Origin: an uncultured Bacteroidales bacterium
Lineage (GTDB): Bacteria; Bacteroidota; Bacteroidia; Bacteroidales; VadinHA17
NCBI GenBank assembly: GCA_963825165.1
Contig: CAWGRY010000001.1
Span: forward strand, 1,384 to 65,383
Reading direction: 5' to 3'
Length of the DNA: 64,000 bases
The notes under the pieces were generated by a model. That model was not told the DNA's origin. It saw only the letters and a program-made list of their open reading frames with translations, and ran no database searches. Position 1 is the first letter of the stretch; each line of letters begins with the position of its first letter. Below, in pieces: positions 1 through 64,000 of the stretch. Position numbers and translations under genes: made by a program.

Positions 1-37
1 GGAGCACAATTCGGAGTAAAGTTTTAAATAATACGCA

Positions 38-329
38 TGCTAACAGGTCGGTATATGCAATTGCCGTCCGGCTGGTTTTTGCGCGCTGATCCGTTAGACC
101 AACACACCAAAACCAGTTGGTGCTTTATCGGCCCGGCTTTGCGGTTAAAGCCGCCGGGCAAAAACCAGCCAGGCTGCCCCGGCTGCCGCCGGGATCTCCC
201 CTCTGGTGTCATGGTTTTTGCCAACGCGATAAATTTGTAACGAAAAGCACAATCCTACACCACAGCTTACCTGCAAAAACACATGCCACCGCGATACAAG
301 GCAACTGCACATACCGCCAAACGTTAGGC
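38..329 (+). repeat. attC-like site, family A long form (292 bp)
   Basis: R'' TGCTAAC 38-44, then L'' CGGTATATGCAATTGCC. L' GGCAACTGCACATACCG, then R' GTTAGGC 323-329. Carries the ~100-nt CTGGTTTTT...AAAAACCAG arm. Positions 1-322 duplicate 15321-15642. Confidence 0.85.
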
Positions 330-387
330 TTAATAAATCTCGCGAGATTTAGTTAACTTACTGTCATTTAATCTATCACTATTGAGA

Positions 388-1050
388 ATGAACACAAAAC
401 TTATATCATTTTTGATTGTACTGGTTTTAGTAACAATAGAAAAATCAAATGCACAAGATTTTCATTTTGGCATTCTAGGCGGCTTTGATAAGGTTAATAT
501 TCATCAAAAGCCTAAGTTTCCTAATGCAAAAGGGCCGCCATATCGTCCAATGGAATCTTATAATTTTAACTGTTTCATCTCATATAAAAGCAATAGCTTT
601 TGGGGATTTTGTGTTGAACCAGGATTTATTCAAAAGGGAGGCTCCAATGGAGTAAATAATTGCTGCAGATGGGAATTAAATTATTTGCAAATTCCCTTCT
701 CGACAGATATTTACGTATTGCCGAGATTATTTATTTCCATTGGACCAGAAGTTTCCTACCTATTAAGTGCAAAAGCTGTAAATGATTATCCTGGCCACGT
801 GCATACTGATGATATGTCCTCTATTTATAAATATAAATTTGAATTATCTGGTCTTGCAGGCATTAATTTTAGAGTCAACAAAGTTTTAGATATAGGTTTA
901 AGATACAATCATGGATTTACGAATATTGCAAAAATTGATGTAACTATTTTTGATGGTCCTAATTGGTATATTTTTCCGGTAAAGCAAAAAAGTCAATATC
1001 TTCAAATAAGGGTACGCGCTAGACTCTTCAACTTTTCAAAAAGCGCCTAG
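388..1050 (+). CDS. small outer-membrane beta-barrel-like protein (cassette)
   Basis: ATG 388 (the ORF track starts at TTG 382). Signal peptide MNTKLISFLIVLVLVTIEKSNAQ. Gly/aromatic alternating pattern like small Bacteroidota OMP barrels. Confidence 0.5.
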   Translation: MNTKLISFLIVLVLVTIEKSNAQDFHFGILGGFDKVNIHQKPKFPNAKGPPYRPMESYNFNCFISYKSNSFWGFCVEPGFIQKGGSNGVNNCCRWELNYLQIPFSTDIYVLPRLFISIGPEVSYLLSAKAVNDYPGHVHTDDMSSIYKYKFELSGLAGINFRVNKVLDIGLRYNHGFTNIAKIDVTIFDGPNWYIFPVKQKSQYLQIRVRARLFNFSKSA

Positions 1051-1094
1051 ACTAAGACATTGGAAATGATTTTGACGATCTAAAAATTTACTAA

Positions 1095-1485
1095 GCCTAA
1101 CACGGACAATATGGGTAAGTTGCTTGTCACGGTTTTTGCTTTTGCTCCTGCACTCAAGACAAATTTGTAATGGTCGTTGCACCCGGACACGCTCATCTGC
1201 TCTCAATTTAAATCCTGCACCGTGACTAATTTCTGGCTCCGAGACAAATTGTACCGCGACACTGCGCCAGTGCCCGTCACCAAATTTGTAACCGGGGATA
1301 AACTCGCGGCTTCGATCAAACTTGTACCGCGATCTCGCCAGAACGCAATAATATTTGTACCATGACGGCAAAAACACGTGCCATACCCTCCTTGCACCGG
1401 GACAACTTTGTGGCTAAAGTACCAGGTCTCTGCCCGGTGCCCGCGTCGGATAACACAACCTCCCCATATTGCCGGGCCGTTAGGC
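1095..1485 (+). repeat. attC-like site, family B (391 bp)
   Basis: R'' GCCTAAC 1095-1101 plus L'' GGACAATATGGGTAAGTTG. L' CAACCTCCCCATATTGCC plus R' GTTAGGC 1479-1485. Six internal AAnTTTGTA(A/C)C motifs. Confidence 0.8.
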
Positions 1486-1505
1486 ACAATAATAAAACAT
1501 ATCAA

Positions 1506-2201
1506 ATGAAGAGAGCTTTATCTATCATTATCATATCAATAGCATGGCTATCAGGCTATTCCCAATCCTGTAGCTGTCCTGATTTTGAATTTTCATCCTC
1601 AGAGAACTTGCCTATTATAAATATCAAAAGTGGTCAAAGCCAACTTATAGTCTGTGGTTATAGTAATGTTGATCTTGACTGCGGTTTTATATCAGGAGTT
1701 TTTCAAAAAAACTCCTCAGTTTACCTAAGTGGATTTAACGTGTTTTCTTGCACCGACAAGCCTACTTCAATAATATACTTTGGAGAATTAAATGCCTATA
1801 AATTAAGACCATATAAGAATTACCTTATCATTGATTTGATTTTAAACTTACCTATTGGCAAGGATTTAAGCTATGAGTACACCTCATTGATAAGATATCG
1901 GATTTCAAAACAGCAAGACAAATGGATATTAAGTAAACCACAAGTCGTTTTGGATTATAGTGCTTTAACAGACTTTGATTTCTTTAAGATAAAAAAGGAT
2001 CTCGGTTGGGATAAAATGTATCCTGAGTTTATGTTTCCCCGAAATGAAGCCTACGAAGAAAATAAGATTATGTATGCTTTCATTGTAGCCTTGAAGAACT
2101 ATCCAAAGTATAATCAGGATTTTACCAACCTAGGTAACTTTGATGGCTATCTTGTTGAGTTACACAATGAGTTGAAACAAATTCTTATTGAAATAGAATA
2201 A
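1506..2201 (+). CDS. hypothetical secreted protein (cassette)
   Basis: ATG 1506 is the first start outside the preceding repeat (track start 1362 lies inside the repeat). Signal peptide MKRALSIIIISIAWLSGYSQ. Confidence 0.5.
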   Translation: MKRALSIIIISIAWLSGYSQSCSCPDFEFSSSENLPIINIKSGQSQLIVCGYSNVDLDCGFISGVFQKNSSVYLSGFNVFSCTDKPTSIIYFGELNAYKLRPYKNYLIIDLILNLPIGKDLSYEYTSLIRYRISKQQDKWILSKPQVVLDYSALTDFDFFKIKKDLGWDKMYPEFMFPRNEAYEENKIMYAFIVALKNYPKYNQDFTNLGNFDGYLVELHNELKQILIEIE

Positions 2202-2208
2202 TTACTGT

Positions 2209-2451
2209 GCCTAACAGGTCGGTATATGCAATTGCCTTCCACGCCAGGACAACTTTAAAGCCACCACAACAGATTTTTACTGTCTGGCGTGGGCTGGCCC
2301 CGCTGCTACGGGGCACTCCCCTATGGTGTCATGGTTTTTGCTAACGCGATAAATTTGTAACGAAAAGCACAATCCTACACCACAGCTTACCTGCAAAAAC
2401 GCATGCCACCACGATGCTGCGGCAACTGCACATACCGCCGGAACGTTAGCT
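2209..2451 (+). repeat. attC-like site, family A (243 bp)
   Basis: R'' GCCTAAC 2209; R' GTTAGCT 2445; same L''/L' boxes as 38-329. Confidence 0.85.
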
Positions 2452-2458
2452 GCAAGCG

Positions 2459-2538
2459 GATGTTACGTAATAAATTATAAAATATGTTACGTATGTGAAA
2501 ATAATTACGTATATTTGCAGTAAATAAATCACGTAGCA
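2459..2538 (+). promoter_or_regulatory. cassette-internal promoter/operator of the vapBC-like module
   Basis: Four TTACGTA-type half-palindromes (GTTACGTAA, GTTACGTAT, ATTACGTAT, TCACGTAG) surround TATATTTG 2510-2517, which matches the Bacteroidota -7 consensus TAnnTTTG. Confidence 0.5.
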
Positions 2539-2787
2539 ATGGATACAAAACTCACACTCAATGTAGACAGCGAATTAGTCCAGAAGGCTAAATCGTACGC
2601 AAAAGACAAAGGGCGTAGCCTTTCTGACCTGGTTGAAATGTATTTCAAAGCTTTAACACACAGAAAAGCTATCAGTGATAACGAGCTGACTCCAAAGGTA
2701 CGGTCTTTACACGGGTCATTTAAAGTGCCTCGGGATTTTGACTATAAGAAAGAATTATCGGATCAGCTGACCAATAAATACCTCTAG
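2539..2787 (+). CDS. antitoxin of PIN-toxin module (VapB-like by position)
   Basis: 82 aa small charged protein. Its stop lies 1 nt before the PIN toxin start. Confidence 0.6.
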   Translation: MDTKLTLNVDSELVQKAKSYAKDKGRSLSDLVEMYFKALTHRKAISDNELTPKVRSLHGSFKVPRDFDYKKELSDQLTNKYL

Positions 2788-2788
2788 A

Positions 2789-3220
2789 ATGGAAAATGTA
2801 TTTATTGACACAGATGTCATTGTTGACTTCCTTATTGATAGAAAACCCTTTTCACTTGAATCTGCCAAAATATTTTCATTGATTGATCAAAAGAAAATCA
2901 AAGGCTGTGTTTCATCCCTTTCATTCAGTAACCTCTATTACGTTCTCAGAAAGCTTGGAACCCACAAAAAGGTTATCAGTAGCCTTCAGGAATTGTCTGA
3001 ATTGGTAGATATTCTGAAAGTTGATAGTGATACAGTTAAGTCTGCGCTTGCCTCGGATTTCAAAGACTTTGAGGATTCAATTCAATATTTTGCAGCTCAA
3101 GAGTATAAAAAGGTAGACTTTATAATCACAAGAAATATTAAAGACTACAAGGATAGTTCTCTACCTGTTATGACACCAGAAACGTTTCTTGTCACATTTG
3201 AAAACACCGCCAGCAGCTAA
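2789..3220 (+). CDS. vapC: PIN-domain ribonuclease toxin (VapC family)
   Basis: 143 aa. N-terminal FIDTDVIVDF acidic motif, DFEDSIQY, IITRN: PIN pattern. Paired with the upstream small ORF. Confidence 0.75.
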   Translation: MENVFIDTDVIVDFLIDRKPFSLESAKIFSLIDQKKIKGCVSSLSFSNLYYVLRKLGTHKKVISSLQELSELVDILKVDSDTVKSALASDFKDFEDSIQYFAAQEYKKVDFIITRNIKDYKDSSLPVMTPETFLVTFENTASS

Positions 3221-3506
3221 CAAAGCGGTATATGCAATTGCCTTCCGGCTGGTTTTTGCGCGCTGATCCGTTAGACCAACACACCAAAACCAGTTGGTGC
3301 TTTATCGGCCCGGCTTTGCGGCTAAAGCCGCCGGGCAAAAACCAGCCAGGCTGCCCCGGCTGCCGCCGGGATCTCCCCTCTGGTGTCATGGTTTTTGCCA
3401 ACGCGATAAATTTGTAACGAAAAGCACAATCCTACACCACAGCTTACCTGCAAAAACACATGCCACCGCGATACAAGGCAACTGCACATACCGCCAAACG
3501 TTAGCT
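3215..3506 (+). repeat. attC-like site, family A long form (292 bp)
   Basis: R'' AGCTAAC 3215 (contains the vapC stop TAA 3218-3220); R' GTTAGCT 3500. Confidence 0.85.
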
Positions 3507-3546
3507 GCAAGGCCATAGCAATCAGCCAGATGCCTCAAACTAATTA

Positions 3547-3987
3547 ATGATGATCAAAAGAACCTTAATAGCAACAATTGTACTACTGACCGTATATGGT
3601 AATGCTCATTCACAAAAAGTTGAAATTCCATATCACAATTGGCCTTATTATAGTTGCTTAAACACTCAGAATCCAGAGAAATTTGTTGTTAACTCAAAGG
3701 AGGGTTTAGAAAAAATCGGACATTGCAGTCATATTAATTTTGATCTTAATAAACATACAATTATCGGCGTATATGGATTTTCATTGGGTGATAGAAAACC
3801 AGAAATCTCTTATAGAATATTAAAAGATTCTGAACTTAAAAAATACAATATAGAAGCGTCAGTTTATTGCGGAAAATGGACATATTTAAGAATTCATCAC
3901 CATAGGTACCGCAAGGTTGTCTTTACTGAAAAACTTGATCCTGATTATTTGATTGATTTCAATGTTCAAGTAATATATGATAAGTGA
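3547..3987 (+). CDS. hypothetical secreted protein (cassette)
   Basis: Signal peptide MMIKRTLIATIVLLTVYGNAHSQ; no recognised domain. Confidence 0.5.
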   Translation: MMIKRTLIATIVLLTVYGNAHSQKVEIPYHNWPYYSCLNTQNPEKFVVNSKEGLEKIGHCSHINFDLNKHTIIGVYGFSLGDRKPEISYRILKDSELKKYNIEASVYCGKWTYLRIHHHRYRKVVFTEKLDPDYLIDFNVQVIYDK

Positions 3988-4001
3988 ATAAAAAGCCCAG
4001 C

Positions 4002-4245
4002 AGCTAACAAAGCGGTATATGCAATTGCCTTCTGTGCCACGAGAATTCTCTGACTAAAGAGGACAGTCTTATGACCGGCGGCACAGGCTGCCCCGGCTGC
4101 AGCCGGGGACTCCCTCCTGGTGTCACGGTTTTTGCCAACGCGATAAATAGGTAACGAAAAGTACAATCCTGCACCACTGCATACCTGCAAAAACTCGTGC
4201 CACCGCGATACAAGGCAACTGACCCATACCGCCGGACCGTTAGGG
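4002..4245 (+). repeat. attC-like site, family A (244 bp)
   Basis: R'' AGCTAAC 4002; R' GTTAGGG 4239. Confidence 0.85.
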
Positions 4246-4517
4246 CTAATAGCTCCGGTTAATAATGTTAAGTAAAAATTGGGGGCAAGCATTTCATCTC
4301 GCTCCCATCTGACTCGCCAACGCGCCGTGATTTATATTAATAGAAATCAGAAAGAGTAATAACAAACCATCAAGCACGAACCGCGATTACCCCCCAACTC
4401 AGCAGTAGTCCTCCGCCTCCAGAAATGTAGTAAAAGCGTTTTGTGTAAGTATAATATCCCTCTTAAAATAATCATTCCCGCATTTATCAATGCTCAACAA
4501 TAAGCCTCCGCTACAAT
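4246..4517 (+). repeat. ORF-less cassette body, copy 1 of 4 (candidate structured RNA or regulatory cassette)
   Basis: No ORF >=60 aa on + strand. Homologous to 7598-7876, 11290-11569 and 12522-12799. Conserved TTGGGGG(G)...CCCCCCAA long-range complement. Confidence 0.6.
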
Positions 4518-4762
4518 CCCTAACAGGGCGGTATAGGTCATTGCCTTCTGTACCGCGAGAATTTTCTGGCTAAAGAGGGCCGGGAAGTGGCCGGCGGTAC
4601 AGGCTGCCCCGGCTGTAGTCGGGGTCTCCCTCATGGTGTCACGGTTTTTGCCAACGCGAAAAATAGGTAACGAAAAGTACAATACAGCACCACAGCATAC
4701 CTGCAAAAACTCGTGCCACCGCGATGCTGCGGCAACTGACCCATACCGCCGGACCGTTACAA
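4518..4762 (+). repeat. attC-like site, family A' variant (245 bp)
   Basis: R'' CCCTAAC 4518 plus L'' CGGTATAGGTCATTGCC. L' GGCAACTGACCCATACCG plus R' GTTACAA 4756. Confidence 0.85.
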
Positions 4763-4812
4763 GTAATTTTTGGCCAACCTAGAGTGATGATTTTGAAACA
4801 AATCTTTGCATT

Positions 4813-5319
4813 ATGAAATACTCAACCATAATCTTGACAGTGATAGTATCTTTAACTGTCCTTACCAATTGTAATAATCGTACTGAAAAATTCTCAATAA
4901 CAGACAGTATCTCAATCACATTGCCCAAGGATATCAAAATCCTCAAATCGGATACCAGTTATAATATACTGGAAGCTACACATAATGGGGACTTAATAAA
5001 CGTCTATAAAGTTTCAATTAACCTGACAGATTCTCTAAGCACTGACCTCAGGAAGCTTGCATTTGTGAATAATATTAATGGGTTCATCAAACCTTTTAAT
5101 TTTAAGAACCTTGATACCACTTTCCTATCTCAAAGTGGTTTAATGCAAAATGATATAAGATTTGAATTTGAAAGCCACGGTAATCAAAAAGAACTTTTTG
5201 GACGTTTTTATGCCACAGGCAAAGACTTCATTGCTATCTGTTATCAGATGCCCTTTCCTAGTGACAAAAAATCCTTGAAATTCAAAGACAAGTTTTTCTC
5301 TTTGATTAGACTAGAATAA
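4813..5319 (+). CDS. hypothetical lipoprotein (cassette)
   Basis: MKYSTIILTVIVSLTVLTNC lipobox-like N-terminus. Confidence 0.5.
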   Translation: MKYSTIILTVIVSLTVLTNCNNRTEKFSITDSISITLPKDIKILKSDTSYNILEATHNGDLINVYKVSINLTDSLSTDLRKLAFVNNINGFIKPFNFKNLDTTFLSQSGLMQNDIRFEFESHGNQKELFGRFYATGKDFIAICYQMPFPSDKKSLKFKDKFFSLIRLE

Positions 5320-5326
5320 AAACTAC

Positions 5327-5566
5327 TTGTAACAGGTCGGTATATGCAATTGGCTTCTGCACCGCGAGAAAATTGTGGTCGGCATGAAAAACCTTCAATG
5401 GCGGTGCAGGCCGCCCCGGCTCCCGCCGGGGACTCCCTCCTGGTGTCACGGTTTTTGCCAACGCGAGAATAATGTAATAACCGTATAACCCTGCATCGCA
5501 CCGCGAGTGCAAAAACACGCGCCACCGCGGCTCTGCGCCAACTGCACATACCGCCGAACGTTAGCA
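5327..5566 (+). repeat. attC-like site, family A (240 bp)
   Basis: R'' TTGTAAC 5327; R' GTTAGCA 5560. Helices: P1 5338-5354/5537-5553, P2 5357-5365/5401-5409, P3 5414-5420/5425-5431, P4 5442-5458/5509-5526. Confidence 0.85.
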
Positions 5567-5599
5567 CCAATTTTGGAATACCTAACAAAAAAACTATAT

Positions 5600-5992
5600 A
5601 TGAAATTCCCTGCTGCAAACGTCTCATTGAAAGATTGGGATCCTAATGAGGATTATCTTCTTTATGTTCTAATGGACCCTTTTTACTGTCGATCCGAGAA
5701 TGAATTTTACAGAACGTATTACCATAATCAAAAATATGTTGACTCGAATGGTGAAGTATACAAGGTAATTGATAAAAAACCTCCAAAATCATTATTAAGA
5801 AATATTTTCAGATTTCTTCCAGGGGTTTACAAAGTTGAGTTGATATTCTCTAATACAGGAGAAAAAATGGGACTTGCTGAGGTAAAAGAATTCATCCTAA
5901 AACAGGTTAAAAAAATAGAAGATGAAAATGCATCGGAATGGATTGATAATATAAAAAAGGCTAAATCAATTCAAGAGGTATTGGGAGGCTAA
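5600..5992 (+). CDS. hypothetical cytoplasmic protein (cassette)
   Basis: ATG 5600 is the first start downstream of the repeat (track start 5507 is inside the repeat). No signal peptide. Confidence 0.45.
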   Translation: MKFPAANVSLKDWDPNEDYLLYVLMDPFYCRSENEFYRTYYHNQKYVDSNGEVYKVIDKKPPKSLLRNIFRFLPGVYKVELIFSNTGEKMGLAEVKEFILKQVKKIEDENASEWIDNIKKAKSIQEVLGG

Positions 5993-6001
5993 TAAAACTG
6001 G

Positions 6002-6244
6002 TGCTAACAGGTCGGTATATGCAATTGCCGCTCCGCACCGCGAGAATCTTCTGGCCAAAGGGGATCGTTAAGTGGTCAGCGGTGCGGCCCGCCCCGGCTC
6101 CCGCCGGGGACTCCCTCCTGGTGTCACGGTTTTTGCCAACGCGAGAATAAACAACTAACAGCATAATCCTGCACCGCACCACGACTGCAAAAACGCGTGC
6201 CGCCGCGACTCTGCGCCAACAACACATACCGCCGAACGTTATGG
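6002..6244 (+). repeat. attC-like site, family A (243 bp)
   Basis: R'' TGCTAAC 6002; R' GTTATGG 6238. Confidence 0.85.
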
Positions 6245-6289
6245 GCCATTCGGAGTTAGCTCTCAATTAATTATCAAAATCCAAATTAA

Positions 6290-7354
6290 ATGGAACAAGG
6301 ATCAGTTTATTTGGTAATCCATTTCCCTAAGAACTTTCCCATTGGTATTGACCATCAAATAGAGTTAATCTCATCGCCGGTTAAAGACGCAACTTTTAAA
6401 ATTTATGCCTTTCCTGACGGGCATTTGAAAATAGTGGTACAAGAAAACAACATTGTGTATTCATCTTTTGAATCACAACCTATTAGGTTCCTTTCAGACA
6501 ATAATAGAATCATTTCATATATCTGGAACGGTCCTACTGCTTCATTTAAAATTAACATGTCTCCTATTGGATCAAAAGAAATATCAGAACTATTGATAAT
6601 TCAAGATAAAGAACGCCCAAATGTGCAGGTAAATCAAGAAAATGAATTTGACTCAGTTAATCTTAAAAAATGTGTTCAATTTCGCAATGAGATGTTCAAT
6701 CCTAGTAAAACATTTGCAAAACCAGACCGAAGAGCAAAAACAGAGCAAGAGCAAGTACTCGAATTATACAACCTATCCAAAAGCTTAGAACACAACTTTA
6801 CAGAATGGTCTTCAGGGGAAAGTTATTTAATAATCACTATTTTATCCTTACTGAGAAGCCTTCTTTGCCATAAAAAAGTAATCAAGACATCTGACAAGTT
6901 GATATATAATCCACTGTTGTTCAGGATTGCTTCGTATAAATCCCTTTCGCTTCCAGTCTATGCTGATCCAGTAAATAGACAAATTCCACAGAATATGTTG
7001 GACATTTCGGAAAACACCCTATCACATCTGGTTTTCAATGTCCCCTCATTAACCAAGACTTCCAGGACACAAGTATTGATGGATTTTCAAGAATGGTTAA
7101 ATGGAGAAATTCTGATTGTTTATAAAGATAAAGAAGCCATTTTTTATTCAATTAATCAGTTATTATTAGAAAGTTCAAACACAATTGGTGGTGGACACTT
7201 TGATCCCACTATTCCATTAAATATTGATTATTTGAGAAATACATCAAGCTTCTCAATAGATGTTATTAATAGAATTGCTGCCATAACATCTGATCTAAGT
7301 ATACACTTTTGCAACCTAGTACTCTCCCATTTTAAAGCTATTGAAGAAAGTTAA
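6290..7354 (+). CDS. orphan 354-aa cytoplasmic protein (cassette)
   Basis: Long uninterrupted ORF filling the cassette. No signal peptide and no motif I recognise. Confidence 0.55.
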   Translation: MEQGSVYLVIHFPKNFPIGIDHQIELISSPVKDATFKIYAFPDGHLKIVVQENNIVYSSFESQPIRFLSDNNRIISYIWNGPTASFKINMSPIGSKEISELLIIQDKERPNVQVNQENEFDSVNLKKCVQFRNEMFNPSKTFAKPDRRAKTEQEQVLELYNLSKSLEHNFTEWSSGESYLIITILSLLRSLLCHKKVIKTSDKLIYNPLLFRIASYKSLSLPVYADPVNRQIPQNMLDISENTLSHLVFNVPSLTKTSRTQVLMDFQEWLNGEILIVYKDKEAIFYSINQLLLESSNTIGGGHFDPTIPLNIDYLRNTSSFSIDVINRIAAITSDLSIHFCNLVLSHFKAIEES

Positions 7355-7375
7355 AACAAGTCACAAAAGAACGGC

Positions 7376-7597
7376 CCATAACAGGTCGGTATATGCAATT
7401 GCCTTCCGGCCAGCGGGACAAACATCAAGGTAGAAACCTTCCTATTCCCGCTGCCCGGGCCACCACACTTGGTGTCATGGTTTTTGCCAACGCGATAAAT
7501 TTGTAACGAAAAGCACAATCCTACACCGCAGTATACCTGCAAAAACTCATGCCACCGCGATACTGCGGCAACTGCACATACCGCCGGACCGTTAGGG
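7376..7597 (+). repeat. attC-like site, family A short form (222 bp)
   Basis: R'' CCATAAC 7376; R' GTTAGGG 7591; variable arm CCAGCGGGA...TCCCGCTG. Confidence 0.85.
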
Positions 7598-7876
7598 CTA
7601 ATAGCTCCGGTTAATAAAGTGAAGTAAAAATTGGGGGGCAAGCATTTCATCCCGCTCCCATCTGACTCGCCAACGCGCCGTGACATAGATAAACAGAAAT
7701 CAGAGAGAGTTATAACAAACCATCAAGCACGATCCGCGATTACCCCCCAACTCAGCATTAGTCCTCCGCTTTCAGGGATGTAGTAAAACCGTTTTGTATA
7801 AGTGTAATATCCCTCTTCAAATAATCATTCCCGCATTTATCAATGACCCGCATCAACAATAGTCCTCCGCTACAAT
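7598..7876 (+). repeat. ORF-less cassette body, copy 2 of 4
   Basis: Homologous to 4246-4517. TTGGGGGG 7631-7638 is complementary to CCCCCCAA 7743-7750. Confidence 0.6.
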
Positions 7877-8120
7877 CCCTAACAGGGCGGTATAGGTCAT
7901 TGCCTTCTGTGCCGCGAGAATCTTCTGACTAAAGGGGACCGCTCTGTGGCCGGCGGTACAGGCTGCCCCGGCTGCAGCCGGGGTCTCCCTCTTGGTGTCA
8001 TGGTTTTTGCCACCGCGGTAAATTTGTAACGAAAAACATAATCTGACACCACAGTTTGCCTGCAAAAACACATGCCACCGCGATGCTGCGGCAACTGACC
8101 CATACCGCCAAACGTTAGCA
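7877..8120 (+). repeat. attC-like site, family A' (244 bp)
   Basis: R'' CCCTAAC 7877; R' GTTAGCA 8114. Confidence 0.85.
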
Positions 8121-8140
8121 CACATTATAAAACTGCCCAA

Positions 8141-8965
8141 ATGAAATCATTAGCGATAACTCTCTTCCTCTTTCTAGTATCGTGCAAATCAGTCAACATA
8201 AAGGAAGGCTTCCAGACATTCACAAAAAGTGATGTTTATAACTGGAGAGATTGCACAATTCCTAATCAAGACTACATTGATAATGAATTCCCAAAGATTA
8301 GAAAGCACTTCAATGAATATGTGGCAAATATTGACACGTTGGCCAGAGCATTACATTTTATTGATCTGAATAATGATAAAGAACTTGATGTAATCTACTC
8401 TGGGACCTCCGGTGCTGCAAGCGACTGTGTTATCTTCCTCCTCAATATTGATAACGACTACAAAATTCTCTTTGAAGAATATACCAATATTAGAGACCTA
8501 CTGTTTGAAGGCGGAAAATTAGTCGGATATATAGGATTAGACTTTGGTTGTTGTGCAGAGTACATACAAAAAGAAACAAAATATAAAGTATCAGAAGATT
8601 GGAATAGAATTGTTGTATACCAAAGAGTAAAAGCTTCATATACTGAACTCCCAGAAAAACTCTTTGAGAAACCTATAGTGTTTGAAATAGAAAGTGATAC
8701 TTTAAAACTAAGAGCTACAGCCATAAATGATGATACTAACATATTTATTTATGATACAATTGGCAATGTAGTCTCATCATACTTAAAAGGCTCCAGAGGC
8801 TATGCTTGGTCAGAAAAACAAAATGACCTGGGAGAGATATGGTGGTTTGTTGAAATGGAACCAAACAATAGCCAAATTGGTTCGAGAATCAACCACAACC
8901 CTGACAAACTTCCACAAAGAAACCTAGGTTGGTTTCCAACTGTGAACTTAACAACTTTAAAATAA
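8141..8965 (+). CDS. hypothetical lipoprotein (cassette)
   Basis: MKSLAITLFLFLVSC lipobox. DLNNDKELDVIYSG is reminiscent of an FG-GAP/VCBS-type repeat (weak). Confidence 0.5.
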   Translation: MKSLAITLFLFLVSCKSVNIKEGFQTFTKSDVYNWRDCTIPNQDYIDNEFPKIRKHFNEYVANIDTLARALHFIDLNNDKELDVIYSGTSGAASDCVIFLLNIDNDYKILFEEYTNIRDLLFEGGKLVGYIGLDFGCCAEYIQKETKYKVSEDWNRIVVYQRVKASYTELPEKLFEKPIVFEIESDTLKLRATAINDDTNIFIYDTIGNVVSSYLKGSRGYAWSEKQNDLGEIWWFVEMEPNNSQIGSRINHNPDKLPQRNLGWFPTVNLTTLK

Positions 8966-8969
8966 CGTG

Positions 8970-9211
8970 TGCTAACAGGTCGGTATATGTCATTGCCTTC
9001 CGTACCGCGAGAACTTTCTGGCTAAAGAGGACCGTTAATTGGCCAGCGGTACGGGCCGCCCCCGGCACCGCCGGGGGACTCCCGCTGGTGTCACGGTTTT
9101 TGCCAACGCGAGAATAAAGTACTAACCGTATAATCCAACACCGCACTACGAGTGCAAAAACACGCGCCACCGCGACTTTGCGGCAACGCCACATACCGCC
9201 GAACGTTATAA
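8970..9211 (+). repeat. attC-like site, family A (242 bp)
   Basis: R'' TGCTAAC 8970; R' GTTATAA 9205. Confidence 0.85.
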
Positions 9212-9279
9212 ACCATTGAAAGCCTGCAAATAAGTAAATTTGAGATTAAATTTGAGCACAGTAGAAAGTCTTTCATGAC

Positions 9280-9723
9280 ATGAGAAATACAAGTCCAAAG
9301 TATAATACTTCAGTTTCTTTCGAAACATCAATGATTGCTGCCTGCGGTATGAATTGTGGATGCTGTATTGGTTACATGAGACCGAAAAATAAATGTCCAG
9401 GATGTAGATTTATAATTGAAGGTAAAGCTAGAGTTCATTGTGTAATAAGAAATTGCGATTTACTCAAAAAGACTGACTCTAATTTCTGTTTTGATTGTCA
9501 GAAATATCCATGTCAGAGATTAAAACAACTTGATAAAAGATACCGAACAAGGTACAATACCAGTTTTCTTGAAAATCTAATGATGATTAAACAAAAGGGA
9601 ATGGATTACTTTCTTTCTTTTGAAACCGACAGAAGGAAGTGTCCCGACTGTGGAGCAACTTTAAGTGTTCACCGTGGCCAATGTCTAGCCTGTTCGAAAA
9701 TTTTAAATAACAACGGTTTATAA
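9280..9723 (+). CDS. Cys-rich DUF3795-like protein (cassette)
   Basis: CGMNCGCCIGY...CPGC...CFDCQKYPC...CPDCG pattern as in DUF3795. 99 percent-like duplicate at 28310-28753. Confidence 0.6.
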   Translation: MRNTSPKYNTSVSFETSMIAACGMNCGCCIGYMRPKNKCPGCRFIIEGKARVHCVIRNCDLLKKTDSNFCFDCQKYPCQRLKQLDKRYRTRYNTSFLENLMMIKQKGMDYFLSFETDRRKCPDCGATLSVHRGQCLACSKILNNNGL

Positions 9724-10109
9724 CACGGACAATATGGGTAAGTTGTTCGTCACAGTTTTTGCTTTTACTCCTGCACTCAAGACAAATTTGTAATGGTTGT
9801 TGCACCCGGACACGCGCATCTGCTCGCAATTAAAATTCAGTTTACATTGACAGATTTTCAGTTTCGAGATAGTCTGTACCGCGACACTGCACCAGTACAC
9901 GCCACCAAATTTGTAACCGGGAATAAATTCGCGGCTCCGATCAAACTTGTACCGCTATCGCGCGAGTAGGTAATAAAATTTGTACCATGACGGCAAAAAC
10001 TGCGCCGTACCCTCCTTGCACCGGGACAGCTTTGTGGCCTACCGGGACAACTTTGTGGCGGTGCTGGCGTCGAGTAACACAACCTCCCCATATTGCCGGG
10101 CCGTTAGGC
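9718..10109 (+). repeat. attC-like site, family B (392 bp)
   Basis: R'' TTATAAC 9718 (contains the stop TAA 9721-9723); R' GTTAGGC 10103; near-identical copy at 28748-29139. Confidence 0.8.
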
Positions 10110-10144
10110 GTCATAATTTCTATTGCTGCAAAGTATCTATCAAA

Positions 10145-10585
10145 ATGAAAAAAATAATCTTTTTATCTGCGCTCTTTCTAATTTTCGCCCTCTCAATCGT
10201 CAATTGCAAGAAGGACGACCCCGTTGATATTGTTCTGCATGATAAATCTTTAAAGACTATTCAGCAGTACATACACGGGCAATGGAGATTAGTTTATTCG
10301 AAAACAGGTTCTACCAGGTATCCTTGCGATAATTGTAGTGTTGAATTTACCCAGGATGATAAATTTATAAGCAATGTCTTGACAATTTATGTAACGCCAT
10401 ATTCTATTATCTGGGTTAAAGACAAAGGTATGTTTCTTAATGGAGATTTTACTTTTCTAATGACCATAGGCCACGAATTTGGATATTCTCAATCTTTTGT
10501 AATTGACAAAATTATTAATGACACTCTAATATTTTATGAAAACTTTGAATTTCCATATTCATACTATTGCGTAAAATCGAGATAA
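10145..10585 (+). CDS. hypothetical lipoprotein (cassette)
   Basis: ATG 10145 lies outside the repeat. MKKIIFLSALFLIFALSIVNC lipobox. The duplicate at 21083-21523 differs by one residue (F/S). Confidence 0.55.
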   Translation: MKKIIFLSALFLIFALSIVNCKKDDPVDIVLHDKSLKTIQQYIHGQWRLVYSKTGSTRYPCDNCSVEFTQDDKFISNVLTIYVTPYSIIWVKDKGMFLNGDFTFLMTIGHEFGYSQSFVIDKIINDTLIFYENFEFPYSYYCVKSR

Positions 10586-10633
10586 TATGCCTTCTTAAAA
10601 TGCAATTAATCAGTGACAAATAAAATTACGAAC

Positions 10634-10855
10634 GCCTAACAGGTCGGTATATGCAATTGCCTTCCGGCCAGCGGGACAAACATTAAGGTATAAATCTTCC
10701 TATTCCCGCTGTCCGGGCTACCACACTTGGTGTCATGGTTTTTGCCAACGCGATAACTTTGTAACGAAAAACATAATCTTGCACCGCAGTTTACCTGCAA
10801 AAACTCATGCCACCGCGATGCTGCGGCAACTGCACATACCGCCGGAACGTTAGGT
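10634..10855 (+). repeat. attC-like site, family A short form (222 bp)
   Basis: R'' GCCTAAC 10634; R' GTTAGGT 10849; duplicate at 21572-21793. Confidence 0.85.
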
Positions 10856-11289
10856 TTCATGCCAGAGACAAACTATTAATTATGAAAAAGGGATTCTGAT
10901 TGATATTTTGAAACAGCATTAGACACTTTTATCATGCAACCAAGGTAGACTACTTAATAAATAATGATTATTCAGCTCTGAATGATTAGATATGCTTTAT
11001 CAGACTATGAAAGATTTTACTAGTGAATGATGCCAAATTCATGTATCAATCTATTGGGATAAACTAAGAACATCACATGAGAGAAAAAGTAATGAAAGTC
11101 ACTCAGAACAAAAGAAGATGCAAAAAATGAAAAACTGAACTATTTTCTGATAAATGGAAGATATTTCGAGAGACTTATGGCTTCGTAATCGCCAAAAGTC
11201 TATGCTCACAATGTCAATTCACTTATTAAATTTTCGGTACCATGATCTAATCCTGCTACCAAGACAAAGTCAATAGGGTTGCGTTAGGG
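10856..11289 (+). pseudogene. decayed cassette: no ORF >=60 aa, plus an internally deleted family-C repeat remnant
   Basis: AT-rich with many stops. 11215-11282 matches an internal segment of the repeat at 32712-33068 (…TTATTAAA.TT.CGGTACC.TGAT.TAATCCTGCTACC…) and ends in GTTAGGG 11283-11289. The expected R'' ACCTAAC was not found. Confidence 0.45.
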
Positions 11290-11569
11290 CTAATAGCTCC
11301 GATTAAATAATATACAATAAATTGGGGGGCAAGCATTCCGTCCCGCTCCCATCCGACTCGCCAACGCACCGTTACTTAGGATAAATAGAAATCAGAGAGA
11401 GTAATCAACAAACCATCAAGCACGAGCCGCGATTACCCCCCAACTCAGCAGTAGGCCTCCGCTTCCAGGGATGTAGTAAAATTGTTTTGTGTAAGGGTAA
11501 TATCACTCTCCAAATAATCATTCCCGCATTTATCAATGACCCGCATCAACAATAAGCCTTCGCTACAAT
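11290..11569 (+). repeat. ORF-less cassette body, copy 3 of 4
   Basis: Homologous to 4246-4517 and 7598-7876. Confidence 0.6.
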
Positions 11570-11813
11570 CCCTAACAGGGCGGTATAGGTCATTGCCTTC
11601 TGTACCGCGATAATCTTCTAACTAAAGAGGACCGTCTTGTGGCCAGCGGCACAGGCTGCCCCGGCTGCAGCCGGGGACTCCCTCTTGGTGTCATGGTTTT
11701 TGCCAACGCGATAACTTTGTAACGAAAAGTACATATCCTGCACCGCAGTTTGCCTGCAAAAACTCATGCCACCGCGACACAAGGCAACTGACCCATACCG
11801 CCAAACGTTAGCG
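11570..11813 (+). repeat. attC-like site, family A' (244 bp)
   Basis: R'' CCCTAAC 11570; R' GTTAGCG 11807. Confidence 0.85.
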
Positions 11814-11869
11814 TGCATTTAACACATTTGGAACAATTATTGTGGCAAATTGATTATAAAGAACATCCT

Positions 11870-12253
11870 ATGAAAAACAAGATCTCAATTGGATCTTTAA
11901 TTTGTATAATCCTGATATCGTTCGCTTGTACCAGTGAAGATCAAATAGGTAGCTTTTCTGGTAAGAGTGTTGATGACTTGATCATTGGCAAATGGAACAC
12001 GTCGTATAGTTCTAGAGATTTGAATAACGGTATTACCGTTTTCTTTGATACCATAACATTTAATTCAAGCAACCAAGGATATCATATAATATACGAATTC
12101 AATAACTTACGCTTTTCTAATCCATTCCAATTTTATACCGAAGGCAGCTCCCTACACTTAAAATATAATCAAATTGAGGATGAAGTTCTATGGACATATT
12201 CAATCCTGAATGATAGTCTGATCTTAAAGGGTAACAAGATTTACAAAAGATAG
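11870..12253 (+). CDS. hypothetical lipoprotein (cassette)
   Basis: ATG 11870; MKNKISIGSLICIILISFAC lipobox. Confidence 0.5.
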   Translation: MKNKISIGSLICIILISFACTSEDQIGSFSGKSVDDLIIGKWNTSYSSRDLNNGITVFFDTITFNSSNQGYHIIYEFNNLRFSNPFQFYTEGSSLHLKYNQIEDEVLWTYSILNDSLILKGNKIYKR

Positions 12254-12278
12254 CCAACCTGGTTTATAATTAAACGCA

Positions 12279-12521
12279 CGCTAACAGGTCGGTATATGCA
12301 ATTGCCGCTCCGTGGCGCGACAATTGAGTAACTAAAGAGGCGGTTTTGTGGCTGGCGCCACGGCCCGCCCCGGCTCCCGCCGGGGTCCCCCTGCTGGTGT
12401 CACGGTTTTTGCCAACGCGAGAATAAACTACTAACAGCATAATCTTACTCCGCACCACGAGTGCAAAAACACGCGCCACCGCGAAGCTGCGGCAACATGC
12501 ACATACCGCCGAACGTTAGGG
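12279..12521 (+). repeat. attC-like site, family A (243 bp)
   Basis: R'' CGCTAAC 12279; R' GTTAGGG 12515. Confidence 0.85.
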
Positions 12522-12799
12522 CTAATAGCAGCGGTCAAATTTTTGTATTATAAATATTGGGGGGCCAGCATTCCGGCTCGCTTCAAACTGACTCGCCATC
12601 GCGCCGTTACTTAGAAAGTTTAGACTATAAGGATATTTAAGAGCCATCTACCACGACTGTCTATTACCCCCCAACTCAGCGACACGCCTCCGCTCCCGGG
12701 ATAGTATAACAACTGGCTGTGCATGGATTTATACCCGCTTCTGCCTTTAAGGTCGCAATAGTTCTATAACCCGCATTTACATTAAACCGTTGCTACAAT
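12522..12799 (+). repeat. ORF-less cassette body, copy 4 of 4 (divergent)
   Basis: Keeps the GCTAATAGC start, ATTGGGGGG, CTGACTCGCCA.CGCGCCGT, ATTACCCCCCAACTCAGC and CTACAATCCCTAAC blocks. The rest has diverged. Confidence 0.5.
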
Positions 12800-13075
12800 C
12801 CCTAACAAGGCGGTATAGCTCATTGCCTTCGGCCAGCGGGACAATTAAGTAACAGAAAAGACATATAAGCATTCGCTGGCCGGCCCTCCCGCGGGTGAAT
12901 TATTGTTTTTTGCGGTAGTTTCAAAAGTAAATAACAGAAAAAGAGATTAATTTCAACTCCCAAGCAGGACTGCCCGCTCTAAGGGGACAAATACTACCCG
13001 GCATGATTGGCGGGCGCAAAAAACATTCACCCTGGCTAATCTGCGGCAACTGAGCCATACCGCCGACCGTTAGCA
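12800..13075 (+). repeat. attC-like site, divergent family A' (276 bp)
   Basis: R'' CCCTAAC 12800 plus CGGTATAGCTCATTGCC. GGCAACTGAGCCATACCG plus R' GTTAGCA 13069. The interior differs from the other copies. Confidence 0.75.
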
Positions 13076-13096
13076 TTAATGGTAAAATGAATTCAT

Positions 13097-13480
13097 ATGT
13101 TTGATGAGTTAAGAAAATACAAACAGACAGGCCATTTCTTTCTGAGAATGAATAATAGCCTAATAGAAGAATGTAATGCCCCTTCCGATAAATGTGGAGT
13201 GTATTTAATCTTCGCACTAAAAGGTGGCCGCATTGAACTAGTCAAGATCGGTAGTACAAATCTGGATGAGAACCTGTTGGAACAAATTATAAAAGAACAA
13301 CTACTCTTAAAGTCAAAGTTCCAACAAGAGAAAATTGAGGCCCTAGATATCTATTGGTATGTAACCCTAACAAATAAAGTGGTGGATGATCCATACAAGG
13401 TTATGGGTAAAGTGCTAAAGATTCATACCATGATTAACGGAAAAGCTCCAAGATGGAATTTAGTAAATAAAAACCACTAA
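13097..13480 (+). CDS. hypothetical protein, weak GIY-YIG-like N-terminal pattern (cassette)
   Basis: CGVYLIFALKGGRIELVKIGST resembles GIY..(10-11)..YIG spacing. Not verified. Confidence 0.35.
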   Translation: MFDELRKYKQTGHFFLRMNNSLIEECNAPSDKCGVYLIFALKGGRIELVKIGSTNLDENLLEQIIKEQLLLKSKFQQEKIEALDIYWYVTLTNKVVDDPYKVMGKVLKIHTMINGKAPRWNLVNKNH

Positions 13481-13701
13481 TGCTAACAGGTCGGTATATG
13501 CAATTGCCTTCCGGCCAGCGGGACAAACATCAAGGTATAAACCTTCCTATTCCCGCTGTCCGTGCCACCACACGTGGTGTCATGGTTTTTGCCAACGCGA
13601 TAAATAAGTAACGAAATTCACTCTCCTACTGCGCAGTATACCTGCAAAAACGCATGCCACCGCGATGCTGCGTCAACTGCACATACCGCCGAACGTTAGG
13701 C
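13481..13701 (+). repeat. attC-like site, family A short form (221 bp)
   Basis: R'' TGCTAAC 13481; R' GTTAGGC 13695. Confidence 0.85.
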
Positions 13702-13776
13702 TGCATGTCAAGCGAATGTCGTTTGCATGATAAATAAAAAATACTTACTTTTGTCGTTAGTAACGTTAAACGTAAT
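13702..13776 (+). promoter_or_regulatory. cassette-internal promoter/operator of higBA
   Basis: TACTTTTG 13746-13753 matches TAnnTTTG. TGCATG direct repeats and the CGTTAGTAACG palindrome lie nearby. The identical region occurs at 26149-26223 (motif 26193-26200). Confidence 0.45.
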
Positions 13777-14061
13777 ATGATTACTTCATTTGGGTCAAAA
13801 GAGACTGAGAAAATTTGGCACGGTGACCGTGTAAAAAACATGCCTCCAGAGATCCAAATGATTGGCAGAAGAAAACTAAGAATGTTAAATAACTCTCAAA
13901 ACCTTAACGATCTCAGGGTCCCTCCTTCCAATAAGTTAGAAAAGTTGAGCGGTAAAATGAATAATCTTTATAGCATTCGCATTAATGATCAATGGAGAAT
14001 AACATTTAATTGGGACGATGGACTAGCAAGTGAGGTTACAATTATTGACTATCATAAATAA
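13777..14061 (+). CDS. higB: HigB-type toxin (RelE/ParE superfamily, plasmid maintenance system killer)
   Basis: 94 aa. ...WHGDRVK...LRML...L.DLRVPPSNKLEKLSG....YSIRINDQWRI.F.W pattern typical of HigB. Toxin-first order, with the HTH antitoxin downstream. Confidence 0.8.
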   Translation: MITSFGSKETEKIWHGDRVKNMPPEIQMIGRRKLRMLNNSQNLNDLRVPPSNKLEKLSGKMNNLYSIRINDQWRITFNWDDGLASEVTIIDYHK

Positions 14062-14066
14062 GTGAC

Positions 14067-14366
14067 ATGGAAACTTTACCAAATATACACCCCGGAGAAG
14101 TGCTTCTTGAAGAATTCCTGAAGCCTATGAGTATTTCTGCTTACAGATTATCAAAAGACATCGGAATTCCTCAGACAAGAACTTCTGAGATAATAAAGGG
14201 TGCCAGAAGAATAACGGCTGATACTGCTCTCAGGCTCAGTTACTATTTTGGTAATTCTGCAAAATTCTGGCTCGGTCTTCAAAATGATTACGATATAGAA
14301 GAAGAAAAGAAGACCAAAAAGGACGAGTTTAAAAGCATTAAAAAAGCAAAACAACACGCAGCCTAA
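14067..14366 (+). CDS. higA: HigA-type antitoxin (XRE HTH)
   Basis: HPGEVLLEEFLKPMSISAYRLSKDIGIPQTRTSEIIKGARRITADTALRLSYYFGNSAKFWLGLQNDYD is the classic HigA signature. Confidence 0.85.
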   Translation: METLPNIHPGEVLLEEFLKPMSISAYRLSKDIGIPQTRTSEIIKGARRITADTALRLSYYFGNSAKFWLGLQNDYDIEEEKKTKKDEFKSIKKAKQHAA

Positions 14367-14652
14367 CAGGTCGGTATATGCAATTGCCTTCCAACTGGTT
14401 TTTGCGCACTGATCCGTTAGACCAACACACCAAAACCAGTTGGTGCTTTATCGGCCCGGCTTTGCGGCTAAAGCCACCGGGCAAAAACCAGCCAGGCTGC
14501 CCCGGCTGCCGCCGGGATCTCCCCTCTGGTGTCATGGTTTTTGCCAACGCGATAAATTTGTAACGAAAAGCACAATCCTACACCACAGCTTACCTGCAAA
14601 AACACATGCCACCGCGATACAAGGCAACTGCACATACCGCCAAACGTTAGCA
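14361..14652 (+). repeat. attC-like site, family A long form (292 bp)
   Basis: R'' GCCTAAC 14361 (contains the higA stop TAA 14364-14366); R' GTTAGCA 14646. Confidence 0.85.
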
Positions 14653-14711
14653 TGCATATTAGACTGATGGTGTAGCTATTATCTTAAATATCAACTAACA
14701 AATTCAAAACC

Positions 14712-15347
14712 ATGAAAGTAAGAATCTTCCTTCTTGTAGTTGGAATGTTAATGTTGAATACTTTAAATGGCCAACGAACTTGGGATCTTAGAACCAATTT
14801 TGGAATCTCTAGCGGTAGAAATGTAATAGATGGTTACTACTTCTCCTTTGACATAGGAATACCAATTTTTAAAGCGTTTCAATTAGCCCCAACTTTCACT
14901 TATGCTGATATGTTGCCAAATACATACTTCTATAACGCCTGGAACAATACTTATCCAACAACTCCGGATTATGGCTATCCAACTGGAGGTCCAAGACAAG
15001 ACCAAGAATTTGGGGACAATTTAGGGTCAATTGGATTATTGATTCTCTTTTTACCTTTCGATTTAATTAATAATGAAAAATTAAGAAAACATGAATTAAT
15101 TATCGGTGGAGGTTATTCATTCAACAGCTATACAATGGTAAGTGCTCGATATGAAATAAACGGTGAAAATGTTGAATTAGTCGGATTCTCCTCAAAATCA
15201 AATAAATCATTTGAACCTTATTATGGAAAAGTAGCCTACAATTACTTGTTTAATAAAGGTTTGTATATTGGATTTGTCGCAAGTGTAATCGGTTACGATG
15301 GTGAAGGTGAATTATTAGCTGGAGCACAATTCGGAGTAAAGTTTTAA
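14712..15347 (+). CDS. outer-membrane beta-barrel-like protein (cassette)
   Basis: Signal peptide MKVRIFLLVVGMLMLNTLNGQ. Ends in ...GAQFGVKF (aromatic C-terminal beta-signal). Its 3' end plus repeat are duplicated at window positions 1-322. Confidence 0.55.
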   Translation: MKVRIFLLVVGMLMLNTLNGQRTWDLRTNFGISSGRNVIDGYYFSFDIGIPIFKAFQLAPTFTYADMLPNTYFYNAWNNTYPTTPDYGYPTGGPRQDQEFGDNLGSIGLLILFLPFDLINNEKLRKHELIIGGGYSFNSYTMVSARYEINGENVELVGFSSKSNKSFEPYYGKVAYNYLFNKGLYIGFVASVIGYDGEGELLAGAQFGVKF

Positions 15348-15357
15348 ATAATACGCA

Positions 15358-15649
15358 TGCTAACAGGTCGGTATATGCAATTGCCGTCCGGCTGGTTTTT
15401 GCGCGCTGATCCGTTAGACCAACACACCAAAACCAGTTGGTGCTTTATCGGCCCGGCTTTGCGGTTAAAGCCGCCGGGCAAAAACCAGCCAGGCTGCCCC
15501 GGCTGCCGCCGGGATCTCCCCTCTGGTGTCACGGTTTTTGCCAACGCGATAAATTTGTAACGAAAAGCACAATCCTACACCACAGCTTACCTGCAAAAAC
15601 ACATGCCACCGCGATACAAGGCAACTGCACATACCGCCAAACGTTGGCG
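15358..15649 (+). repeat. attC-like site, family A long form (292 bp)
   Basis: R'' TGCTAAC 15358; R' GTTGGCG 15643; near-identical to 38-322. Confidence 0.85.
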
Positions 15650-15677
15650 GTAATTAACCCTATTTCCGAATCATTGG

Positions 15678-16598
15678 ATGAGATTTAATATAGTTTCCAT
15701 AATCCTGTCTCTTCTTCTACTGACAAATTCTAATATCTCCTCTCAGATAAGAATAAGTGGTGTTGTAGCTGATGAGAATGGGGACCGTTTGGAATCCGCA
15801 TCAGTACAAGAGTTGAAAACCTATAACGGAGTATTAACAGATAGTACTGGTAGATTCTTGTTGATCGTATCAACCAAATCTTTAATTAGAATCTCATACA
15901 TTGGTTATGCTGACACAATATTCAAAGCATCCGAATTCTCTAATGATACAATCATTCTTAAACCGACGCAACTCATTAAAGATGTTTACGTAGTTGCGGG
16001 TTACTTGAATACATTCTCTATTGGCTATTTTGGTGATTATAACTACATGCCTATAGGCATAGCATTGTCTTACTTCATACCATCTCACAACAGAAAAAGC
16101 ATCATGATATCAGCAGATGCTTCTTATAAGACAAACTTTAGATCTAACTCAGATTTTAGTCTTCAACTAACAAGGATTAATGCTATCAAGTATCCAAAGT
16201 ACTCGTTGGATTTGTTAGCAAAATATAATTACCGTAACTTAGAAATAGGTGAGATCAATTACAAAATTTCAGATGTAACATTAGAACTCAAGAACAGTCT
16301 CTTTAATCAGATTTCATTATCTCTTGGTTTACTATTCCGAAATGAGCAATATATTGAAACAATTAGACAATGGGGTTCTATAATTGGTGCAGAAAAATAT
16401 TTTCACGGTATTAACCAGCGGTGGGCTGCAAACGTGCTTCTTTTAGGCAATAATGTTGAATATGGAGTATCAGTCTATCAAGGCTTCCCAATTTCAAAAT
16501 GGTCATGGAAATCATGCATCGTTGGTCTAGAATACAACAAGTATAAAGAATACAAGGAATTAAATATAGCCTTTAAATACATTGTAAAATATAACTAA
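15678..16598 (+). CDS. CarboxypepD_reg-like domain protein (cassette)
   Basis: After the signal peptide, ISGVVADENGDRLESASV......TDSTGRF.L is the carboxypeptidase-regulatory-like fold motif seen at N-termini of Bacteroidota OM proteins. Confidence 0.5.
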   Translation: MRFNIVSIILSLLLLTNSNISSQIRISGVVADENGDRLESASVQELKTYNGVLTDSTGRFLLIVSTKSLIRISYIGYADTIFKASEFSNDTIILKPTQLIKDVYVVAGYLNTFSIGYFGDYNYMPIGIALSYFIPSHNRKSIMISADASYKTNFRSNSDFSLQLTRINAIKYPKYSLDLLAKYNYRNLEIGEINYKISDVTLELKNSLFNQISLSLGLLFRNEQYIETIRQWGSIIGAEKYFHGINQRWAANVLLLGNNVEYGVSVYQGFPISKWSWKSCIVGLEYNKYKEYKELNIAFKYIVKYN

Positions 16599-16602
16599 CT
16601 AC

Positions 16603-16843
16603 CGCCAACAGGTCGGTATATGCAATTGGCTTCTGCACCGCGAGAATCTTCTGGTCAAAATGAAAGAGCTCCAATGGCGGTGCAGGCCGCCCCGGCTCCC
16701 GCCGGGGACTCCCTCTTGGTGTCACGGTTTTTGCCAACGCGAGAATAAAGTAATAACCATCATTTCCCTACATCGTACCACGAGTGCAAAAACGCGCGCC
16801 ACAGCGACTCTGCGCCAACTGCACATACCGCCGAACGTTATGC
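16603..16843 (+). repeat. attC-like site, family A (241 bp)
   Basis: R'' CGCCAAC 16603; R' GTTATGC 16837. Confidence 0.85.
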
Positions 16844-16867
16844 GTCATGCAATGTAACAACCTAGAT

Positions 16868-17332
16868 ATGAATACCAAAAAGATCTTCTTGATAGCATCA
16901 CTGCTTTGCTATTTACCAATGATTTCTTTTGGTCAGAATAAAGCAAAAGAACTACATGCTGGGGGTTATGTATTACAAGCGACAACAGTTGACACTTCTC
17001 TAAACGAGATGTTTGTGATGTGTGGAGAGATGCCAGAATTCCCAGGCGGCATTGATAAACTCTTAAAATATGCTCAAGATTTCCTATACTATCCAGAATC
17101 AGCAGTTAAGGATAGTATTGAGGGAAGGGTTCTAGTACAATTTATGATAGATACTACTGGAAAAGCATCTTATGAAACTATAATAGAAAGTGTAAGAATT
17201 GATATAGACACCATTTGTTTATCAATGATAAGGAATATGCCAACATGGACCCCAGGAAAGATTGGATCTGAAAAAGTTCAGGTCCGATTTTGGTGGCATA
17301 TTAAATTTGTGCTTAACAGTAAAAAGAAATAA
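16868..17332 (+). CDS. TonB C-terminal domain protein (cassette)
   Basis: ATG 16868 lies outside the repeat. Signal/anchor, then MPEFPGGIDKLLKY...YPESAVKDSIEGRVLVQFMIDTTG, a typical Bacteroidota TonB_C module. Confidence 0.7.
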   Translation: MNTKKIFLIASLLCYLPMISFGQNKAKELHAGGYVLQATTVDTSLNEMFVMCGEMPEFPGGIDKLLKYAQDFLYYPESAVKDSIEGRVLVQFMIDTTGKASYETIIESVRIDIDTICLSMIRNMPTWTPGKIGSEKVQVRFWWHIKFVLNSKKK

Positions 17333-17341
17333 TGCACGAAC

Positions 17342-17586
17342 GCATAACAGGTCGGTATATGCAATTGGCTTCCCGCACCGCGAGAATCTTCTGGCTAAAG
17401 AGGATCGCTTAAGTGGTCAGCGGTGCGGCCCGCCCCGGCTCCCGCCGGGGACCCCCTCCTGGTGTCACGGTTTTTGCCAACGCGAGAATAAATGTAATAA
17501 CTGCATAATCCTGCATCGCACCACGAGTGCAAAAACACGCACCACCGCGACTCTGCGCCAACTGCACATACCGCCGAACGTTGTGC
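17342..17586 (+). repeat. attC-like site, family A (245 bp)
   Basis: R'' GCATAAC 17342; R' GTTGTGC 17580. Confidence 0.85.
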
Positions 17587-17599
17587 TGAATGCGAAGTG

Positions 17600-17676
17600 A
17601 ACCCTGATTAATATTTTTATAATATACTTGCAGTATATACTATTTTTATATACCTTTGCAGAATAATATTCATATC
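17600..17676 (+). promoter_or_regulatory. cassette-internal promoter/operator of mazEF-like module
   Basis: Perfect palindrome ATATACT-TGC-AGTATAT at 17622-17638. TACCTTTG 17651-17658 matches TAnnTTTG. The identical copy has its motif at 24035-24042. Confidence 0.5.
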
Positions 17677-17907
17677 ATGAAAACAGTTTCATTAAAAATT
17701 GACGACTCAATCTTCGGAGAAACCGAGAATATACTCTCCAAGATCAAGAAGCCGAGAAATAGGTACATTAACGAGGCTCTCGAATATTATAATAGAATTC
17801 AGAGACGTAAAATCTTAGAATCAAGGCTTAAGAAAGAATCTGCCTTAGTAAAAGGTGATTCTCTTTCTGTACTTAATGAATTCGAGGAGATAGATTATGC
17901 AAATTAA
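17677..17907 (+). CDS. antitoxin of MazF/PemK module (RHH-like)
   Basis: ATG 17677 (track TTG 17656 lies inside the promoter motif). MKTVSLKIDDSIF...NRYINEALEYY looks like a ribbon-helix-helix. Overlaps the toxin start by 11 nt. Confidence 0.65.
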   Translation: MKTVSLKIDDSIFGETENILSKIKKPRNRYINEALEYYNRIQRRKILESRLKKESALVKGDSLSVLNEFEEIDYAN

Positions 17908-18244
17908 AAGATTTGAAATCTGGCTAGCAGATTTAAACCCTCAAATAGGAACAGAACCTGGTAAAACAAGACCTGTGCTTGTAGTACAAACAAATCTCTT
18001 GAATAAAATACCTCACCCTTCTACGATAATCTGTCCTCTGACGACAAATATTCAGAAAGAATCTGAAATCTTAAGAGTACATATTAAAAAGGGCACTGCA
18101 AATCTTAACGAGAACTGCGATATAATGATTGATCAAGTGCGTGCAATTGATAACAAACGCTTAATCAAAAAACTAGGTGAATTACCCGAAAGCCTTGCGA
18201 CTAAAGTAAAAGAAAACTTGGCGATCACCATGGATCTAGACTAA
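17897..18244 (+). CDS. mazF: MazF/PemK family endoribonuclease toxin
   Basis: IWLADLNPQIGTEPGKTRPVLVVQ...IICPLTT...VDQVRAIDKKRL pattern is diagnostic of PemK/MazF. Confidence 0.85.
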   Translation: MQIKRFEIWLADLNPQIGTEPGKTRPVLVVQTNLLNKIPHPSTIICPLTTNIQKESEILRVHIKKGTANLNENCDIMIDQVRAIDNKRLIKKLGELPESLATKVKENLAITMDLD

Positions 18245-18252
18245 AGCACTCA

Positions 18253-18473
18253 GCACAACAGGTCGGTATATGCAATTGCCTTCCGGCCAGCGGGACAAAC
18301 ATCAAGGTATAAACCTTCCTATTCCCGCTGACCGGGCCACCGCGCTTGGTGTCATGGTTTTTGCCAACGTGATAACTTTGTAACGAAAACACATGCTTAC
18401 ACCGCAGATTGCCTGCAAAAACTCATGCCACCGCGATGCTGCGGCAACTGCACATACCGCCGGAACGTTAGGC
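18253..18473 (+). repeat. attC-like site, family A short form (221 bp)
   Basis: R'' GCACAAC 18253; R' GTTAGGC 18467; duplicate at 24637-24857. Confidence 0.85.
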
Positions 18474-18496
18474 CCAATATTAAATTGCTCCCCATA

Positions 18497-19468
18497 ATGA
18501 CAAAATCCGAGATAAGAGAGAAAATTTTCAATGCTTATGCTAACAATCTTGATTTAGTCGCAGAAAGATATAAGATACAATTTGGGCTTGAAATTAATAA
18601 TAAGCCTGAGTTAGTTGATTATCCAATTTATATCTGCCCATTATGTATAAAAGGTTTCAATATAGAGTCACTAAATCAAGATTGTCAGAATCCATTAACT
18701 ATAGAAGATTTACCACCTAGATCGGTAGGTGGAAATCCAAAAATCTTGACATGTAAAGCATGTAATAATAAATCCGGGCATGTACTTGATCATTTAATCA
18801 TTGGTTCATTAAAGACGGAATCATTTCTTAAAAGAATCCCAAATAGTGAAATAGCAAGCACAATTATATTAAAGAAAGGTGCTAAATATAAAGCTATTGC
18901 CAAAATAGACAGTGATCAAGGGTTCAGGTTCCTTATTCAGGCCAAAGACTCAACTATGTTAAAGGAACATTTTAAAGAAATTGAAAAGCATTGGGATGGT
19001 TATACATTCAATCTTAATTTTCAAGGTCCAAATCCCAAAAAACTAATGATTGCATATTTAAGAATTGGGTTGCTTCTCGCCTATTATTATTTTGGAAATA
19101 GACTAATTATCGAGGAAAATTACCATAAAATTAGAAATCATATAATTGATCCTAAGAATCATAGTCTACCACATGAAGGAGTATTAATAATTCCTCCAAG
19201 CCAGAATATCAAACCAGGGCTTCATATTTTGAAAGAGCCTGGAGATTTAAGATCTTATTTCATAACCTTTCAAGTAAAAACTAAAACCGTCACAAAAAAC
19301 ATCGGAATTCCATTTCCTGGCCCAAGTGAAATGGGCTGGAAAAGATATTCCAATTTCAAAAACTTGCCGGATACCACATTTTATTTTACTGATATAACTT
19401 CAAAAGAATACATTGAAAATAAGGGCTTTGTAGATGCCTATGATTACATTTATAATAATTTAAAATAA
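18497..19468 (+). CDS. HNH-like (possibly degenerate) zinc-finger protein, 323 aa (cassette)
   Basis: ATG 18497 lies outside the repeat. CPLC...LTIEDLPPRSVGGNPKILTCKACNNKSG resembles CxxC...EH.xP.s.GG...CxxCN of HNH nucleases, but with ED instead of EH. Confidence 0.4.
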   Translation: MTKSEIREKIFNAYANNLDLVAERYKIQFGLEINNKPELVDYPIYICPLCIKGFNIESLNQDCQNPLTIEDLPPRSVGGNPKILTCKACNNKSGHVLDHLIIGSLKTESFLKRIPNSEIASTIILKKGAKYKAIAKIDSDQGFRFLIQAKDSTMLKEHFKEIEKHWDGYTFNLNFQGPNPKKLMIAYLRIGLLLAYYYFGNRLIIEENYHKIRNHIIDPKNHSLPHEGVLIIPPSQNIKPGLHILKEPGDLRSYFITFQVKTKTVTKNIGIPFPGPSEMGWKRYSNFKNLPDTTFYFTDITSKEYIENKGFVDAYDYIYNNLK

Positions 19469-19474
19469 TACTGG

Positions 19475-19696
19475 GCCTAACATGTCGGTATATGCAATTG
19501 GCGCTCCGCACCGCGAGTATCTTCAGGCTAAAGAGGACCGTCTGGTGACCGGTGGTACGGCCTGCCCCGGCTCTAGCCGGGGACTCCCGCCTGGTGTCAC
19601 GGTTTTTGCCAACGCGAGAATTAAGTAATAACCGCATAACCTTGCATCGCATCACGATTGCAAAAACACGCGCCACCGCGACTCTGCGCCAACTGG
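19475..19696 (+). repeat. attC-like site, family A, 3'-truncated (L'/R' lost)
   Basis: R'' GCCTAAC 19475. Homology stops after ...ACTCTGCGCCAACTG at 19696 and runs into a gene 3' remnant. Confidence 0.75.
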
Positions 19697-19797
19697 AACT
19701 GCTAAAGAAGAATCCCGAAATCCTTGATGGCGATCAAAGAAAGTTCCGTTTGCTAAACCAATTATGGAGAAAACTTGGGTTAAGAAAAAAGCACTAG
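19697..19797 (+). pseudogene. 3' remnant of a lost cassette ORF (deletion scar)
   Basis: An open frame ...ELLKKNPEILDGDQRKFRLLNQLWRKLGLRKKH ends in a stop just before R'' CTATAAC 19798. No start codon or 5' part is present. Confidence 0.45.
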
Positions 19798-20040
19798 CTA
19801 TAACAGGTCGGTATATGTCATTGGCTTTCCGCACCGCGAGAACTTTCTGGCTAAAGAGGATAGTTAAGTGGTCGGCGGTGCGTCCCGCCCCGGCTCCCGC
19901 CGGGGACCCCCTCCTGGTGTCACGGTTATTGCTAACGCGAGAATAAACTAATAACCTCATATTTCTACACCGCACCACGAGTGCAAAAACACGCGCCACC
20001 GCAACTCTGCGCCAACGCCACATACCGCCGAACGTTAGAA
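19798..20040 (+). repeat. attC-like site, family A (243 bp)
   Basis: R'' CTATAAC 19798; R' GTTAGAA 20034. Confidence 0.85.
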
Positions 20041-20061
20041 CACATTTATAAACTGCATCTT

Positions 20062-20793
20062 ATGAAAAATGCCTCATATACCATTATAATTCTAATTCTG
20101 TCTTGTTCAAGTATAGATCTGTATTCTCAAAATGAATATGCAATTGAATCAGAAACTCACATTTTCTGGCAACCCAATCGTAAATTATTGATTACTGATT
20201 TTCAAGGAGGGAATTCAACCGACAGTAAGTTCAATAAAGACAAAGAATTAGGTAGATCAGTTATTCCTTGTCTTGGAATCTTTTTGAAAGTAGATATACC
20301 CAAAAACTATAGAAAGAATAAACTTGAAAAAGTATATTTTGCACCAGCTTTTCAAAAATCTTGCTCTTTCTTATTGGATAATGATACCTCCAATTTTAGA
20401 GATGCACAAATTCAATTTGACATGTATGAATTTGCTACTAGAATTGCCAGAAGAATTATCTGGGATACACATGCTAAAATGGCGATTGCAAATGATAGTG
20501 CTTTAATTGATATTATTATTAGTAATCCTGATACAATCTTGATAACCGGTCTTGGGAATATATTTGCTAGCCGAGCACGTGATTCAGCTATGAATTTTGC
20601 AAAAGAAATGACCAATGCATATCTTAATGACATGTACTTCAAAAATGATTCCACAGCTGCATCTTATGAAGATTGGCGATCGTTAATTGATAAAGGATTG
20701 AGAAATTCGGAGTGGTTTGCAACAAAACCTGAGGATTGTTATAGAATGATAAAAAATAAACCCATTCTTAAGAGATATAGGACAGCAAAGTAA
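20062..20793 (+). CDS. hypothetical secreted protein (cassette)
   Basis: ATG 20062; signal peptide MKNASYTIIILILSCSSIDLYSQ. Confidence 0.5.
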   Translation: MKNASYTIIILILSCSSIDLYSQNEYAIESETHIFWQPNRKLLITDFQGGNSTDSKFNKDKELGRSVIPCLGIFLKVDIPKNYRKNKLEKVYFAPAFQKSCSFLLDNDTSNFRDAQIQFDMYEFATRIARRIIWDTHAKMAIANDSALIDIIISNPDTILITGLGNIFASRARDSAMNFAKEMTNAYLNDMYFKNDSTAASYEDWRSLIDKGLRNSEWFATKPEDCYRMIKNKPILKRYRTAK

Positions 20794-20803
20794 TATAAAC
20801 GTG

Positions 20804-21047
20804 TTCTAACAGGTCGGTATATGTCATTGGCGCTCCGCACCGCGAGAACCTTCTGGCTAAAGAGGACCGTTAAGTGGTCGGCGGCGCGGCCTGCCCCGGC
20901 TCCCGCCGGGGACCCCCTCCTGGTGTCACGGTTTTTGCCAACGCGACAATAAACAAAACAACATCATAATCCTGCGTCGCACCACGAGTGCAAAAACGCG
21001 CGCCACCGCGACTCTGCGCCAACGCCACATACCGCCGAACGTTAGGC
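20804..21047 (+). repeat. attC-like site, family A (244 bp)
   Basis: R'' TTCTAAC 20804; R' GTTAGGC 21041. Confidence 0.85.
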
Positions 21048-21082
21048 GTCATAATTTCTATTGCTGCAAAGTATCTATCAAA

Positions 21083-21523
21083 ATGAAAAAAATAATCTTT
21101 TTATCTGCGCTCTTTCTAATTTTCGCCCTCTCAATCGTCAATTGCAAGAAGGACGACCCCGTTGATATTGTTCTGCATGATAAATCTTTAAAGACTATTC
21201 AGCAGTACATACACGGGCAATGGAGATTAGTTTATTCGAAAACAGGTTCTACCAGGTATCCTTGCGATAATTGTAGTGTTGAATTTACCCAGGATGATAA
21301 ATTTATAAGCAATGTCTTGACAATTTATGTAACGCCATATTCTATTATCTGGGTTAAAGACAAAGGTATGTTTCTTAATGGAGATTCTACTTTTCTAATG
21401 ACCATAGGCCACGAATTTGGATATTCTCAATCTTTTGTAATTGACAAAATTATTAATGACACTCTAATATTTTATGAAAACTTTGAATTTCCATATTCAT
21501 ACTATTGCGTAAAATCGAGATAA
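21083..21523 (+). CDS. hypothetical lipoprotein (duplicate of 10145-10585)
   Basis: 146 aa, one substitution relative to the first copy. Confidence 0.55.
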   Translation: MKKIIFLSALFLIFALSIVNCKKDDPVDIVLHDKSLKTIQQYIHGQWRLVYSKTGSTRYPCDNCSVEFTQDDKFISNVLTIYVTPYSIIWVKDKGMFLNGDSTFLMTIGHEFGYSQSFVIDKIINDTLIFYENFEFPYSYYCVKSR

Positions 21524-21571
21524 TATGCCTTCTTAAAATGCAATTAATCAGTGACAAATAAAATTACGAAC

Positions 21572-21793
21572 GCCTAACAGGTCGGTATATGCAATTGCCT
21601 TCCGGCCAGCGGGACAAACATTAAGGTATAAATCTTCCTATTCCCGCTGTCCGGGCTACCACACTTGGTGTCATGGTTTTTGCCAACGCGATAACTTTGT
21701 AACGAAAAACATAATCTTGCACCGCAGTTTACCTGCAAAAACTCATGCCACCGCGATGCTGCGGCAACTGCACATACCGCCGGAACGTTACCA
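21572..21793 (+). repeat. attC-like site, family A short form (222 bp)
   Basis: R'' GCCTAAC 21572; R' GTTACCA 21787. Confidence 0.85.
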
Positions 21794-21832
21794 GCAAGCC
21801 TAAAAAAACGAATAATATTAAAGTAATTAGAA

Positions 21833-22897
21833 ATGAAACAAAAATTAAAACTAATTTGCAAATTATTGTTTTGTATATTGATACTAAACATAACCACTGC
21901 TCAAGCACAGGATATTAAGAAAGGAAATAGTCAAGCAATTGAACAAGGGGAGAAAACCATTCCTGTAACTTGGGAAAACTTTGTACGTGCTGAAACACAC
22001 AAAATGTTTAAGAACTATGCTGCAATCGGAGGATTTGGCAAGTTTTTCCATATCCGTGCTGTTACATCAATTGATAAGCAGGATGTTATCCGTCTGAATC
22101 GCGATACACGGTATTCCATAGGAGTATTTGATTTAACAAATCCACTTTCTGTAACCCTACCCGATACCAAGGGTAGGTTTATTTCCATGCAGGTTATCAA
22201 CGAAGATGAATACACCAAAGCAGTGCATTACAATCCTGGTAGATATAAATTCAATCGTGAAAGTATAGGCACACGTTACGTTTGTCTGATTGTCCGTGTT
22301 TTGGTGAATGGCGAAGACGAAACCGATAACCAAATTGTTACGGAAATCCAAAACCAGATTACAGTTGAGCAAGTTTCTCCAGGGACATTTGAAGTACCAA
22401 ACTGGGATAAAGCCACACAGGATAAACTAAGAGATGCGATCAATGTATTAGCTTCAACATTAACCGATACAAAACTATGTTTCGGGGATAAACATGAAGT
22501 TGACCCAATCGCCCACTTGCTGGGTGCCGCATACGGATGGGGAGGTAATCCTGTAAAAGATGCCATGTACATCAATGTAATTCCCGAACAAAATAACGGT
22601 AAAACACCCTACCAATTAAAGGTAAAAGATGTTCCGGTCGATGGCTTTTGGTCGGTAAGTGTTTACAACAAAGAAGGTTATTTCGAACAGAACACCTATA
22701 ATTCCTATACCGTTAACAATACAAGTGCTGATAAAGATGTTGATGGAAGCATTACGATTAATTTTGGGGGCGACCCGAAACAAACCAATTTTATTCCCAT
22801 AACAGAAGGATGGAATTATACTGTTCGCCTTTACAAAGCCCGTTCAGAGTTACTTGATGGCTTGTGGGTGTTCCCAAAACCTGAAAAAGTTAATTAA
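21833..22897 (+). CDS. DUF1254/DUF1214-family secreted protein
   Basis: Signal peptide, then NFVRAETH...LNRDTRYS...FDL...P..L..PD..GRF.S.Q and C-terminal VDGFWSVSVYN...Y, matching my recollection of DUF1254 plus DUF1214. Visibly less AT-rich than neighbouring cassettes. Confidence 0.55.
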   Translation: MKQKLKLICKLLFCILILNITTAQAQDIKKGNSQAIEQGEKTIPVTWENFVRAETHKMFKNYAAIGGFGKFFHIRAVTSIDKQDVIRLNRDTRYSIGVFDLTNPLSVTLPDTKGRFISMQVINEDEYTKAVHYNPGRYKFNRESIGTRYVCLIVRVLVNGEDETDNQIVTEIQNQITVEQVSPGTFEVPNWDKATQDKLRDAINVLASTLTDTKLCFGDKHEVDPIAHLLGAAYGWGGNPVKDAMYINVIPEQNNGKTPYQLKVKDVPVDGFWSVSVYNKEGYFEQNTYNSYTVNNTSADKDVDGSITINFGGDPKQTNFIPITEGWNYTVRLYKARSELLDGLWVFPKPEKVN

Positions 22898-22926
22898 CCA
22901 AATTCAAATAATAAAATTTTAAAAGT

Positions 22927-23754
22927 ATGAAAACCTCAACATTTATTTTAGCGATTGCTTTAGCTTTTGTTGTCGCCTCGTGTGGCAATAAAGCCGGCAA
23001 ATCTGACAAACAAAATGAGTCAAAAGATTCAACAATGGCAATAAACGTTTTGAAAGCTGGTGAAGGTGCTAAAACAATGCGTTTCGAGAACATGTACCAG
23101 ACACGGTTCATCGAGTTCTTCTTCGCTATGCGAGATTCAGCAACGGGAAAAATGGTTGCCCCTTGTTTTAATTCTATGTGTACATCCGCCTTGTCAAAGG
23201 ATAGCACTAAGATGAAAGACACCTCCCCTCAGAATTTGGTAGAAGGCCTTGATATGGATTCTCTTGCTAAGGAATACGGTGTACTCAGCGTGTTCTTGAA
23301 CGGTCCAAAATTATGGATGCCTGATTGGGTTGAAATTGAAGTGGGCAAGGAAATCGTATCTAACGGTATAACACTGGGTTGGATTGCTCAACTTGCCCTT
23401 CCTGAAAATGGACGTGTTGCAGAAACACCTTATGAACCCATGAAAATTGCACGCACGAGCAAATGGGGTTGGAAAAAGGGACAAAAAACAATTCTCCTTG
23501 ATGATTCTGAAGGCAATACCTGGGTGTTGAAAGGATTCCAACTGGGTCTTAAACCTGTACAGAGTTATGATGAATTCCTTGCAAAAGGTGCCGACAATTA
23601 CAAAAACCTACCTGCAGGCTGGAAAGTCCGGATCACTACTCTAACGGAAGATTTAATCGAAATCCCGGCAACAGGTGTGGCCACGATCATGACAGACGAG
23701 ATGCAAAACGTATGGGACATGTGTGGGCCTGGTATGACCAATTATATTCCATAG
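22927..23754 (+). CDS. hypothetical lipoprotein (second gene of the same cassette)
   Basis: MKTSTFILAIALAFVVASC lipobox. No repeat lies between it and 21833-22897. Confidence 0.5.
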   Translation: MKTSTFILAIALAFVVASCGNKAGKSDKQNESKDSTMAINVLKAGEGAKTMRFENMYQTRFIEFFFAMRDSATGKMVAPCFNSMCTSALSKDSTKMKDTSPQNLVEGLDMDSLAKEYGVLSVFLNGPKLWMPDWVEIEVGKEIVSNGITLGWIAQLALPENGRVAETPYEPMKIARTSKWGWKKGQKTILLDDSEGNTWVLKGFQLGLKPVQSYDEFLAKGADNYKNLPAGWKVRITTLTEDLIEIPATGVATIMTDEMQNVWDMCGPGMTNYIP

Positions 23755-23840
23755 TATTAAGACATTAAGACCAGTTCTGATTATATTAAATTATAAGAAT
23801 TGATAAAAATCTTTATAAAATCAAATTGACAAAGGCCAGC

Positions 23841-23970
23841 TGGTAACACACAATATAGCCAATAAGGGTTTCATTGGTCTGCGAAGGTTTGTAGCCCGCT
23901 TCAACTTTCCGTGTACCTTGTTAGGAAATCGCCCGCAATCCCTTACTGGCCATATTGTCAAACGTTGTGC
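23841..23970 (+). repeat. attC-like site, family D, classical size (130 bp)
   Basis: R'' TGGTAAC 23841 plus ACAATATAGCCAATAAGGG. CCCTTACTGGCCATATTGT plus R' GTTGTGC 23964. This is the only site in the array within the classical attC length range. Confidence 0.8.
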
Positions 23971-24060
23971 TGAATGCGAAGTGAACCCTGATTAATATTT
24001 TTATAATATACTTGCAGTATATACTATTTTTATATACCTTTGCAGAATAATATTCATATC

Positions 24061-24291
24061 ATGAAAACAGTTTCATTAAAAATTGACGACTCAATCTTCG
24101 GAGAAACCGAGAATATACTCTCCAAGATCAAGAAGCCGAGAAATAGGTACATTAACGAGGCTCTCGAATATTATAATAGAATTCAGAGACGTAAAATCTT
24201 AGAATCAAGGCTTAAGAAAGAATCTGCCTTAGTAAAAGGTGATTCTCTTTCTGTACTTAATGAATTCGAGGAGATAGATTATGCAAATTAA
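24061..24291 (+). CDS. antitoxin of MazF/PemK module (duplicate)
   Basis: Identical to 17677-17907. Confidence 0.65.
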   Translation: MKTVSLKIDDSIFGETENILSKIKKPRNRYINEALEYYNRIQRRKILESRLKKESALVKGDSLSVLNEFEEIDYAN

Positions 24292-24628
24292 AAGATTTGA
24301 AATCTGGCTAGCAGATTTAAACCCTCAAATAGGAACAGAACCTGGTAAAACAAGACCTGTGCTTGTAGTACAAACAAATCTCTTGAATAAAATACCTCAC
24401 CCTTCTACGATAATCTGTCCTCTGACGACAAATATTCAGAAAGAATCTGAAATCTTAAGAGTACATATTAAAAAGGGCACTGCAAATCTTAACGAGAACT
24501 GCGATATAATGATTGATCAAGTGCGTGCAATTGATAACAAACGCTTAATCAAAAAACTAGGTGAATTACCCGAAAGCCTTGCGACTAAAGTAAAAGAAAA
24601 CTTGGCGATCACCATGGATCTAGACTAA
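24281..24628 (+). CDS. mazF: MazF/PemK family toxin (duplicate)
   Basis: Identical to 17897-18244. Confidence 0.85.
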   Translation: MQIKRFEIWLADLNPQIGTEPGKTRPVLVVQTNLLNKIPHPSTIICPLTTNIQKESEILRVHIKKGTANLNENCDIMIDQVRAIDNKRLIKKLGELPESLATKVKENLAITMDLD

Positions 24629-24636
24629 AGCACTCA

Positions 24637-24857
24637 GCACAACAGGTCGGTATATGCAATTGCCTTCCGGCCAGCGGGACAAACATCAAGGTATAAACCT
24701 TCCTATTCCCGCTGACCGGGCCACCGCACTTGGTGTCATGGTTTTTGCCAACGTGATAACTTTGTAACGAAAACACATGCTTACACCGCAGATTGCCTGC
24801 AAAAACTCATGCCACCGCGATGCTGCGGCAACTGCACATACCGCCGGAACGTTACCG
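24637..24857 (+). repeat. attC-like site, family A short form (221 bp)
   Basis: R'' GCACAAC 24637; R' GTTACCG 24851. Confidence 0.85.
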
Positions 24858-24909
24858 TGCATTAATAACCTCGTACTCCTGTTTTCACTACTTTTGAGAA
24901 AAAGTATCA

Positions 24910-25902
24910 ATGACTAACTCTGAAATCAACATATTCAAGGCAAAAGACGGTAAAACTGAGATTCAGGTAAAACTCGACAACGACACAGTCTGGCTGAATC
25001 AATACCAACTAGAAGATTTATTTCAAACAGACAGATCTTCAATCAACAGACATATCTCAAACATCTATAGATCACAAGAATTAAAAGAGAGGTCAACATG
25101 TGCATTTTTTGCACAAGTTCAAAAAGAAGGTGGTAGAGAAGTAACTAGAAAAATTAAATACTATAATCTTGATTTGATTATCTCAGTAGGATATAGAGTT
25201 AACTCTAAACGCGGGGTTGAATTCCGTATCTGGGCAAGCAAAATCTTGAAAGACTACCTCATTAAAGGGTATGCACTTAATCAGAAAAGGCTTTCGCAAC
25301 AGAATGAGCAACTTCGTGAGCTTCAGAATGCAGTAAAGATTATCAGTAAAGTATTGAATTACAAAGTTCTTGAAAACTCTGAAAGCACAGAACTTATAAA
25401 GATAATTGCGGACTATGCTTACGGCCTTGAAATATTGGATCAATATGATTACCATAAACTTGAAATACAGAGTACCTCAGGTAAAGAAACATACCAATTA
25501 ACATACACCGAGGCAATTGAAAAAATCAACCATGTAAGAATAGCGTTTTCTAATAGTGATTTATTTGGAATTGAGAAAGATAACTCTCTAAAAAGCTCGG
25601 TAAGTACAATTTATCAAACATTTGATGGAGTTGATCTTTACCCAAGCATTGAAGAAAAGGCTGCTAACTTACTATATTTCATCACAAAGAATCACTCATT
25701 TGTTGACGGCAATAAAAGAATAGCTGCCTTCCTATTCCTATATTTTCTTGAACGTAACGGCATACTTTACGACAGCTCAGGTAATAAAAGGATTGCAGAC
25801 AATGCACTGGTAGCACTGACATTAATGATTGCTGTAAGTAAGCCGGAAGAAAAGGATACGATGATTAAGGTGATTGTAAATTTGATAAATAGAAGAAATT
25901 AA
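24910..25902 (+). CDS. RhuM-like N-terminal domain fused to Fic/Doc domain (cassette)
   Basis: The N-terminal IQVKLDNDTVWLNQ.QL..LF......I..HI.NIY...EL and YYNLDLIISVGYRVNS.RG..FR.WA resemble RhuM-family proteins. The C-terminal HSFVDGNKRIAAF is the Fic/Doc HxFx(D/E)GNKR motif. TACTTTTG at 24889-24896 lies upstream. Confidence 0.7.
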   Translation: MTNSEINIFKAKDGKTEIQVKLDNDTVWLNQYQLEDLFQTDRSSINRHISNIYRSQELKERSTCAFFAQVQKEGGREVTRKIKYYNLDLIISVGYRVNSKRGVEFRIWASKILKDYLIKGYALNQKRLSQQNEQLRELQNAVKIISKVLNYKVLENSESTELIKIIADYAYGLEILDQYDYHKLEIQSTSGKETYQLTYTEAIEKINHVRIAFSNSDLFGIEKDNSLKSSVSTIYQTFDGVDLYPSIEEKAANLLYFITKNHSFVDGNKRIAAFLFLYFLERNGILYDSSGNKRIADNALVALTLMIAVSKPEEKDTMIKVIVNLINRRN

Positions 25903-25906
25903 CGCA

Positions 25907-26148
25907 CGGTAACAGGTCGGTATATGTCATTGGCGCTCCGTGGCGCGACAATGGGGTAGCTACAGAGGCGATTTTGTGGCTTGCGCCACGGCCTGCCCCG
26001 GCTCTCGCCGGGGACCCCCTCCTGGTGTCACGGTTTTTGCCACCGCGAGAATAAAGTAATAACCGCATAGCCCTGCATCGCACCACGAGTGCAAAAATAC
26101 GCGCCACCGCGACTCTGCGCCAACGCCACATACCGCCGAACGTTAGGC
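25907..26148 (+). repeat. attC-like site, family A (242 bp)
   Basis: R'' CGGTAAC 25907; R' GTTAGGC 26142. Confidence 0.85.
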
Positions 26149-26223
26149 TGCATGTCAAGCGAATGTCGTTTGCATGATAAATAAAAAATACTTACTTTTG
26201 TCGTTAGTAACGTTAAACGTAAT

Positions 26224-26508
26224 ATGATTACTTCATTTGGGTCAAAAGAGACTGAGAAAATTTGGCACGGTGACCGTGTAAAAAACATGCCTCCAGAGAT
26301 CCAAATGATTGGCAGAAGAAAACTAAGAATGTTAAATAACTCTCAAAACCTTAACGATCTCAGGGTCCCTCCTTCCAATAAGTTAGAAAAGTTGAGCGGT
26401 AAAATGAATAATCTTTATAGCATTCGCATTAATGATCAATGGAGAATAACATTTAATTGGGACGATGGACTAGCAAGTGAGGTTACAATTATTGACTATC
26501 ATAAATAA
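26224..26508 (+). CDS. higB: HigB-type toxin (duplicate)
   Basis: Identical to 13777-14061. Confidence 0.8.
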   Translation: MITSFGSKETEKIWHGDRVKNMPPEIQMIGRRKLRMLNNSQNLNDLRVPPSNKLEKLSGKMNNLYSIRINDQWRITFNWDDGLASEVTIIDYHK

Positions 26509-26513
26509 GTGAC

Positions 26514-26813
26514 ATGGAAACTTTACCAAATATACACCCCGGAGAAGTGCTTCTTGAAGAATTCCTGAAGCCTATGAGTATTTCTGCTTACAGATTATCA
26601 AAAGACATCGGAATTCCTCAGACAAGAACTTCTGAGATAATAAAGGGTGCCAGAAGAATAACGGCTGATACTGCTCTCAGGCTCAGTTACTATTTTGGTA
26701 ATTCTGCAAAATTCTGGCTCGGTCTTCAAAATGATTACGATATAGAAGAAGAAAAGAAGACCAAAAAGGACGAGTTTAAAAGCATTAAAAAAGCAAAACA
26801 ACACGCAGCCTAA
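26514..26813 (+). CDS. higA: HigA-type antitoxin (duplicate)
   Basis: Identical to 14067-14366. Confidence 0.85.
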   Translation: METLPNIHPGEVLLEEFLKPMSISAYRLSKDIGIPQTRTSEIIKGARRITADTALRLSYYFGNSAKFWLGLQNDYDIEEEKKTKKDEFKSIKKAKQHAA

Positions 26814-27099
26814 CAGGTCGGTATATGCAATTGCCTTCCGGCTGGTTTTTGCGCGCTGATCCGTTAGACCAACACACCAAAACCAGTTGGTGCTTTATCG
26901 GCCCGGCTTTGCGGCTAAAGCCACCGGGCAAAAACCAGCCAGGCTGCCCCGGCTGCCGCCGGGATCTCCCCTCTGGTGTCATGGTTTTTGCCAACGCGAT
27001 AAATTTGTAACGAAAAGCACAATCCTACACCACAGCTTACCTGCAAAAACACATGCCACCGCGATACAAGGCAACTGCACATACCGCCAAACGTTAGGC
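26808..27099 (+). repeat. attC-like site, family A long form (292 bp)
   Basis: R'' GCCTAAC 26808; R' GTTAGGC 27093. Confidence 0.85.
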
Positions 27100-27117
27100 A
27101 TTATTAACCGCTAACAA

Positions 27118-27981
27118 ATGAAGATGAACATATTAAAGCATATCCTTAAAGACTGGTTCCTAATCCTGAAAATCCGGAACAGGTTTAATCCATCAGTTCA
27201 AGTCCAACAACGTAACCTATTTCACTACTATCAAGATTGCGCAAAATCGGGGAATATTCCAAGACTCTTAGATACTGGATTCCGGGTCTTCTCACAAAAT
27301 GAAGAAGATGGTAAACTGCTGTTCATCTTCTCCATAGTCGGCATGGATAACAAACAGTTTGTGGAAATTGGTGCAGATGATGGAATCAATAGCAATTGTG
27401 CTAATCTCTTCTTCAATTTTGGCTGGTATGGTTTATTTATTGATTGTGATAGGTGGAGCGTCAAACGTGGTAGACGTTTCTATAACAAATACCCTAATCC
27501 ATTGCAGTACAAACCAAAATTCATCTGTAAAAAGGTTACACCTGAGAATGTAAATCAAATTATTGAAGAAACCGGAATTAGAGGAGAAATCGGACTCCTC
27601 TCAATTGATATTGATGGTAATGACTATTGGGTTTGGGATGCCTTATCAATCATTTATCCTAAAGTCGTTATTATTGAAACTCACAATCAGTTTGGATTTA
27701 ATGATATCGTTGTCCCATTTGAGCCAAAATCGGAGTATTCCAGAAAACACCCAGTTTACCATGGAGCTTCCCCAGTTGCAATGGTAAAATTGGCAAAAAA
27801 GAAAGGTTATAGGCTAGTTGGAGCAAACGAATTGGGATTCAACTTTATCTTTATTAAGAACGGCATTGTGGATTCATTAATCCCAGAAGTAAGTATTGAT
27901 TCTGTTTTAACCCATCCATCAATCAAGGAAGGTTACAAAGCCTTTGAAGAAATTAAGGACTGGGATTATGTAAAAGGTTAA
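27118..27981 (+). CDS. putative SAM-dependent methyltransferase-like protein (FkbM-like), cassette
   Basis: FSQNEEDGKLLFIF...FVEIGADDGINSNCANL...GW.GLFIDCD resembles FkbM-type methyltransferase N-terminal motifs. From memory only. Confidence 0.35.
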   Translation: MKMNILKHILKDWFLILKIRNRFNPSVQVQQRNLFHYYQDCAKSGNIPRLLDTGFRVFSQNEEDGKLLFIFSIVGMDNKQFVEIGADDGINSNCANLFFNFGWYGLFIDCDRWSVKRGRRFYNKYPNPLQYKPKFICKKVTPENVNQIIEETGIRGEIGLLSIDIDGNDYWVWDALSIIYPKVVIIETHNQFGFNDIVVPFEPKSEYSRKHPVYHGASPVAMVKLAKKKGYRLVGANELGFNFIFIKNGIVDSLIPEVSIDSVLTHPSIKEGYKAFEEIKDWDYVKG

Positions 27982-27985
27982 CAAT

Positions 27986-28241
27986 GCCTAACAGGTCGGT
28001 ATATGCAATTGGCTTCTGTGCCGCGAGAATCTTCTTACTAAAGAGGACCGTTTTGTGGCCAGCGGCACAGGCCGCCCCGGCACCGCCGGGGGCTCCCGCC
28101 GGTGTCACGGTTTTTGCCAACGCGATAATAAACTAATAACCGCCTAACCCTACATCGCACCACGACTGCAAAAACACGCGCCACCGCGACCCGATAGCTA
28201 TCGGGTCTGCGCCAACGCCACATACCGCCGGACCGTTATAA
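27986..28241 (+). repeat. attC-like site, family A with extra hairpin (256 bp)
   Basis: R'' GCCTAAC 27986; R' GTTATAA 28235. An extra palindrome GACCCGATAGCTATCGGGTC lies near 28188-28207. Confidence 0.85.
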
Positions 28242-28309
28242 ACCATTGAAAGCCTGCAAATAAGTAAATTTGAGATTAAATTTGAGCACAGTAGAAAGTC
28301 TTTCATGAC

Positions 28310-28753
28310 ATGAGAAATACAAGTCCAAAGTATAATACTTCAGTTTCTTTCGAAACATCAATGATTGCTGCCTGCGGTATGAATTGTGGGTGCTGTATTG
28401 GTTACATGAGACCGAAAAATAAATGTCCAGGATGTAGATTTATAATTGAAGGTAAAGCTAGAGTTCATTGTGTAATAAGAAATTGCGATTTACTCAAAAA
28501 GACTGACTCTAATTTCTGTTTTGATTGTCAGAAATATCCATGTCAGAGATTAAAACAACTTGATAAAAGATACCGAACAAGGTACAATACCAGTTTTCTT
28601 GAAAATCTAATGATGATTAAACAAAAGGGAATGGATTGCTTTCTTTCTTTTGAAACCGACAGAAGGAAGTGTCCCGACTGTGGAGCAACTTTAAGTGTTC
28701 ACCGTGGCCAATGTCTAGCCTGTTCGAAAATTTTAAATAACAACGGTTTATAA
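28310..28753 (+). CDS. Cys-rich DUF3795-like protein (duplicate)
   Basis: One substitution (Y/C) relative to 9280-9723. Confidence 0.6.
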   Translation: MRNTSPKYNTSVSFETSMIAACGMNCGCCIGYMRPKNKCPGCRFIIEGKARVHCVIRNCDLLKKTDSNFCFDCQKYPCQRLKQLDKRYRTRYNTSFLENLMMIKQKGMDCFLSFETDRRKCPDCGATLSVHRGQCLACSKILNNNGL

Positions 28754-29139
28754 CACGGACAATATGGGTAAGTTGTTCGTCACAGTTTTTGCTTTTACTC
28801 CTGCACTCAAGACAAATTTGTAATGGTTCTTGCACCCGGACACGCGCATCTGCTCGCAATTAAAATTCAGTTTACATTGACAGATTTCTAGTTTCGAGAT
28901 AGTCTGTACCGCGACACTGCACCAGTACACGCCACCAAATTTGTAACCGGGAATAAATTCGCGGCTCCGATCAAACTTGTACCACTATCGCGCGAGTAGG
29001 TAATAAAATTTGTACCATGACGGCAAAAACTGCGCCGTACCCTCCTTGCACCGGGACAGCTTTGTGGCCTACCGGGACAACTTTGTGGCGGTGCTGGCGT
29101 CGAGTAACACAACCTCCCCATATTGCCGGGCCGTTACCG
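28748..29139 (+). repeat. attC-like site, family B (392 bp)
   Basis: R'' TTATAAC 28748; R' GTTACCG 29133. Confidence 0.8.
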
Positions 29140-29213
29140 CCAATGCTGGGGCACATCCAATTAAAATTAAATTAAGATTTGCAAAATGTTGTCTAATCAG
29201 TTAACTTTGTGGC

Positions 29214-29561
29214 ATGGCTTTTGAAAGACAAATTATCTTCTATAAGAGATATTTTCTGGATTTCTATGAAGAACAACCAGATGATGTTCAATCAAAAATT
29301 GAATGGACACTGGGATTAATCAGGGTAACACTTCATGTTCCGGAAAAACATTTTAAACACATGGAGGGTACCAAAGGTCTTTATGAAATTAGGGTTGAGA
29401 TAGGCAATAACATTTATAGAATCTTTTCATTCTTTGATCAAGGTAATATTGTAGTGGTCGGGAATGCATACATAAAGAAAACACAGAAGACACCTAAGAA
29501 AGAGATTGAAAGAGCTTTAAGAATTATGGAGGAGTACAAAAATGAAAAAGGCAGAAAATAA
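29214..29561 (+). CDS. RelE/ParE-superfamily toxin (phage Gp49-like / HigB-2-like)
   Basis: 115 aa. ...LYEIRVEIGNNIYRIFSFFDQGNIVVVGNAYIKKTQKTPKKEIERA pattern. Toxin-first operon with an overlapping XRE antitoxin. Confidence 0.7.
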   Translation: MAFERQIIFYKRYFLDFYEEQPDDVQSKIEWTLGLIRVTLHVPEKHFKHMEGTKGLYEIRVEIGNNIYRIFSFFDQGNIVVVGNAYIKKTQKTPKKEIERALRIMEEYKNEKGRK

Positions 29562-29850
29562 CATAACAACTTTTGAGGAACTTCTCGACAATAAATACGG
29601 TAAAAGAGGTACCCCAAAACGTGAGGAATGGGAACAGCAGTTTGAGATCTTCAGGATTGGTGCGTTACTTGAGGATGCCAGGCTTAAAATGGGGCTTACT
29701 CAAGAAGAGCTTGCCAAGAGATGTGGAACCAACAAATCATACATTTCAAGGATTGAGAATAATGCTTCAGATATAAGATTGTCAACCTTGATGAAGATTA
29801 TTCGTAAGGGGTTTGGGGGGCATTTAACACTTTCACTGCAACTTGATTAA
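29542..29850 (+). CDS. XRE-family HTH antitoxin
   Basis: LEDARLKMGLTQEELAKRCGTNKSYISRIENNASDIRLSTLMKI is an HTH_3 signature. Overlaps the toxin by 20 nt. Confidence 0.75.
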   Translation: MKKAENNITTFEELLDNKYGKRGTPKREEWEQQFEIFRIGALLEDARLKMGLTQEELAKRCGTNKSYISRIENNASDIRLSTLMKIIRKGFGGHLTLSLQLD

Positions 29851-29860
29851 AAAGCACTGT

Positions 29861-30202
29861 CGGTAACAGGTCGGTATATGTCATTGGCGCTCCGCACCGC
29901 GACTGGTTTATGCGCGCTGATCCGACAGACCAGCACCTCAAAAACCAGTTGGTGCTTTATCGGCCCGGCTTTGCGGCTAAAGCCGCCGGGCAAAAACCAT
30001 TGCGCGGTGCGGCCCGGCCCCGCTCCCGCGGGGCACTCCCTCCTGGTGTCACGGTTTTTGCCAACGCGAGAATAAAGTAATTCCCGCATAAACTTGCATC
30101 GCACCACGAGTGCAAAAACACCCCGACCTCTCTGCGTTCGGTACGGGGCACGGCGCTCCACCGCAACTCTGCGCCAACAACACATACCGCCAAACGTTAC
30201 CA
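29861..30202 (+). repeat. attC-like site, family A extra-long (342 bp)
   Basis: R'' CGGTAAC 29861; R' GTTACCA 30196. Has the ~100-nt arm plus an inserted CCCCGACCTCTCTGCGTTCGGTACGGGG hairpin in the 3' half of P4. Confidence 0.8.
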
Positions 30203-30271
30203 GCAATTTTGGGTAAAAATGGAATAAACATTTGTTTCCTAATAAAGAAACATATATCTTTGTAGAAAATA

Positions 30272-30625
30272 GTGACTGTGACCGAAAGATTCAAAGTTCG
30301 ATTCTTAGAAGAGGCAGCCGAGTTTCTTGATAATATTGACGGGAAAGCCAGAGAGAAGATAATTTACAATGTACGTAAGGCTCAGGTAATCAACGATAAC
30401 TCTCTCTTCAAGAAGCTTTCAGGTGAAACCTGGGAATTCAGGACTTTATTCAATAAAGCACATTATAGGCTATTTGCTTTCTGGGACAAATCTGGCAAAC
30501 CTGATACTGTTGTAATATCAACTCACGGAATTGTTAAGAAAACAGATAAAACTCCCAAAAAAGAAATTGAAAAGGCAGAAAAATTGAGATTACTATACTT
30601 TGAACAAAAAACTCAAAAGCGATGA
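30272..30625 (+). CDS. RelE/ParE-superfamily toxin (Gp49-like), paralogue of 29214-29561
   Basis: GTG start 30272 (no ATG available). ...WEFRTLFNKAHYRLFAFWDKSGKPDTVVISTHGIVKKTDKTPKKEIEKA. Confidence 0.65.
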   Translation: MTVTERFKVRFLEEAAEFLDNIDGKAREKIIYNVRKAQVINDNSLFKKLSGETWEFRTLFNKAHYRLFAFWDKSGKPDTVVISTHGIVKKTDKTPKKEIEKAEKLRLLYFEQKTQKR

Positions 30626-30948
30626 AAAAGGGAGAAATGAAGACATACAGCCTTGAGGAGATTACCGATAAGCATATCGGTAAGCGTGGGACTCCTAAAA
30701 GAGAAGCATTTGAGTCTGAACTTCGTCTTGACTTACTTGGAGAAGCTATTAAAAAAGCCAGAAAAGAACGCAATCTGACACAAGAAGAGCTTGGAAAACT
30801 TGTTGGTGTCCAGAAAGCTCAAATTTCAAAGCTTGAAAATAGCTTGACAGATGCCAGGTTTGAAACTATATTGAAAGTATTCAAAGCCTTAAATGCTAAA
30901 ATCAACTTCAATATAGAACTGTTGGACCAAACTGTAAGAATAGCCTAG
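30622..30948 (+). CDS. XRE-family HTH antitoxin
   Basis: IKKARKERNLTQEELGKLVGVQKAQISKLENSLTDARFETILKV; 4-nt overlap with the toxin. Confidence 0.75.
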   Translation: MKKGEMKTYSLEEITDKHIGKRGTPKREAFESELRLDLLGEAIKKARKERNLTQEELGKLVGVQKAQISKLENSLTDARFETILKVFKALNAKINFNIELLDQTVRIA

Positions 30949-30959
30949 AAAAAAACTGC

Positions 30960-31222
30960 TGGTAACAGGTCGGTATATGTCATTGGCTTCTGTGCCGCGA
31001 GAATCTTCTGACTAAAGAGGACAGTTCTGTGGCTGGCGGCACAGGCCGCCCCGGCTCCCGCCGGGGTCTCCCTTCTGGTGTCACAGCTTGCCCCGATCTA
31101 TCGGGGGTTTTTGTCAACGCGAGAATTTTGTAATAACCGTATAATCCTGCACCGCACAACGAGTGCAAAAACAAGTGCCACCGTGATACAAGGCAACTGA
31201 CCCATACCGCCAAACGTTGGCA
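30960..31222 (+). repeat. attC-like site, family A with inserted hairpin (263 bp)
   Basis: R'' TGGTAAC 30960; R' GTTGGCA 31216. GGTGTCAC is interrupted by AGCTTGCCCCGATCTATCGGGG before GTTTTTG. Confidence 0.8.
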
Positions 31223-31285
31223 ATAATTGTAGGCAACACGGCATAAATCCAATATTGATTATCTTTGTAAAAAGCATGAACCGTC

Positions 31286-31522
31286 ATGACAACAATCGAA
31301 TTAAAGAAACAACTTATCCACAGGATAGCAGAAATTGGGGATACCAATTTTCTAAAGGCCTTAAAAACCATTCTTGATTCAAAAGCAAATGAAGAAGTAC
31401 TTAATCTGACGGCTGAACAAAAAGACGAAATTATTGCGTCCCGTGATGATGCTGAGAAAGGGTTTGTAACTGAGAATGCATTGCTAGACAAAGAAATCAA
31501 AGCAAGGCTAAACGCAAGATAG
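31286..31522 (+). CDS. small antitoxin-like protein (addiction-module component-like)
   Basis: 78 aa, helical and acidic. Immediately followed by (and overlapping) a truncated ParE-like reading frame. Confidence 0.45.
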   Translation: MTTIELKKQLIHRIAEIGDTNFLKALKTILDSKANEEVLNLTAEQKDEIIASRDDAEKGFVTENALLDKEIKARLNAR

Positions 31523-31679
31523 TCTGGTCTAGAAGAGCGCAAATCAAACTGTCAGATATTCTTCAATTCTACACTGAAAGGAATGGTAGTAAGGACTATT
31601 CAATAAAGCTATATGCTCAAATTTCGAAGAGTGTCAAACTCCTGGAAAAGCAACCAGATATTGGGCACAAGTCAGATTT
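31516..31679 (+). pseudogene. ParE/RelE-like toxin, truncated by deletion into the following repeat
   Basis: The frame KIVWSRRAQIKLSDILQFYTERNGSKDYSIKLYAQISKSVKLLEKQPDIGHKSDFESV matches the N-terminal half of ParE-type toxins. It has no ATG and runs directly into the 5'-truncated repeat at about 31680. Confidence 0.55.
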
Positions 31680-31839
31680 TGAGTCTGTTCGCCGGCCGGC
31701 TTTCCCTTCATGGTGCCATGGTTTTTGCATTACCTGAAAATTCCGTTATCAGAATGAAATTTTGTGGTCGTCAAGCTCGATGGCAAAAACCTCGCCACCC
31801 CCACACTGCGGCAACTGCCCATACCGCCTAACGTTATGT
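31680..31839 (+). repeat. attC-like site, family A, 5'-truncated
   Basis: Only the 3' part is present: ...CATGGTTTTTGC...GCAAAAACCTCGCCACC...GGCAACTGCCCATACCGCCTAAC, then R' GTTATGT 31833. Confidence 0.7.
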
Positions 31840-32107
31840 TTAAGCGGGCTGTGTATTTCCTGACAGATTCGAAATAATTAAAACACAATTTCCAATGGGA
31901 TAGAAACCGCCTAAACATAACAGTATAAGAATTTAATTTGCAATATATTATGACAATCCCTGCTTATATGACAGGACTAAATCATCATGATTGTTTCATC
32001 CTGGCACTTAGATTTTGTCAATTAATCGGGACTATGCAGAAACCAATCAGGTTTCGTTTTTGGAACAATTTTTGCTGTTAACAGATTAACAATCAAAACC
32101 TGACACT

Positions 32108-32611
32108 ATGAGACTACCTATCAAACTTGTCATGTTCATTTCACTACTTGGACTCATTGGTTGTGAGAAACAGGCAGACAATCCTGAGGTTGAGACATAT
32201 ATCAACCAATTAAAATCAAACTCGTATGAAGCTTATGAATTACCGGCATTTCAGCCATCTGACATTCCTGCATTGCTAAAATACAGGAACTCAACTATGA
32301 TAATTTCAAATTTTCCTCACAATGGGATTTCATCACTTTGGGTTCCTGACTGTAAACTTGGGATGTACGTTTTATGGACAATCGAATCAATAAGAGCTGC
32401 AGAAATTAATAGCAAATATTTAATTGGCAGGTTCCCATCGCAGAATCCGATCCTTGCCTATAGAGCTTCTCAAGAACTTAGTTTAGTTTATGACACAAAA
32501 TCTCAGGAAGTAGCTGCAAAAGCATACTATGATTGGTGGTATTCGAGTTACATATTAAGCGACAAAATGAATATTGATCCTTTGAAAGACACTGATTATA
32601 GGTGGCATTAA
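32108..32611 (+). CDS. hypothetical lipoprotein (cassette)
   Basis: MRLPIKLVMFISLLGLIGC lipobox. Confidence 0.5.
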   Translation: MRLPIKLVMFISLLGLIGCEKQADNPEVETYINQLKSNSYEAYELPAFQPSDIPALLKYRNSTMIISNFPHNGISSLWVPDCKLGMYVLWTIESIRAAEINSKYLIGRFPSQNPILAYRASQELSLVYDTKSQEVAAKAYYDWWYSSYILSDKMNIDPLKDTDYRWH

Positions 32612-32711
32612 GACTGCCGGACATTTAATTATTCCTAGACCTATTCAATCTGGACAACTTCATCATAATAGCTACATTCTCTATGACTCGTAGTTTTAAC
32701 TTATCGCCTAA

Positions 32712-33068
32712 ACATAACACGGATGGTATAGGTAATTGCCCTCAGCAGCCCGGACAGCTTAGTAATCAGCTCCATAAGTCTATGCGATCAAAATTACTCC
32801 CACTTATTAAAATTCCGGTACCTTGATTAATCCTGCTACCGTGACAATGTCAATAGGGCTACTGGCCGGCGCGCAGTTGTCATGGTTTTTGCATCGTCAT
32901 CTTGACAATTTTATCGTGACGGGACAACTCGCGGCCATTTATCGGGACTCAGCCATCTGGACAACTTTATCCTGACATGATAACTCTCGTCGGTCTATCA
33001 GGACTTTGCAGAAACACATGCCAACCGCGACACAGACGTCAACTCCCTATACCACCGGGCCGTTAGCT
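32712..33068 (+). repeat. attC-like site, family C (357 bp)
   Basis: R'' ACATAAC 32712 plus CGGATGGTATAGGTAATTG. CAACTCCCTATACCACCGGGCC plus R' GTTAGCT 33062. Confidence 0.75.
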
Positions 33069-33461
33069 GTAAAGAATAGGCATAGGACAAACATATGGGC
33101 AACTTTTCTAAAGAACTTTTATACTGTAATTAAGCGATCGATGGAGTTTACAGCCATTGCCATAACAACAATACCTTAAGAAAATAAAGCAACACATATA
33201 CCTGCTATTGACAGACAGTTATTGTGAAATTGTATCATATTCTTTTCCAGCCATGTGTCATTGTCGGAACACCAAAAATATGGAAATGTGAATTTTAAGT
33301 TTCTTCTCTCTTCAAAGGTTTTAATACAAGCCCATTTCAGTTCACGACCCTCACTCCTCTTAGCCCGTTAACATAAAAATAACGCAATCTAATGCGGTAG
33401 ATTTACTTTTCCGCGGTCTTTATAATGATTGATTTGAAACTTGTCCTTTAAAAGAAATTAT

Positions 33462-34488
33462 ATGATTACCAAAACGTTCAAATGGATCGGTTGTCACCAG
33501 GTAACAGCTTTTTTTATCATCACATTCGTAATAACATGGGGTTTGGGATTCTCGTACAAAGCAGTCATGAGCGGGAAGTACCTTATTTTGCCCCTAATGT
33601 TCCTGGCAACCTGTGGACCTGCCCTTGCTGGTATCATGGTAGCATGCATTTCCGGTTCAAGATAGATCATCGGCAAGAAAAAGGATTTCATGGATCGCTT
33701 TTTGCATCTCATGGATCGTTGTAACACTCGTCTTTATTGCAAATCATGTTTTCATCAATAAAGGACCTGTATCGACTGCACTTGTAGTACTGGTGGCTAT
33801 CTCAGCTCTTCCTGTCGCATTTATCGTGAATCTCGTCTATACGCGTTTCCCCATTGTGCGAGGTTTCCAACTGAAGTCACTCAGATCAGGTGCTAATCCT
33901 GCATGGATCCTGATCGCGTTATTGGTTTTCCCTCTCCTGACGGTGATTTCGGCTTTGATCAGCAGGTTACTGGGTCAACAGTCACCCTCATTTTCCAGCC
34001 TTCCGGCTACGGGTTTTGGCCTGGTCGGATGGATTGCTGTAAAACTTCTGTCACAATTCTTTTTCTTTAACGGAACCGGTGAAGAAGTGGGATGGCGAGG
34101 TTTCGCGCTTCCCAGGCTCCAAGCGTATGCAAGTCCTCTTGTTGCCGGTTTGATACTGGCTCTTTTATGGGTACCTTGGCACTTATTTCTTTGGATTGGG
34201 GAAGGAAGAGATGTCTTGACAATATCGTTCTGGGCGAGTTCATACCTGCTCCACATACCTTCCGGCATTATTCTTTGCTGGTGTTACAATCGGAGTCACG
34301 GGAGCGTGCTAATCGCTGGCATCGCTCACGCATCTGCAAATACCGTTGTTGCGTTACTACAGCCTTTGGAACAGAAGATCATGATTATAGTCTTGTTTGT
34401 ATTTGTTGTGGCAATTGTTCTAATAGATCAGATGTGGAAACGCCTTCCTGAAGAACATCCTGCGGTACAAAAGTCGTTGGCAGACTGA
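33462..34488 (+). pseudogene. CPBP-family (CAAX) intramembrane protease, frameshifted
   Basis: The N-terminal TM fragment 33462-33665 ends in a stop. The frame containing EEVGWRGFALP and ...IAHASANT (33793-34488) is already open from 33643. A single frameshift within 33643-33665 would join the two. Confidence 0.6.
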
Positions 34489-34614
34489 GCTAATACACGT
34501 TTTTGTTTCATATAACTTATTGAATCCCTCTCGGGAATACTATCACTCATTTATTACAACTTCACATAACACAGGGAATGGGCAATGAAGATTCACCTGC
34601 ATAATAAACCCTAC

Positions 34615-35018
34615 AGCTAACAGGTCGGTATATGCAATTGGCTTCGACTGGTTTTTTCGCGCCGATCCGCCTGACCAGCACCCCAAAAACCAGTTGGTGC
34701 TTTATGGGCCCGGCTTAGCGGCTAAAGCCGCCGGGCAAAAACCAGTCGGCCGGCCCCGTTCCCGCGGGGATCTCCCTCCTGGTGTCACAGCTTGCCCCGA
34801 TCTATCGGGGGTTTTTGCCAACGCGAGAATAAACAAAACAACATCATAACCCTGAATCGCACCACGAGTGCAAAAACACCCCGACCTTCTCTGCGTTCGG
34901 TACGGGGCACGGCTCACCACCGCGACTCTGCGCCTACTGCACATTATTCGCCACTCACTTATGCTCGTGGCTCATGAGCTCATCCGCTCCGCGGCCTCGG
35001 TTCCGCCTAACGTTAGGG
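34615..35018 (+). repeat. attC-like site, family A extra-long, partly degenerate (404 bp)
   Basis: R'' AGCTAAC 34615; R' GTTAGGG 35012. The L' box CACAT/ACCGCC is split by an insertion of about 57 nt. Carries three of the optional modules. Confidence 0.7.
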
Positions 35019-35360
35019 TAATGATATAAGAAGTAGTAATGTACGCTTATTATTTTGTCGGATTACGAGGTCTTTAACGGAAGATTATTAATAGATAGAG
35101 AGCCTATAAAGGATGAAACTTTTTAAAATAAAAGGATTAACAAATTAATTGAAGGCTTTGCCAGAATTACTGTGCTATGCTGTTACACCTATGACGTATT
35201 CACATCAGCAAAGCTTTTTGTAAGCGGGTAGGAAAAAATAAGAAAGTCGAAAGAGGTGATAATAACTTTGATAAAAACCGAAACAATTCCCTATTATATC
35301 TTTACAAGGTCAATCTATTATTAATTTTAATATAAATTTAAAGTAAAAGGAGATCATAAA

Positions 35361-35996
35361 ATGGCAGAACCACTTGATGCAATTATGGCATTTCACAATG
35401 CTTTCAGACTCGACATGACGCGGATTGACTTAGCAGCACTCGAATCAGCACGCGGGAATATTGAATTCATACCGACAATACAGCGCTTCCGCTTCTTTAA
35501 TGAAGTGCTTGCCTGGCATGCTCATGGCGAGGAATTGTCCATCTTCCCGACGGTTGAAATCGTTGCGCCCATGGTCGCAGAGGCCTATGAGAGAGATCAC
35601 CGTGGTCTGGATGCTGCATTCGATGCCCTGAATACCGCAGTTTCTGCAAATGATGCATTGGCAACGGCACGCGCAACAGCAGCATTCAAGTTCCATCTCG
35701 ATATACACTTAGGAAAGGAAGATGCACATTTGTATCGTTTAATGAGGGAGCGCGTATCAATGGCTGATCGGGGTAAGGCAGTCGGTATCATGGCAAATCA
35801 AATACCACAGGATCGCTTTCCGGAGCTTGTTGCCTGGTTATATCCCTTGATTGACCACAATGACCGCGAGAACATGACCCTTATATGGCAAATGCTGATG
35901 CCTCCTCCGGTATTCGATCAAGCAAAATTGCTTATTCAAAAGGCAATCGGCAATGACTGGGCCGAGTTAATAAGGCGTATTCCAACGCTGGAGTAA
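35361..35996 (+). CDS. hemerythrin HHE cation-binding domain protein (cassette)
   Basis: HNAFR.D.......L...........F.....WHAHGEE..IFP.......ERDH: repeated H/E metal-ligand pattern of hemerythrin-like proteins. Confidence 0.6.
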   Translation: MAEPLDAIMAFHNAFRLDMTRIDLAALESARGNIEFIPTIQRFRFFNEVLAWHAHGEELSIFPTVEIVAPMVAEAYERDHRGLDAAFDALNTAVSANDALATARATAAFKFHLDIHLGKEDAHLYRLMRERVSMADRGKAVGIMANQIPQDRFPELVAWLYPLIDHNDRENMTLIWQMLMPPPVFDQAKLLIQKAIGNDWAELIRRIPTLE

Positions 35997-36120
35997 AGCA
36001 TTCCCAGCTTGTATTCGGCGACAAGCATTATTTATCCCAATAGCTGGTTTGGCTGGCATAAGAATAAATCTGATGGTAAGATTGTTGATGAATGATAAGT
36101 GTGAAAGATTACATCACTAC

Positions 36121-36462
36121 CCCTAACAGGTCGGTATATGTCATTGCCTCAGCTGGTTTTTGCACACTTATTCGACAGATCAGCACACCAAAACCAGTTG
36201 GTGCTTTATCGGCCCGGCTTTGCGGCTAAAGCCGCCGGGCAAAAACCAGCGCGCTGCCCCGGTTCCCGCCTGGGACTCCCTCCTGCTGTCACAGACTGCC
36301 CCGATCTATCGGGGGTTTTTGCCAACGCGACAATAAACAAATAACATCATAACCCTGCATCGCACCACGAGTGCAAAACACCCCGGCCTCTCTGCGTTTG
36401 GTACGGTGCACAGCGTGCCACAGCGATACAAGGCAACAGACACATACCGCTGAACGTTATAA
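36121..36462 (+). repeat. attC-like site, family A extra-long (342 bp)
   Basis: R'' CCCTAAC 36121; R' GTTATAA 36456. Confidence 0.8.
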
Positions 36463-36489
36463 ACCATGCAATCACAAATCCATACAAAT

Positions 36490-37197
36490 ATGAAACAGAT
36501 ATTTACTGCCCTATTACTACTCTCCTGCTCGTTTATTTATGCTCAGTCAGGAGACAAAAACTTTATCGATTTAAACTACATTGAAGTAACCGGCAAAGCA
36601 GAGATGGAAATCGTTCCAGATGACATCTACATAAGGATCCTAATCAACGAAAAGGATTTTAAAGGAAAAACTCTGGCCGATATCGAGAAATTAATGTACG
36701 ATAAGCTTAATGAGCTTGGCCTTGATCTATCCAAGGACTTAACTTTGAAGGACTTAGTCAGTAATTTCCAGTACTACTGGTTCATCAAAGCTGATGTTCA
36801 ACTTTCCAAAGAGTATCAATTGCTTGTTCATGATGCTAAAACAGCTGGTAAAGTTTTTATAGGGCTCCAGAAACTTGGAATATCAAATGCCTCAGTAATT
36901 AGAGTCGAGAATAGCAAAATTACTGATTACCGCAGAGAGGTAAAAATAGCCGCTATTAAAGCTGCACAAGAAAAAGCAAGAGCACTTGCCTTAGCCATAA
37001 ATCAAGATATCGGTCGGGCTATTTATATTCTGGAGATAGAAAATCCCAGTAGAGCCATGACGGGATCTACATCAAATATTGCAATACGTGGTTATTCAAG
37101 CTCAAATATTTATGGATCGAAAGCTCCTGAACCTGATATCGAATTTGAAAAGATTAAACTTGAATACAATATTGTTGCCCGATTTGAACTTAAGTAA
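36490..37197 (+). CDS. SIMPL (DUF541) domain protein (cassette)
   Basis: ATG 36490 (MKQIFTALLLLSCSFIYAQ signal). IEVTGKAEMEIVPD start and periplasmic oxidative-stress-like SIMPL layout. Paralogue at 45558-46256. Confidence 0.6.
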   Translation: MKQIFTALLLLSCSFIYAQSGDKNFIDLNYIEVTGKAEMEIVPDDIYIRILINEKDFKGKTLADIEKLMYDKLNELGLDLSKDLTLKDLVSNFQYYWFIKADVQLSKEYQLLVHDAKTAGKVFIGLQKLGISNASVIRVENSKITDYRREVKIAAIKAAQEKARALALAINQDIGRAIYILEIENPSRAMTGSTSNIAIRGYSSSNIYGSKAPEPDIEFEKIKLEYNIVARFELK

Positions 37198-37207
37198 ATA
37201 ACACAGT

Positions 37208-37365
37208 TTATAACAGGTCAGTAAATGCAATTGGCTTCTGTGCCGCGAAAACTTTGTAGTCACCACAACATATATGTAATGGCGGCACAGGCTGGCGCCA
37301 CGGCCCGCCCCGACACTGCCGGGGGCTTCCGCTAGTGTCACAGCCTGCCCCGATCTATCGGGGCC
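37208..37365 (+). repeat. attC-like site, 3'-truncated; last recognisable site of the array
   Basis: R'' TTATAAC 37208 plus a degenerate L'' (CAGTAAATGCAATTGGC). Homology is lost after the CCCCGATCTATCGGGG hairpin. No L'/R'. Confidence 0.65.
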
Positions 37366-37472
37366 CGGCATACCCTCAATGCACCTCCGCTGCTCAAAGA
37401 ACTCGCGCGGGGCATACTGATGGCTCTGTCAGCATAATTCTCAATTCCCTGAAAACTTAAAATCAAACTAAT

Positions 37473-37802
37473 ATGAAAACAATGCGTCTATTTGCCGGGA
37501 TACTTCTTTTAATTTCCGGTATTCTGCACATCATTGCCTATTTTCGGGCTCCTGACAGCCCGGGAAGCATACCTGTTCTTGCATTTGGTGTTATTTACAT
37601 GATCGTTGGATTTCTCCTGTTCAGCAGGAAAAGGTACCCGCTTTACCTTGCAATCATTGTACCGTTTACCGGAATGACACTTTCGCTGATAAAATTCGGA
37701 ATACCAGAATTGATTTCTTTGTCAGCCTTATTTAAAGTGCTGGAAATAATTGCGGTCGTTTGCTGTATTGTGCTTTTATTGAAAAGTCAGAAAACCAAAT
37801 AA
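37473..37802 (+). CDS. small integral membrane protein
   Basis: 109 aa with four hydrophobic segments. Confidence 0.5.
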   Translation: MKTMRLFAGILLLISGILHIIAYFRAPDSPGSIPVLAFGVIYMIVGFLLFSRKRYPLYLAIIVPFTGMTLSLIKFGIPELISLSALFKVLEIIAVVCCIVLLLKSQKTK

Positions 37803-37812
37803 ATCAAACGCC

Positions 37813-38751
37813 ATGAAAAACCTTTTTGTCAACAGGTGCGGCCTACGGCTGGTTTTTTTTCTGTCAGTCGCAGTTGCCGCAATCCCGAATGTTTTTTCAC
37901 AAGATCAGCCATTACAAACTGATTTGAATAACTACCCTTTGGTTACAGTTCGGTTAACCGAAACCCGCACCTTTTATTCAAAGATCCTGGAACAGGAAAT
38001 GGTGCTTTACATTAAGATTCCTGCCACTTATAAAACCAACACACAGAAGGTTTACCCCTGCTGGTACTGTACCGATGGGAACCGGTCATTCCCAATGATA
38101 GCAGATATGGCAAACTCTTTCGAAGTCCCGGTGATTGTCGAACCTGAAATTTTCGTTGTGGGGATAGGATATAAGATCAGGGATATGGGCGACTGGGGAG
38201 CCTGGAGGACAAGAGATCTGACCCCGACCAACGTTCCTTCGTCGGATACCTACTGGGCGGGTATCTTTTCAAAATTTGCAGGCAGGGAGCTTGAAGTTAA
38301 AACCGGTGGTTCTGCAAAATTCCTGGAATGCATAGAAAAAGAGGTTTTCCCGTTCATGGAATCAAATTACCGTGTTTCTGCAACGGGCAGGGGGCTGGGC
38401 GGTTATTCCTACGGAGGTTTGTTTTCGCTGTATGTTTTATTTAAGCAACCGGAACTATTCAGCATTTACTATGCCGGAAGCCCTTCAATAAAATACGACA
38501 AGGGTGTGCTTTACACCTATGAAAAGGAATATGCCGCTACACACAGAGACCTGAATGCAACGCTTTTCATGACTGCAGGAGGAGCCGAAGATTCGGCAAT
38601 GGTAGCAAATGTAAACATACTGGCTGCCCAGCTGGTGTCCAGGAATTATCCAGGGCTCAAGGTCGAAACTCATGTTTTCCCCGATGAGACACACATGTCG
38701 TGCGTTCCTGCTGCCTGGATGAGAGCATTCAGGGTTCTGTATAAAAAATAA
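37813..38751 (+). CDS. putative esterase (alpha/beta hydrolase, esterase D / siderophore-esterase-like)
   Basis: GGYSYGGLFSLY nucleophile elbow; signal peptide. Confidence 0.6.
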   Translation: MKNLFVNRCGLRLVFFLSVAVAAIPNVFSQDQPLQTDLNNYPLVTVRLTETRTFYSKILEQEMVLYIKIPATYKTNTQKVYPCWYCTDGNRSFPMIADMANSFEVPVIVEPEIFVVGIGYKIRDMGDWGAWRTRDLTPTNVPSSDTYWAGIFSKFAGRELEVKTGGSAKFLECIEKEVFPFMESNYRVSATGRGLGGYSYGGLFSLYVLFKQPELFSIYYAGSPSIKYDKGVLYTYEKEYAATHRDLNATLFMTAGGAEDSAMVANVNILAAQLVSRNYPGLKVETHVFPDETHMSCVPAAWMRAFRVLYKK

Positions 38752-39617
38752 TGTATCCTGCAATGAAACCGCCAAAATTTCTGCTGCTTATAATCCTCAT
38801 TGGCAGTTCCCTGAAACTGGTATCGCAGGTAAACCCGGTTAGCATTGATTTAAAAAACAACGGTGTTAAACTGGATGCAAAATTCTATCCGGTAAATAAA
38901 ACGGATAAGGTGCCAACGGTAATTCTTTTGCACGGCTTTCCCGGCAATCAGTCCAGCCCTTTGGGATTAGCGGAAAAATTGAATACCGCCGGATTTAATA
39001 TCCTTGTGTTCAATTACCAGGGATCCTATATGAGCGAAGGCAATTTCACTTTCGACAACTGTATTGATAACGTCAGTGCTGCTGTTAACTTTCTGGCAGA
39101 ACCCGGAAATCAGGCTCTATTCAAAATTGACACTTCCAAAATAGTGGTCTGCGGCTACAGTTTTGGTGGTACCATTGCCATTGAAAGCGCCATGTATAAC
39201 GACAAAGTAAGAAACATCATTTCAATTGCCAACGACGATCACTCTGTCTCCCTGAAAAAAGTAGCCGCTGATTCAGCCTATCGTAAGGGCTATACGCAGT
39301 TCATTGCCAAATCATTCGAACCGGCAGGCCCTTTCAGAGGTGATCTGAAAACTCAGATGGAACTATATCTTCAAAATATCGACAGATACGACCTGGTAAA
39401 AAATGCCGAAAAGCTAAAAACAAAAAAAGTGCTATTTATTGTGGGTTGGCAGGACAAAACAAGCTTTCTGGAAGTAAACACACTCCCGCTTTACCGCAAG
39501 TTGCAGCAACTGAATGCGGAAAATATTTCAATAAAAGGATTTGAATCCGATCACCGGTTTAACAATGTAACTGATGACCTTGCAGATACTATAACTGAAT
39601 GGATCAAAAATAATTAA
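38751..39617 (+). CDS. alpha/beta hydrolase
   Basis: VILLHGFPGN oxyanion region and CGYSFGG (GxSxG). Confidence 0.6.
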   Translation: MYPAMKPPKFLLLIILIGSSLKLVSQVNPVSIDLKNNGVKLDAKFYPVNKTDKVPTVILLHGFPGNQSSPLGLAEKLNTAGFNILVFNYQGSYMSEGNFTFDNCIDNVSAAVNFLAEPGNQALFKIDTSKIVVCGYSFGGTIAIESAMYNDKVRNIISIANDDHSVSLKKVAADSAYRKGYTQFIAKSFEPAGPFRGDLKTQMELYLQNIDRYDLVKNAEKLKTKKVLFIVGWQDKTSFLEVNTLPLYRKLQQLNAENISIKGFESDHRFNNVTDDLADTITEWIKNN

Positions 39618-39621
39618 CGCG

Positions 39622-39700
39622 CTATAACACGGACAATAAAGGTAAGGTGTTTCCCGCTGCTCACTATGTTCGCGCGGGGCGTGGCGTGATAACCAATCTC
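39622..39700 (+). repeat. eroded family-B-like R''/L'' remnant
   Basis: CTATAACACGGACAATAAAGGTAAGGTG resembles TAACACGGACAATATGGGTAAGTTG. No matching 3' end. Confidence 0.4.
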
Positions 39701-39706
39701 TAAGAA

Positions 39707-40078
39707 ATGGAATCAACAATTGCGTTTTGTGGGCTCGATTGTAGCAGCTGCCCTATTCATCTGGCAACCCTTGAGGAAGATTTTGATGCCAAAGCCAAAA
39801 TGAGGATTGAGATTGCAGCTATGCTAGCCAGGATATATCATACAGCTCCAAAACCAGAAATCATTTGTGATTGTGATGGCTGTAAGATTATTGATGGTAG
39901 ATTATTTACTGGTTGTGCCAGCTGTGAGATCAGAAAGTGCGCCATGGACAACAGCTTGGAAAACTGTGCTTATTGCAGCAATTATGCTTGTGATAAACTC
40001 AACAGGCATTTTGTGACAGACCAGGAAGCAAAAGCCAGACTTGAAGAAATACGTGGTAAAACATGTGACAAGAATTAA
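39707..40078 (+). CDS. DUF3795-like Cys-rich protein (divergent paralogue of the array cassette)
   Basis: CGLDCSSCPIH...CDGC...CASCEIRKC...CAYCSNYAC. Confidence 0.55.
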   Translation: MESTIAFCGLDCSSCPIHLATLEEDFDAKAKMRIEIAAMLARIYHTAPKPEIICDCDGCKIIDGRLFTGCASCEIRKCAMDNSLENCAYCSNYACDKLNRHFVTDQEAKARLEEIRGKTCDKN

Positions 40079-40091
40079 ATAAAAGTACATG

Positions 40092-40440
40092 TGCTAACAG
40101 CTCGGTATATGCAATTAACTTCCTCACGCCATTCGTGGTTCGCTGAGCTCGCCGTATATTACTTCAGTTTTAATAACCATTCTTGTGGCTGTGGCTTCGG
40201 TTGCCTTTCTGTACCGCGAGAATCTTCTGACTGATGAGGGCAGTTTTGTGCCTGGCGGCACGGGACAAGATGTCACACTTTTTGTCTGGTGATGTGAACG
40301 CCAGACGGGCATAAAATGCATCCCCGGCTTCGTTTGCTCCGACGGGGCACCGTATGCTTCGTTCATTCCTGCTGACAGGGAAACTCTCGCCCGATGAAGA
40401 GACACTGCTCCAGCCCCAAAACACTCAGCGACACTAGATT
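40092..40440 (+). repeat. eroded family-A-like site
   Basis: TGCTAACAGCTCGGTATATGCAATTAAC, then a CTGTACCGCGAGAATCTTCTGACTGA... arm. The 3' boxes are not recognisable, so the end coordinate is approximate. Confidence 0.4.
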
Positions 40441-40544
40441 ATTTATTAGCGAGCCCTTGGCAACAAATCCGACATTATGCGGATATGAATAAACTTTCAT
40501 ACTTTCATGACTTTAAATAATTTACGCTAACACCAATTGTAAAT

Positions 40545-40979
40545 ATGAAAAAGGCTCTTTTTCTTCCGCTCTCAATTCTGTTGCTCCTTTCATGCAAACC
40601 GACCGTCAACACTGAAGCTGCCAGAGATGAGATTCTTCAAACTGAAAAAGCGTTTGAAAAAATGGCTTCTGAGAAAGGTGTGGCAGAAGCCTTTTACTAT
40701 TTCGCTGATAAAAATGCCGTAATCAGAAGAGGAAACGATTCACTGATAATCGGCAAAGAAAACATCAGACACTATTATGACAAAAATGCCAATCCGAATG
40801 CAAAATTAAGCTGGACTCCTGATTTCATTGGCGTTTCAGATTGTGGAACACTTGGCTATACTTACGGCAAATATGTATTCTCAATTCAAGACACTTCAGG
40901 TAAAAGCATTGAACATACAGGTATATTCCATACCGTCTGGAAAAAACAAAACAAGGAGTGGCGATATGTTTGGGACTAG
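40545..40979 (+). CDS. DUF4440/SnoaL-like (NTF2 fold) lipoprotein
   Basis: LLLSC lipobox. EILQTEKAFEKMASEKGVAEAF..F....AV......W.KQNKEWRYVWD is typical of DUF4440. Confidence 0.55.
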   Translation: MKKALFLPLSILLLLSCKPTVNTEAARDEILQTEKAFEKMASEKGVAEAFYYFADKNAVIRRGNDSLIIGKENIRHYYDKNANPNAKLSWTPDFIGVSDCGTLGYTYGKYVFSIQDTSGKSIEHTGIFHTVWKKQNKEWRYVWD

Positions 40980-41118
40980 CTTTGTAAAAATTGATCAGCC
41001 GCCAAAGCCAATGGTGTAATCAATAAGCTCGCCTGCACAATTATACTGCCGGACAGGCAGGTGCAAGTGTTTCCACACCAATGCATTACATCTATCATGT
41101 GAAACAGAAAACAAAATA

Positions 41119-41601
41119 ATGGTACCGCATATAGAAACATCAACAACAAAGAAACTAGTTGGAAAACGTATGAACATGACTTTCTCCAATGATAAAACTT
41201 TTGAGCTTTGGAGAAGCTTCATGCCTTTGAGAAAAGAGATTCATAATGTAGTCAATCCAGATTTATTTTCTTTACAAATATATCCTTCTGGCTTCTTCGA
41301 CAGATTTGATCCAAACATGACTTTTGAGAAATGGGCTGCTGTTGAAGTCGCTGACTTTGATAGTGTTCCCGGCGATTTGTTCACAATAAATCTTCCTGGT
41401 GGTCTTTACGCTGTTTTTCTTTACAAAGGATTGTCCACTGCGGCTGCCGGAACATTTCAATTTATCTTAGGAACATGGATACCTAATTCCATTTATTTAT
41501 TGGATAACAGACCTCATTTCGAGATATTAGGGGAAAAGTATAAGAATGATGATCCTGATTCTCAGGAAGAGATATGGATTCCAATTAAATTAAAAACATA
41601 A
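41119..41601 (+). CDS. GyrI-like small-molecule-binding domain protein
   Basis: LVGKRM..S.....ELW..FM.........FSLQ.Y...F.........WAAVEV......P......GGLYAVF.YKG......PHFEILGEKY; the C-terminal EIWIPIK is typical. Confidence 0.55.
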   Translation: MVPHIETSTTKKLVGKRMNMTFSNDKTFELWRSFMPLRKEIHNVVNPDLFSLQIYPSGFFDRFDPNMTFEKWAAVEVADFDSVPGDLFTINLPGGLYAVFLYKGLSTAAAGTFQFILGTWIPNSIYLLDNRPHFEILGEKYKNDDPDSQEEIWIPIKLKT

Positions 41602-41693
41602 CGCCAACACCTGAGAGGGCTGTATATACAACCTTTCATAGAAAACTCATTACCAGATAAAATATACATCCATAACCTAGATAATTTCATAGT

Positions 41694-41909
41694 ATGCCTC
41701 CCGATATTCAATTATTATCGACAATAACCTGCCCTGCATGCGGGTTTAAGAAAGAAGAAACAATGCCGACAGATTCCTGCCAATTTTTCTATGAGTGTAC
41801 AAACTGCAGCCAGGTTATTAAGCCAAAAGATGGCGATTGTTGCGTCTTTTGCTCTTACGGTACAGTAAAATGCCCATCCATTCAAGAGACTGGTAAATGC
41901 AACTGTTAA
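41694..41909 (+). CDS. GDCCVxC-motif small Cys-rich protein
   Basis: CPACG...CQFFYECTNC...KPKDGDCCVFCSYG. Confidence 0.55.
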   Translation: MPPDIQLLSTITCPACGFKKEETMPTDSCQFFYECTNCSQVIKPKDGDCCVFCSYGTVKCPSIQETGKCNC

Positions 41910-41964
41910 GGACAGGTTAGCAGCCAGTCGTAATTTAATCGATATCCAATAAACATTTTATAAT

Positions 41965-42708
41965 ATGAAACCAATACTAATTCTGCTGACATTCCTGATT
42001 TGTAACTCATTATTTTCACAGGTTCCGGATCCGGACATGGCTCTGATACCAGCTGGAGAATTCACAATGGGGAAAAACTCTTCCGGTATCACGGATTGGC
42101 AGCCTGAACATATAGTTTCAGTTGACGCTTTCTACATGGATAAATTTGAAGTTACCAATAAACTTTTTTTCGAGTTCTGTAAACAAACAGGCAATCCTCT
42201 ACCGGAATTCTGGGGATCACAACAATTTAAATGCAGCCTCGATTATCCTGACCACCCGGTTGTAGGTGTCAGCTTTATGGACGCAGTGAAATATGCGCAA
42301 TGGGTTGGTAAAAGGCTTCCAACCGAAGCTGAATGGGAATATGCTGCAAGAGGTGGATTATCTGACAGTAATTATCCCTGGGGAAATCAAATTGATTCCA
42401 CCCTGGTAAACTACGGCAAAAAGTACAAGACTACTTTAAAGGCAGGTTCCTTTAAACCAAACGGGTATGGACTTTTTGATATGGGAGGCAATGTTTGGGA
42501 ATGGACAATGGACAATTATGGGCATGACTATTATGCAAATTCTCCGGACCAAAATCCCAAAGGTCCGGATACAGGAAGGTTTAAGGTTATTCGTGGTGGC
42601 AGCTGGCATTCCGGAGCTATGTGTATTCAAACCTACTATCGTAACGGTTTATCACCCTCATGGACTGACTTTGCGGTCGGATTCAGATGTGTTAAAAGTG
42701 CCAAATAA
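41965..42708 (+). CDS. formylglycine-generating enzyme (SUMF1) family protein
   Basis: MALIPAGEFTMG...FYMDKFEVTN...LPTEAEWEYAARGG...GNVWEWT...RGGSW. Confidence 0.75.
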   Translation: MKPILILLTFLICNSLFSQVPDPDMALIPAGEFTMGKNSSGITDWQPEHIVSVDAFYMDKFEVTNKLFFEFCKQTGNPLPEFWGSQQFKCSLDYPDHPVVGVSFMDAVKYAQWVGKRLPTEAEWEYAARGGLSDSNYPWGNQIDSTLVNYGKKYKTTLKAGSFKPNGYGLFDMGGNVWEWTMDNYGHDYYANSPDQNPKGPDTGRFKVIRGGSWHSGAMCIQTYYRNGLSPSWTDFAVGFRCVKSAK

Positions 42709-42870
42709 ATACAATTACTTAAAGGAAAATAATAATCCAGGCTTGAACTGACATGCACAAAAAAAGGACATTTTGGGCACGAATTTTTTACATTCATGTC
42801 CAGGTGCCATGAGGGTCAATCCTGTCTGGTTGATCATATCAAATAGTATTCATCATTTTAATCTACCTCC

Positions 42871-43401
42871 ATGAAAAACCTATTCGTTTTATTTGCGTTT
42901 TCTGTCCTTGTTTCAACATCCAGTTCCTTTTATTGCGTGTTGATTGGACAATCCTCCGTAAACAGAGACACCGTTATTCTCGCTGCTCACGAAATTATTA
43001 ATGAAACTACCTATTGCGGATTTGTTACAATTGACTCACTGGGACAACCCCAAATCCGGACAATGAATCCATTTCCTGTAAAGGATGACTTTGTTATCTG
43101 GTTTGCCACTTCAAGAACAAGCCGCAAAGTCAGGGATATTAAAGACAACCCTAAAGTCTGCGTTTATTTCGCAAACCATCTTACTGCGAAAGGGTATGTC
43201 AACTTAAATGGGGTTGCATCTGTAATAGATAACAGGGAATTACTTATTCAAATGAAACGAGAATATTGGAATGGCATAAAAGACTGGCAGGATAAATTTG
43301 TGTTGATTAAGATCATCCCCAGATCGATCGAGGTCATAAACTATAGACACGGATTAAATAATGATCCTGATACATTCAAAGCTCCATCCATCTCATTTTA
43401 A
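42871..43401 (+). CDS. pyridoxamine 5'-phosphate oxidase-like (general stress protein 26-like) protein
   Basis: ...PQIRTMNPF....F.IWFATSRTSRKVRDIKDNPKVCVYF pattern. Confidence 0.5.
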   Translation: MKNLFVLFAFSVLVSTSSSFYCVLIGQSSVNRDTVILAAHEIINETTYCGFVTIDSLGQPQIRTMNPFPVKDDFVIWFATSRTSRKVRDIKDNPKVCVYFANHLTAKGYVNLNGVASVIDNRELLIQMKREYWNGIKDWQDKFVLIKIIPRSIEVINYRHGLNNDPDTFKAPSISF

Positions 43402-43524
43402 AAATCAATAACACAGCAACTAACACAAACGAAGTCGTTACCTCAAGCATAATATTCAGGTTAGGTTTTATTAATGAATTGTTGGCATAAAGTTTGCGGC
43501 ATTATTCCAGGATAAGCATTAGCT

Positions 43525-43926
43525 ATGAAAGCATCGCTTTACAATAAGATTAAATTCACAATTCTGGTCTTCATTACGTTAAGCATGTTGTCAGGTTGTG
43601 AAAAAATTCAACTTGGAGAACCTTATGATTGCAGGGTTGGAACGAAATATCTCCTGGATAAAAATTTGGTCTTCTCTATTGACAGTATAAGGGACTATCG
43701 ATGTCCAAAAGATGTTGTATGTTTTTGGGGTGGTGATGTTGACCTGTACTTCAATATAAATATTAACCTGACAAGCATCGACACATTAATAAGGCTCTAT
43801 AGTAACAACCCGATCGTAACCGGGGATTATACCTGGAAAGTACTTGAAGTGGATCCCTTGCCAAGAGCTGGCCAAGAAATTGGTCAAAAGGATTATAAGG
43901 TAAAACTAATCGTTCAAAAAAATTAA
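43525..43926 (+). CDS. hypothetical lipoprotein
   Basis: LSMLSGC lipobox. Confidence 0.45.
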   Translation: MKASLYNKIKFTILVFITLSMLSGCEKIQLGEPYDCRVGTKYLLDKNLVFSIDSIRDYRCPKDVVCFWGGDVDLYFNININLTSIDTLIRLYSNNPIVTGDYTWKVLEVDPLPRAGQEIGQKDYKVKLIVQKN

Positions 43927-44490
43927 GCCTGACAAGGCGGTATATCCAGTTGACTTCTCCAAGCCAGGTGTTGTTCATCAGACTCTCCACAAATTACGTA
44001 AGCTTTAATAAGCATTCTTATGGCTTTTAACAGTGTACCATTGATTGGAATCATAATCGGGATTATCGGATGAGACCAACAATGACAGTTTCACATTAAG
44101 TCCCTGACCGGCAACCCTTATTGCCTTGTAAGAAATATTTCTGACATGATTATGAACATAACTGCTTCAAAAATTCTAATTTTAGTATAATACAAACTAC
44201 GGAGGAAATATTATGAGTGAAATTATAACCAAACCAATTGACTTGGATATTGATAAATTTCTGAGGAGTGTAGAACCAGAAAAAAATAATTTCAGCTTCA
44301 GTTTCAGATATGAAAAAAATCTACAAGGCTGATTAAATAGAATGCCTTCACTGATGGGCATTAATTTATAACTATAAATCAAAGGTCAGACAATACATTT
44401 GAAGACTGGAATTATAAGGATTGAACTAAGAACCGGCTTCATTGTTTAAACCAATAAGATAAGATTTCTTGTTTTCATAAAATAGAAGCC

Positions 44491-45069
44491 ATGTTAAAGG
44501 TTGAAGCAAAAAAGGAGTTGTCACCGGAACAACGTGAAAATCTTCTCAGAGCACTGAAATCCCGTTTTGAGAAAAACATGAATCGTCATAAAGGTCTTGA
44601 ATGGGCCAAGGTACGGGCAAAGCTGGATCAGCAAGCTGGCGGAGAAAAGCTGTGGTCACTCAGTGAAATGGAAAGAACCGGCGGTGAACCGGATGTTGTC
44701 GGTCTTGATAAAAAGACTGGTGAATATATTTTTTATGATTGTTCGGAGGAAACTCCTAAAGGCCGCAGAAGTTTATGTTACGACCGTGAAGGAATGGAGG
44801 CCAGGAAAGAATTTAAACCAAAAGATACCGCTACCGATATGGCAGCAGACATGGGTATTGAGCTATTAACTGAAGAACAATACCGGGAGTTGCAGAGTCT
44901 TGGAAATTTCGATACGAAAACGTCGAGCTGGGTGAAAACACCTGCAGAGATCAGAAAACTTGGCGGCGCCCTCTTTGCTGACCGCCGCTATGACCATGTC
45001 TTCCTGTATCATAACGGTGCAGAATCTTATTATGCTGTCAGGGGCTTCCGCGGCTCGTTAAGGGTTTGA
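44491..45069 (+). CDS. DUF4256-like protein
   Basis: LL..LK.RFEKNMNRH.GLEW..V...L......LWSL.EME.TGGEPDVVG matches my recollection of DUF4256. Confidence 0.45.
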   Translation: MLKVEAKKELSPEQRENLLRALKSRFEKNMNRHKGLEWAKVRAKLDQQAGGEKLWSLSEMERTGGEPDVVGLDKKTGEYIFYDCSEETPKGRRSLCYDREGMEARKEFKPKDTATDMAADMGIELLTEEQYRELQSLGNFDTKTSSWVKTPAEIRKLGGALFADRRYDHVFLYHNGAESYYAVRGFRGSLRV

Positions 45070-45119
45070 ATCCTTAGACATGTTACCTGTATTCATCCTG
45101 ATCAATTAAATCCAAAGCG

Positions 45120-45527
45120 ATGACAATAGAACAAGGCACAAAAGAAAATCCCTGGAACCTTAAAACTCCTCCTCTTACCTCTGACTTCACGATCCACAAA
45201 GATGTCAGAGACAGCAAAGAAGTGCTTGTATGTACTGTCGGAAAGACAGTTTTATACTATGACTACCGGTGTCTTACTGATCTTCATGCAATGCTTAAAA
45301 AGCATGGAGATTGGATGGAGCTTGGTAGTGCTGATGAGCAGAAACCTGCAAAAGAGGGCACTGTCGAAGCGTGGGGTCGCTCGGAAAAAAATCCGGTCGG
45401 TGGATGGTATGGGCTTAAAAAAGGCCTCCGGGGGCGGTTCGGAATGTACATTCCCCCACTAATGGAAAAACTTGGACTGGCAGATCTTACCCATGATCCA
45501 AAAGGAAATAAAATGAGGGCAAGGTAA
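45120..45527 (+). CDS. conserved hypothetical protein
   Basis: 135-aa ORF with codon usage like its neighbours; no domain assigned. Confidence 0.4.
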   Translation: MTIEQGTKENPWNLKTPPLTSDFTIHKDVRDSKEVLVCTVGKTVLYYDYRCLTDLHAMLKKHGDWMELGSADEQKPAKEGTVEAWGRSEKNPVGGWYGLKKGLRGRFGMYIPPLMEKLGLADLTHDPKGNKMRAR

Positions 45528-45557
45528 TTTAACCGATATCCCATAAAAACTAAAAAT

Positions 45558-46256
45558 ATGAAAAGTCTATCTCTAATTCTGTTCGTTGTTCTGTTTGTCA
45601 GCTGCACTCCAGGGAATGATTACAAAACACTCCTTCTCAAGACCAGCGGTATTGTCGAAATAGCGCCTGATGAAGCAAGCATAATATTAGATGCAAATTG
45701 CATAGATATGAATATCAAGCAAGCCAAAGCCTGCTTAATTGACATCACTTCGAGACTTAATGATGATCTGACCAGTTTCGGAATTAAGAAAGAAGACATT
45801 TTGACAACCAATGTCAATCTGAGCAAGGATTATATCTGGACAAATAATTCTCAGGTTTTCAATGGATACAGAGCTTCGGCCACGACACATGTTAAAGTAC
45901 GTGACCTGAAAATCCTGGATGAATTATATTCAAACCTTCTAAGTAATGAAAAGCTGACAATAGGCTCATTGTCATATAGCCACAGTAAGATGGACAGCAT
46001 TAATGGAGTTGCTTCACTGAAAGCCCTGGAAAACGCAAATAAACTGGCAGATCAGATTCTTTCACAACTTCCGGAGAAAAGCAAGATTATTACTAAAATA
46101 AGCAATTTTGAAATATCAAAAAGCGAAGCTCAACCTGAACGTAACGCTAAGATGTTAGAAGTCAATGAACAAGCACTTGATAATAGTTTAATTACTGTCA
46201 ATATAGGAAACATTATGGCTGTACAAAACTTATACGTGGAGTTTAAAATCTATTAA
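45558..46256 (+). CDS. SIMPL (DUF541) domain lipoprotein
   Basis: LFVSC lipobox; same layout as 36490-37197. Confidence 0.55.
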   Translation: MKSLSLILFVVLFVSCTPGNDYKTLLLKTSGIVEIAPDEASIILDANCIDMNIKQAKACLIDITSRLNDDLTSFGIKKEDILTTNVNLSKDYIWTNNSQVFNGYRASATTHVKVRDLKILDELYSNLLSNEKLTIGSLSYSHSKMDSINGVASLKALENANKLADQILSQLPEKSKIITKISNFEISKSEAQPERNAKMLEVNEQALDNSLITVNIGNIMAVQNLYVEFKIY

Positions 46257-46358
46257 AAAATACCGCACATAACAGGACTGTACAGTCTAATCAATATATT
46301 TTCAGGCTTCCATTATTCATAACAGTTTTTTTAACTTGCCGCATCCTTATAATTTCGG

Positions 46359-47552
46359 ATGGGAAAGAAGCAAATCGTCATAATTGGTGGGGGGCCTGCA
46401 GGATTAATGGCTGCAGACCTGCTCAGCGCAGCTCACAAAGTTTCTCTATTCGACAAGGGAAAAAACATCGGGCAAAAATTTCTGTTAGCCGGAAAGGGCG
46501 GTTTTAACCTGACAAATAATTTGCAGGGTGAGGAATTAGCCGGTAAATATTCACCTGCCGGGTTCATGAACAGAGCATTATCGGATTTCGACTCCTCAGC
46601 TCTCCGGCAATGGCTTTCCTCGATGGGTATCCCTACCTTCGTCGGGTCGAGCGGCAGGATTTTCCCGGAGAAAGGTTTCAGTCCGGTTGATGTCCTGAAC
46701 AAAATAAGAGCGAAGCTGGTGGAGCAGGGTGTTCAGTTTCATCCCGAGCATGAACTGGCAGGGTTTGACAACGACAGGCATGTTACCCTGAAAAATAATA
46801 ATCAGGAGGTAATTCATAAAGCAGATTACATTCTTTTCGCTCTGGGAGGAGCCTCGTGGCCAAAAACTGGTTCAGATGGCTCATGGCGGACTATTTTCGA
46901 ATCAATGGGTATTGCTACAAATCCTTTTCAAGCGTCCAATTGCGGCATTAACATAAACTGGCCGGAGGCTGTCAGGCAATATCACGCCGGAAAGCCTGTC
47001 AAGAATATCAGGTTATCTGCTGACGATGTTGAAGTGTTGGGTGAGGTGGTTATTACTGACCACGGCATGGAAGGCAACGGTGTTTATCAGTTGGTACCAA
47101 CCATACGTAACATGCTAAACAAAAAAATGCCTGTACATATTATTATCGATTTTAAACCATCAAATACCGAGGAACATCTCCTGCATAAAGCCAGGGGAAA
47201 GAGTATCAGTACCAGGGATTATGGTCAATTGTTCAATTTAACCGGCGTTCAGATGGCCATAATAAAAGCCTTCACCAGCAGGGAAAATTTTCTTTCGCTT
47301 CCCGGATTCATCACCAGCATCAAAAAACTCGCGATACCAGTTGACTCGCTGAGGCCTGTGGCAGAAGCCATTTCAACGATTGGAGGGATAGACCTGAATG
47401 AGGTAAATGATGACTTTTCATTGAAAAAATACCCCTGGATATACGCCATCGGTGAAATGCTCGATTGGGATGCACCTACCGGAGGTTTTCTGCTTCAGGG
47501 TTGTTTTTCGATGGGACATTATGCTGCCAGTTCGATTCTTGGAAAAGAATAA
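46359..47552 (+). CDS. FAD-dependent flavoprotein (HI0933/BaiN-like, TIGR03862-like)
   Basis: IVIIGGGPAGLMAA dinucleotide-binding motif; C-terminal GEMLDWDAPTGGFLLQ is typical of the HI0933 family. Confidence 0.7.
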   Translation: MGKKQIVIIGGGPAGLMAADLLSAAHKVSLFDKGKNIGQKFLLAGKGGFNLTNNLQGEELAGKYSPAGFMNRALSDFDSSALRQWLSSMGIPTFVGSSGRIFPEKGFSPVDVLNKIRAKLVEQGVQFHPEHELAGFDNDRHVTLKNNNQEVIHKADYILFALGGASWPKTGSDGSWRTIFESMGIATNPFQASNCGININWPEAVRQYHAGKPVKNIRLSADDVEVLGEVVITDHGMEGNGVYQLVPTIRNMLNKKMPVHIIIDFKPSNTEEHLLHKARGKSISTRDYGQLFNLTGVQMAIIKAFTSRENFLSLPGFITSIKKLAIPVDSLRPVAEAISTIGGIDLNEVNDDFSLKKYPWIYAIGEMLDWDAPTGGFLLQGCFSMGHYAASSILGKE

Positions 47553-47879
47553 ATCACCGGTGTTCCATAGGGTGATGATTATTCATTGGAAGCAGCAAAA
47601 TTGCCTAACGGACCAGGCGTGACAAATATGTAAATGAATGGCCTTTTTTGGCCAGAATGATTTTGTTCGCTTTTTTACTTTTGCTCTGTGCTTATTATAT
47701 CAAAGCAAAGTATCTTTATGTGCCGGAGCATGAGTCCTGAGTACCCAGTAAAAGTGAGGGATCTAACATAAGAAAAACGAAGAAACCAGGTACATTCCGG
47801 CACAATTGCCATAAATCAAAAGAAATTTAATATTGGCGACAGGCTAAGGAGCTTTAAGTATGCCTTTAATGGCATCAGG

Positions 47880-48191
47880 ATGCTGTTTGTCAACGAACAC
47901 AATGCATGGATACATTTAGCTGTGGGCGTACTGGTAATAACAGCCGGTTTGGTTTTTAAGATATCCATAATGGAATGGGCGGCAATATTTATTGCAATCG
48001 GACTGGTTTTTACTGCAGAAGCGATAAATACATCCATTGAAAAACTCTCTGATTTTGTATCGCCTGAAAAGCGAAGCCCAATAAGGGAAGTCAAAGATCT
48101 TGCCGCTGCCGGGGTGTTAATCAGTGCAATAACTGCTCTGATAATAGGACTTATTGTATTTGTTCCGAAAATCCTTACATTAATTGGTTGA
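47880..48191 (+). CDS. dgkA: diacylglycerol kinase (prokaryotic DgkA family)
   Basis: NAWIH......E......EAINTSIE...D.........K..AAA.VL motifs. The homologous-looking frame (KKFNIGDRLRSFKYAFNGIR) is open upstream from 47772 but has no ATG/GTG/TTG before 47880. Confidence 0.7.
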   Translation: MLFVNEHNAWIHLAVGVLVITAGLVFKISIMEWAAIFIAIGLVFTAEAINTSIEKLSDFVSPEKRSPIREVKDLAAAGVLISAITALIIGLIVFVPKILTLIG

Positions 48192-48459
48192 CAGGAAATC
48201 AATAAAAGCACTTATGCTCATACCCGGAGTAGGCAAATCTATTGCTCATGATTTGTGGAACATAGGTGTACGCAACATTTCAGATTTATCGGGTCAGGAT
48301 CCTGAATTACTTTACGATTTATCAAATAAATTCTCAGGTGAAATCCAGGACAGATGCCTTCTGTACGTTTTTCGTTGTGCAGTTTATTATGCTGACACAC
48401 CTTTGAAGGAACAAGACCCTGAAAAACTTAAATGGTGGAACTGGAAAGATAAAAAATAA
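48184..48459 (+). CDS. helix-hairpin-helix domain protein
   Basis: LMLIPGVGKSIAHDLWNIGV HhH motif. The start is either TTG 48184 or ATG 48214. Confidence 0.5.
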   Translation: MVDRKSIKALMLIPGVGKSIAHDLWNIGVRNISDLSGQDPELLYDLSNKFSGEIQDRCLLYVFRCAVYYADTPLKEQDPEKLKWWNWKDKK

Positions 48460-48492
48460 CTGTTGAAGTGCCTGCTCTGGCAAAGTTGAATA

Positions 48493-48984
48493 ATGAACTA
48501 TATTATCAGACCCATAGAAGAAAAGGATAATCTGAAGTTAGCCGCTATTATCAGAGAGGTTTTCAAAGAGCATGACGCTCCACGGGAAGGAACAGTCTAT
48601 TCTGATCCTACAACTGACAATCTGTATGAATTGTTTCTTAAACCAAAATCAATACTCTGGGTTGCCGCAATCAATAATGAACCTGTCGGGTGTTGTGGCA
48701 TTTATCCATCTGAAGGATTGCCCGGGGATTGTGCTGAACTGGTCAAGTTTTATTTATCAGCAGATGCCAGGGGCAAAGGAATTGGTAAGGAGTTAATGCA
48801 GAAATCCATCTGTTCAGCCATCGAATTCGGATATAAGCAATTATATTTAGAAAGCCTGCCCCATTTTGCAAAGGCAATTGGAATTTATGAGAAAGAAGGC
48901 TTTGTTAAACTGAATAAACCGCTTGGCAGCTCAAAGCACAAAACATGCAGTATCTGGATGCTGAAGGACCTGGTACAGGGCTGA
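48493..48984 (+). CDS. GNAT family N-acetyltransferase
   Basis: The ...RGKGIGKELM... acetyl-CoA binding motif (R/Q-x-x-G-x-G/A). Confidence 0.7.
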   Translation: MNYIIRPIEEKDNLKLAAIIREVFKEHDAPREGTVYSDPTTDNLYELFLKPKSILWVAAINNEPVGCCGIYPSEGLPGDCAELVKFYLSADARGKGIGKELMQKSICSAIEFGYKQLYLESLPHFAKAIGIYEKEGFVKLNKPLGSSKHKTCSIWMLKDLVQG

Positions 48985-49011
48985 CACCAATCGAAAAAAT
49001 AAGTCCCGGAA

Positions 49012-50073
49012 ATGAACATCAATGACCTTGGTTTTACTGCAGATCTCACTGCCTATCTGGAAGAAAATAATCTCTCAGATTTTTCTGTCGGCAGGGTAAC
49101 CCAGGAGCACCGTGAAAGATATGTCGTCTCAGACGGCGAAAAAGAATACGAGGCTGAGATTACCGGCAACCTGCGATTCTCCGCCAACTCACGGACTGAC
49201 TTTCCTGCAGTAGGCGACTGGGTTGTAATGACAGTATATGATTCAGATCAGGCAGTCATTCATGAAATACTTCCCAGAAAATCAGTACTCGAAAGACTGG
49301 CTGTCGGCAAACCGGGTGAAACTCAGATCATTTCCACTAATATTGATGCGGCTTTCATTGTTCAGGCAATAAACAATAATTTCAGCATCAACAGGCTTGA
49401 ACGGTACCTGACAATCTGCTATTCCGCGAAAATTGAACCGGTACTGGTAATCAGCAAGGTTGATCTGTGCACGGAAAAAGAAGTACAGGATGCCATAAGC
49501 AGTCTCGAAAAAAGAGACAGTAGAATAAAGTATATTCCGCTTAGTAACATGACCCTTCAGGGGCTCGACCAGGTACTTGATTTTATTCAAAAAGGCAGGA
49601 CATATTGCGTAATTGGCTCCTCAGGTGTGGGTAAATCGACCCTCATTAATAACCTCTTAAAAAAGAACATCTTAAAAACCGGGCACATAAGTCTTAGCAC
49701 CAATAAGGGAAGACATGTCACTGACCACCGTGAATTGTTCGTTCTGGAAAACGGCGGTATTATCATAGATACCCCGGGAATGAAAGAATTAGGCATTGCA
49801 GATTCAGCAAACGGATTGGAAATTACATTCGATGTAATTGTAAACCTTGCTCAAAAGTGCAGATTTAAAGACTGTACTCATACAAATGAAGTGGGCTGTA
49901 ATGTTATCGCCGCTGTACATAATGGAGAAATCGATAAAGACTCGTATGAAAACTACATTAAGTTACAGAGGGAAAAAGCCCATTACGAATCTACAATTGC
50001 AGAGAAACGAAAAAAGGACAAGGTTTTCGGCAAGCTTATAAAAAACTATTATAAGGACAATGATAGAAAATAA
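49012..50073 (+). CDS. rsgA: ribosome small subunit-dependent GTPase A
   Basis: Circularly permuted GTPase: VISKVDL (NKxD-like), GSSGVGKSTLINNL (P-loop), DTPGMKE, and Zn-finger CRFKDCTH..EVGC. Confidence 0.9.
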   Translation: MNINDLGFTADLTAYLEENNLSDFSVGRVTQEHRERYVVSDGEKEYEAEITGNLRFSANSRTDFPAVGDWVVMTVYDSDQAVIHEILPRKSVLERLAVGKPGETQIISTNIDAAFIVQAINNNFSINRLERYLTICYSAKIEPVLVISKVDLCTEKEVQDAISSLEKRDSRIKYIPLSNMTLQGLDQVLDFIQKGRTYCVIGSSGVGKSTLINNLLKKNILKTGHISLSTNKGRHVTDHRELFVLENGGIIIDTPGMKELGIADSANGLEITFDVIVNLAQKCRFKDCTHTNEVGCNVIAAVHNGEIDKDSYENYIKLQREKAHYESTIAEKRKKDKVFGKLIKNYYKDNDRK

Positions 50074-50106
50074 TATCAGAGACCTCTTCCCCTCTTTAAA
50101 AAATTC

Positions 50107-52953
50107 ATGATGAAATTACGATACATTCTTTTATTTGTTTTGTGCCAGTCAACTTTCTGGGCTAACGGCCAGGTTGTCCGTGAACGGACCAATATGGATT
50201 TCGGCTGGAGGTTCGCTTTGGGTCATGCTTATGACCCCGCAAAGGATTTTAATAATGGCACAGCATATTTCTCATACTATACCAAGACAGGTTACGGTGA
50301 CGGACCTGCCGACTTTTATTTCGAGGACCGCACCTGGAGACTGATTGACCTGCCTCATGACTGGAATATGGAGCTGCCGTTTGACAGCACAGGGAGCCAC
50401 AGTCACGGTTACAGGGCCATAGGGCGTAACTTTCCGGGAAACAGCATAGGCTGGTACCGGAAGACTTTTACCGTACCTGAAGCAGACCTGGGGAAAAAGA
50501 TATCTGTTGAATTTGACGGTGCACACCGCGATTCCAAAGTATGGGTCAACGGATTCTACCTCGGTGAGAACCACAGCGGATACAATTCCTTTGCATATGA
50601 CATTACAGATTATCTGAATTACAGAGGTGAGAATGTAATCGCAGTACGCGTCGATGCAACAATTGAGGAAGGATGGTACTATGAAGGTGCAGGCATATAC
50701 CGTCATGTCTGGCTGACAAAAACTGCACCGCTTCACGTAGCCAGATACGGTACTTTTATTACAACTTCTCTATCGGGCGATTCTGCAAAACTTGCCATTC
50801 GTACGACCATTATTAATGAATTCAATAAGTCCGTCATATTTAATGTCGGGCAGTTTATTGAAGACGCAGATGGCAGGATAGTCGCAGGAGATAACGGTCA
50901 CAGTAGTGATTTAGCCGGAGGATGTGAAAAAACTGTTTATACAGATGTCAGCATCGTCAATCCAAAGCTCTGGTCAGTTGAAAGGCCCTATCTGCATAAA
51001 CTGATCACCGTTGTTAAAGCAGGAGATACGATCATTGACAGATATGAAACTCCCTTTGGTATTCGCACAGTCAGGTTCGATGCTGACAGCGGATTTTTCC
51101 TGAACGGAAAACATGTCATATTAAAGGGAACCAACAACCATCAGGATCACGCCGGTGTCGGGGTTGCAGTACCTGATGCGCTGCAGGAATTCCGTATCAG
51201 GCGACTGAAGGATATGGGCAGCAACGCGTACCGGTGTTCCCATAATCCGCCCACCCCTGAGTTGCTTGACGCCTGTGACAGGCTTGGCATGCTTGTCATA
51301 GATGAAAACAGGCTGATGGGAACCAACAGTGAACACCTCGATATGCTCAGGCAGATGATGTTACGTGACCGTAACCATCCCAGTGTGATTCTCTGGTCAC
51401 TTGGCAATGAAGAATGGGCTATTGAAAGCAATATCAAAGGGGCACGGATAACCACCACAATGCAAAACTATGCACAGCTCCTCGATTCCTCACGGGCATT
51501 TACTGTGGCAGTAAGCGGCGGATGGGACTACGGAACCGGAATGGTTACGCAGGTGATGGGGTACAATTACCTTGTGCAGGGTGATATGGATGCGCATCAT
51601 GCAAAATTTCCATGGCAGGCCGGTGTCGGTACTGAAGAGACCAATACCATGGGAACGCGCGGGGTATACAGAACAAATATGGCTGCCGGCTACCTTGCTC
51701 CTTCGAATCGTATGCCCGAAAATGTCGGAACTGAATATGGCTGGAATTACTACCTGGCCCGCCCGTTTCTTGCCGGTTTGTTTTACTGGACCGGCTTTGA
51801 TCACCAGGGCGAACCAAATCCCTGTTCATGGCCGGCGGTGGGTGCACAGAAAGGCCTGACAGACCAGTGCGGTTTCCCGAAAGATATTTATTATTACCTG
51901 AAATCATGGTGGGGAGAAGAGCCTGTGATTCATATCATGCCACACTGGAACTGGCAGGGTGAAGAGGGTCAGGAAAAGACAGTTACAGTTTACAGTAACT
52001 GCGAAAAAGTCGAGCTGTTTCTGAACAAAAAGAGTCTTGGGAAAAAGCCCATGAAAGTGAACGGCCACCTGGAATGGAAGGTAAAATATTATCCGGGCAC
52101 ATTATTGGCAAAAGGTTATATCAGTAATAAGGAGGTTATAACTGATAAAGTACAGACAAGCGGCCTGCCGGCAGTTATTCAGCTGATACCTGACAGGAAA
52201 AGTCTCAGGCCAGACATGAGGGACCTCACCGTCGTTACCGTGATGATAGAAGATGATGAGAATCGGTTTGTTCCGACATCCGGAAATGAAGTGACCTTTT
52301 CAGTCGAAGGCCCTGGCAGGATAATTGGTGTTGGTAATGGCGACCCTGCCAGTCATGAAGCAGATCAGTATATCGAAACAATTAGCTTATGCCCTATTGA
52401 AAATCTGAAGATCAAAACGACAGAAAACACAATAGCACGTCCTGAAACGGCAGAAGGTTACGATTACTCACAGTGGCAGGTGGCTTTTCCCGGTAGCCAG
52501 TGGGATACAGCAATTTCAAAGCCGGCAGTTAAAGGAATCATTATCAGAGGTGAATTTGTGGTACCGGATATCAGTAATGCTTCTGAAATTGCCCTGTATG
52601 CAAGATCATTGGGCGAGGAACAGGCAATATATGTCAATGGGCATCTCATATGTTCCGGTATGATGCGTGATAAAGCCAGTCACGAATTCAAGCTTGACAA
52701 GACAGTAGTTCACATGGGGAAAAATGAGTATGTGATTGTGGCGACGCCACTGTTAAAGCAAAACACCTGGGACGAGCTGAATACTTACCCCGGCGCAGTA
52801 AAAGTGGCTTACCCGGCCGGAGAATGGAAACGCAGGGTTTTTAACGGCCTGGCGCAGGTAATCGTACAGAGTACCCGGACGCCGGGGACAATAACGCTGA
52901 AGGCAAGTGCAACCGGATTAACACCGGCGTCTGCGGTCATTATTACAAAATAA
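50107..52953 (+). CDS. glycoside hydrolase family 2 (beta-galactosidase-like)
   Basis: 948 aa with a signal peptide. NHQDHAG...NAYR.SHNPP...DENR...RDRNHPSVILWSLGNEE catalytic-domain motifs. Confidence 0.85.
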   Translation: MMKLRYILLFVLCQSTFWANGQVVRERTNMDFGWRFALGHAYDPAKDFNNGTAYFSYYTKTGYGDGPADFYFEDRTWRLIDLPHDWNMELPFDSTGSHSHGYRAIGRNFPGNSIGWYRKTFTVPEADLGKKISVEFDGAHRDSKVWVNGFYLGENHSGYNSFAYDITDYLNYRGENVIAVRVDATIEEGWYYEGAGIYRHVWLTKTAPLHVARYGTFITTSLSGDSAKLAIRTTIINEFNKSVIFNVGQFIEDADGRIVAGDNGHSSDLAGGCEKTVYTDVSIVNPKLWSVERPYLHKLITVVKAGDTIIDRYETPFGIRTVRFDADSGFFLNGKHVILKGTNNHQDHAGVGVAVPDALQEFRIRRLKDMGSNAYRCSHNPPTPELLDACDRLGMLVIDENRLMGTNSEHLDMLRQMMLRDRNHPSVILWSLGNEEWAIESNIKGARITTTMQNYAQLLDSSRAFTVAVSGGWDYGTGMVTQVMGYNYLVQGDMDAHHAKFPWQAGVGTEETNTMGTRGVYRTNMAAGYLAPSNRMPENVGTEYGWNYYLARPFLAGLFYWTGFDHQGEPNPCSWPAVGAQKGLTDQCGFPKDIYYYLKSWWGEEPVIHIMPHWNWQGEEGQEKTVTVYSNCEKVELFLNKKSLGKKPMKVNGHLEWKVKYYPGTLLAKGYISNKEVITDKVQTSGLPAVIQLIPDRKSLRPDMRDLTVVTVMIEDDENRFVPTSGNEVTFSVEGPGRIIGVGNGDPASHEADQYIETISLCPIENLKIKTTENTIARPETAEGYDYSQWQVAFPGSQWDTAISKPAVKGIIIRGEFVVPDISNASEIALYARSLGEEQAIYVNGHLICSGMMRDKASHEFKLDKTVVHMGKNEYVIVATPLLKQNTWDELNTYPGAVKVAYPAGEWKRRVFNGLAQVIVQSTRTPGTITLKASATGLTPASAVIITK

Positions 52954-52986
52954 CACATACCTTTACTTAAGTTAACCTGTTGAATC

Positions 52987-53676
52987 ATGAGACTGGTAAT
53001 GAAGCTTTTGTCATGCATTCTGCTTCTCACCTTTGCCATTGGCCTGCAAGCCCAGAATGAGAACAAAAAGAATGTTTTCAGCGGTCACCTGGGAGTTTCG
53101 ATACCCACAAACGAATTTGCGCAAACAACCTTTGATTACGACGCAGGCTTTGCAACTGCCGGAGGAAACCTTGAACTGGACTACTACCGCTATACCGGTA
53201 AATATTTTGCTTTAAATGCAAGTATCGGATATGCAGCTTTCGGATTCGATGAAAGTGCTTACACAAATGAATACTACCTTGCTTTAAACCGAACGGATGG
53301 GATAAAGACGGAAGCAGGAGCTTACCAGTTCCTCAATACATCCTTCGGGTTAGTATTCAAGATACCGATAGGAAGTGACTTTGAAGTTTTATTTGTTCCG
53401 GTGATCGGGCTTGCGCTGTGTCATCATCCTGATCTGGTTGTCAACGATGAGGAGACAGGGGTGATTAACAGCGTCAGTAAGGATAATTCCGCAGCCGCAT
53501 CCGCCGGCATAAAAGCGCAGATTAACTATTACTTTTCAGGAAAGTACGGAATCAACCTCTCATACAGCAGGTTTTCCACCACTCCCACCTTCAGCGATGA
53601 AACAAGCTTCGAGCAGCATTTCACACTGCCTGTCAGTTTTCAGAATATCAACATCGGCTTAACTATCATGCTATAA
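52987..53676 (+). CDS. outer-membrane beta-barrel protein
   Basis: Signal peptide and alternating beta-strand pattern. Confidence 0.45.
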   Translation: MRLVMKLLSCILLLTFAIGLQAQNENKKNVFSGHLGVSIPTNEFAQTTFDYDAGFATAGGNLELDYYRYTGKYFALNASIGYAAFGFDESAYTNEYYLALNRTDGIKTEAGAYQFLNTSFGLVFKIPIGSDFEVLFVPVIGLALCHHPDLVVNDEETGVINSVSKDNSAAASAGIKAQINYYFSGKYGINLSYSRFSTTPTFSDETSFEQHFTLPVSFQNINIGLTIML

Positions 53677-53688
53677 AACAACCTGTCA

Positions 53689-54729
53689 ATGAATAGAATA
53701 AGAGCCTTTAGATCACTAATCCTCGTATTTCCAATAATACTGACTTCCTGTTACGACACACACAGATTGAATTTTGACGCAGGTCTTATACCTGTTACGC
53801 CTCAGAATTTCTGGAAGGTCAATTCCTCAGGAGATGATTATAATTCGGACCTGGATTATGACTGGTCCGAAAAATACTTCACACTTATTTTTTCAACCAA
53901 CAGAAAAATTGCCGGGGATTTTGACTTTATCTGTTACGACTGCATGGCTTACTCAGCTCTTTTTTCCGGAGAATTCGAAATGCATGCTGATTTCAGGGAA
54001 TGGGAACTTATTGATTCAATTAACTCAGCAGGCAATGAACTTGGTCCTTGCCTGGTGTATGACCCGGCAAATGGGTTCTTTGATCCGACACAGCTCACAG
54101 GTGCTCAGAAACGGTTCTTTTATGCCTCTGACAAGGGAGGAAGTCTTGACATTTACTGGGCTGATCTGAAAGTGGTGGATGATGAATTTGCGATATCAGG
54201 TGAACCTGCTGAGATTTCAGAAATCAATTCCGGGTCTGATGATGCTTATCCGACAATTTTCTTTGACAGTCAGACCAGGTCCGAAGTCCTTTATTTTACA
54301 TCAGACAGGGGTGACAGTTTTGACATTTACAAAGCCACCGGCAACCCGAATAAATTAATAAATCATTCCACGGGTGTGGTCATTGAGAAAGTAGAGGCAT
54401 TAAGCACAGGAAGTGATGACAAGTGCCCTTATATCAGGGGTGATATCATGGTGTTCGCTTCAGACAGGGCGGGCGGATTTGGCGGCTTTGACCTGTGGTA
54501 TTCAAAGTATGTCAATAACCAATGGTCAGCTCCAATAAATTTCGGAAATGCCATAAATACGGAATACGATGAGTACAGGCCCGTAATAGCCGAAATGAAC
54601 GAGGTTCATTTCCTCAATAATTTCCTAAATGATCTGATGATCTTTTCCTCGAACCGGCCTGGAGGAAAGGGCGGATATGATTTATATTACGTCGGAATAA
54701 GTAAATCGCTGAAACAGATACAAAATTGA
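53689..54729 (+). CDS. PD40/TolB-like beta-propeller repeat lipoprotein
   Basis: ILTSC lipobox. Repeated YFTSDRGDSFDIY / FASDRAGGFGGFDLWY / FSSNRPGGKGGYDLYY motifs. Confidence 0.65.
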   Translation: MNRIRAFRSLILVFPIILTSCYDTHRLNFDAGLIPVTPQNFWKVNSSGDDYNSDLDYDWSEKYFTLIFSTNRKIAGDFDFICYDCMAYSALFSGEFEMHADFREWELIDSINSAGNELGPCLVYDPANGFFDPTQLTGAQKRFFYASDKGGSLDIYWADLKVVDDEFAISGEPAEISEINSGSDDAYPTIFFDSQTRSEVLYFTSDRGDSFDIYKATGNPNKLINHSTGVVIEKVEALSTGSDDKCPYIRGDIMVFASDRAGGFGGFDLWYSKYVNNQWSAPINFGNAINTEYDEYRPVIAEMNEVHFLNNFLNDLMIFSSNRPGGKGGYDLYYVGISKSLKQIQN

Positions 54730-55091
54730 TGATAAAGTATCACACGGCATCCGGGAACTTTAAAATTGCTGAATTAGAACCCGAATCTGACTTAATAACG
54801 GGTGCCGGTGATATGCTGGACATCCTGGTGGAAGCAGGATATCATGACTGCGACAGATTAATCATTCACGAAAAGAGTCTGCACCGTGACTTCTTCGATC
54901 TCAAAACCGGGCTGGCTGGGGAAATCCTTCAGAAATTCTCAAATTACAAGGTAAAGCTGGCTATTGTCGGAGACTTCACCAACATCAGAAGTAAAAGCCT
55001 GGGAGATTTTATCAGGGAGAGTAACCGTGGCAGGACAGTCAATTTTGTACATTCGTTTGAAGAGGCTATGGAGAGGCTGACAAACAAATGA
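54726..55091 (+). CDS. DUF4180-like protein
   Basis: ...FFDLKTGLAGEILQKF.NY..KLAIVGDF... pattern. Confidence 0.5.
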   Translation: MMIKYHTASGNFKIAELEPESDLITGAGDMLDILVEAGYHDCDRLIIHEKSLHRDFFDLKTGLAGEILQKFSNYKVKLAIVGDFTNIRSKSLGDFIRESNRGRTVNFVHSFEEAMERLTNK

Positions 55092-55215
55092 TCAAATGCG
55101 CCCTCTTGCAGCCGGGATGATTTAAAGGGAAACTCTTCCGGCTATCTGGCATGTTATTTGTGCCTTTTTACTCTGTTTTGTACCGGTAATGATATCATTT
55201 ATACCGCCAAAAACC

Positions 55216-55749
55216 ATGATACGAAACCTGACCCTGCTATTTGTACTTTTAATAGTCGCCGGGTGTGAGATAAACAATGATCTCCATCCAACGGCTCTGT
55301 TCGAGATTCAATATATAAACCACGCCTGGGGGTATCAGCATTCGGGATCAATAATTGATGCATCCGGAGATGTAAGGGAATTCGATCTTCCTTCTGTCTG
55401 GAATTATCCTGACAGTGAAGGCTATATCAGTGAAGCTGATATGGAGGAGAACCTCGCTCAGCTCGGAGAAATAACGTGCACGGTCAGCAAGCGTGATCTC
55501 GGATATTACTCTGTCAAACTTGCAAATGCTCAAAAAGGCAACCTGACGACTCCGGAGCATCAGATGTGTGATTTCGGCTCGCTCTCATATGCGGGATATA
55601 TTTACGAACCCGTCCGCAACAGGTACAGGTATGTTCTCATCAGGCAGACCGGAGACTTTTATGTTGAGAATAAATCGAGGGAAGCATCTGATATTTATGG
55701 CTGGCTGACCAGACCATGTGACAACAACCTGAGCGTAACCCTGAGGTAA
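55216..55749 (+). CDS. hypothetical lipoprotein
   Basis: MIRNLTLLFVLLIVAGC lipobox (the track start 55189 is also possible). Confidence 0.45.
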   Translation: MIRNLTLLFVLLIVAGCEINNDLHPTALFEIQYINHAWGYQHSGSIIDASGDVREFDLPSVWNYPDSEGYISEADMEENLAQLGEITCTVSKRDLGYYSVKLANAQKGNLTTPEHQMCDFGSLSYAGYIYEPVRNRYRYVLIRQTGDFYVENKSREASDIYGWLTRPCDNNLSVTLR

Positions 55750-55863
55750 TTTTATACTACAGGAAGAGGAAAGAGCATTGGCAGATTGGAAGGAGTTGCA
55801 TTCCTGCTTAATTATTCTTTATACATTGGTTTCCTCATTATAGTATGATTTAATAAATTTAAA

Positions 55864-56346
55864 ATGGCCCATATCAAAATCGGCGACATTATTCCCAATT
55901 TTTCCCTAAAAGATCAGCACGGAAATCTGTTCGATATCAACACATATCTGGGTAAGAAAAAACTGGTTATCTTTTTCTATCCGCAGGATGGAAGCCTGAA
56001 CTGTACAAGAGAAGCCTGCTATTTCCGGGATATCTCAGATCTATTTGATGAGGCAGATGCAATTATTATAGGCATTAGCAGCCAGTCGGTTGAAAGCCAT
56101 AAAGAATTTGCAGAAAAAAACAGACTCAATTATACCCTGTTAAGTGATAATGAAAATATTGTAAGAAAATTATTTGGCGTTCCCAGAAGGATTTTCGGAT
56201 TAATTCCTGGACGAGTGACTTATGTTGCAGACCGTTCAGGTAAGGTAGTTTATATATTCGATTCACAGACAGAGGTTCAACGTCATGTAGATGAAGCTAT
56301 AAAGATCTGTCTCCTGCTGAAAAAAGCTGATAATGTTAATAATTGA
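55864..56346 (+). CDS. bcp: peroxiredoxin (Bcp-type thiol peroxidase)
   Basis: FSLKDQ.G......LGKKKLVIFFYPQD.S..CT.EAC.FRD...F......IIGIS.QS...H..F. Confidence 0.75.
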   Translation: MAHIKIGDIIPNFSLKDQHGNLFDINTYLGKKKLVIFFYPQDGSLNCTREACYFRDISDLFDEADAIIIGISSQSVESHKEFAEKNRLNYTLLSDNENIVRKLFGVPRRIFGLIPGRVTYVADRSGKVVYIFDSQTEVQRHVDEAIKICLLLKKADNVNN

Positions 56347-56471
56347 TTTCCGAAATACAACGCTGAATTCATATAACCATCGGAAACGAATATCTCTTTA
56401 ACTGGTTAAGCAAGCACATTTAGATACCGCACTGACCAAGTGGCTCATTCTGAGAAGCAATTACATGTATC

Positions 56472-56864
56472 CTATATTTTATTTGCTATAAAATAGGTTA
56501 TCAGCGAAATGGCAGATGCTAATACAGAGCCCCAGATTAAATCAACAACCGTAACTAATAAAGGCCAGTCTTTCAAAGTGGCCAGATTTGTTAAATCGTA
56601 GGTAGCATATGTTATTAGACCAAATAGTGCTCCAAAAAGGAGTGCATGAACCCAGGAATGCTTTTCAACAGCTGGTGAAATAACAAATATTATCAGTCCG
56701 GCAATAAACAATAAATAGAAAATTATTGCAGCAAACCAATTAATATCTGGTTTCATCAAAAAACCAATCTGTTCCTGATAGAACTTTTTTGCCACAAGTA
56801 CCAGCCAAACCATATCAATTACAAAAAAGACCGGTAAGGCAATAATAAATAGTTTTATAAACAT
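56472..56864 (-). CDS. DUF2177-like integral membrane protein
   Basis: 130 aa with four TM segments. It is the only complete minus-strand gene in the window. Confidence 0.55.
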   Translation of the reverse strand: MFIKLFIIALPVFFVIDMVWLVLVAKKFYQEQIGFLMKPDINWFAAIIFYLLFIAGLIIFVISPAVEKHSWVHALLFGALFGLITYATYDLTNLATLKDWPLLVTVVDLIWGSVLASAISLITYFIANKI

Positions 56865-57361
56865 TGTATCAATTTTTAGAGATTTACGGATTTAAAAAAT
56901 AAGCAAACCTGGCCCGTCAGATCAGTATCAATTTGCATAGCTTCATATAAAGTATTTACCTAACCCGGAACCGTACCAAGTTAATAATTGTTAGTCTGAA
57001 AAGTATTTATAAGGTGAAAATACTTATTACAGCCTCAATCAGCTATTACAAGTGTCCCTGCGAACTGCCTGTTGCGGTCATTTGACTAACCGTGTCGGAA
57101 AATTCCTTAATTTTAAAAAATGAAACAACTTATCATAGTGATATCTCTGGTCATTATTACCGATAGCTGCAATAATCCCGCCAGGCAGAAGGAGGAAAAG
57201 AATGACGAAGCATTAGAGGATACCAGAAGAGTACAACATGATTATGCAACAGGGCGATCAACGCACAAGCCTGACCAGGGGTGAAACGCTTTATCCAGAC
57301 AAAATGGTAAATTTCGACGCGGCTGAACTGACTGAAGTGAGACAACACAAAACTGTTACAA

Positions 57362-58159
57362 ATGAAAGTTAAAACCGCGCTTCTGCTTACAGTACTGCTG
57401 GCTGCACCGACATGCCGCGCGCAGGAGCTGAGTGACAATCAAACCGTATTAAAAATACTGTCGTTTAATATTTATCACGGCGCAACTACCCGGGGTGATT
57501 ATAACCTCGATGCTATAGCCAGGGTTATCATCAATGCTGATCCGGATCTGGTAGCATTGCAGGAAGTTGATCTCAACACAAACAGATCCGGACGTATTGA
57601 TCTGGCGACTGAGTTGGGGATAAGGACGGATTTGGCACCATTGTTCGGCCGGGCCATGTATTATGACGGCGGGGAATACGGTGAAGGAATTTTATCAAAG
57701 TACAGTTTTATCTCGACCAGGAATGTGCCACTGCCCTTTACTCCGGGAAATGAGCCCAGGACTGCCCTCGCAGCGATAGTGGTACTGTCTTCAGGAGATA
57801 CCATAACATTTATCGGAACCCACTTCGATCATCTTAATCCTGAAACTGACAGGGTAGCACAGGCTGAGAAGATCAATGAAGTGTTTGCGCAAGGCCCCTA
57901 CCCTGCTGTGCTGGCAGGAGACCTTAATGCTCAGCCCGGCAGCAACGCGATCAATATCCTCGAGGAGAAATGGTCTTCATCATATAATAAAAACAACCCT
58001 GAGCCTACATTCCCCTCTGATGCTCCGGCGAAAAAGATCGACTATGTCATGCATTTCCCGGCAGGGCGATGGGAAACCCTTGAGACTAAGGTTATCTGCG
58101 ATTCCATTGCGTCAGATCACTGTGCTTACCTGGTAACCCTGAAGTTGCTGAGCAAATAA
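57362..58159 (+). CDS. endonuclease/exonuclease/phosphatase family protein
   Basis: SFNIYHG, LQEVD, GDLNA and SDH motifs; signal peptide. Confidence 0.75.
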   Translation: MKVKTALLLTVLLAAPTCRAQELSDNQTVLKILSFNIYHGATTRGDYNLDAIARVIINADPDLVALQEVDLNTNRSGRIDLATELGIRTDLAPLFGRAMYYDGGEYGEGILSKYSFISTRNVPLPFTPGNEPRTALAAIVVLSSGDTITFIGTHFDHLNPETDRVAQAEKINEVFAQGPYPAVLAGDLNAQPGSNAINILEEKWSSSYNKNNPEPTFPSDAPAKKIDYVMHFPAGRWETLETKVICDSIASDHCAYLVTLKLLSK

Positions 58160-58208
58160 TAACGTCTGATAAAAAAAGAAGACATCCAACCAATACAGGC
58201 TAACTCAT

Positions 58209-59882
58209 ATGAAAAACTTCCACAAATACCTCGTTACAGTTGCACTGCTGTTCAGTGTGATTTCATGTCAGAACAATAATCAGTCATCAGAAATGATAAT
58301 AACAAATGCAAAAATCTGGACCGGGAATGAAAGCCAGCCCCTGGCTGAAGCCATGGCTGTTTCCGGTGATTCTATCATTGCAGTGGGCAGTATCAGGGAT
58401 ATAATGAAACATAAAAACGAAAATACCCTCGTTACCGATCTGGAAGGAAAATTTGTCATCCCCGGCATCATTGATTCCCATTTACACTTTTTACAGGGAG
58501 GATTAAATCTTTCTTCCGTGCAGCTCAGGGATGCATCAACGCCTGAGGAGTTCATAAAAAGACTTGCTGAATATGCTGCTACAGTTAAACCAGGGACATG
58601 GATCACCGGAGGCGAATGGGACGGCAAGGGATGGGCAACACTGCCTGAAAGAAGCTGGATAGATTCGGTGACACCTGATAACCCTGTCTTTGTGGAAAGG
58701 CTGGACGGACACATGGGCCTGGCCAACTCCCGTGCCCTGAAGCTTGCCGGTATCGACAGGAAAGTAAAGGATGTAAAAGGCGGAACCATTGTGCGGAATG
58801 AAGCCGGGGAGCTGACCGGGATTTTCAAGGACAATGCTATGGATTACATCTTTAACAGGATACCGTCAGCATCGGACGAGCAGGTTGATAAAGCCCTGCT
58901 GGCTGCAATGAATTACTTTGCTTCAAACGGTGTAACCTCTGTACATGCCGTTGATGCCGCCAGTTATGCTGATGCAATCAAGAGAGTACGAAACGACGGA
59001 AAGCTGATCACCAGGGTATATGTCATGGAGACAATCAGCCGCTGGGAGAAACTGCAGAAGCAGGTTGAGCGGGACGGAAGAGGCGATAACTGGATAAAGA
59101 CCGGCGGACTGAAAGGATTTATTGACGGATCACTGGGGTCCCATACTGCGGCATTTCTTGAACCGTACACTGATCTGATAACTGATTCCGGCCTTCTGGT
59201 CAATTCCAGGGAGGATCTTTATACATGGATCTCAAATGCCGACAAGGCTGACCTGCAGGTCGGTATTCACGCCATAGGCGATCGTGCGATCAATATGATG
59301 CTGAATATCTATGAGCAGGTGGAAAATGAGAACGGCGTGAAGGACCGGAGGTTCAGAATAGAGCATTCGCAGCACATTGCTCCCGGTGATGTCGAAAGGT
59401 ATGCAAAGCTGCACGTCATTGCTTGCATGCAGCCTTATCATGCCATCGATGACGGCAGGTGGGCTGAACCTTTGATCGGTCCCGAACGGGTCAAATCGAT
59501 GTATGTCTTCAAGTCGTTGTTTGATGCAGGAGCTGTCGTTGCTTTCGGCAGCGACTGGCCTGTAGCCCCGGCAACTCCCATGGAGGGTATCTACGCTGCC
59601 GTCACCCGCAGGACTTTGGATGACAAGAACCCGGACGGGTGGGTACCGGAGCAGAAGATCACGGTTGAGCAGGCGCTGACAGCTTATACCAAAAATGCTG
59701 CCTATGCTTCTTTCGATGAGAAGATAAAGGGAACGCTCGAACCCGGCAAACTGGCTGATTTTGTGGTGCTGGGCGATGACATCACTGAAATTGATCCCGT
59801 GAAGATAAGAGACACAAAAGTACTCCAGACATGGGTCGGCGGAAAGAAGGTATTTGACATTTCAGGTTATCAGAATGAGTAA
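58209..59882 (+). CDS. amidohydrolase family (Amidohydro_3-like) metal-dependent hydrolase
   Basis: PGIIDSHLHF HxH motif, ...HAIGD..., ...FGSDWPV...; lipoprotein-like N-terminus. Confidence 0.75.
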   Translation: MKNFHKYLVTVALLFSVISCQNNNQSSEMIITNAKIWTGNESQPLAEAMAVSGDSIIAVGSIRDIMKHKNENTLVTDLEGKFVIPGIIDSHLHFLQGGLNLSSVQLRDASTPEEFIKRLAEYAATVKPGTWITGGEWDGKGWATLPERSWIDSVTPDNPVFVERLDGHMGLANSRALKLAGIDRKVKDVKGGTIVRNEAGELTGIFKDNAMDYIFNRIPSASDEQVDKALLAAMNYFASNGVTSVHAVDAASYADAIKRVRNDGKLITRVYVMETISRWEKLQKQVERDGRGDNWIKTGGLKGFIDGSLGSHTAAFLEPYTDLITDSGLLVNSREDLYTWISNADKADLQVGIHAIGDRAINMMLNIYEQVENENGVKDRRFRIEHSQHIAPGDVERYAKLHVIACMQPYHAIDDGRWAEPLIGPERVKSMYVFKSLFDAGAVVAFGSDWPVAPATPMEGIYAAVTRRTLDDKNPDGWVPEQKITVEQALTAYTKNAAYASFDEKIKGTLEPGKLADFVVLGDDITEIDPVKIRDTKVLQTWVGGKKVFDISGYQNE

Positions 59883-61014
59883 GGCAAAGTTAAAGGGCAC
59901 CTGTATCCTTGTTGTATACCTGTTTATGACAGCATGCGCATCAAACAAACCGGCGGATAACCTGGCACGCGAACTCAACTCGTTGATGACCCGAGAATTC
60001 AGTGCAGATGAACCCGGGGGCTCCGTCCTGATAAAGAAAGGAGACAAGACGGTCTTTAATCATAGTTACGGATTGGCCGACCTTGTGACAAAAGAAAAGA
60101 TCTCGGAGAACACCCTCTTTAACCTCGGTTCAATCTCGAAGACGTTTGTTTCGAACGGCATTCTTATTCTGCAGGAAAATGGATTGCTTTCGGTTGAAGA
60201 CAGTCTCAGCAAGTACTTCCCTGATTTCAAAAACACGGAGATTGCTGACAGGGTAAGGATAAAGCATCTGCTGTCGCACACCTCAGGACTGCCGGACAAC
60301 AGGAATGTGGATGATAATTTCGAGTTTTTCCTGAGTGCAAAGGATGAGGAGAACTTTGCTCCTGTGAAGCAGGCAGACAGCCTTAATTTTGAGCCGGGGC
60401 AGAAATTTGAATACTCAAATCCGGCCTTCAATGGCCTGGCATTGATAATTGAAAAAGTAACCGGACAGCAGTGGCAGAAATTCATCACTGACAGCATCTT
60501 CATTCCGTCAGGCATGGTTTACAGCAAGATAACTGATGGCCCTTATCCCCAGGAAGGTGTGGCTCACGGTTATGAACTGAAGGATGGCGGATATGTCGAA
60601 TCTGACTATGGCGAATATCCAACTTTTGCTGCTGCAGGCAATGGAGGGGTGTGGAGCTCTGTAACAGAACTTGCAAAGTATGAAAAGGCTATCCGGCAAA
60701 ATATCTTCCTTGGCAAGGAGCTGACTGATATTTCGAGAACAGTCTACAGGCCAGAGAACTGGGCTGACAGCACTGGCCCGTTTATCGGGTACAGCTGGTT
60801 TATCGGCCATGGGCAGATGCCTGGCGGGAAAAATAAATCCGGGGTGAATTTCATTTATCATAACGGCGATCAGGGAGGATTCCGGGCATTTTACATTGTA
60901 ATTCCTGAAAAAGATATTCTTTATATCGGCCTGTTTAACAGGCCACCGGAAGATCTTGAGAAAATTATTACAGAGGGAATTTATTTAATGGAAAGAAACA
61001 AATGGTTAGAATGA
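59875..61014 (+). CDS. serine hydrolase (class C beta-lactamase/transpeptidase-like fold)
   Basis: ATG 59875 overlaps the upstream stop. Has the SISKTF (SxxK) motif and the YSN motif (FEYSNPAF). Confidence 0.7.
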   Translation: MSKAKLKGTCILVVYLFMTACASNKPADNLARELNSLMTREFSADEPGGSVLIKKGDKTVFNHSYGLADLVTKEKISENTLFNLGSISKTFVSNGILILQENGLLSVEDSLSKYFPDFKNTEIADRVRIKHLLSHTSGLPDNRNVDDNFEFFLSAKDEENFAPVKQADSLNFEPGQKFEYSNPAFNGLALIIEKVTGQQWQKFITDSIFIPSGMVYSKITDGPYPQEGVAHGYELKDGGYVESDYGEYPTFAAAGNGGVWSSVTELAKYEKAIRQNIFLGKELTDISRTVYRPENWADSTGPFIGYSWFIGHGQMPGGKNKSGVNFIYHNGDQGGFRAFYIVIPEKDILYIGLFNRPPEDLEKIITEGIYLMERNKWLE

Positions 61015-61087
61015 AGGGCTTCGTTTCAGTAAGTAAAGTTACTTCACCGTTCCGGCTGGAAACTATAAAAAGTAAATAACCGTCATA

Positions 61088-61822
61088 ATGAACAGCTCTC
61101 TGATAATAGTAATTCCATGTTACAACGAATACGAAAGACTGAAGACAGGCAGTTATGAAACTTTCCTGAAACAGGATAACAACACAAGAATCATATTTTC
61201 CAATGATGGGTCCACGGATAAAACAATTGAAAAACTAAATACTGTAAGAAGCATTGACCCGGACAGAGTGTTCATCAATTCTCTTGAAAAGAATAAAGGA
61301 AAAGCTGAGGCTATTCGCGAAGGGATTTTGTACTGTTTTGCCAATAACCTGCAGTTTGACAGAATTGCATATCTCGATGCAGACGGAGCAACCTCTCTTG
61401 AAGAATGTCAGTCAATAAGCCGGTATATAAATGAAAGTGTGATATTTGCATTCGGATCCAGAATACTGAAGATCGACAGCAACATAGTAAGAAAGCCCTA
61501 TCGTCACATCATTGGAAGGATCCTGGCAACAGTTATTTCCGGTCAGCTGAAAATTCACGTTTACGATACTCAATGCGGATGCAAGGTATTCAGTTCGGAC
61601 CTCGCCAAAGAGGTTTTCAGCGAAAGGTTTATTTCAAAATGGCTGTTTGATGTTGAAATCTTCCACAGGATAATCAGGCTTTACGGAGCAGGGAAAATGC
61701 GTCAGATCTGCCGGGAGATACCATTACACGACTGGATAGATACTGCCGATTCCAAAGTCAGCTTTGCTTATTCTTTCAGAATCTGGTATGACATACTCCG
61801 GATAAAAAGGAAATACAGATGA
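61088..61822 (+). CDS. family 2 glycosyltransferase (polyprenyl-phosphate sugar synthase-like)
   Basis: IVIPCYNE, DGSTD and DADG motifs. 4-nt overlap with the downstream GT39-like gene. Confidence 0.75.
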   Translation: MNSSLIIVIPCYNEYERLKTGSYETFLKQDNNTRIIFSNDGSTDKTIEKLNTVRSIDPDRVFINSLEKNKGKAEAIREGILYCFANNLQFDRIAYLDADGATSLEECQSISRYINESVIFAFGSRILKIDSNIVRKPYRHIIGRILATVISGQLKIHVYDTQCGCKVFSSDLAKEVFSERFISKWLFDVEIFHRIIRLYGAGKMRQICREIPLHDWIDTADSKVSFAYSFRIWYDILRIKRKYR

Positions 61823-63234
61823 AACACGGTCTTAAAACTTTATTACAGCAGCGCCATTTTTATCTCTGGGCATGTATTGCCATTATTCTGTTAAGATTAT
61901 TACTAAACAGCTTCGTTCCTTTAATGGATAAGACCGAGGCAAGGTATGCCGAGATAGCCAGGATTATGGTTGAAACAAACAACTGGGTTACTCCCCAGAT
62001 TGATTATGGAGTTCCGTTCTGGGCAAAACCTGTTTTATCAACCTGGTTATCAGCATTAAGCATGAAGGTGTTGGGTGTCAATGAATTTGCTGTAAGGCTG
62101 CCCTCCCTCCTCCTGAGTTTATTGATGGCGTTCATGGTGAACAGGTTCGCCGGAAAGAAAGATCAGCCTCTTTACTTCGCGAGTTTTGTTGTCATAACCT
62201 TGCCGGAATTCTTGTTACATATGGGCGTTGTATCTACAGACATAACATTGGCATTAAGTGTGGCTTTGATAATGCTGTCGTTCTGGAAGACCGTAAATGA
62301 GAATCAAAAAACTGCCTGGAATTATTTGTTTTTTGCCGGCATCGGGCTTGGCATGCTTGCCAAAGGACCAATAGCTCTGATCTTAACCTTCCCTCCTCTC
62401 TTCATCTGGATGGTTTTATTCAAAGAATACAAAAAGGTGTTGAGGGCATTCCCATGGCTGACAGGCTCTCTGCTGGTTATTCTGATAGCAGCCCCGTGGT
62501 ACTGGATTGCAGAAGTAAGATCACCCGGATTTTTAAACTATTTCATTGTTGGCGAACATTTTAAACGTTTCTTTGATTCCGGATGGAAAGGTGACTTGTA
62601 TGGTTTCGCCAAGCAGATGCCTCTTGGTATTATCTGGCTTTTCCTGGTTGCAGGAACTCTTCCCTGGATAATCACTGTCATCTCCAGGACATGGATGAAC
62701 AGATCAGAGATTTTAAAGAATAGGTGGATCGGTTTCTTATTGCTGTGGTTGTTATGGACGCCTTTGTTTTTCACAGTTTCCAAAAGCCTCATCCACACCT
62801 ATGTTCTTCCTGTAATGATCCCTGTGGCGTTGCTTGTAACATACTGGTGGACGGATATAAAATATAAAGCTGTACTAGTGTATACAAGCCTCATACTGCC
62901 ATTCCTGTTTCTGATCATATTTATTGCCGGAATGACTGGCAACAGGATTGAGCACTACAGTAACACTGACAAGTATCTCATCCTAAATCAATCCGATACT
63001 GAAAATACTGATTTGTATTATCTTAATAAAAAGAGTTATTCAAGTCAGTTTTACAGTCGCGGCAAGGTAAGGAGTTTGTCACAGGCAGAACTGAATGAAA
63101 AGTTGAACGGACAGCTCCCTTTCAGGATAATTATTCTGAATAAACATCTGAAAAGCCTGAGTGAGAGCGAAACAGGTAAGCTTCGGTTGATAGATTCAAA
63201 CTATAACAGAGGGTTATACGAATTTCACAACTGA
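61819..63234 (+). CDS. ArnT-like / GT39-GT83-type polyprenyl-phosphate-dependent glycosyltransferase
   Basis: DKTEARYAEIARIMVETNNWVTP... N-terminal motif and more than 10 TM segments. Confidence 0.7.
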   Translation: MKHGLKTLLQQRHFYLWACIAIILLRLLLNSFVPLMDKTEARYAEIARIMVETNNWVTPQIDYGVPFWAKPVLSTWLSALSMKVLGVNEFAVRLPSLLLSLLMAFMVNRFAGKKDQPLYFASFVVITLPEFLLHMGVVSTDITLALSVALIMLSFWKTVNENQKTAWNYLFFAGIGLGMLAKGPIALILTFPPLFIWMVLFKEYKKVLRAFPWLTGSLLVILIAAPWYWIAEVRSPGFLNYFIVGEHFKRFFDSGWKGDLYGFAKQMPLGIIWLFLVAGTLPWIITVISRTWMNRSEILKNRWIGFLLLWLLWTPLFFTVSKSLIHTYVLPVMIPVALLVTYWWTDIKYKAVLVYTSLILPFLFLIIFIAGMTGNRIEHYSNTDKYLILNQSDTENTDLYYLNKKSYSSQFYSRGKVRSLSQAELNEKLNGQLPFRIIILNKHLKSLSESETGKLRLIDSNYNRGLYEFHN

Positions 63235-63305
63235 AATCAAAGTTTAAGCGAAGATGGGCCTGAAATACTTACTTTCATGAGTTAGGTTAACGAAAACGGT
63301 ATTGG

Positions 63306-63340
63306 ACCCTGAGGCTGTCTTGCTTCAGGGTCTTTTATTT
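63306..63340. terminator. bidirectional rho-independent terminator between convergent genes
   Basis: ACCCTGA(GG)...(C)TTCAGGGT hairpin at 63306-63331, followed by TCTTTTATTTT. Confidence 0.6.
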
Positions 63341-64000
63341 TACAGAGGATAAGCTCCGATATAGGGCAGGCCTTTTTTGGGCCGGTTGAGAAGTGCACTG
63401 ATATCAGCCGGTAACTTAGAAGCAGCCTTTATACCCGGGAATGAAGGCAGAGTCTGATAGTTTCCCAGCTCACTGCTTTTGTAAACACTTCCCTCAGTAA
63501 AAAACAGGCTGTGTGCCGAAAATTCCGGATGAAGTTTATTCAGTTCGGCAGGTGAATCGAGTGCCGCAACGCAGTTTTCATTTGCAGCGGGGCTCCAGAT
63601 GATCAGGGGCATGGTCCTGCCAACAGGATTTTGCACATACACATTATGGTCAATCTGAGCAAACTGAGGATCCTTGAGTCTGTCGCAAAGTATCTTACGC
63701 TGCCACACGAACAACAGCGGCCTGTCAAATCCGTCATTGCCGGTCATCAGGTTATTGACAAACACGTGGCCGTCACGTTCATCAACACCCGGGCCCGTGG
63801 CAGGGTGCCATCCGAAATGATCGCCGACGGCGCTTCTTTCGTTGCGGCTGACACAGGCAGTACTGTTGACAAAAGTATTCTGGTACATGCTGACATCACA
63901 ACTGTTCAGGATATGTACCCCGAGTTCGCAGTTCACAAATACGTTGCCTGCACATATCGCTCCTTTTGAGATCTCAAAAAAGAAACCGCTCTCACCGGGC
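63340..64000 (-). CDS. right-handed beta-helix repeat protein (partial, continues beyond window end)
   Basis: The frame stays open upstream of the track start to position 64000 (...ICAGNVFVNCELGVHILN...). Repeated N.F.N motifs. Confidence 0.5.
   Translation of the reverse strand, partial: PGESGFFFEISKGAICAGNVFVNCELGVHILNSCDVSMYQNTFVNSTACVSRNERSAVGDHFGWHPATGPGVDERDGHVFVNNLMTGNDGFDRPLLFVWQRKILCDRLKDPQFAQIDHNVYVQNPVGRTMPLIIWSPAANENCVAALDSPAELNKLHPEFSAHSLFFTEGSVYKSSELGNYQTLPSFPGIKAASKLPADISALLNRPKKGLPYIGAYPL

Follow-up and report, generated by a model that had tools for sequence, protein, structure and literature searches.

The site at positions 5327-5566 of the window, by which we mean the whole 64,000-nt stretch of Bacteroidales DNA analysed here, is best explained as an attC-type cassette recombination site with a branched variable arm, lying in a sedentary, chromosomal integron-like array and folding through its bottom strand. 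We assign this reading a probability of about three in four and favour it because the sites bound real cassettes.

The cassette array

Two motifs, AACAGGTCGGTATATG at the 5' end of the sites and CATACCGCCGAACGTT at the 3' end, are each present in the window in dozens of copies in a single orientation, with fewer than one match expected by chance. Pairing of the two motifs delineated 31 complete sites of 221-404 nt, in addition to which the window contains about eight truncated or divergent ones, so that the figure of 39 sites given in an earlier note on this DNA is plausible. The intervals between the sites encompass one or two ORFs each, almost all on the plus strand. Among the cassette genes are PIN, HigB/HigA (HigB/HTH) and Gp49-type toxin-antitoxin genes, together with many genes for proteins that belong to no family, a mix that is typical of chromosomal integrons. 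One cassette is present twice in the window, and whole cassettes recur in other genomes, at 82-93% identity and in different array contexts. At its right end the array degenerates, and the genes that follow, from about 44 kb on, look like ordinary chromosomal ones, including those for RsgA, a GH2 glycosidase and an amidohydrolase. An Rfam scan of the window at gathering thresholds yielded no families, and an ARAGORN scan of the window yielded neither tRNA nor tmRNA. GC skew gives no orientation of the array relative to the replication strands because the sites themselves bias the skew.

The boundaries of the cassettes follow a simple rule. In 20 of the 30 pairs of neighbouring sites, the hexamer behind the GTT of one site is exactly reverse-complementary to the hexamer ahead of the AAC of the next one. 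The mean match between consecutive sites is 5.0 of 6 bases, compared with 2.6 for random pairing (maximum 3.5 in 2000 permutations) and 2.7 within a single site, that is, between its own R' and its own R''. The exceptions are found where the two sites are separated by a divergent or truncated one. In the site at 5327-5566, AGCACC after the GTT is the reverse complement of the bases before the AAC of the next site (6006). This complementarity is the classical footprint of circular cassettes inserted by crossover at G|TT, and it identifies the repeats as integron-type cassette sites. A REP/MITE-like repeat was also considered and is ruled out by the same rule.

Table 1. The cassette array and the parts of the site at 5327-5566, in window coordinates (the written strand, +, is the top strand)
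Feature	Positions	Strand	Remarks
Cassette array	1..44050	+	About 39 repeated sites between mostly single-ORF, + strand cassettes
Complete site under study	5327..5566	+	Family A, 240 nt; bottom strand predicted to be the folding one
R'' box TTGTAAC	5327..5333	+	First four bases are the reverse complement of the R' tail of the previous site
5' spacer AGGTC	5334..5338	+	Same sequence in 193/214 sites
P1, 5' arm (L'' side) GGTATATGCAATTGGC	5339..5354	+	A5344 and A5349 are fixed mismatches (helix positions 6 and 11)
P2, variable hairpin	5357..5409	+	CTGCACCGC 5357-5365 with GCGGTGCAG 5401-5409
P3, short G+C hairpin	5414..5431	+	CCCCGGC 5414-5420, loop TCCC, GCCGGGG 5425-5431
P4, hairpin	5442..5526	+	GGTGTCACGGTTTTTGC 5442-5458 with GCAAAAACACGCGCCACC 5509-5526
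P1, 3' arm (L' side) GCCAACTGCACATACC	5537..5552	+	C5547 and C5542 are opposite A5344 and A5349
3' spacer GCCGAAC	5553..5559	+	In 160/214 sites; two bases longer than the 5' spacer
R' box GTTAGCA	5560..5566	+	Predicted crossover between G and TT

Anatomy and covariation of the four helices

The 5' motif was found in 118 loci. The arrays belong to many MAGs from the Bacteroidales, the Rikenellaceae and other Bacteroidota; one further MAG is from the Ignavibacteriaceae. From the window and 60 of these loci, 214 distinct complete sites were collected. Over all loci, the sites are 60-440 nt long, with a sharp mode at 240 nt, and those of 60-140 nt are rare. For the analysis of pairing, the window and about 60 related Bacteroidales/Rikenellaceae loci supplied 147 sites of 236-250 nt, which were aligned as bottom strands (alignment A1), with the structure imposed from the reference site at 5327-5566. 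RNAalifold run on a plain MAFFT alignment missed P1, owing to the placement of gaps in the GCA/GTC variants.

The earlier note had proposed four helices, P1 to P4, and a base-by-base check of the reference site agrees with all of them. P1, which the note delimited one base pair more widely than Table 1, consists of CGGTATATGCAATTGGC (5338-5354) paired with GCCAACTGCACATACCG (5537-5553), with A5344 facing C5547 and A5349 facing C5542. In A1, 94.4% of the 9529 cells form standard pairs, compared with 36-48% when the partners are slid by 1-3 columns, and 23 pairs show two-sided changes, compared with 12.5 ± 1.6 after shuffling (none of 500 shuffles reached 23); since the sites share ancestors, counts of cells inflate the tally of independent events, and covariation is judged more safely from the slid controls and from how many distinct arm variants occur.

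All four helices show covariation. The support is broadest for P2, where nine of nine pairs covary, 97% of the cells are paired and at least 10 distinct, fully Watson-Crick arm variants occur, such as CCGCACCGC/GCGGTGCGG, CCGTGGCGC/GCGCCACGG, CTGTGCCGC/GCGGCACAG and GCATGCCGC/GCGGCATGC. Eight of the 19 pairs of P1 covary; these include the swap between TTGGC/GCCAA and TTGCC/GGCAA (G-C versus C-G, in 93 and 37 sequences, respectively) and a second swap between C-G and A-T (79 versus 34 sequences). P4 shows one clear swap, between C-G and T-A (132 versus 11 sequences; CACG/CGCG versus CATG/CATG), and P3 a change between G-C and C-G in four sequences. All the compensatory examples quoted in the earlier note, for P1, P2 and P4, were thus recovered. 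In the other site families of the window, P1 and P4 are kept and the P2/P3 arm is replaced or enlarged.

Additional helices were sought as well. A fifth helix that appears in the single-sequence fold (GCCGC/GCGGC, 5410-5414 with 5527-5531) is not conserved, with 68% of the cells paired. A helix within the P4 loop (CGCGG/TCGCG) is 92% paired and has no two-sided changes. An all-against-all scan of the alignment columns produced mostly noise from subfamily linkage and no convincing further helix or pseudoknot.

Every one of the 147 aligned sites has the AAC and GTT boxes unchanged, and 97.7% of the cells in the TAAC/GTTA helix are paired. The spacers (5 nt, AGGTC, and 7 nt, GCCGAAC) are conserved, unequal and only partly pairable; in attC, the unpaired central spacer measures about 5-6 nt per arm. 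The likeness to attC that the earlier note had suggested is thus borne out by the boxes, by the unequal spacers and by the 20 of 30 matching cassette boundaries. The L stem of the main family has 16 bp, with arms of equal length and no bulge, and a single bulged A is found at the edge of the spacer. Minor variants have a bulged T on the arm opposite L'', and in one site of 66 nt the L'' side carries two additional bases.

The loop of P2 starts with the motif CGCGAGAA; the top-strand motif (C)CA(A/C)CGCGA is present in three copies at fixed places in the arms; and the A+T-rich loop of P4, of about 50 nt, is strongly conserved though unpaired. The thrice-repeated arm motif and the P4 loop could be protein-binding sites.

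Strand asymmetry

The earlier note had pointed to fixed positions in P1 at which the top strand carries A·C mismatches and the bottom strand G·T wobbles, and this asymmetry extends across the sample. On the top strand, position 6 of P1 is A·C in 206 of the 214 sites, G-C in five and A-T in three, and the neighbouring positions covary; position 11 is A·C in 171 of 214. The bottom strand has G·T at both. Beside the AAC/GTT boxes lies a third fixed A·C, A5334 facing C5559, which becomes G·T on the bottom strand in 147 of 147 sites. P4 holds a further fixed wobble, in 124 of 147 sites; in the reference site, P4 has the mismatch A5448·C5520, which is G·T on the bottom strand. Over the whole structure, the bottom strands in A1 have 1067 G·T cells versus 150 A·C cells, and standard pairs make up 94.4% of the cells on the bottom strand versus 84.8% on the top strand. 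Supported helices contain about 4.4 G·T pairs per site on the bottom strand and 0.3 on the top strand. The one-sided intermediates in P2 and P3 lean the same way, with G·T on the bottom strand in 31 versus 12.

The bottom strand also out-folds the top strand, as the earlier note had predicted. Folded as ssDNA, the bottom strand of the site at 5327-5566 reaches -56.3 kcal/mol (z = -4.48; none of 200 shuffles was as good) and its centroid retains P1-P4; the top strand reaches -49.3 kcal/mol (z = -2.84), with a rearranged minimum-energy fold and a diffuse ensemble whose centroid is at -15. The bottom strand is favoured in all 31 complete sites of the window, by a mean of 7.4 kcal/mol, and in 212 of the 214 sites overall, by a mean of 6.9 kcal/mol, as well as in all 60 locus means; the nearest-neighbour DNA parameters behind these energies are approximate for G·T pairs and multiloops. 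Control 240-mers from the same array that are not sites (n = 150) are unbiased, with a mean difference of 0.08 ± 2.8 kcal/mol and none at or below -7.4.

The contribution of the wobbles was estimated by repairing them in a subsample of 60 sites. The strand difference, which averages -6.5 kcal/mol in the unmodified sites, shrinks to -4.6 kcal/mol when the wobbles of the R box and P1 are repaired to G-C, and to -3.5 kcal/mol when all modelled wobbles are repaired. The wobbles in the modelled helices thus account for about half of the energy difference, those in P1 for about 30%, and what is left is due to the G+T-rich loops of the bottom strand. The view put forward in the earlier note, that strand choice is achieved partly by wobble asymmetry, holds, and has to be qualified as to how much the wobbles contribute.

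The asymmetry does not depend on a particular helix sequence. As had been claimed for divergent families, the families of 120-137 nt, in which P1 is quite different (GGTATAACGCATAATGC, GGTATAGTTAATTGCC, GGTATAAATAATTTGGC), again have A versus G at positions 6 and 11, and the divergent 'CAATAT' families of the window keep at least the wobble at position 11. Among 66 distinct in-register arm haplotypes, A/G occurs at position 6 in 59 and at position 11 in 45, and the tetramers between these positions come in at least 10 different forms. The commonest variant elsewhere has an added fixed mismatch at position 9, T·C on the top strand and G·A on the bottom strand, and some P1 variants have a bulged T. 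Because the wobble positions are kept independently of the helix sequence, the pattern argues for selection on the wobbles themselves, beyond selection for pairing alone.

A different account would accept the sites as attC-type and see in the asymmetry a footprint of mutation or history that has no role in strand selection. The footprint could have been left by deamination of cytosines on whichever strand is single-stranded more of the time, or by a frozen ancestral difference combined with concerted evolution. A diffuse mutational bias would fit the G+T-richness of the bottom strand in loops and stems alike, and the half of the energy difference that survives the repair of all wobbles, but it would not choose fixed positions 5 bp apart. 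Common descent is evident in that all sites share an ancestry and whole cassettes are common to genomes at 82-93% identity; however, the same two helix positions wobble in families that differ in helix sequence, and repair to G-C or A-T in one step is seldom seen (8 of 214 at position 6) even though adjacent pairs have often changed on both sides. We consider a footprint of this kind rather unlikely.

The strand asymmetry also bears on whether the conserved fold acts as RNA, in the capacity of a 3' UTR stabiliser, terminator or antisense RNA, instead of as folded DNA. The sites lie directly 3' of ORFs, and covariation alone cannot separate RNA from DNA. The mRNA of the cassettes, however, would correspond to the top strand, with its A·C mismatches and poorly defined fold, whereas the strand that folds well is antisense to every cassette. 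Rfam matches are absent, and the AAC/GTT boxes and the cassette-boundary rule are features of recombination. A role as RNA appears extremely improbable.

Recombinase and attI-like sites in related loci

Searches of the window for a tyrosine recombinase and for an attI-like site found neither, so that the link to an enzyme rests on related loci. In six of these (L042, L044, L047, L070, L119 and L120), a recombinase of 404-448 aa is encoded upstream of the array, co-oriented with the cassettes. Where the sequence extends that far, the order in all six is the recombinase gene, an attI-like site with the end ATAAAC(A/G)AGTTAG, and the co-oriented array. The putative attI-like site, which terminates in AAACAAGTTAG, is a conserved stretch of about 80 nt ending in ACATATAAAC(A/G)AGTTAG that follows the recombinase gene on its 3' side in L042, L044, L070, L119 and L120; in L047 the equivalent region is only partly covered by sequence. 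The tail of the attI-like site in L042 matches the R'' of the first cassette at five of six bases. One gene lies between the recombinase gene and the attI-like site in L070 and L120, and the sequence of L120 stops just past its attI-like site. In L119 and L120, the element is located downstream of an rnf operon. The contig with L042 also bears L034, the nearest relative of the window cassettes.

The recombinase scores 198 bits against the IntI family TIGR02249 (cut-off 265), in two stretches, the better of which covers model positions 9-181, and 209 bits against archaeal XerA (cut-off 220); it is likewise below the cut-offs of XerC and XerD. In the match to VchIntIA (2a3v; 2.9e-34), query residues 138-303 correspond to IntI residues 12-177 and query residues 330-401 to IntI residues 246-317, so that about 42 IntI residues within 178-245, the region of the I2 insertion, have no counterpart in the recombinase. 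XerA (5hxy) aligns to it in one ungapped-looking stretch. The best structural match of the AlphaFold model of the recombinase (pLDDT 75) is XerA, followed by IntI. In this model, residues 1-70 form a confidently predicted extra N-terminal domain, followed by a linker. A fold search with the N-terminal domain returned weak matches to the HARP domain of SMARCAL1 (E = 0.014) and to the N-terminal domain of XPB (probability 0.5-0.8), no more than a hint that it may recognise DNA structure, as do the HARP and XPB damage-recognition domains, both of which bind structured DNA.

The position of this recombinase makes it the probable enzyme of the sites. That a canonical integrase encoded elsewhere serves the array instead, the array being an ordinary integron with overlong attC sites and the adjacent Xer-like recombinase being unrelated to it, could be argued from three facts: the window has no recombinase, the related arrays are covered by 8-21 kb of sequence each, and the IntI-specific insertion has been reported to be essential for integron function (PMC8138268). 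Yet a single recombinase family is found upstream and co-oriented at six of six loci, with the conserved attI-like site in five and partial coverage in L047, and in L119 and L120 it is the recombinase gene that lies downstream of the rnf operon. About 700 kb of related loci contain no second tyrosine recombinase with the IntI motif spacing, and the IntegronFinder 2.0 survey found almost no complete integrons in Bacteroidetes (PMC9024848). A canonical integrase acting from elsewhere therefore seems quite improbable.

Comparison with known integrons and Xer systems

The sites share many features with the attC sites of sedentary chromosomal integrons, such as the VCR of Vibrio cholerae: the R'' and R' boxes with AAC/GTT and the predicted crossover at G|TT, the unequal R-L spacers, the variable terminal structure, the high identity among the sites of one array, the presence of one site per presumably promoterless cassette, and the G:T-richer, more stable bottom strand (PMC5027507). 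They differ from these in several respects. The sites described here are 220-400 nt long, with a mode of about 240, and published attC sites range from 57 to 141 bp (PMC5027507). The variable region is a conserved three-hairpin junction instead of the single stem of VCR-type attC, and branched variable terminal structures are known from the attC sites of some chromosomal integrons (PMC5027507). In the L stem, the main family has fixed G·T at positions 6 and 11 and no extrahelical bases, whereas canonical attC has two or three extrahelical bases on L''. In an alignment with attC-aadA7, the wobble Ts on the L'' arm, 5 and 10 nt from the spacer, appear to lie near the canonical extrahelical G and T. 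The host also differs, being a member of the Bacteroidales, where integrons are reported to be nearly absent.

Bouvier et al. (2009, PMC2727003) ascribe strand discrimination in attC to three elements, namely, the central spacer, which stays unpaired, the extrahelical bases and the variable terminal structure; of these, the giant sites have the spacer (5 versus 7 nt) and an elaborate variable terminal structure. A bottom-strand excess of G:T is already known, too. In 263 ordinary attC sites, the bottom strand is richer in G:T mispairs and has the lower folding energy, by 2.12 kcal/mol or 7.6%, with a residual difference of 1.28 kcal/mol after removal of G:T (Nivina et al. 2016, PMC5027507). 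The wobble principle as such is therefore not new, and the suggestion in the earlier note that wobble asymmetry sets these sites apart from attC does not stand; what differs is that the asymmetry is stronger here and fixed in position, with a bottom-strand energy bias of about 7 kcal/mol compared with about 2 in ordinary attC. Within the open-access literature that we searched, arrays with attC sites of more than 200 nt have not been described from Bacteroidales, and PMC5027507 is the one paper that deals with wobbles in attC.

The recombinase of the related loci has the SAM-like core-binding domain and the catalytic domain in common with IntI (TIGR02249; VchIntIA, PDB 2A3V), is about equally similar to IntI and Xer, and adjoins a putative attI-like site; in integrons, the first cassette is inserted at the attI next to the integrase gene. 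It differs from IntI in scoring below the family cut-off, in lacking the I2 insertion, which in IntI contacts the extrahelical bases, and in possessing the extra N-terminal domain of about 70 aa with its linker. Its gene is co-oriented with the cassettes, whereas intI is divergent. Co-orientation of the integrase gene with the cassettes of a chromosomal array is also seen in 'inverted' chromosomal integrons, for instance in Treponema denticola, which differ from the loci described here in having a canonical IntI and attC sites of ordinary size. Xer dimer resolvases work without an array, on one dif site close to the terminus, and rely on a partner or FtsK, whereas the recombinase studied here adjoins attI-like sites and arrays at six of six loci. 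A precedent for single-strand activity of recombinases without the IntI insertion is provided by CTXφ, where XerCD acts on one specific folded strand of attP(+), an imperfect hairpin. In that case, however, a whole phage genome is integrated into dif, and cassette array, attI/attC pair and AAC/GTT boxes are all missing.

Several of the observations reported above count against the proposed reading of the sites, among them the lack of a recombinase in the window, the lack of the supposedly essential insertion in the enzyme of the related loci, the lack of extrahelical bases in the main family, and the limited share, about half, of the energy difference that the modelled wobbles explain.

Proposed mechanism

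Under the attC-type reading, each cassette would terminate in a site of 220-400 nt, the ends of which (R''-spacer-L'' and L'-spacer-R') would pair to form P1 and the AAC/GTT box. P1 and the R box would make up the recombinase-binding core, and P2, P3 and P4 the branched variable terminal structure closed by P1. The substrate is likely to be single-stranded DNA, in which the bottom strand would fold into the four-way structure. A tyrosine recombinase, presumably the one encoded in the related loci, would then bind the pseudo-symmetric R box CTAAC/GTTAG and L box GGTAT/ATACC, with strand exchange at G|TT.

The fixed G·T pairs, two of them at P1 positions 6 and 11, one in P4 and one beside the R box, together with the G+T-rich loops, give the bottom strand a defined predicted fold that is about 7 kcal/mol more stable than that of the top strand, on which the same positions are A·C mismatches in a diffuse fold. 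The wobble Ts on the L'' arm probably double as recognition marks read by the protein, because their positions approximate those of the canonical extrahelical bases. Recombination of double-stranded attC by way of cruciform extrusion is reported to be reduced when the variable terminal structure is long (PMC5027507), and for this reason the giant branched sites would be expected to confine recombination to single-stranded moments, stabilising a large array.

Implications

Integron biology rests on one model, in which a small hairpin with extrahelical bases is read by the IntI-specific domain. Three features of the present system appear new: the size and branching of the sites (220-400 nt, compared with the known 57-141), the fixed wobbles in place of the canonical extrahelical bases, and the recombinase of the related loci, which is Xer-like, co-oriented, without the IntI-specific insertion and adjacent to an attI-like site. 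The array points to cassette capture at sites whose length exceeds that of all described ones by a factor of two to four. It raises the questions of how a strand is chosen without extrahelical bases, of what the extra arms do, which might block cruciform extrusion, bind the N-terminal domain of the recombinase or tune excision, and of whether integron-like systems had more than one origin.

Taken further, the data might reflect an unrecognised, widespread integron lineage of Bacteroidales, with some Ignavibacteria-like members, characterised by an Xer-like integrase without I2, an N-terminal domain that perhaps recognises structure, and giant four-way attC sites in which fixed G·T pairs replace extrahelical bases as the strand mark. 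We offer this broader interpretation tentatively, at somewhat less than even odds. If it is true, the capture of cassettes as single strands either arose from Xer ancestors on two occasions or is older than the IntI insertion. Anaerobic Bacteroidales, the group in which surveys report integrons to be nearly absent, would then also harbour a large hidden reservoir of cassettes. Standard tools, with their IntI profile and attC models of ordinary size, probably miss these arrays. The recombinase family itself has thousands of members, which are labelled just 'XerD' or 'tyrosine-type recombinase'.

Divergent, reduced and decayed sites

The extra arms of the giant sites may be dispensable because, in related loci from other MAGs, we identified a recurrent 120-nt 'mini' site without the P2 and P3 hairpins and a 66-nt site that consists of the closing helix P1 alone. 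The 'mini' site combines a P1 of different sequence, containing three bottom-strand wobbles, with a short-looped P4 and one additional hairpin; the 66-nt site has two additional bases on the L'' side. Within the window, divergent families, with sites of 135 to about 394 nt, carry other spacers (ACGGA or CCGGGCC) and other L boxes (CAATAT...), retain a P4-like element, GTCACAGTTTTTGC, and preserve the A/G asymmetry of P1 at position 11 at least. Truncated or decayed sites, which are either 5' halves lacking the P1 3' arm or isolated 3' halves, cluster toward the distal (right-hand) end of the array, which ends at about 44 kb, adjoining a DUF4256 gene.

Features of the sites, arrays and recombinases (L-numbers, related loci from other MAGs; A1, bottom-strand alignment of 147 sites)
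Feature	Position	Strand or property
Divergent site families	window 9716-10109, 28746-29137, 23835-23972, 32718-33075	
Recurrent 120-nt 'mini' site	L042:2610-2730, L042:3935-4055; also L030, L088, L096	
66-nt site, P1 alone	L025:7661	- strand
Truncated/decayed sites	window 19474-19695, 31700-31839, 37208-37400, 40092-40400, 43927-44000	
(C)CA(A/C)CGCGA(G/C) copies, reference site	window ~5361-5368, 5464-5471, 5501-5506	top strand
P4 loop	window 5459-5508; A1 columns 64-122	A+T-rich, ~50 nt
14-nt palindrome copies	window 31092-31105, 34796-34809, 36300-36313, 37349-37362	perfect palindrome
Cassette with 115-aa ORF, two copies in array	window 17604-18283, 23988-24667	
Recombinase residues 1-70	L042:851-1060	N-terminal domain
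Exo/endonuclease-phosphatase family gene	L047, L070; L120:12112-12921	reverse strand in L047 and L070
Different tyrosine recombinase, 300 aa	L012:6448-7350	+

Repeated elements within sites and cassettes

Each site carries three copies of the top-strand motif (C)CA(A/C)CGCGA(G/C), whose fixed positions are shared by most sites: one copy opens the P2 loop, another opens the P4 loop and the third lies downstream of the P4 3' arm. These copies may represent direct repeats that bind a protein. In the window, CGCGA is found 91 times on the + strand vs 18 times on the - strand. Although modelled as unpaired, the P4 loop has many positions with a conservation of 90% or more between the genomes represented in A1; a column-pair scan of the aligned sites yielded no convincing pseudoknot partner for this loop.

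The perfect 14-nt palindrome CCCGATCTATCGGG, present in the window mostly as GCCCCGATCTATCGGGG, was detected in four copies vs none expected, and may be a tiny insertion, either mobile or templated. In some sites, it forms an additional mini-hairpin within P4 or at a junction. A related hairpin, CCCGATAGCTATCGGG, appears in the bottom-strand fold of the site at 27986-28241.

At least seven MAG loci outside the window carry further copies of the duplicated 115-aa-ORF cassette, with 81-87% identity.

Recombinases and their genomic neighbourhoods

The N-terminal domain of the Xer-like recombinase encoded upstream of the arrays in related loci is confidently predicted to adopt a β-β-α-β-β-α-β fold (pLDDT ~88), in which two Arg (R8, R16) and two Trp residues (W39, W46) are invariant. 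No Pfam family corresponds to this domain, and its fold resembles the HARP domain of SMARCAL1 and the damage-recognition domain of XPB only weakly.

In two MAGs (L119:1-9400 and L120:1-9800), an rnf operon (RnfC/D/G/E/A) lies upstream of the recombinase and array, and GPP34/DUF4180 neighbours are common to L044, L120 and L121. The recurrence of these neighbourhoods suggests that the recombinase and array occupy a chromosomal, vertically inherited location. The attI-like site directly follows the recombinase in L042, L044 and L119; in L047, L070 and L120, an exo/endonuclease-phosphatase family gene is located between the two.

In L012, from another Bacteroidales MAG, a different tyrosine recombinase directly adjoins, and is divergent from, a minus-strand site. 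The spacing of the HxLRH motif relative to the beta-strand region suggests that this predicted protein, too, lacks the IntI insertion.
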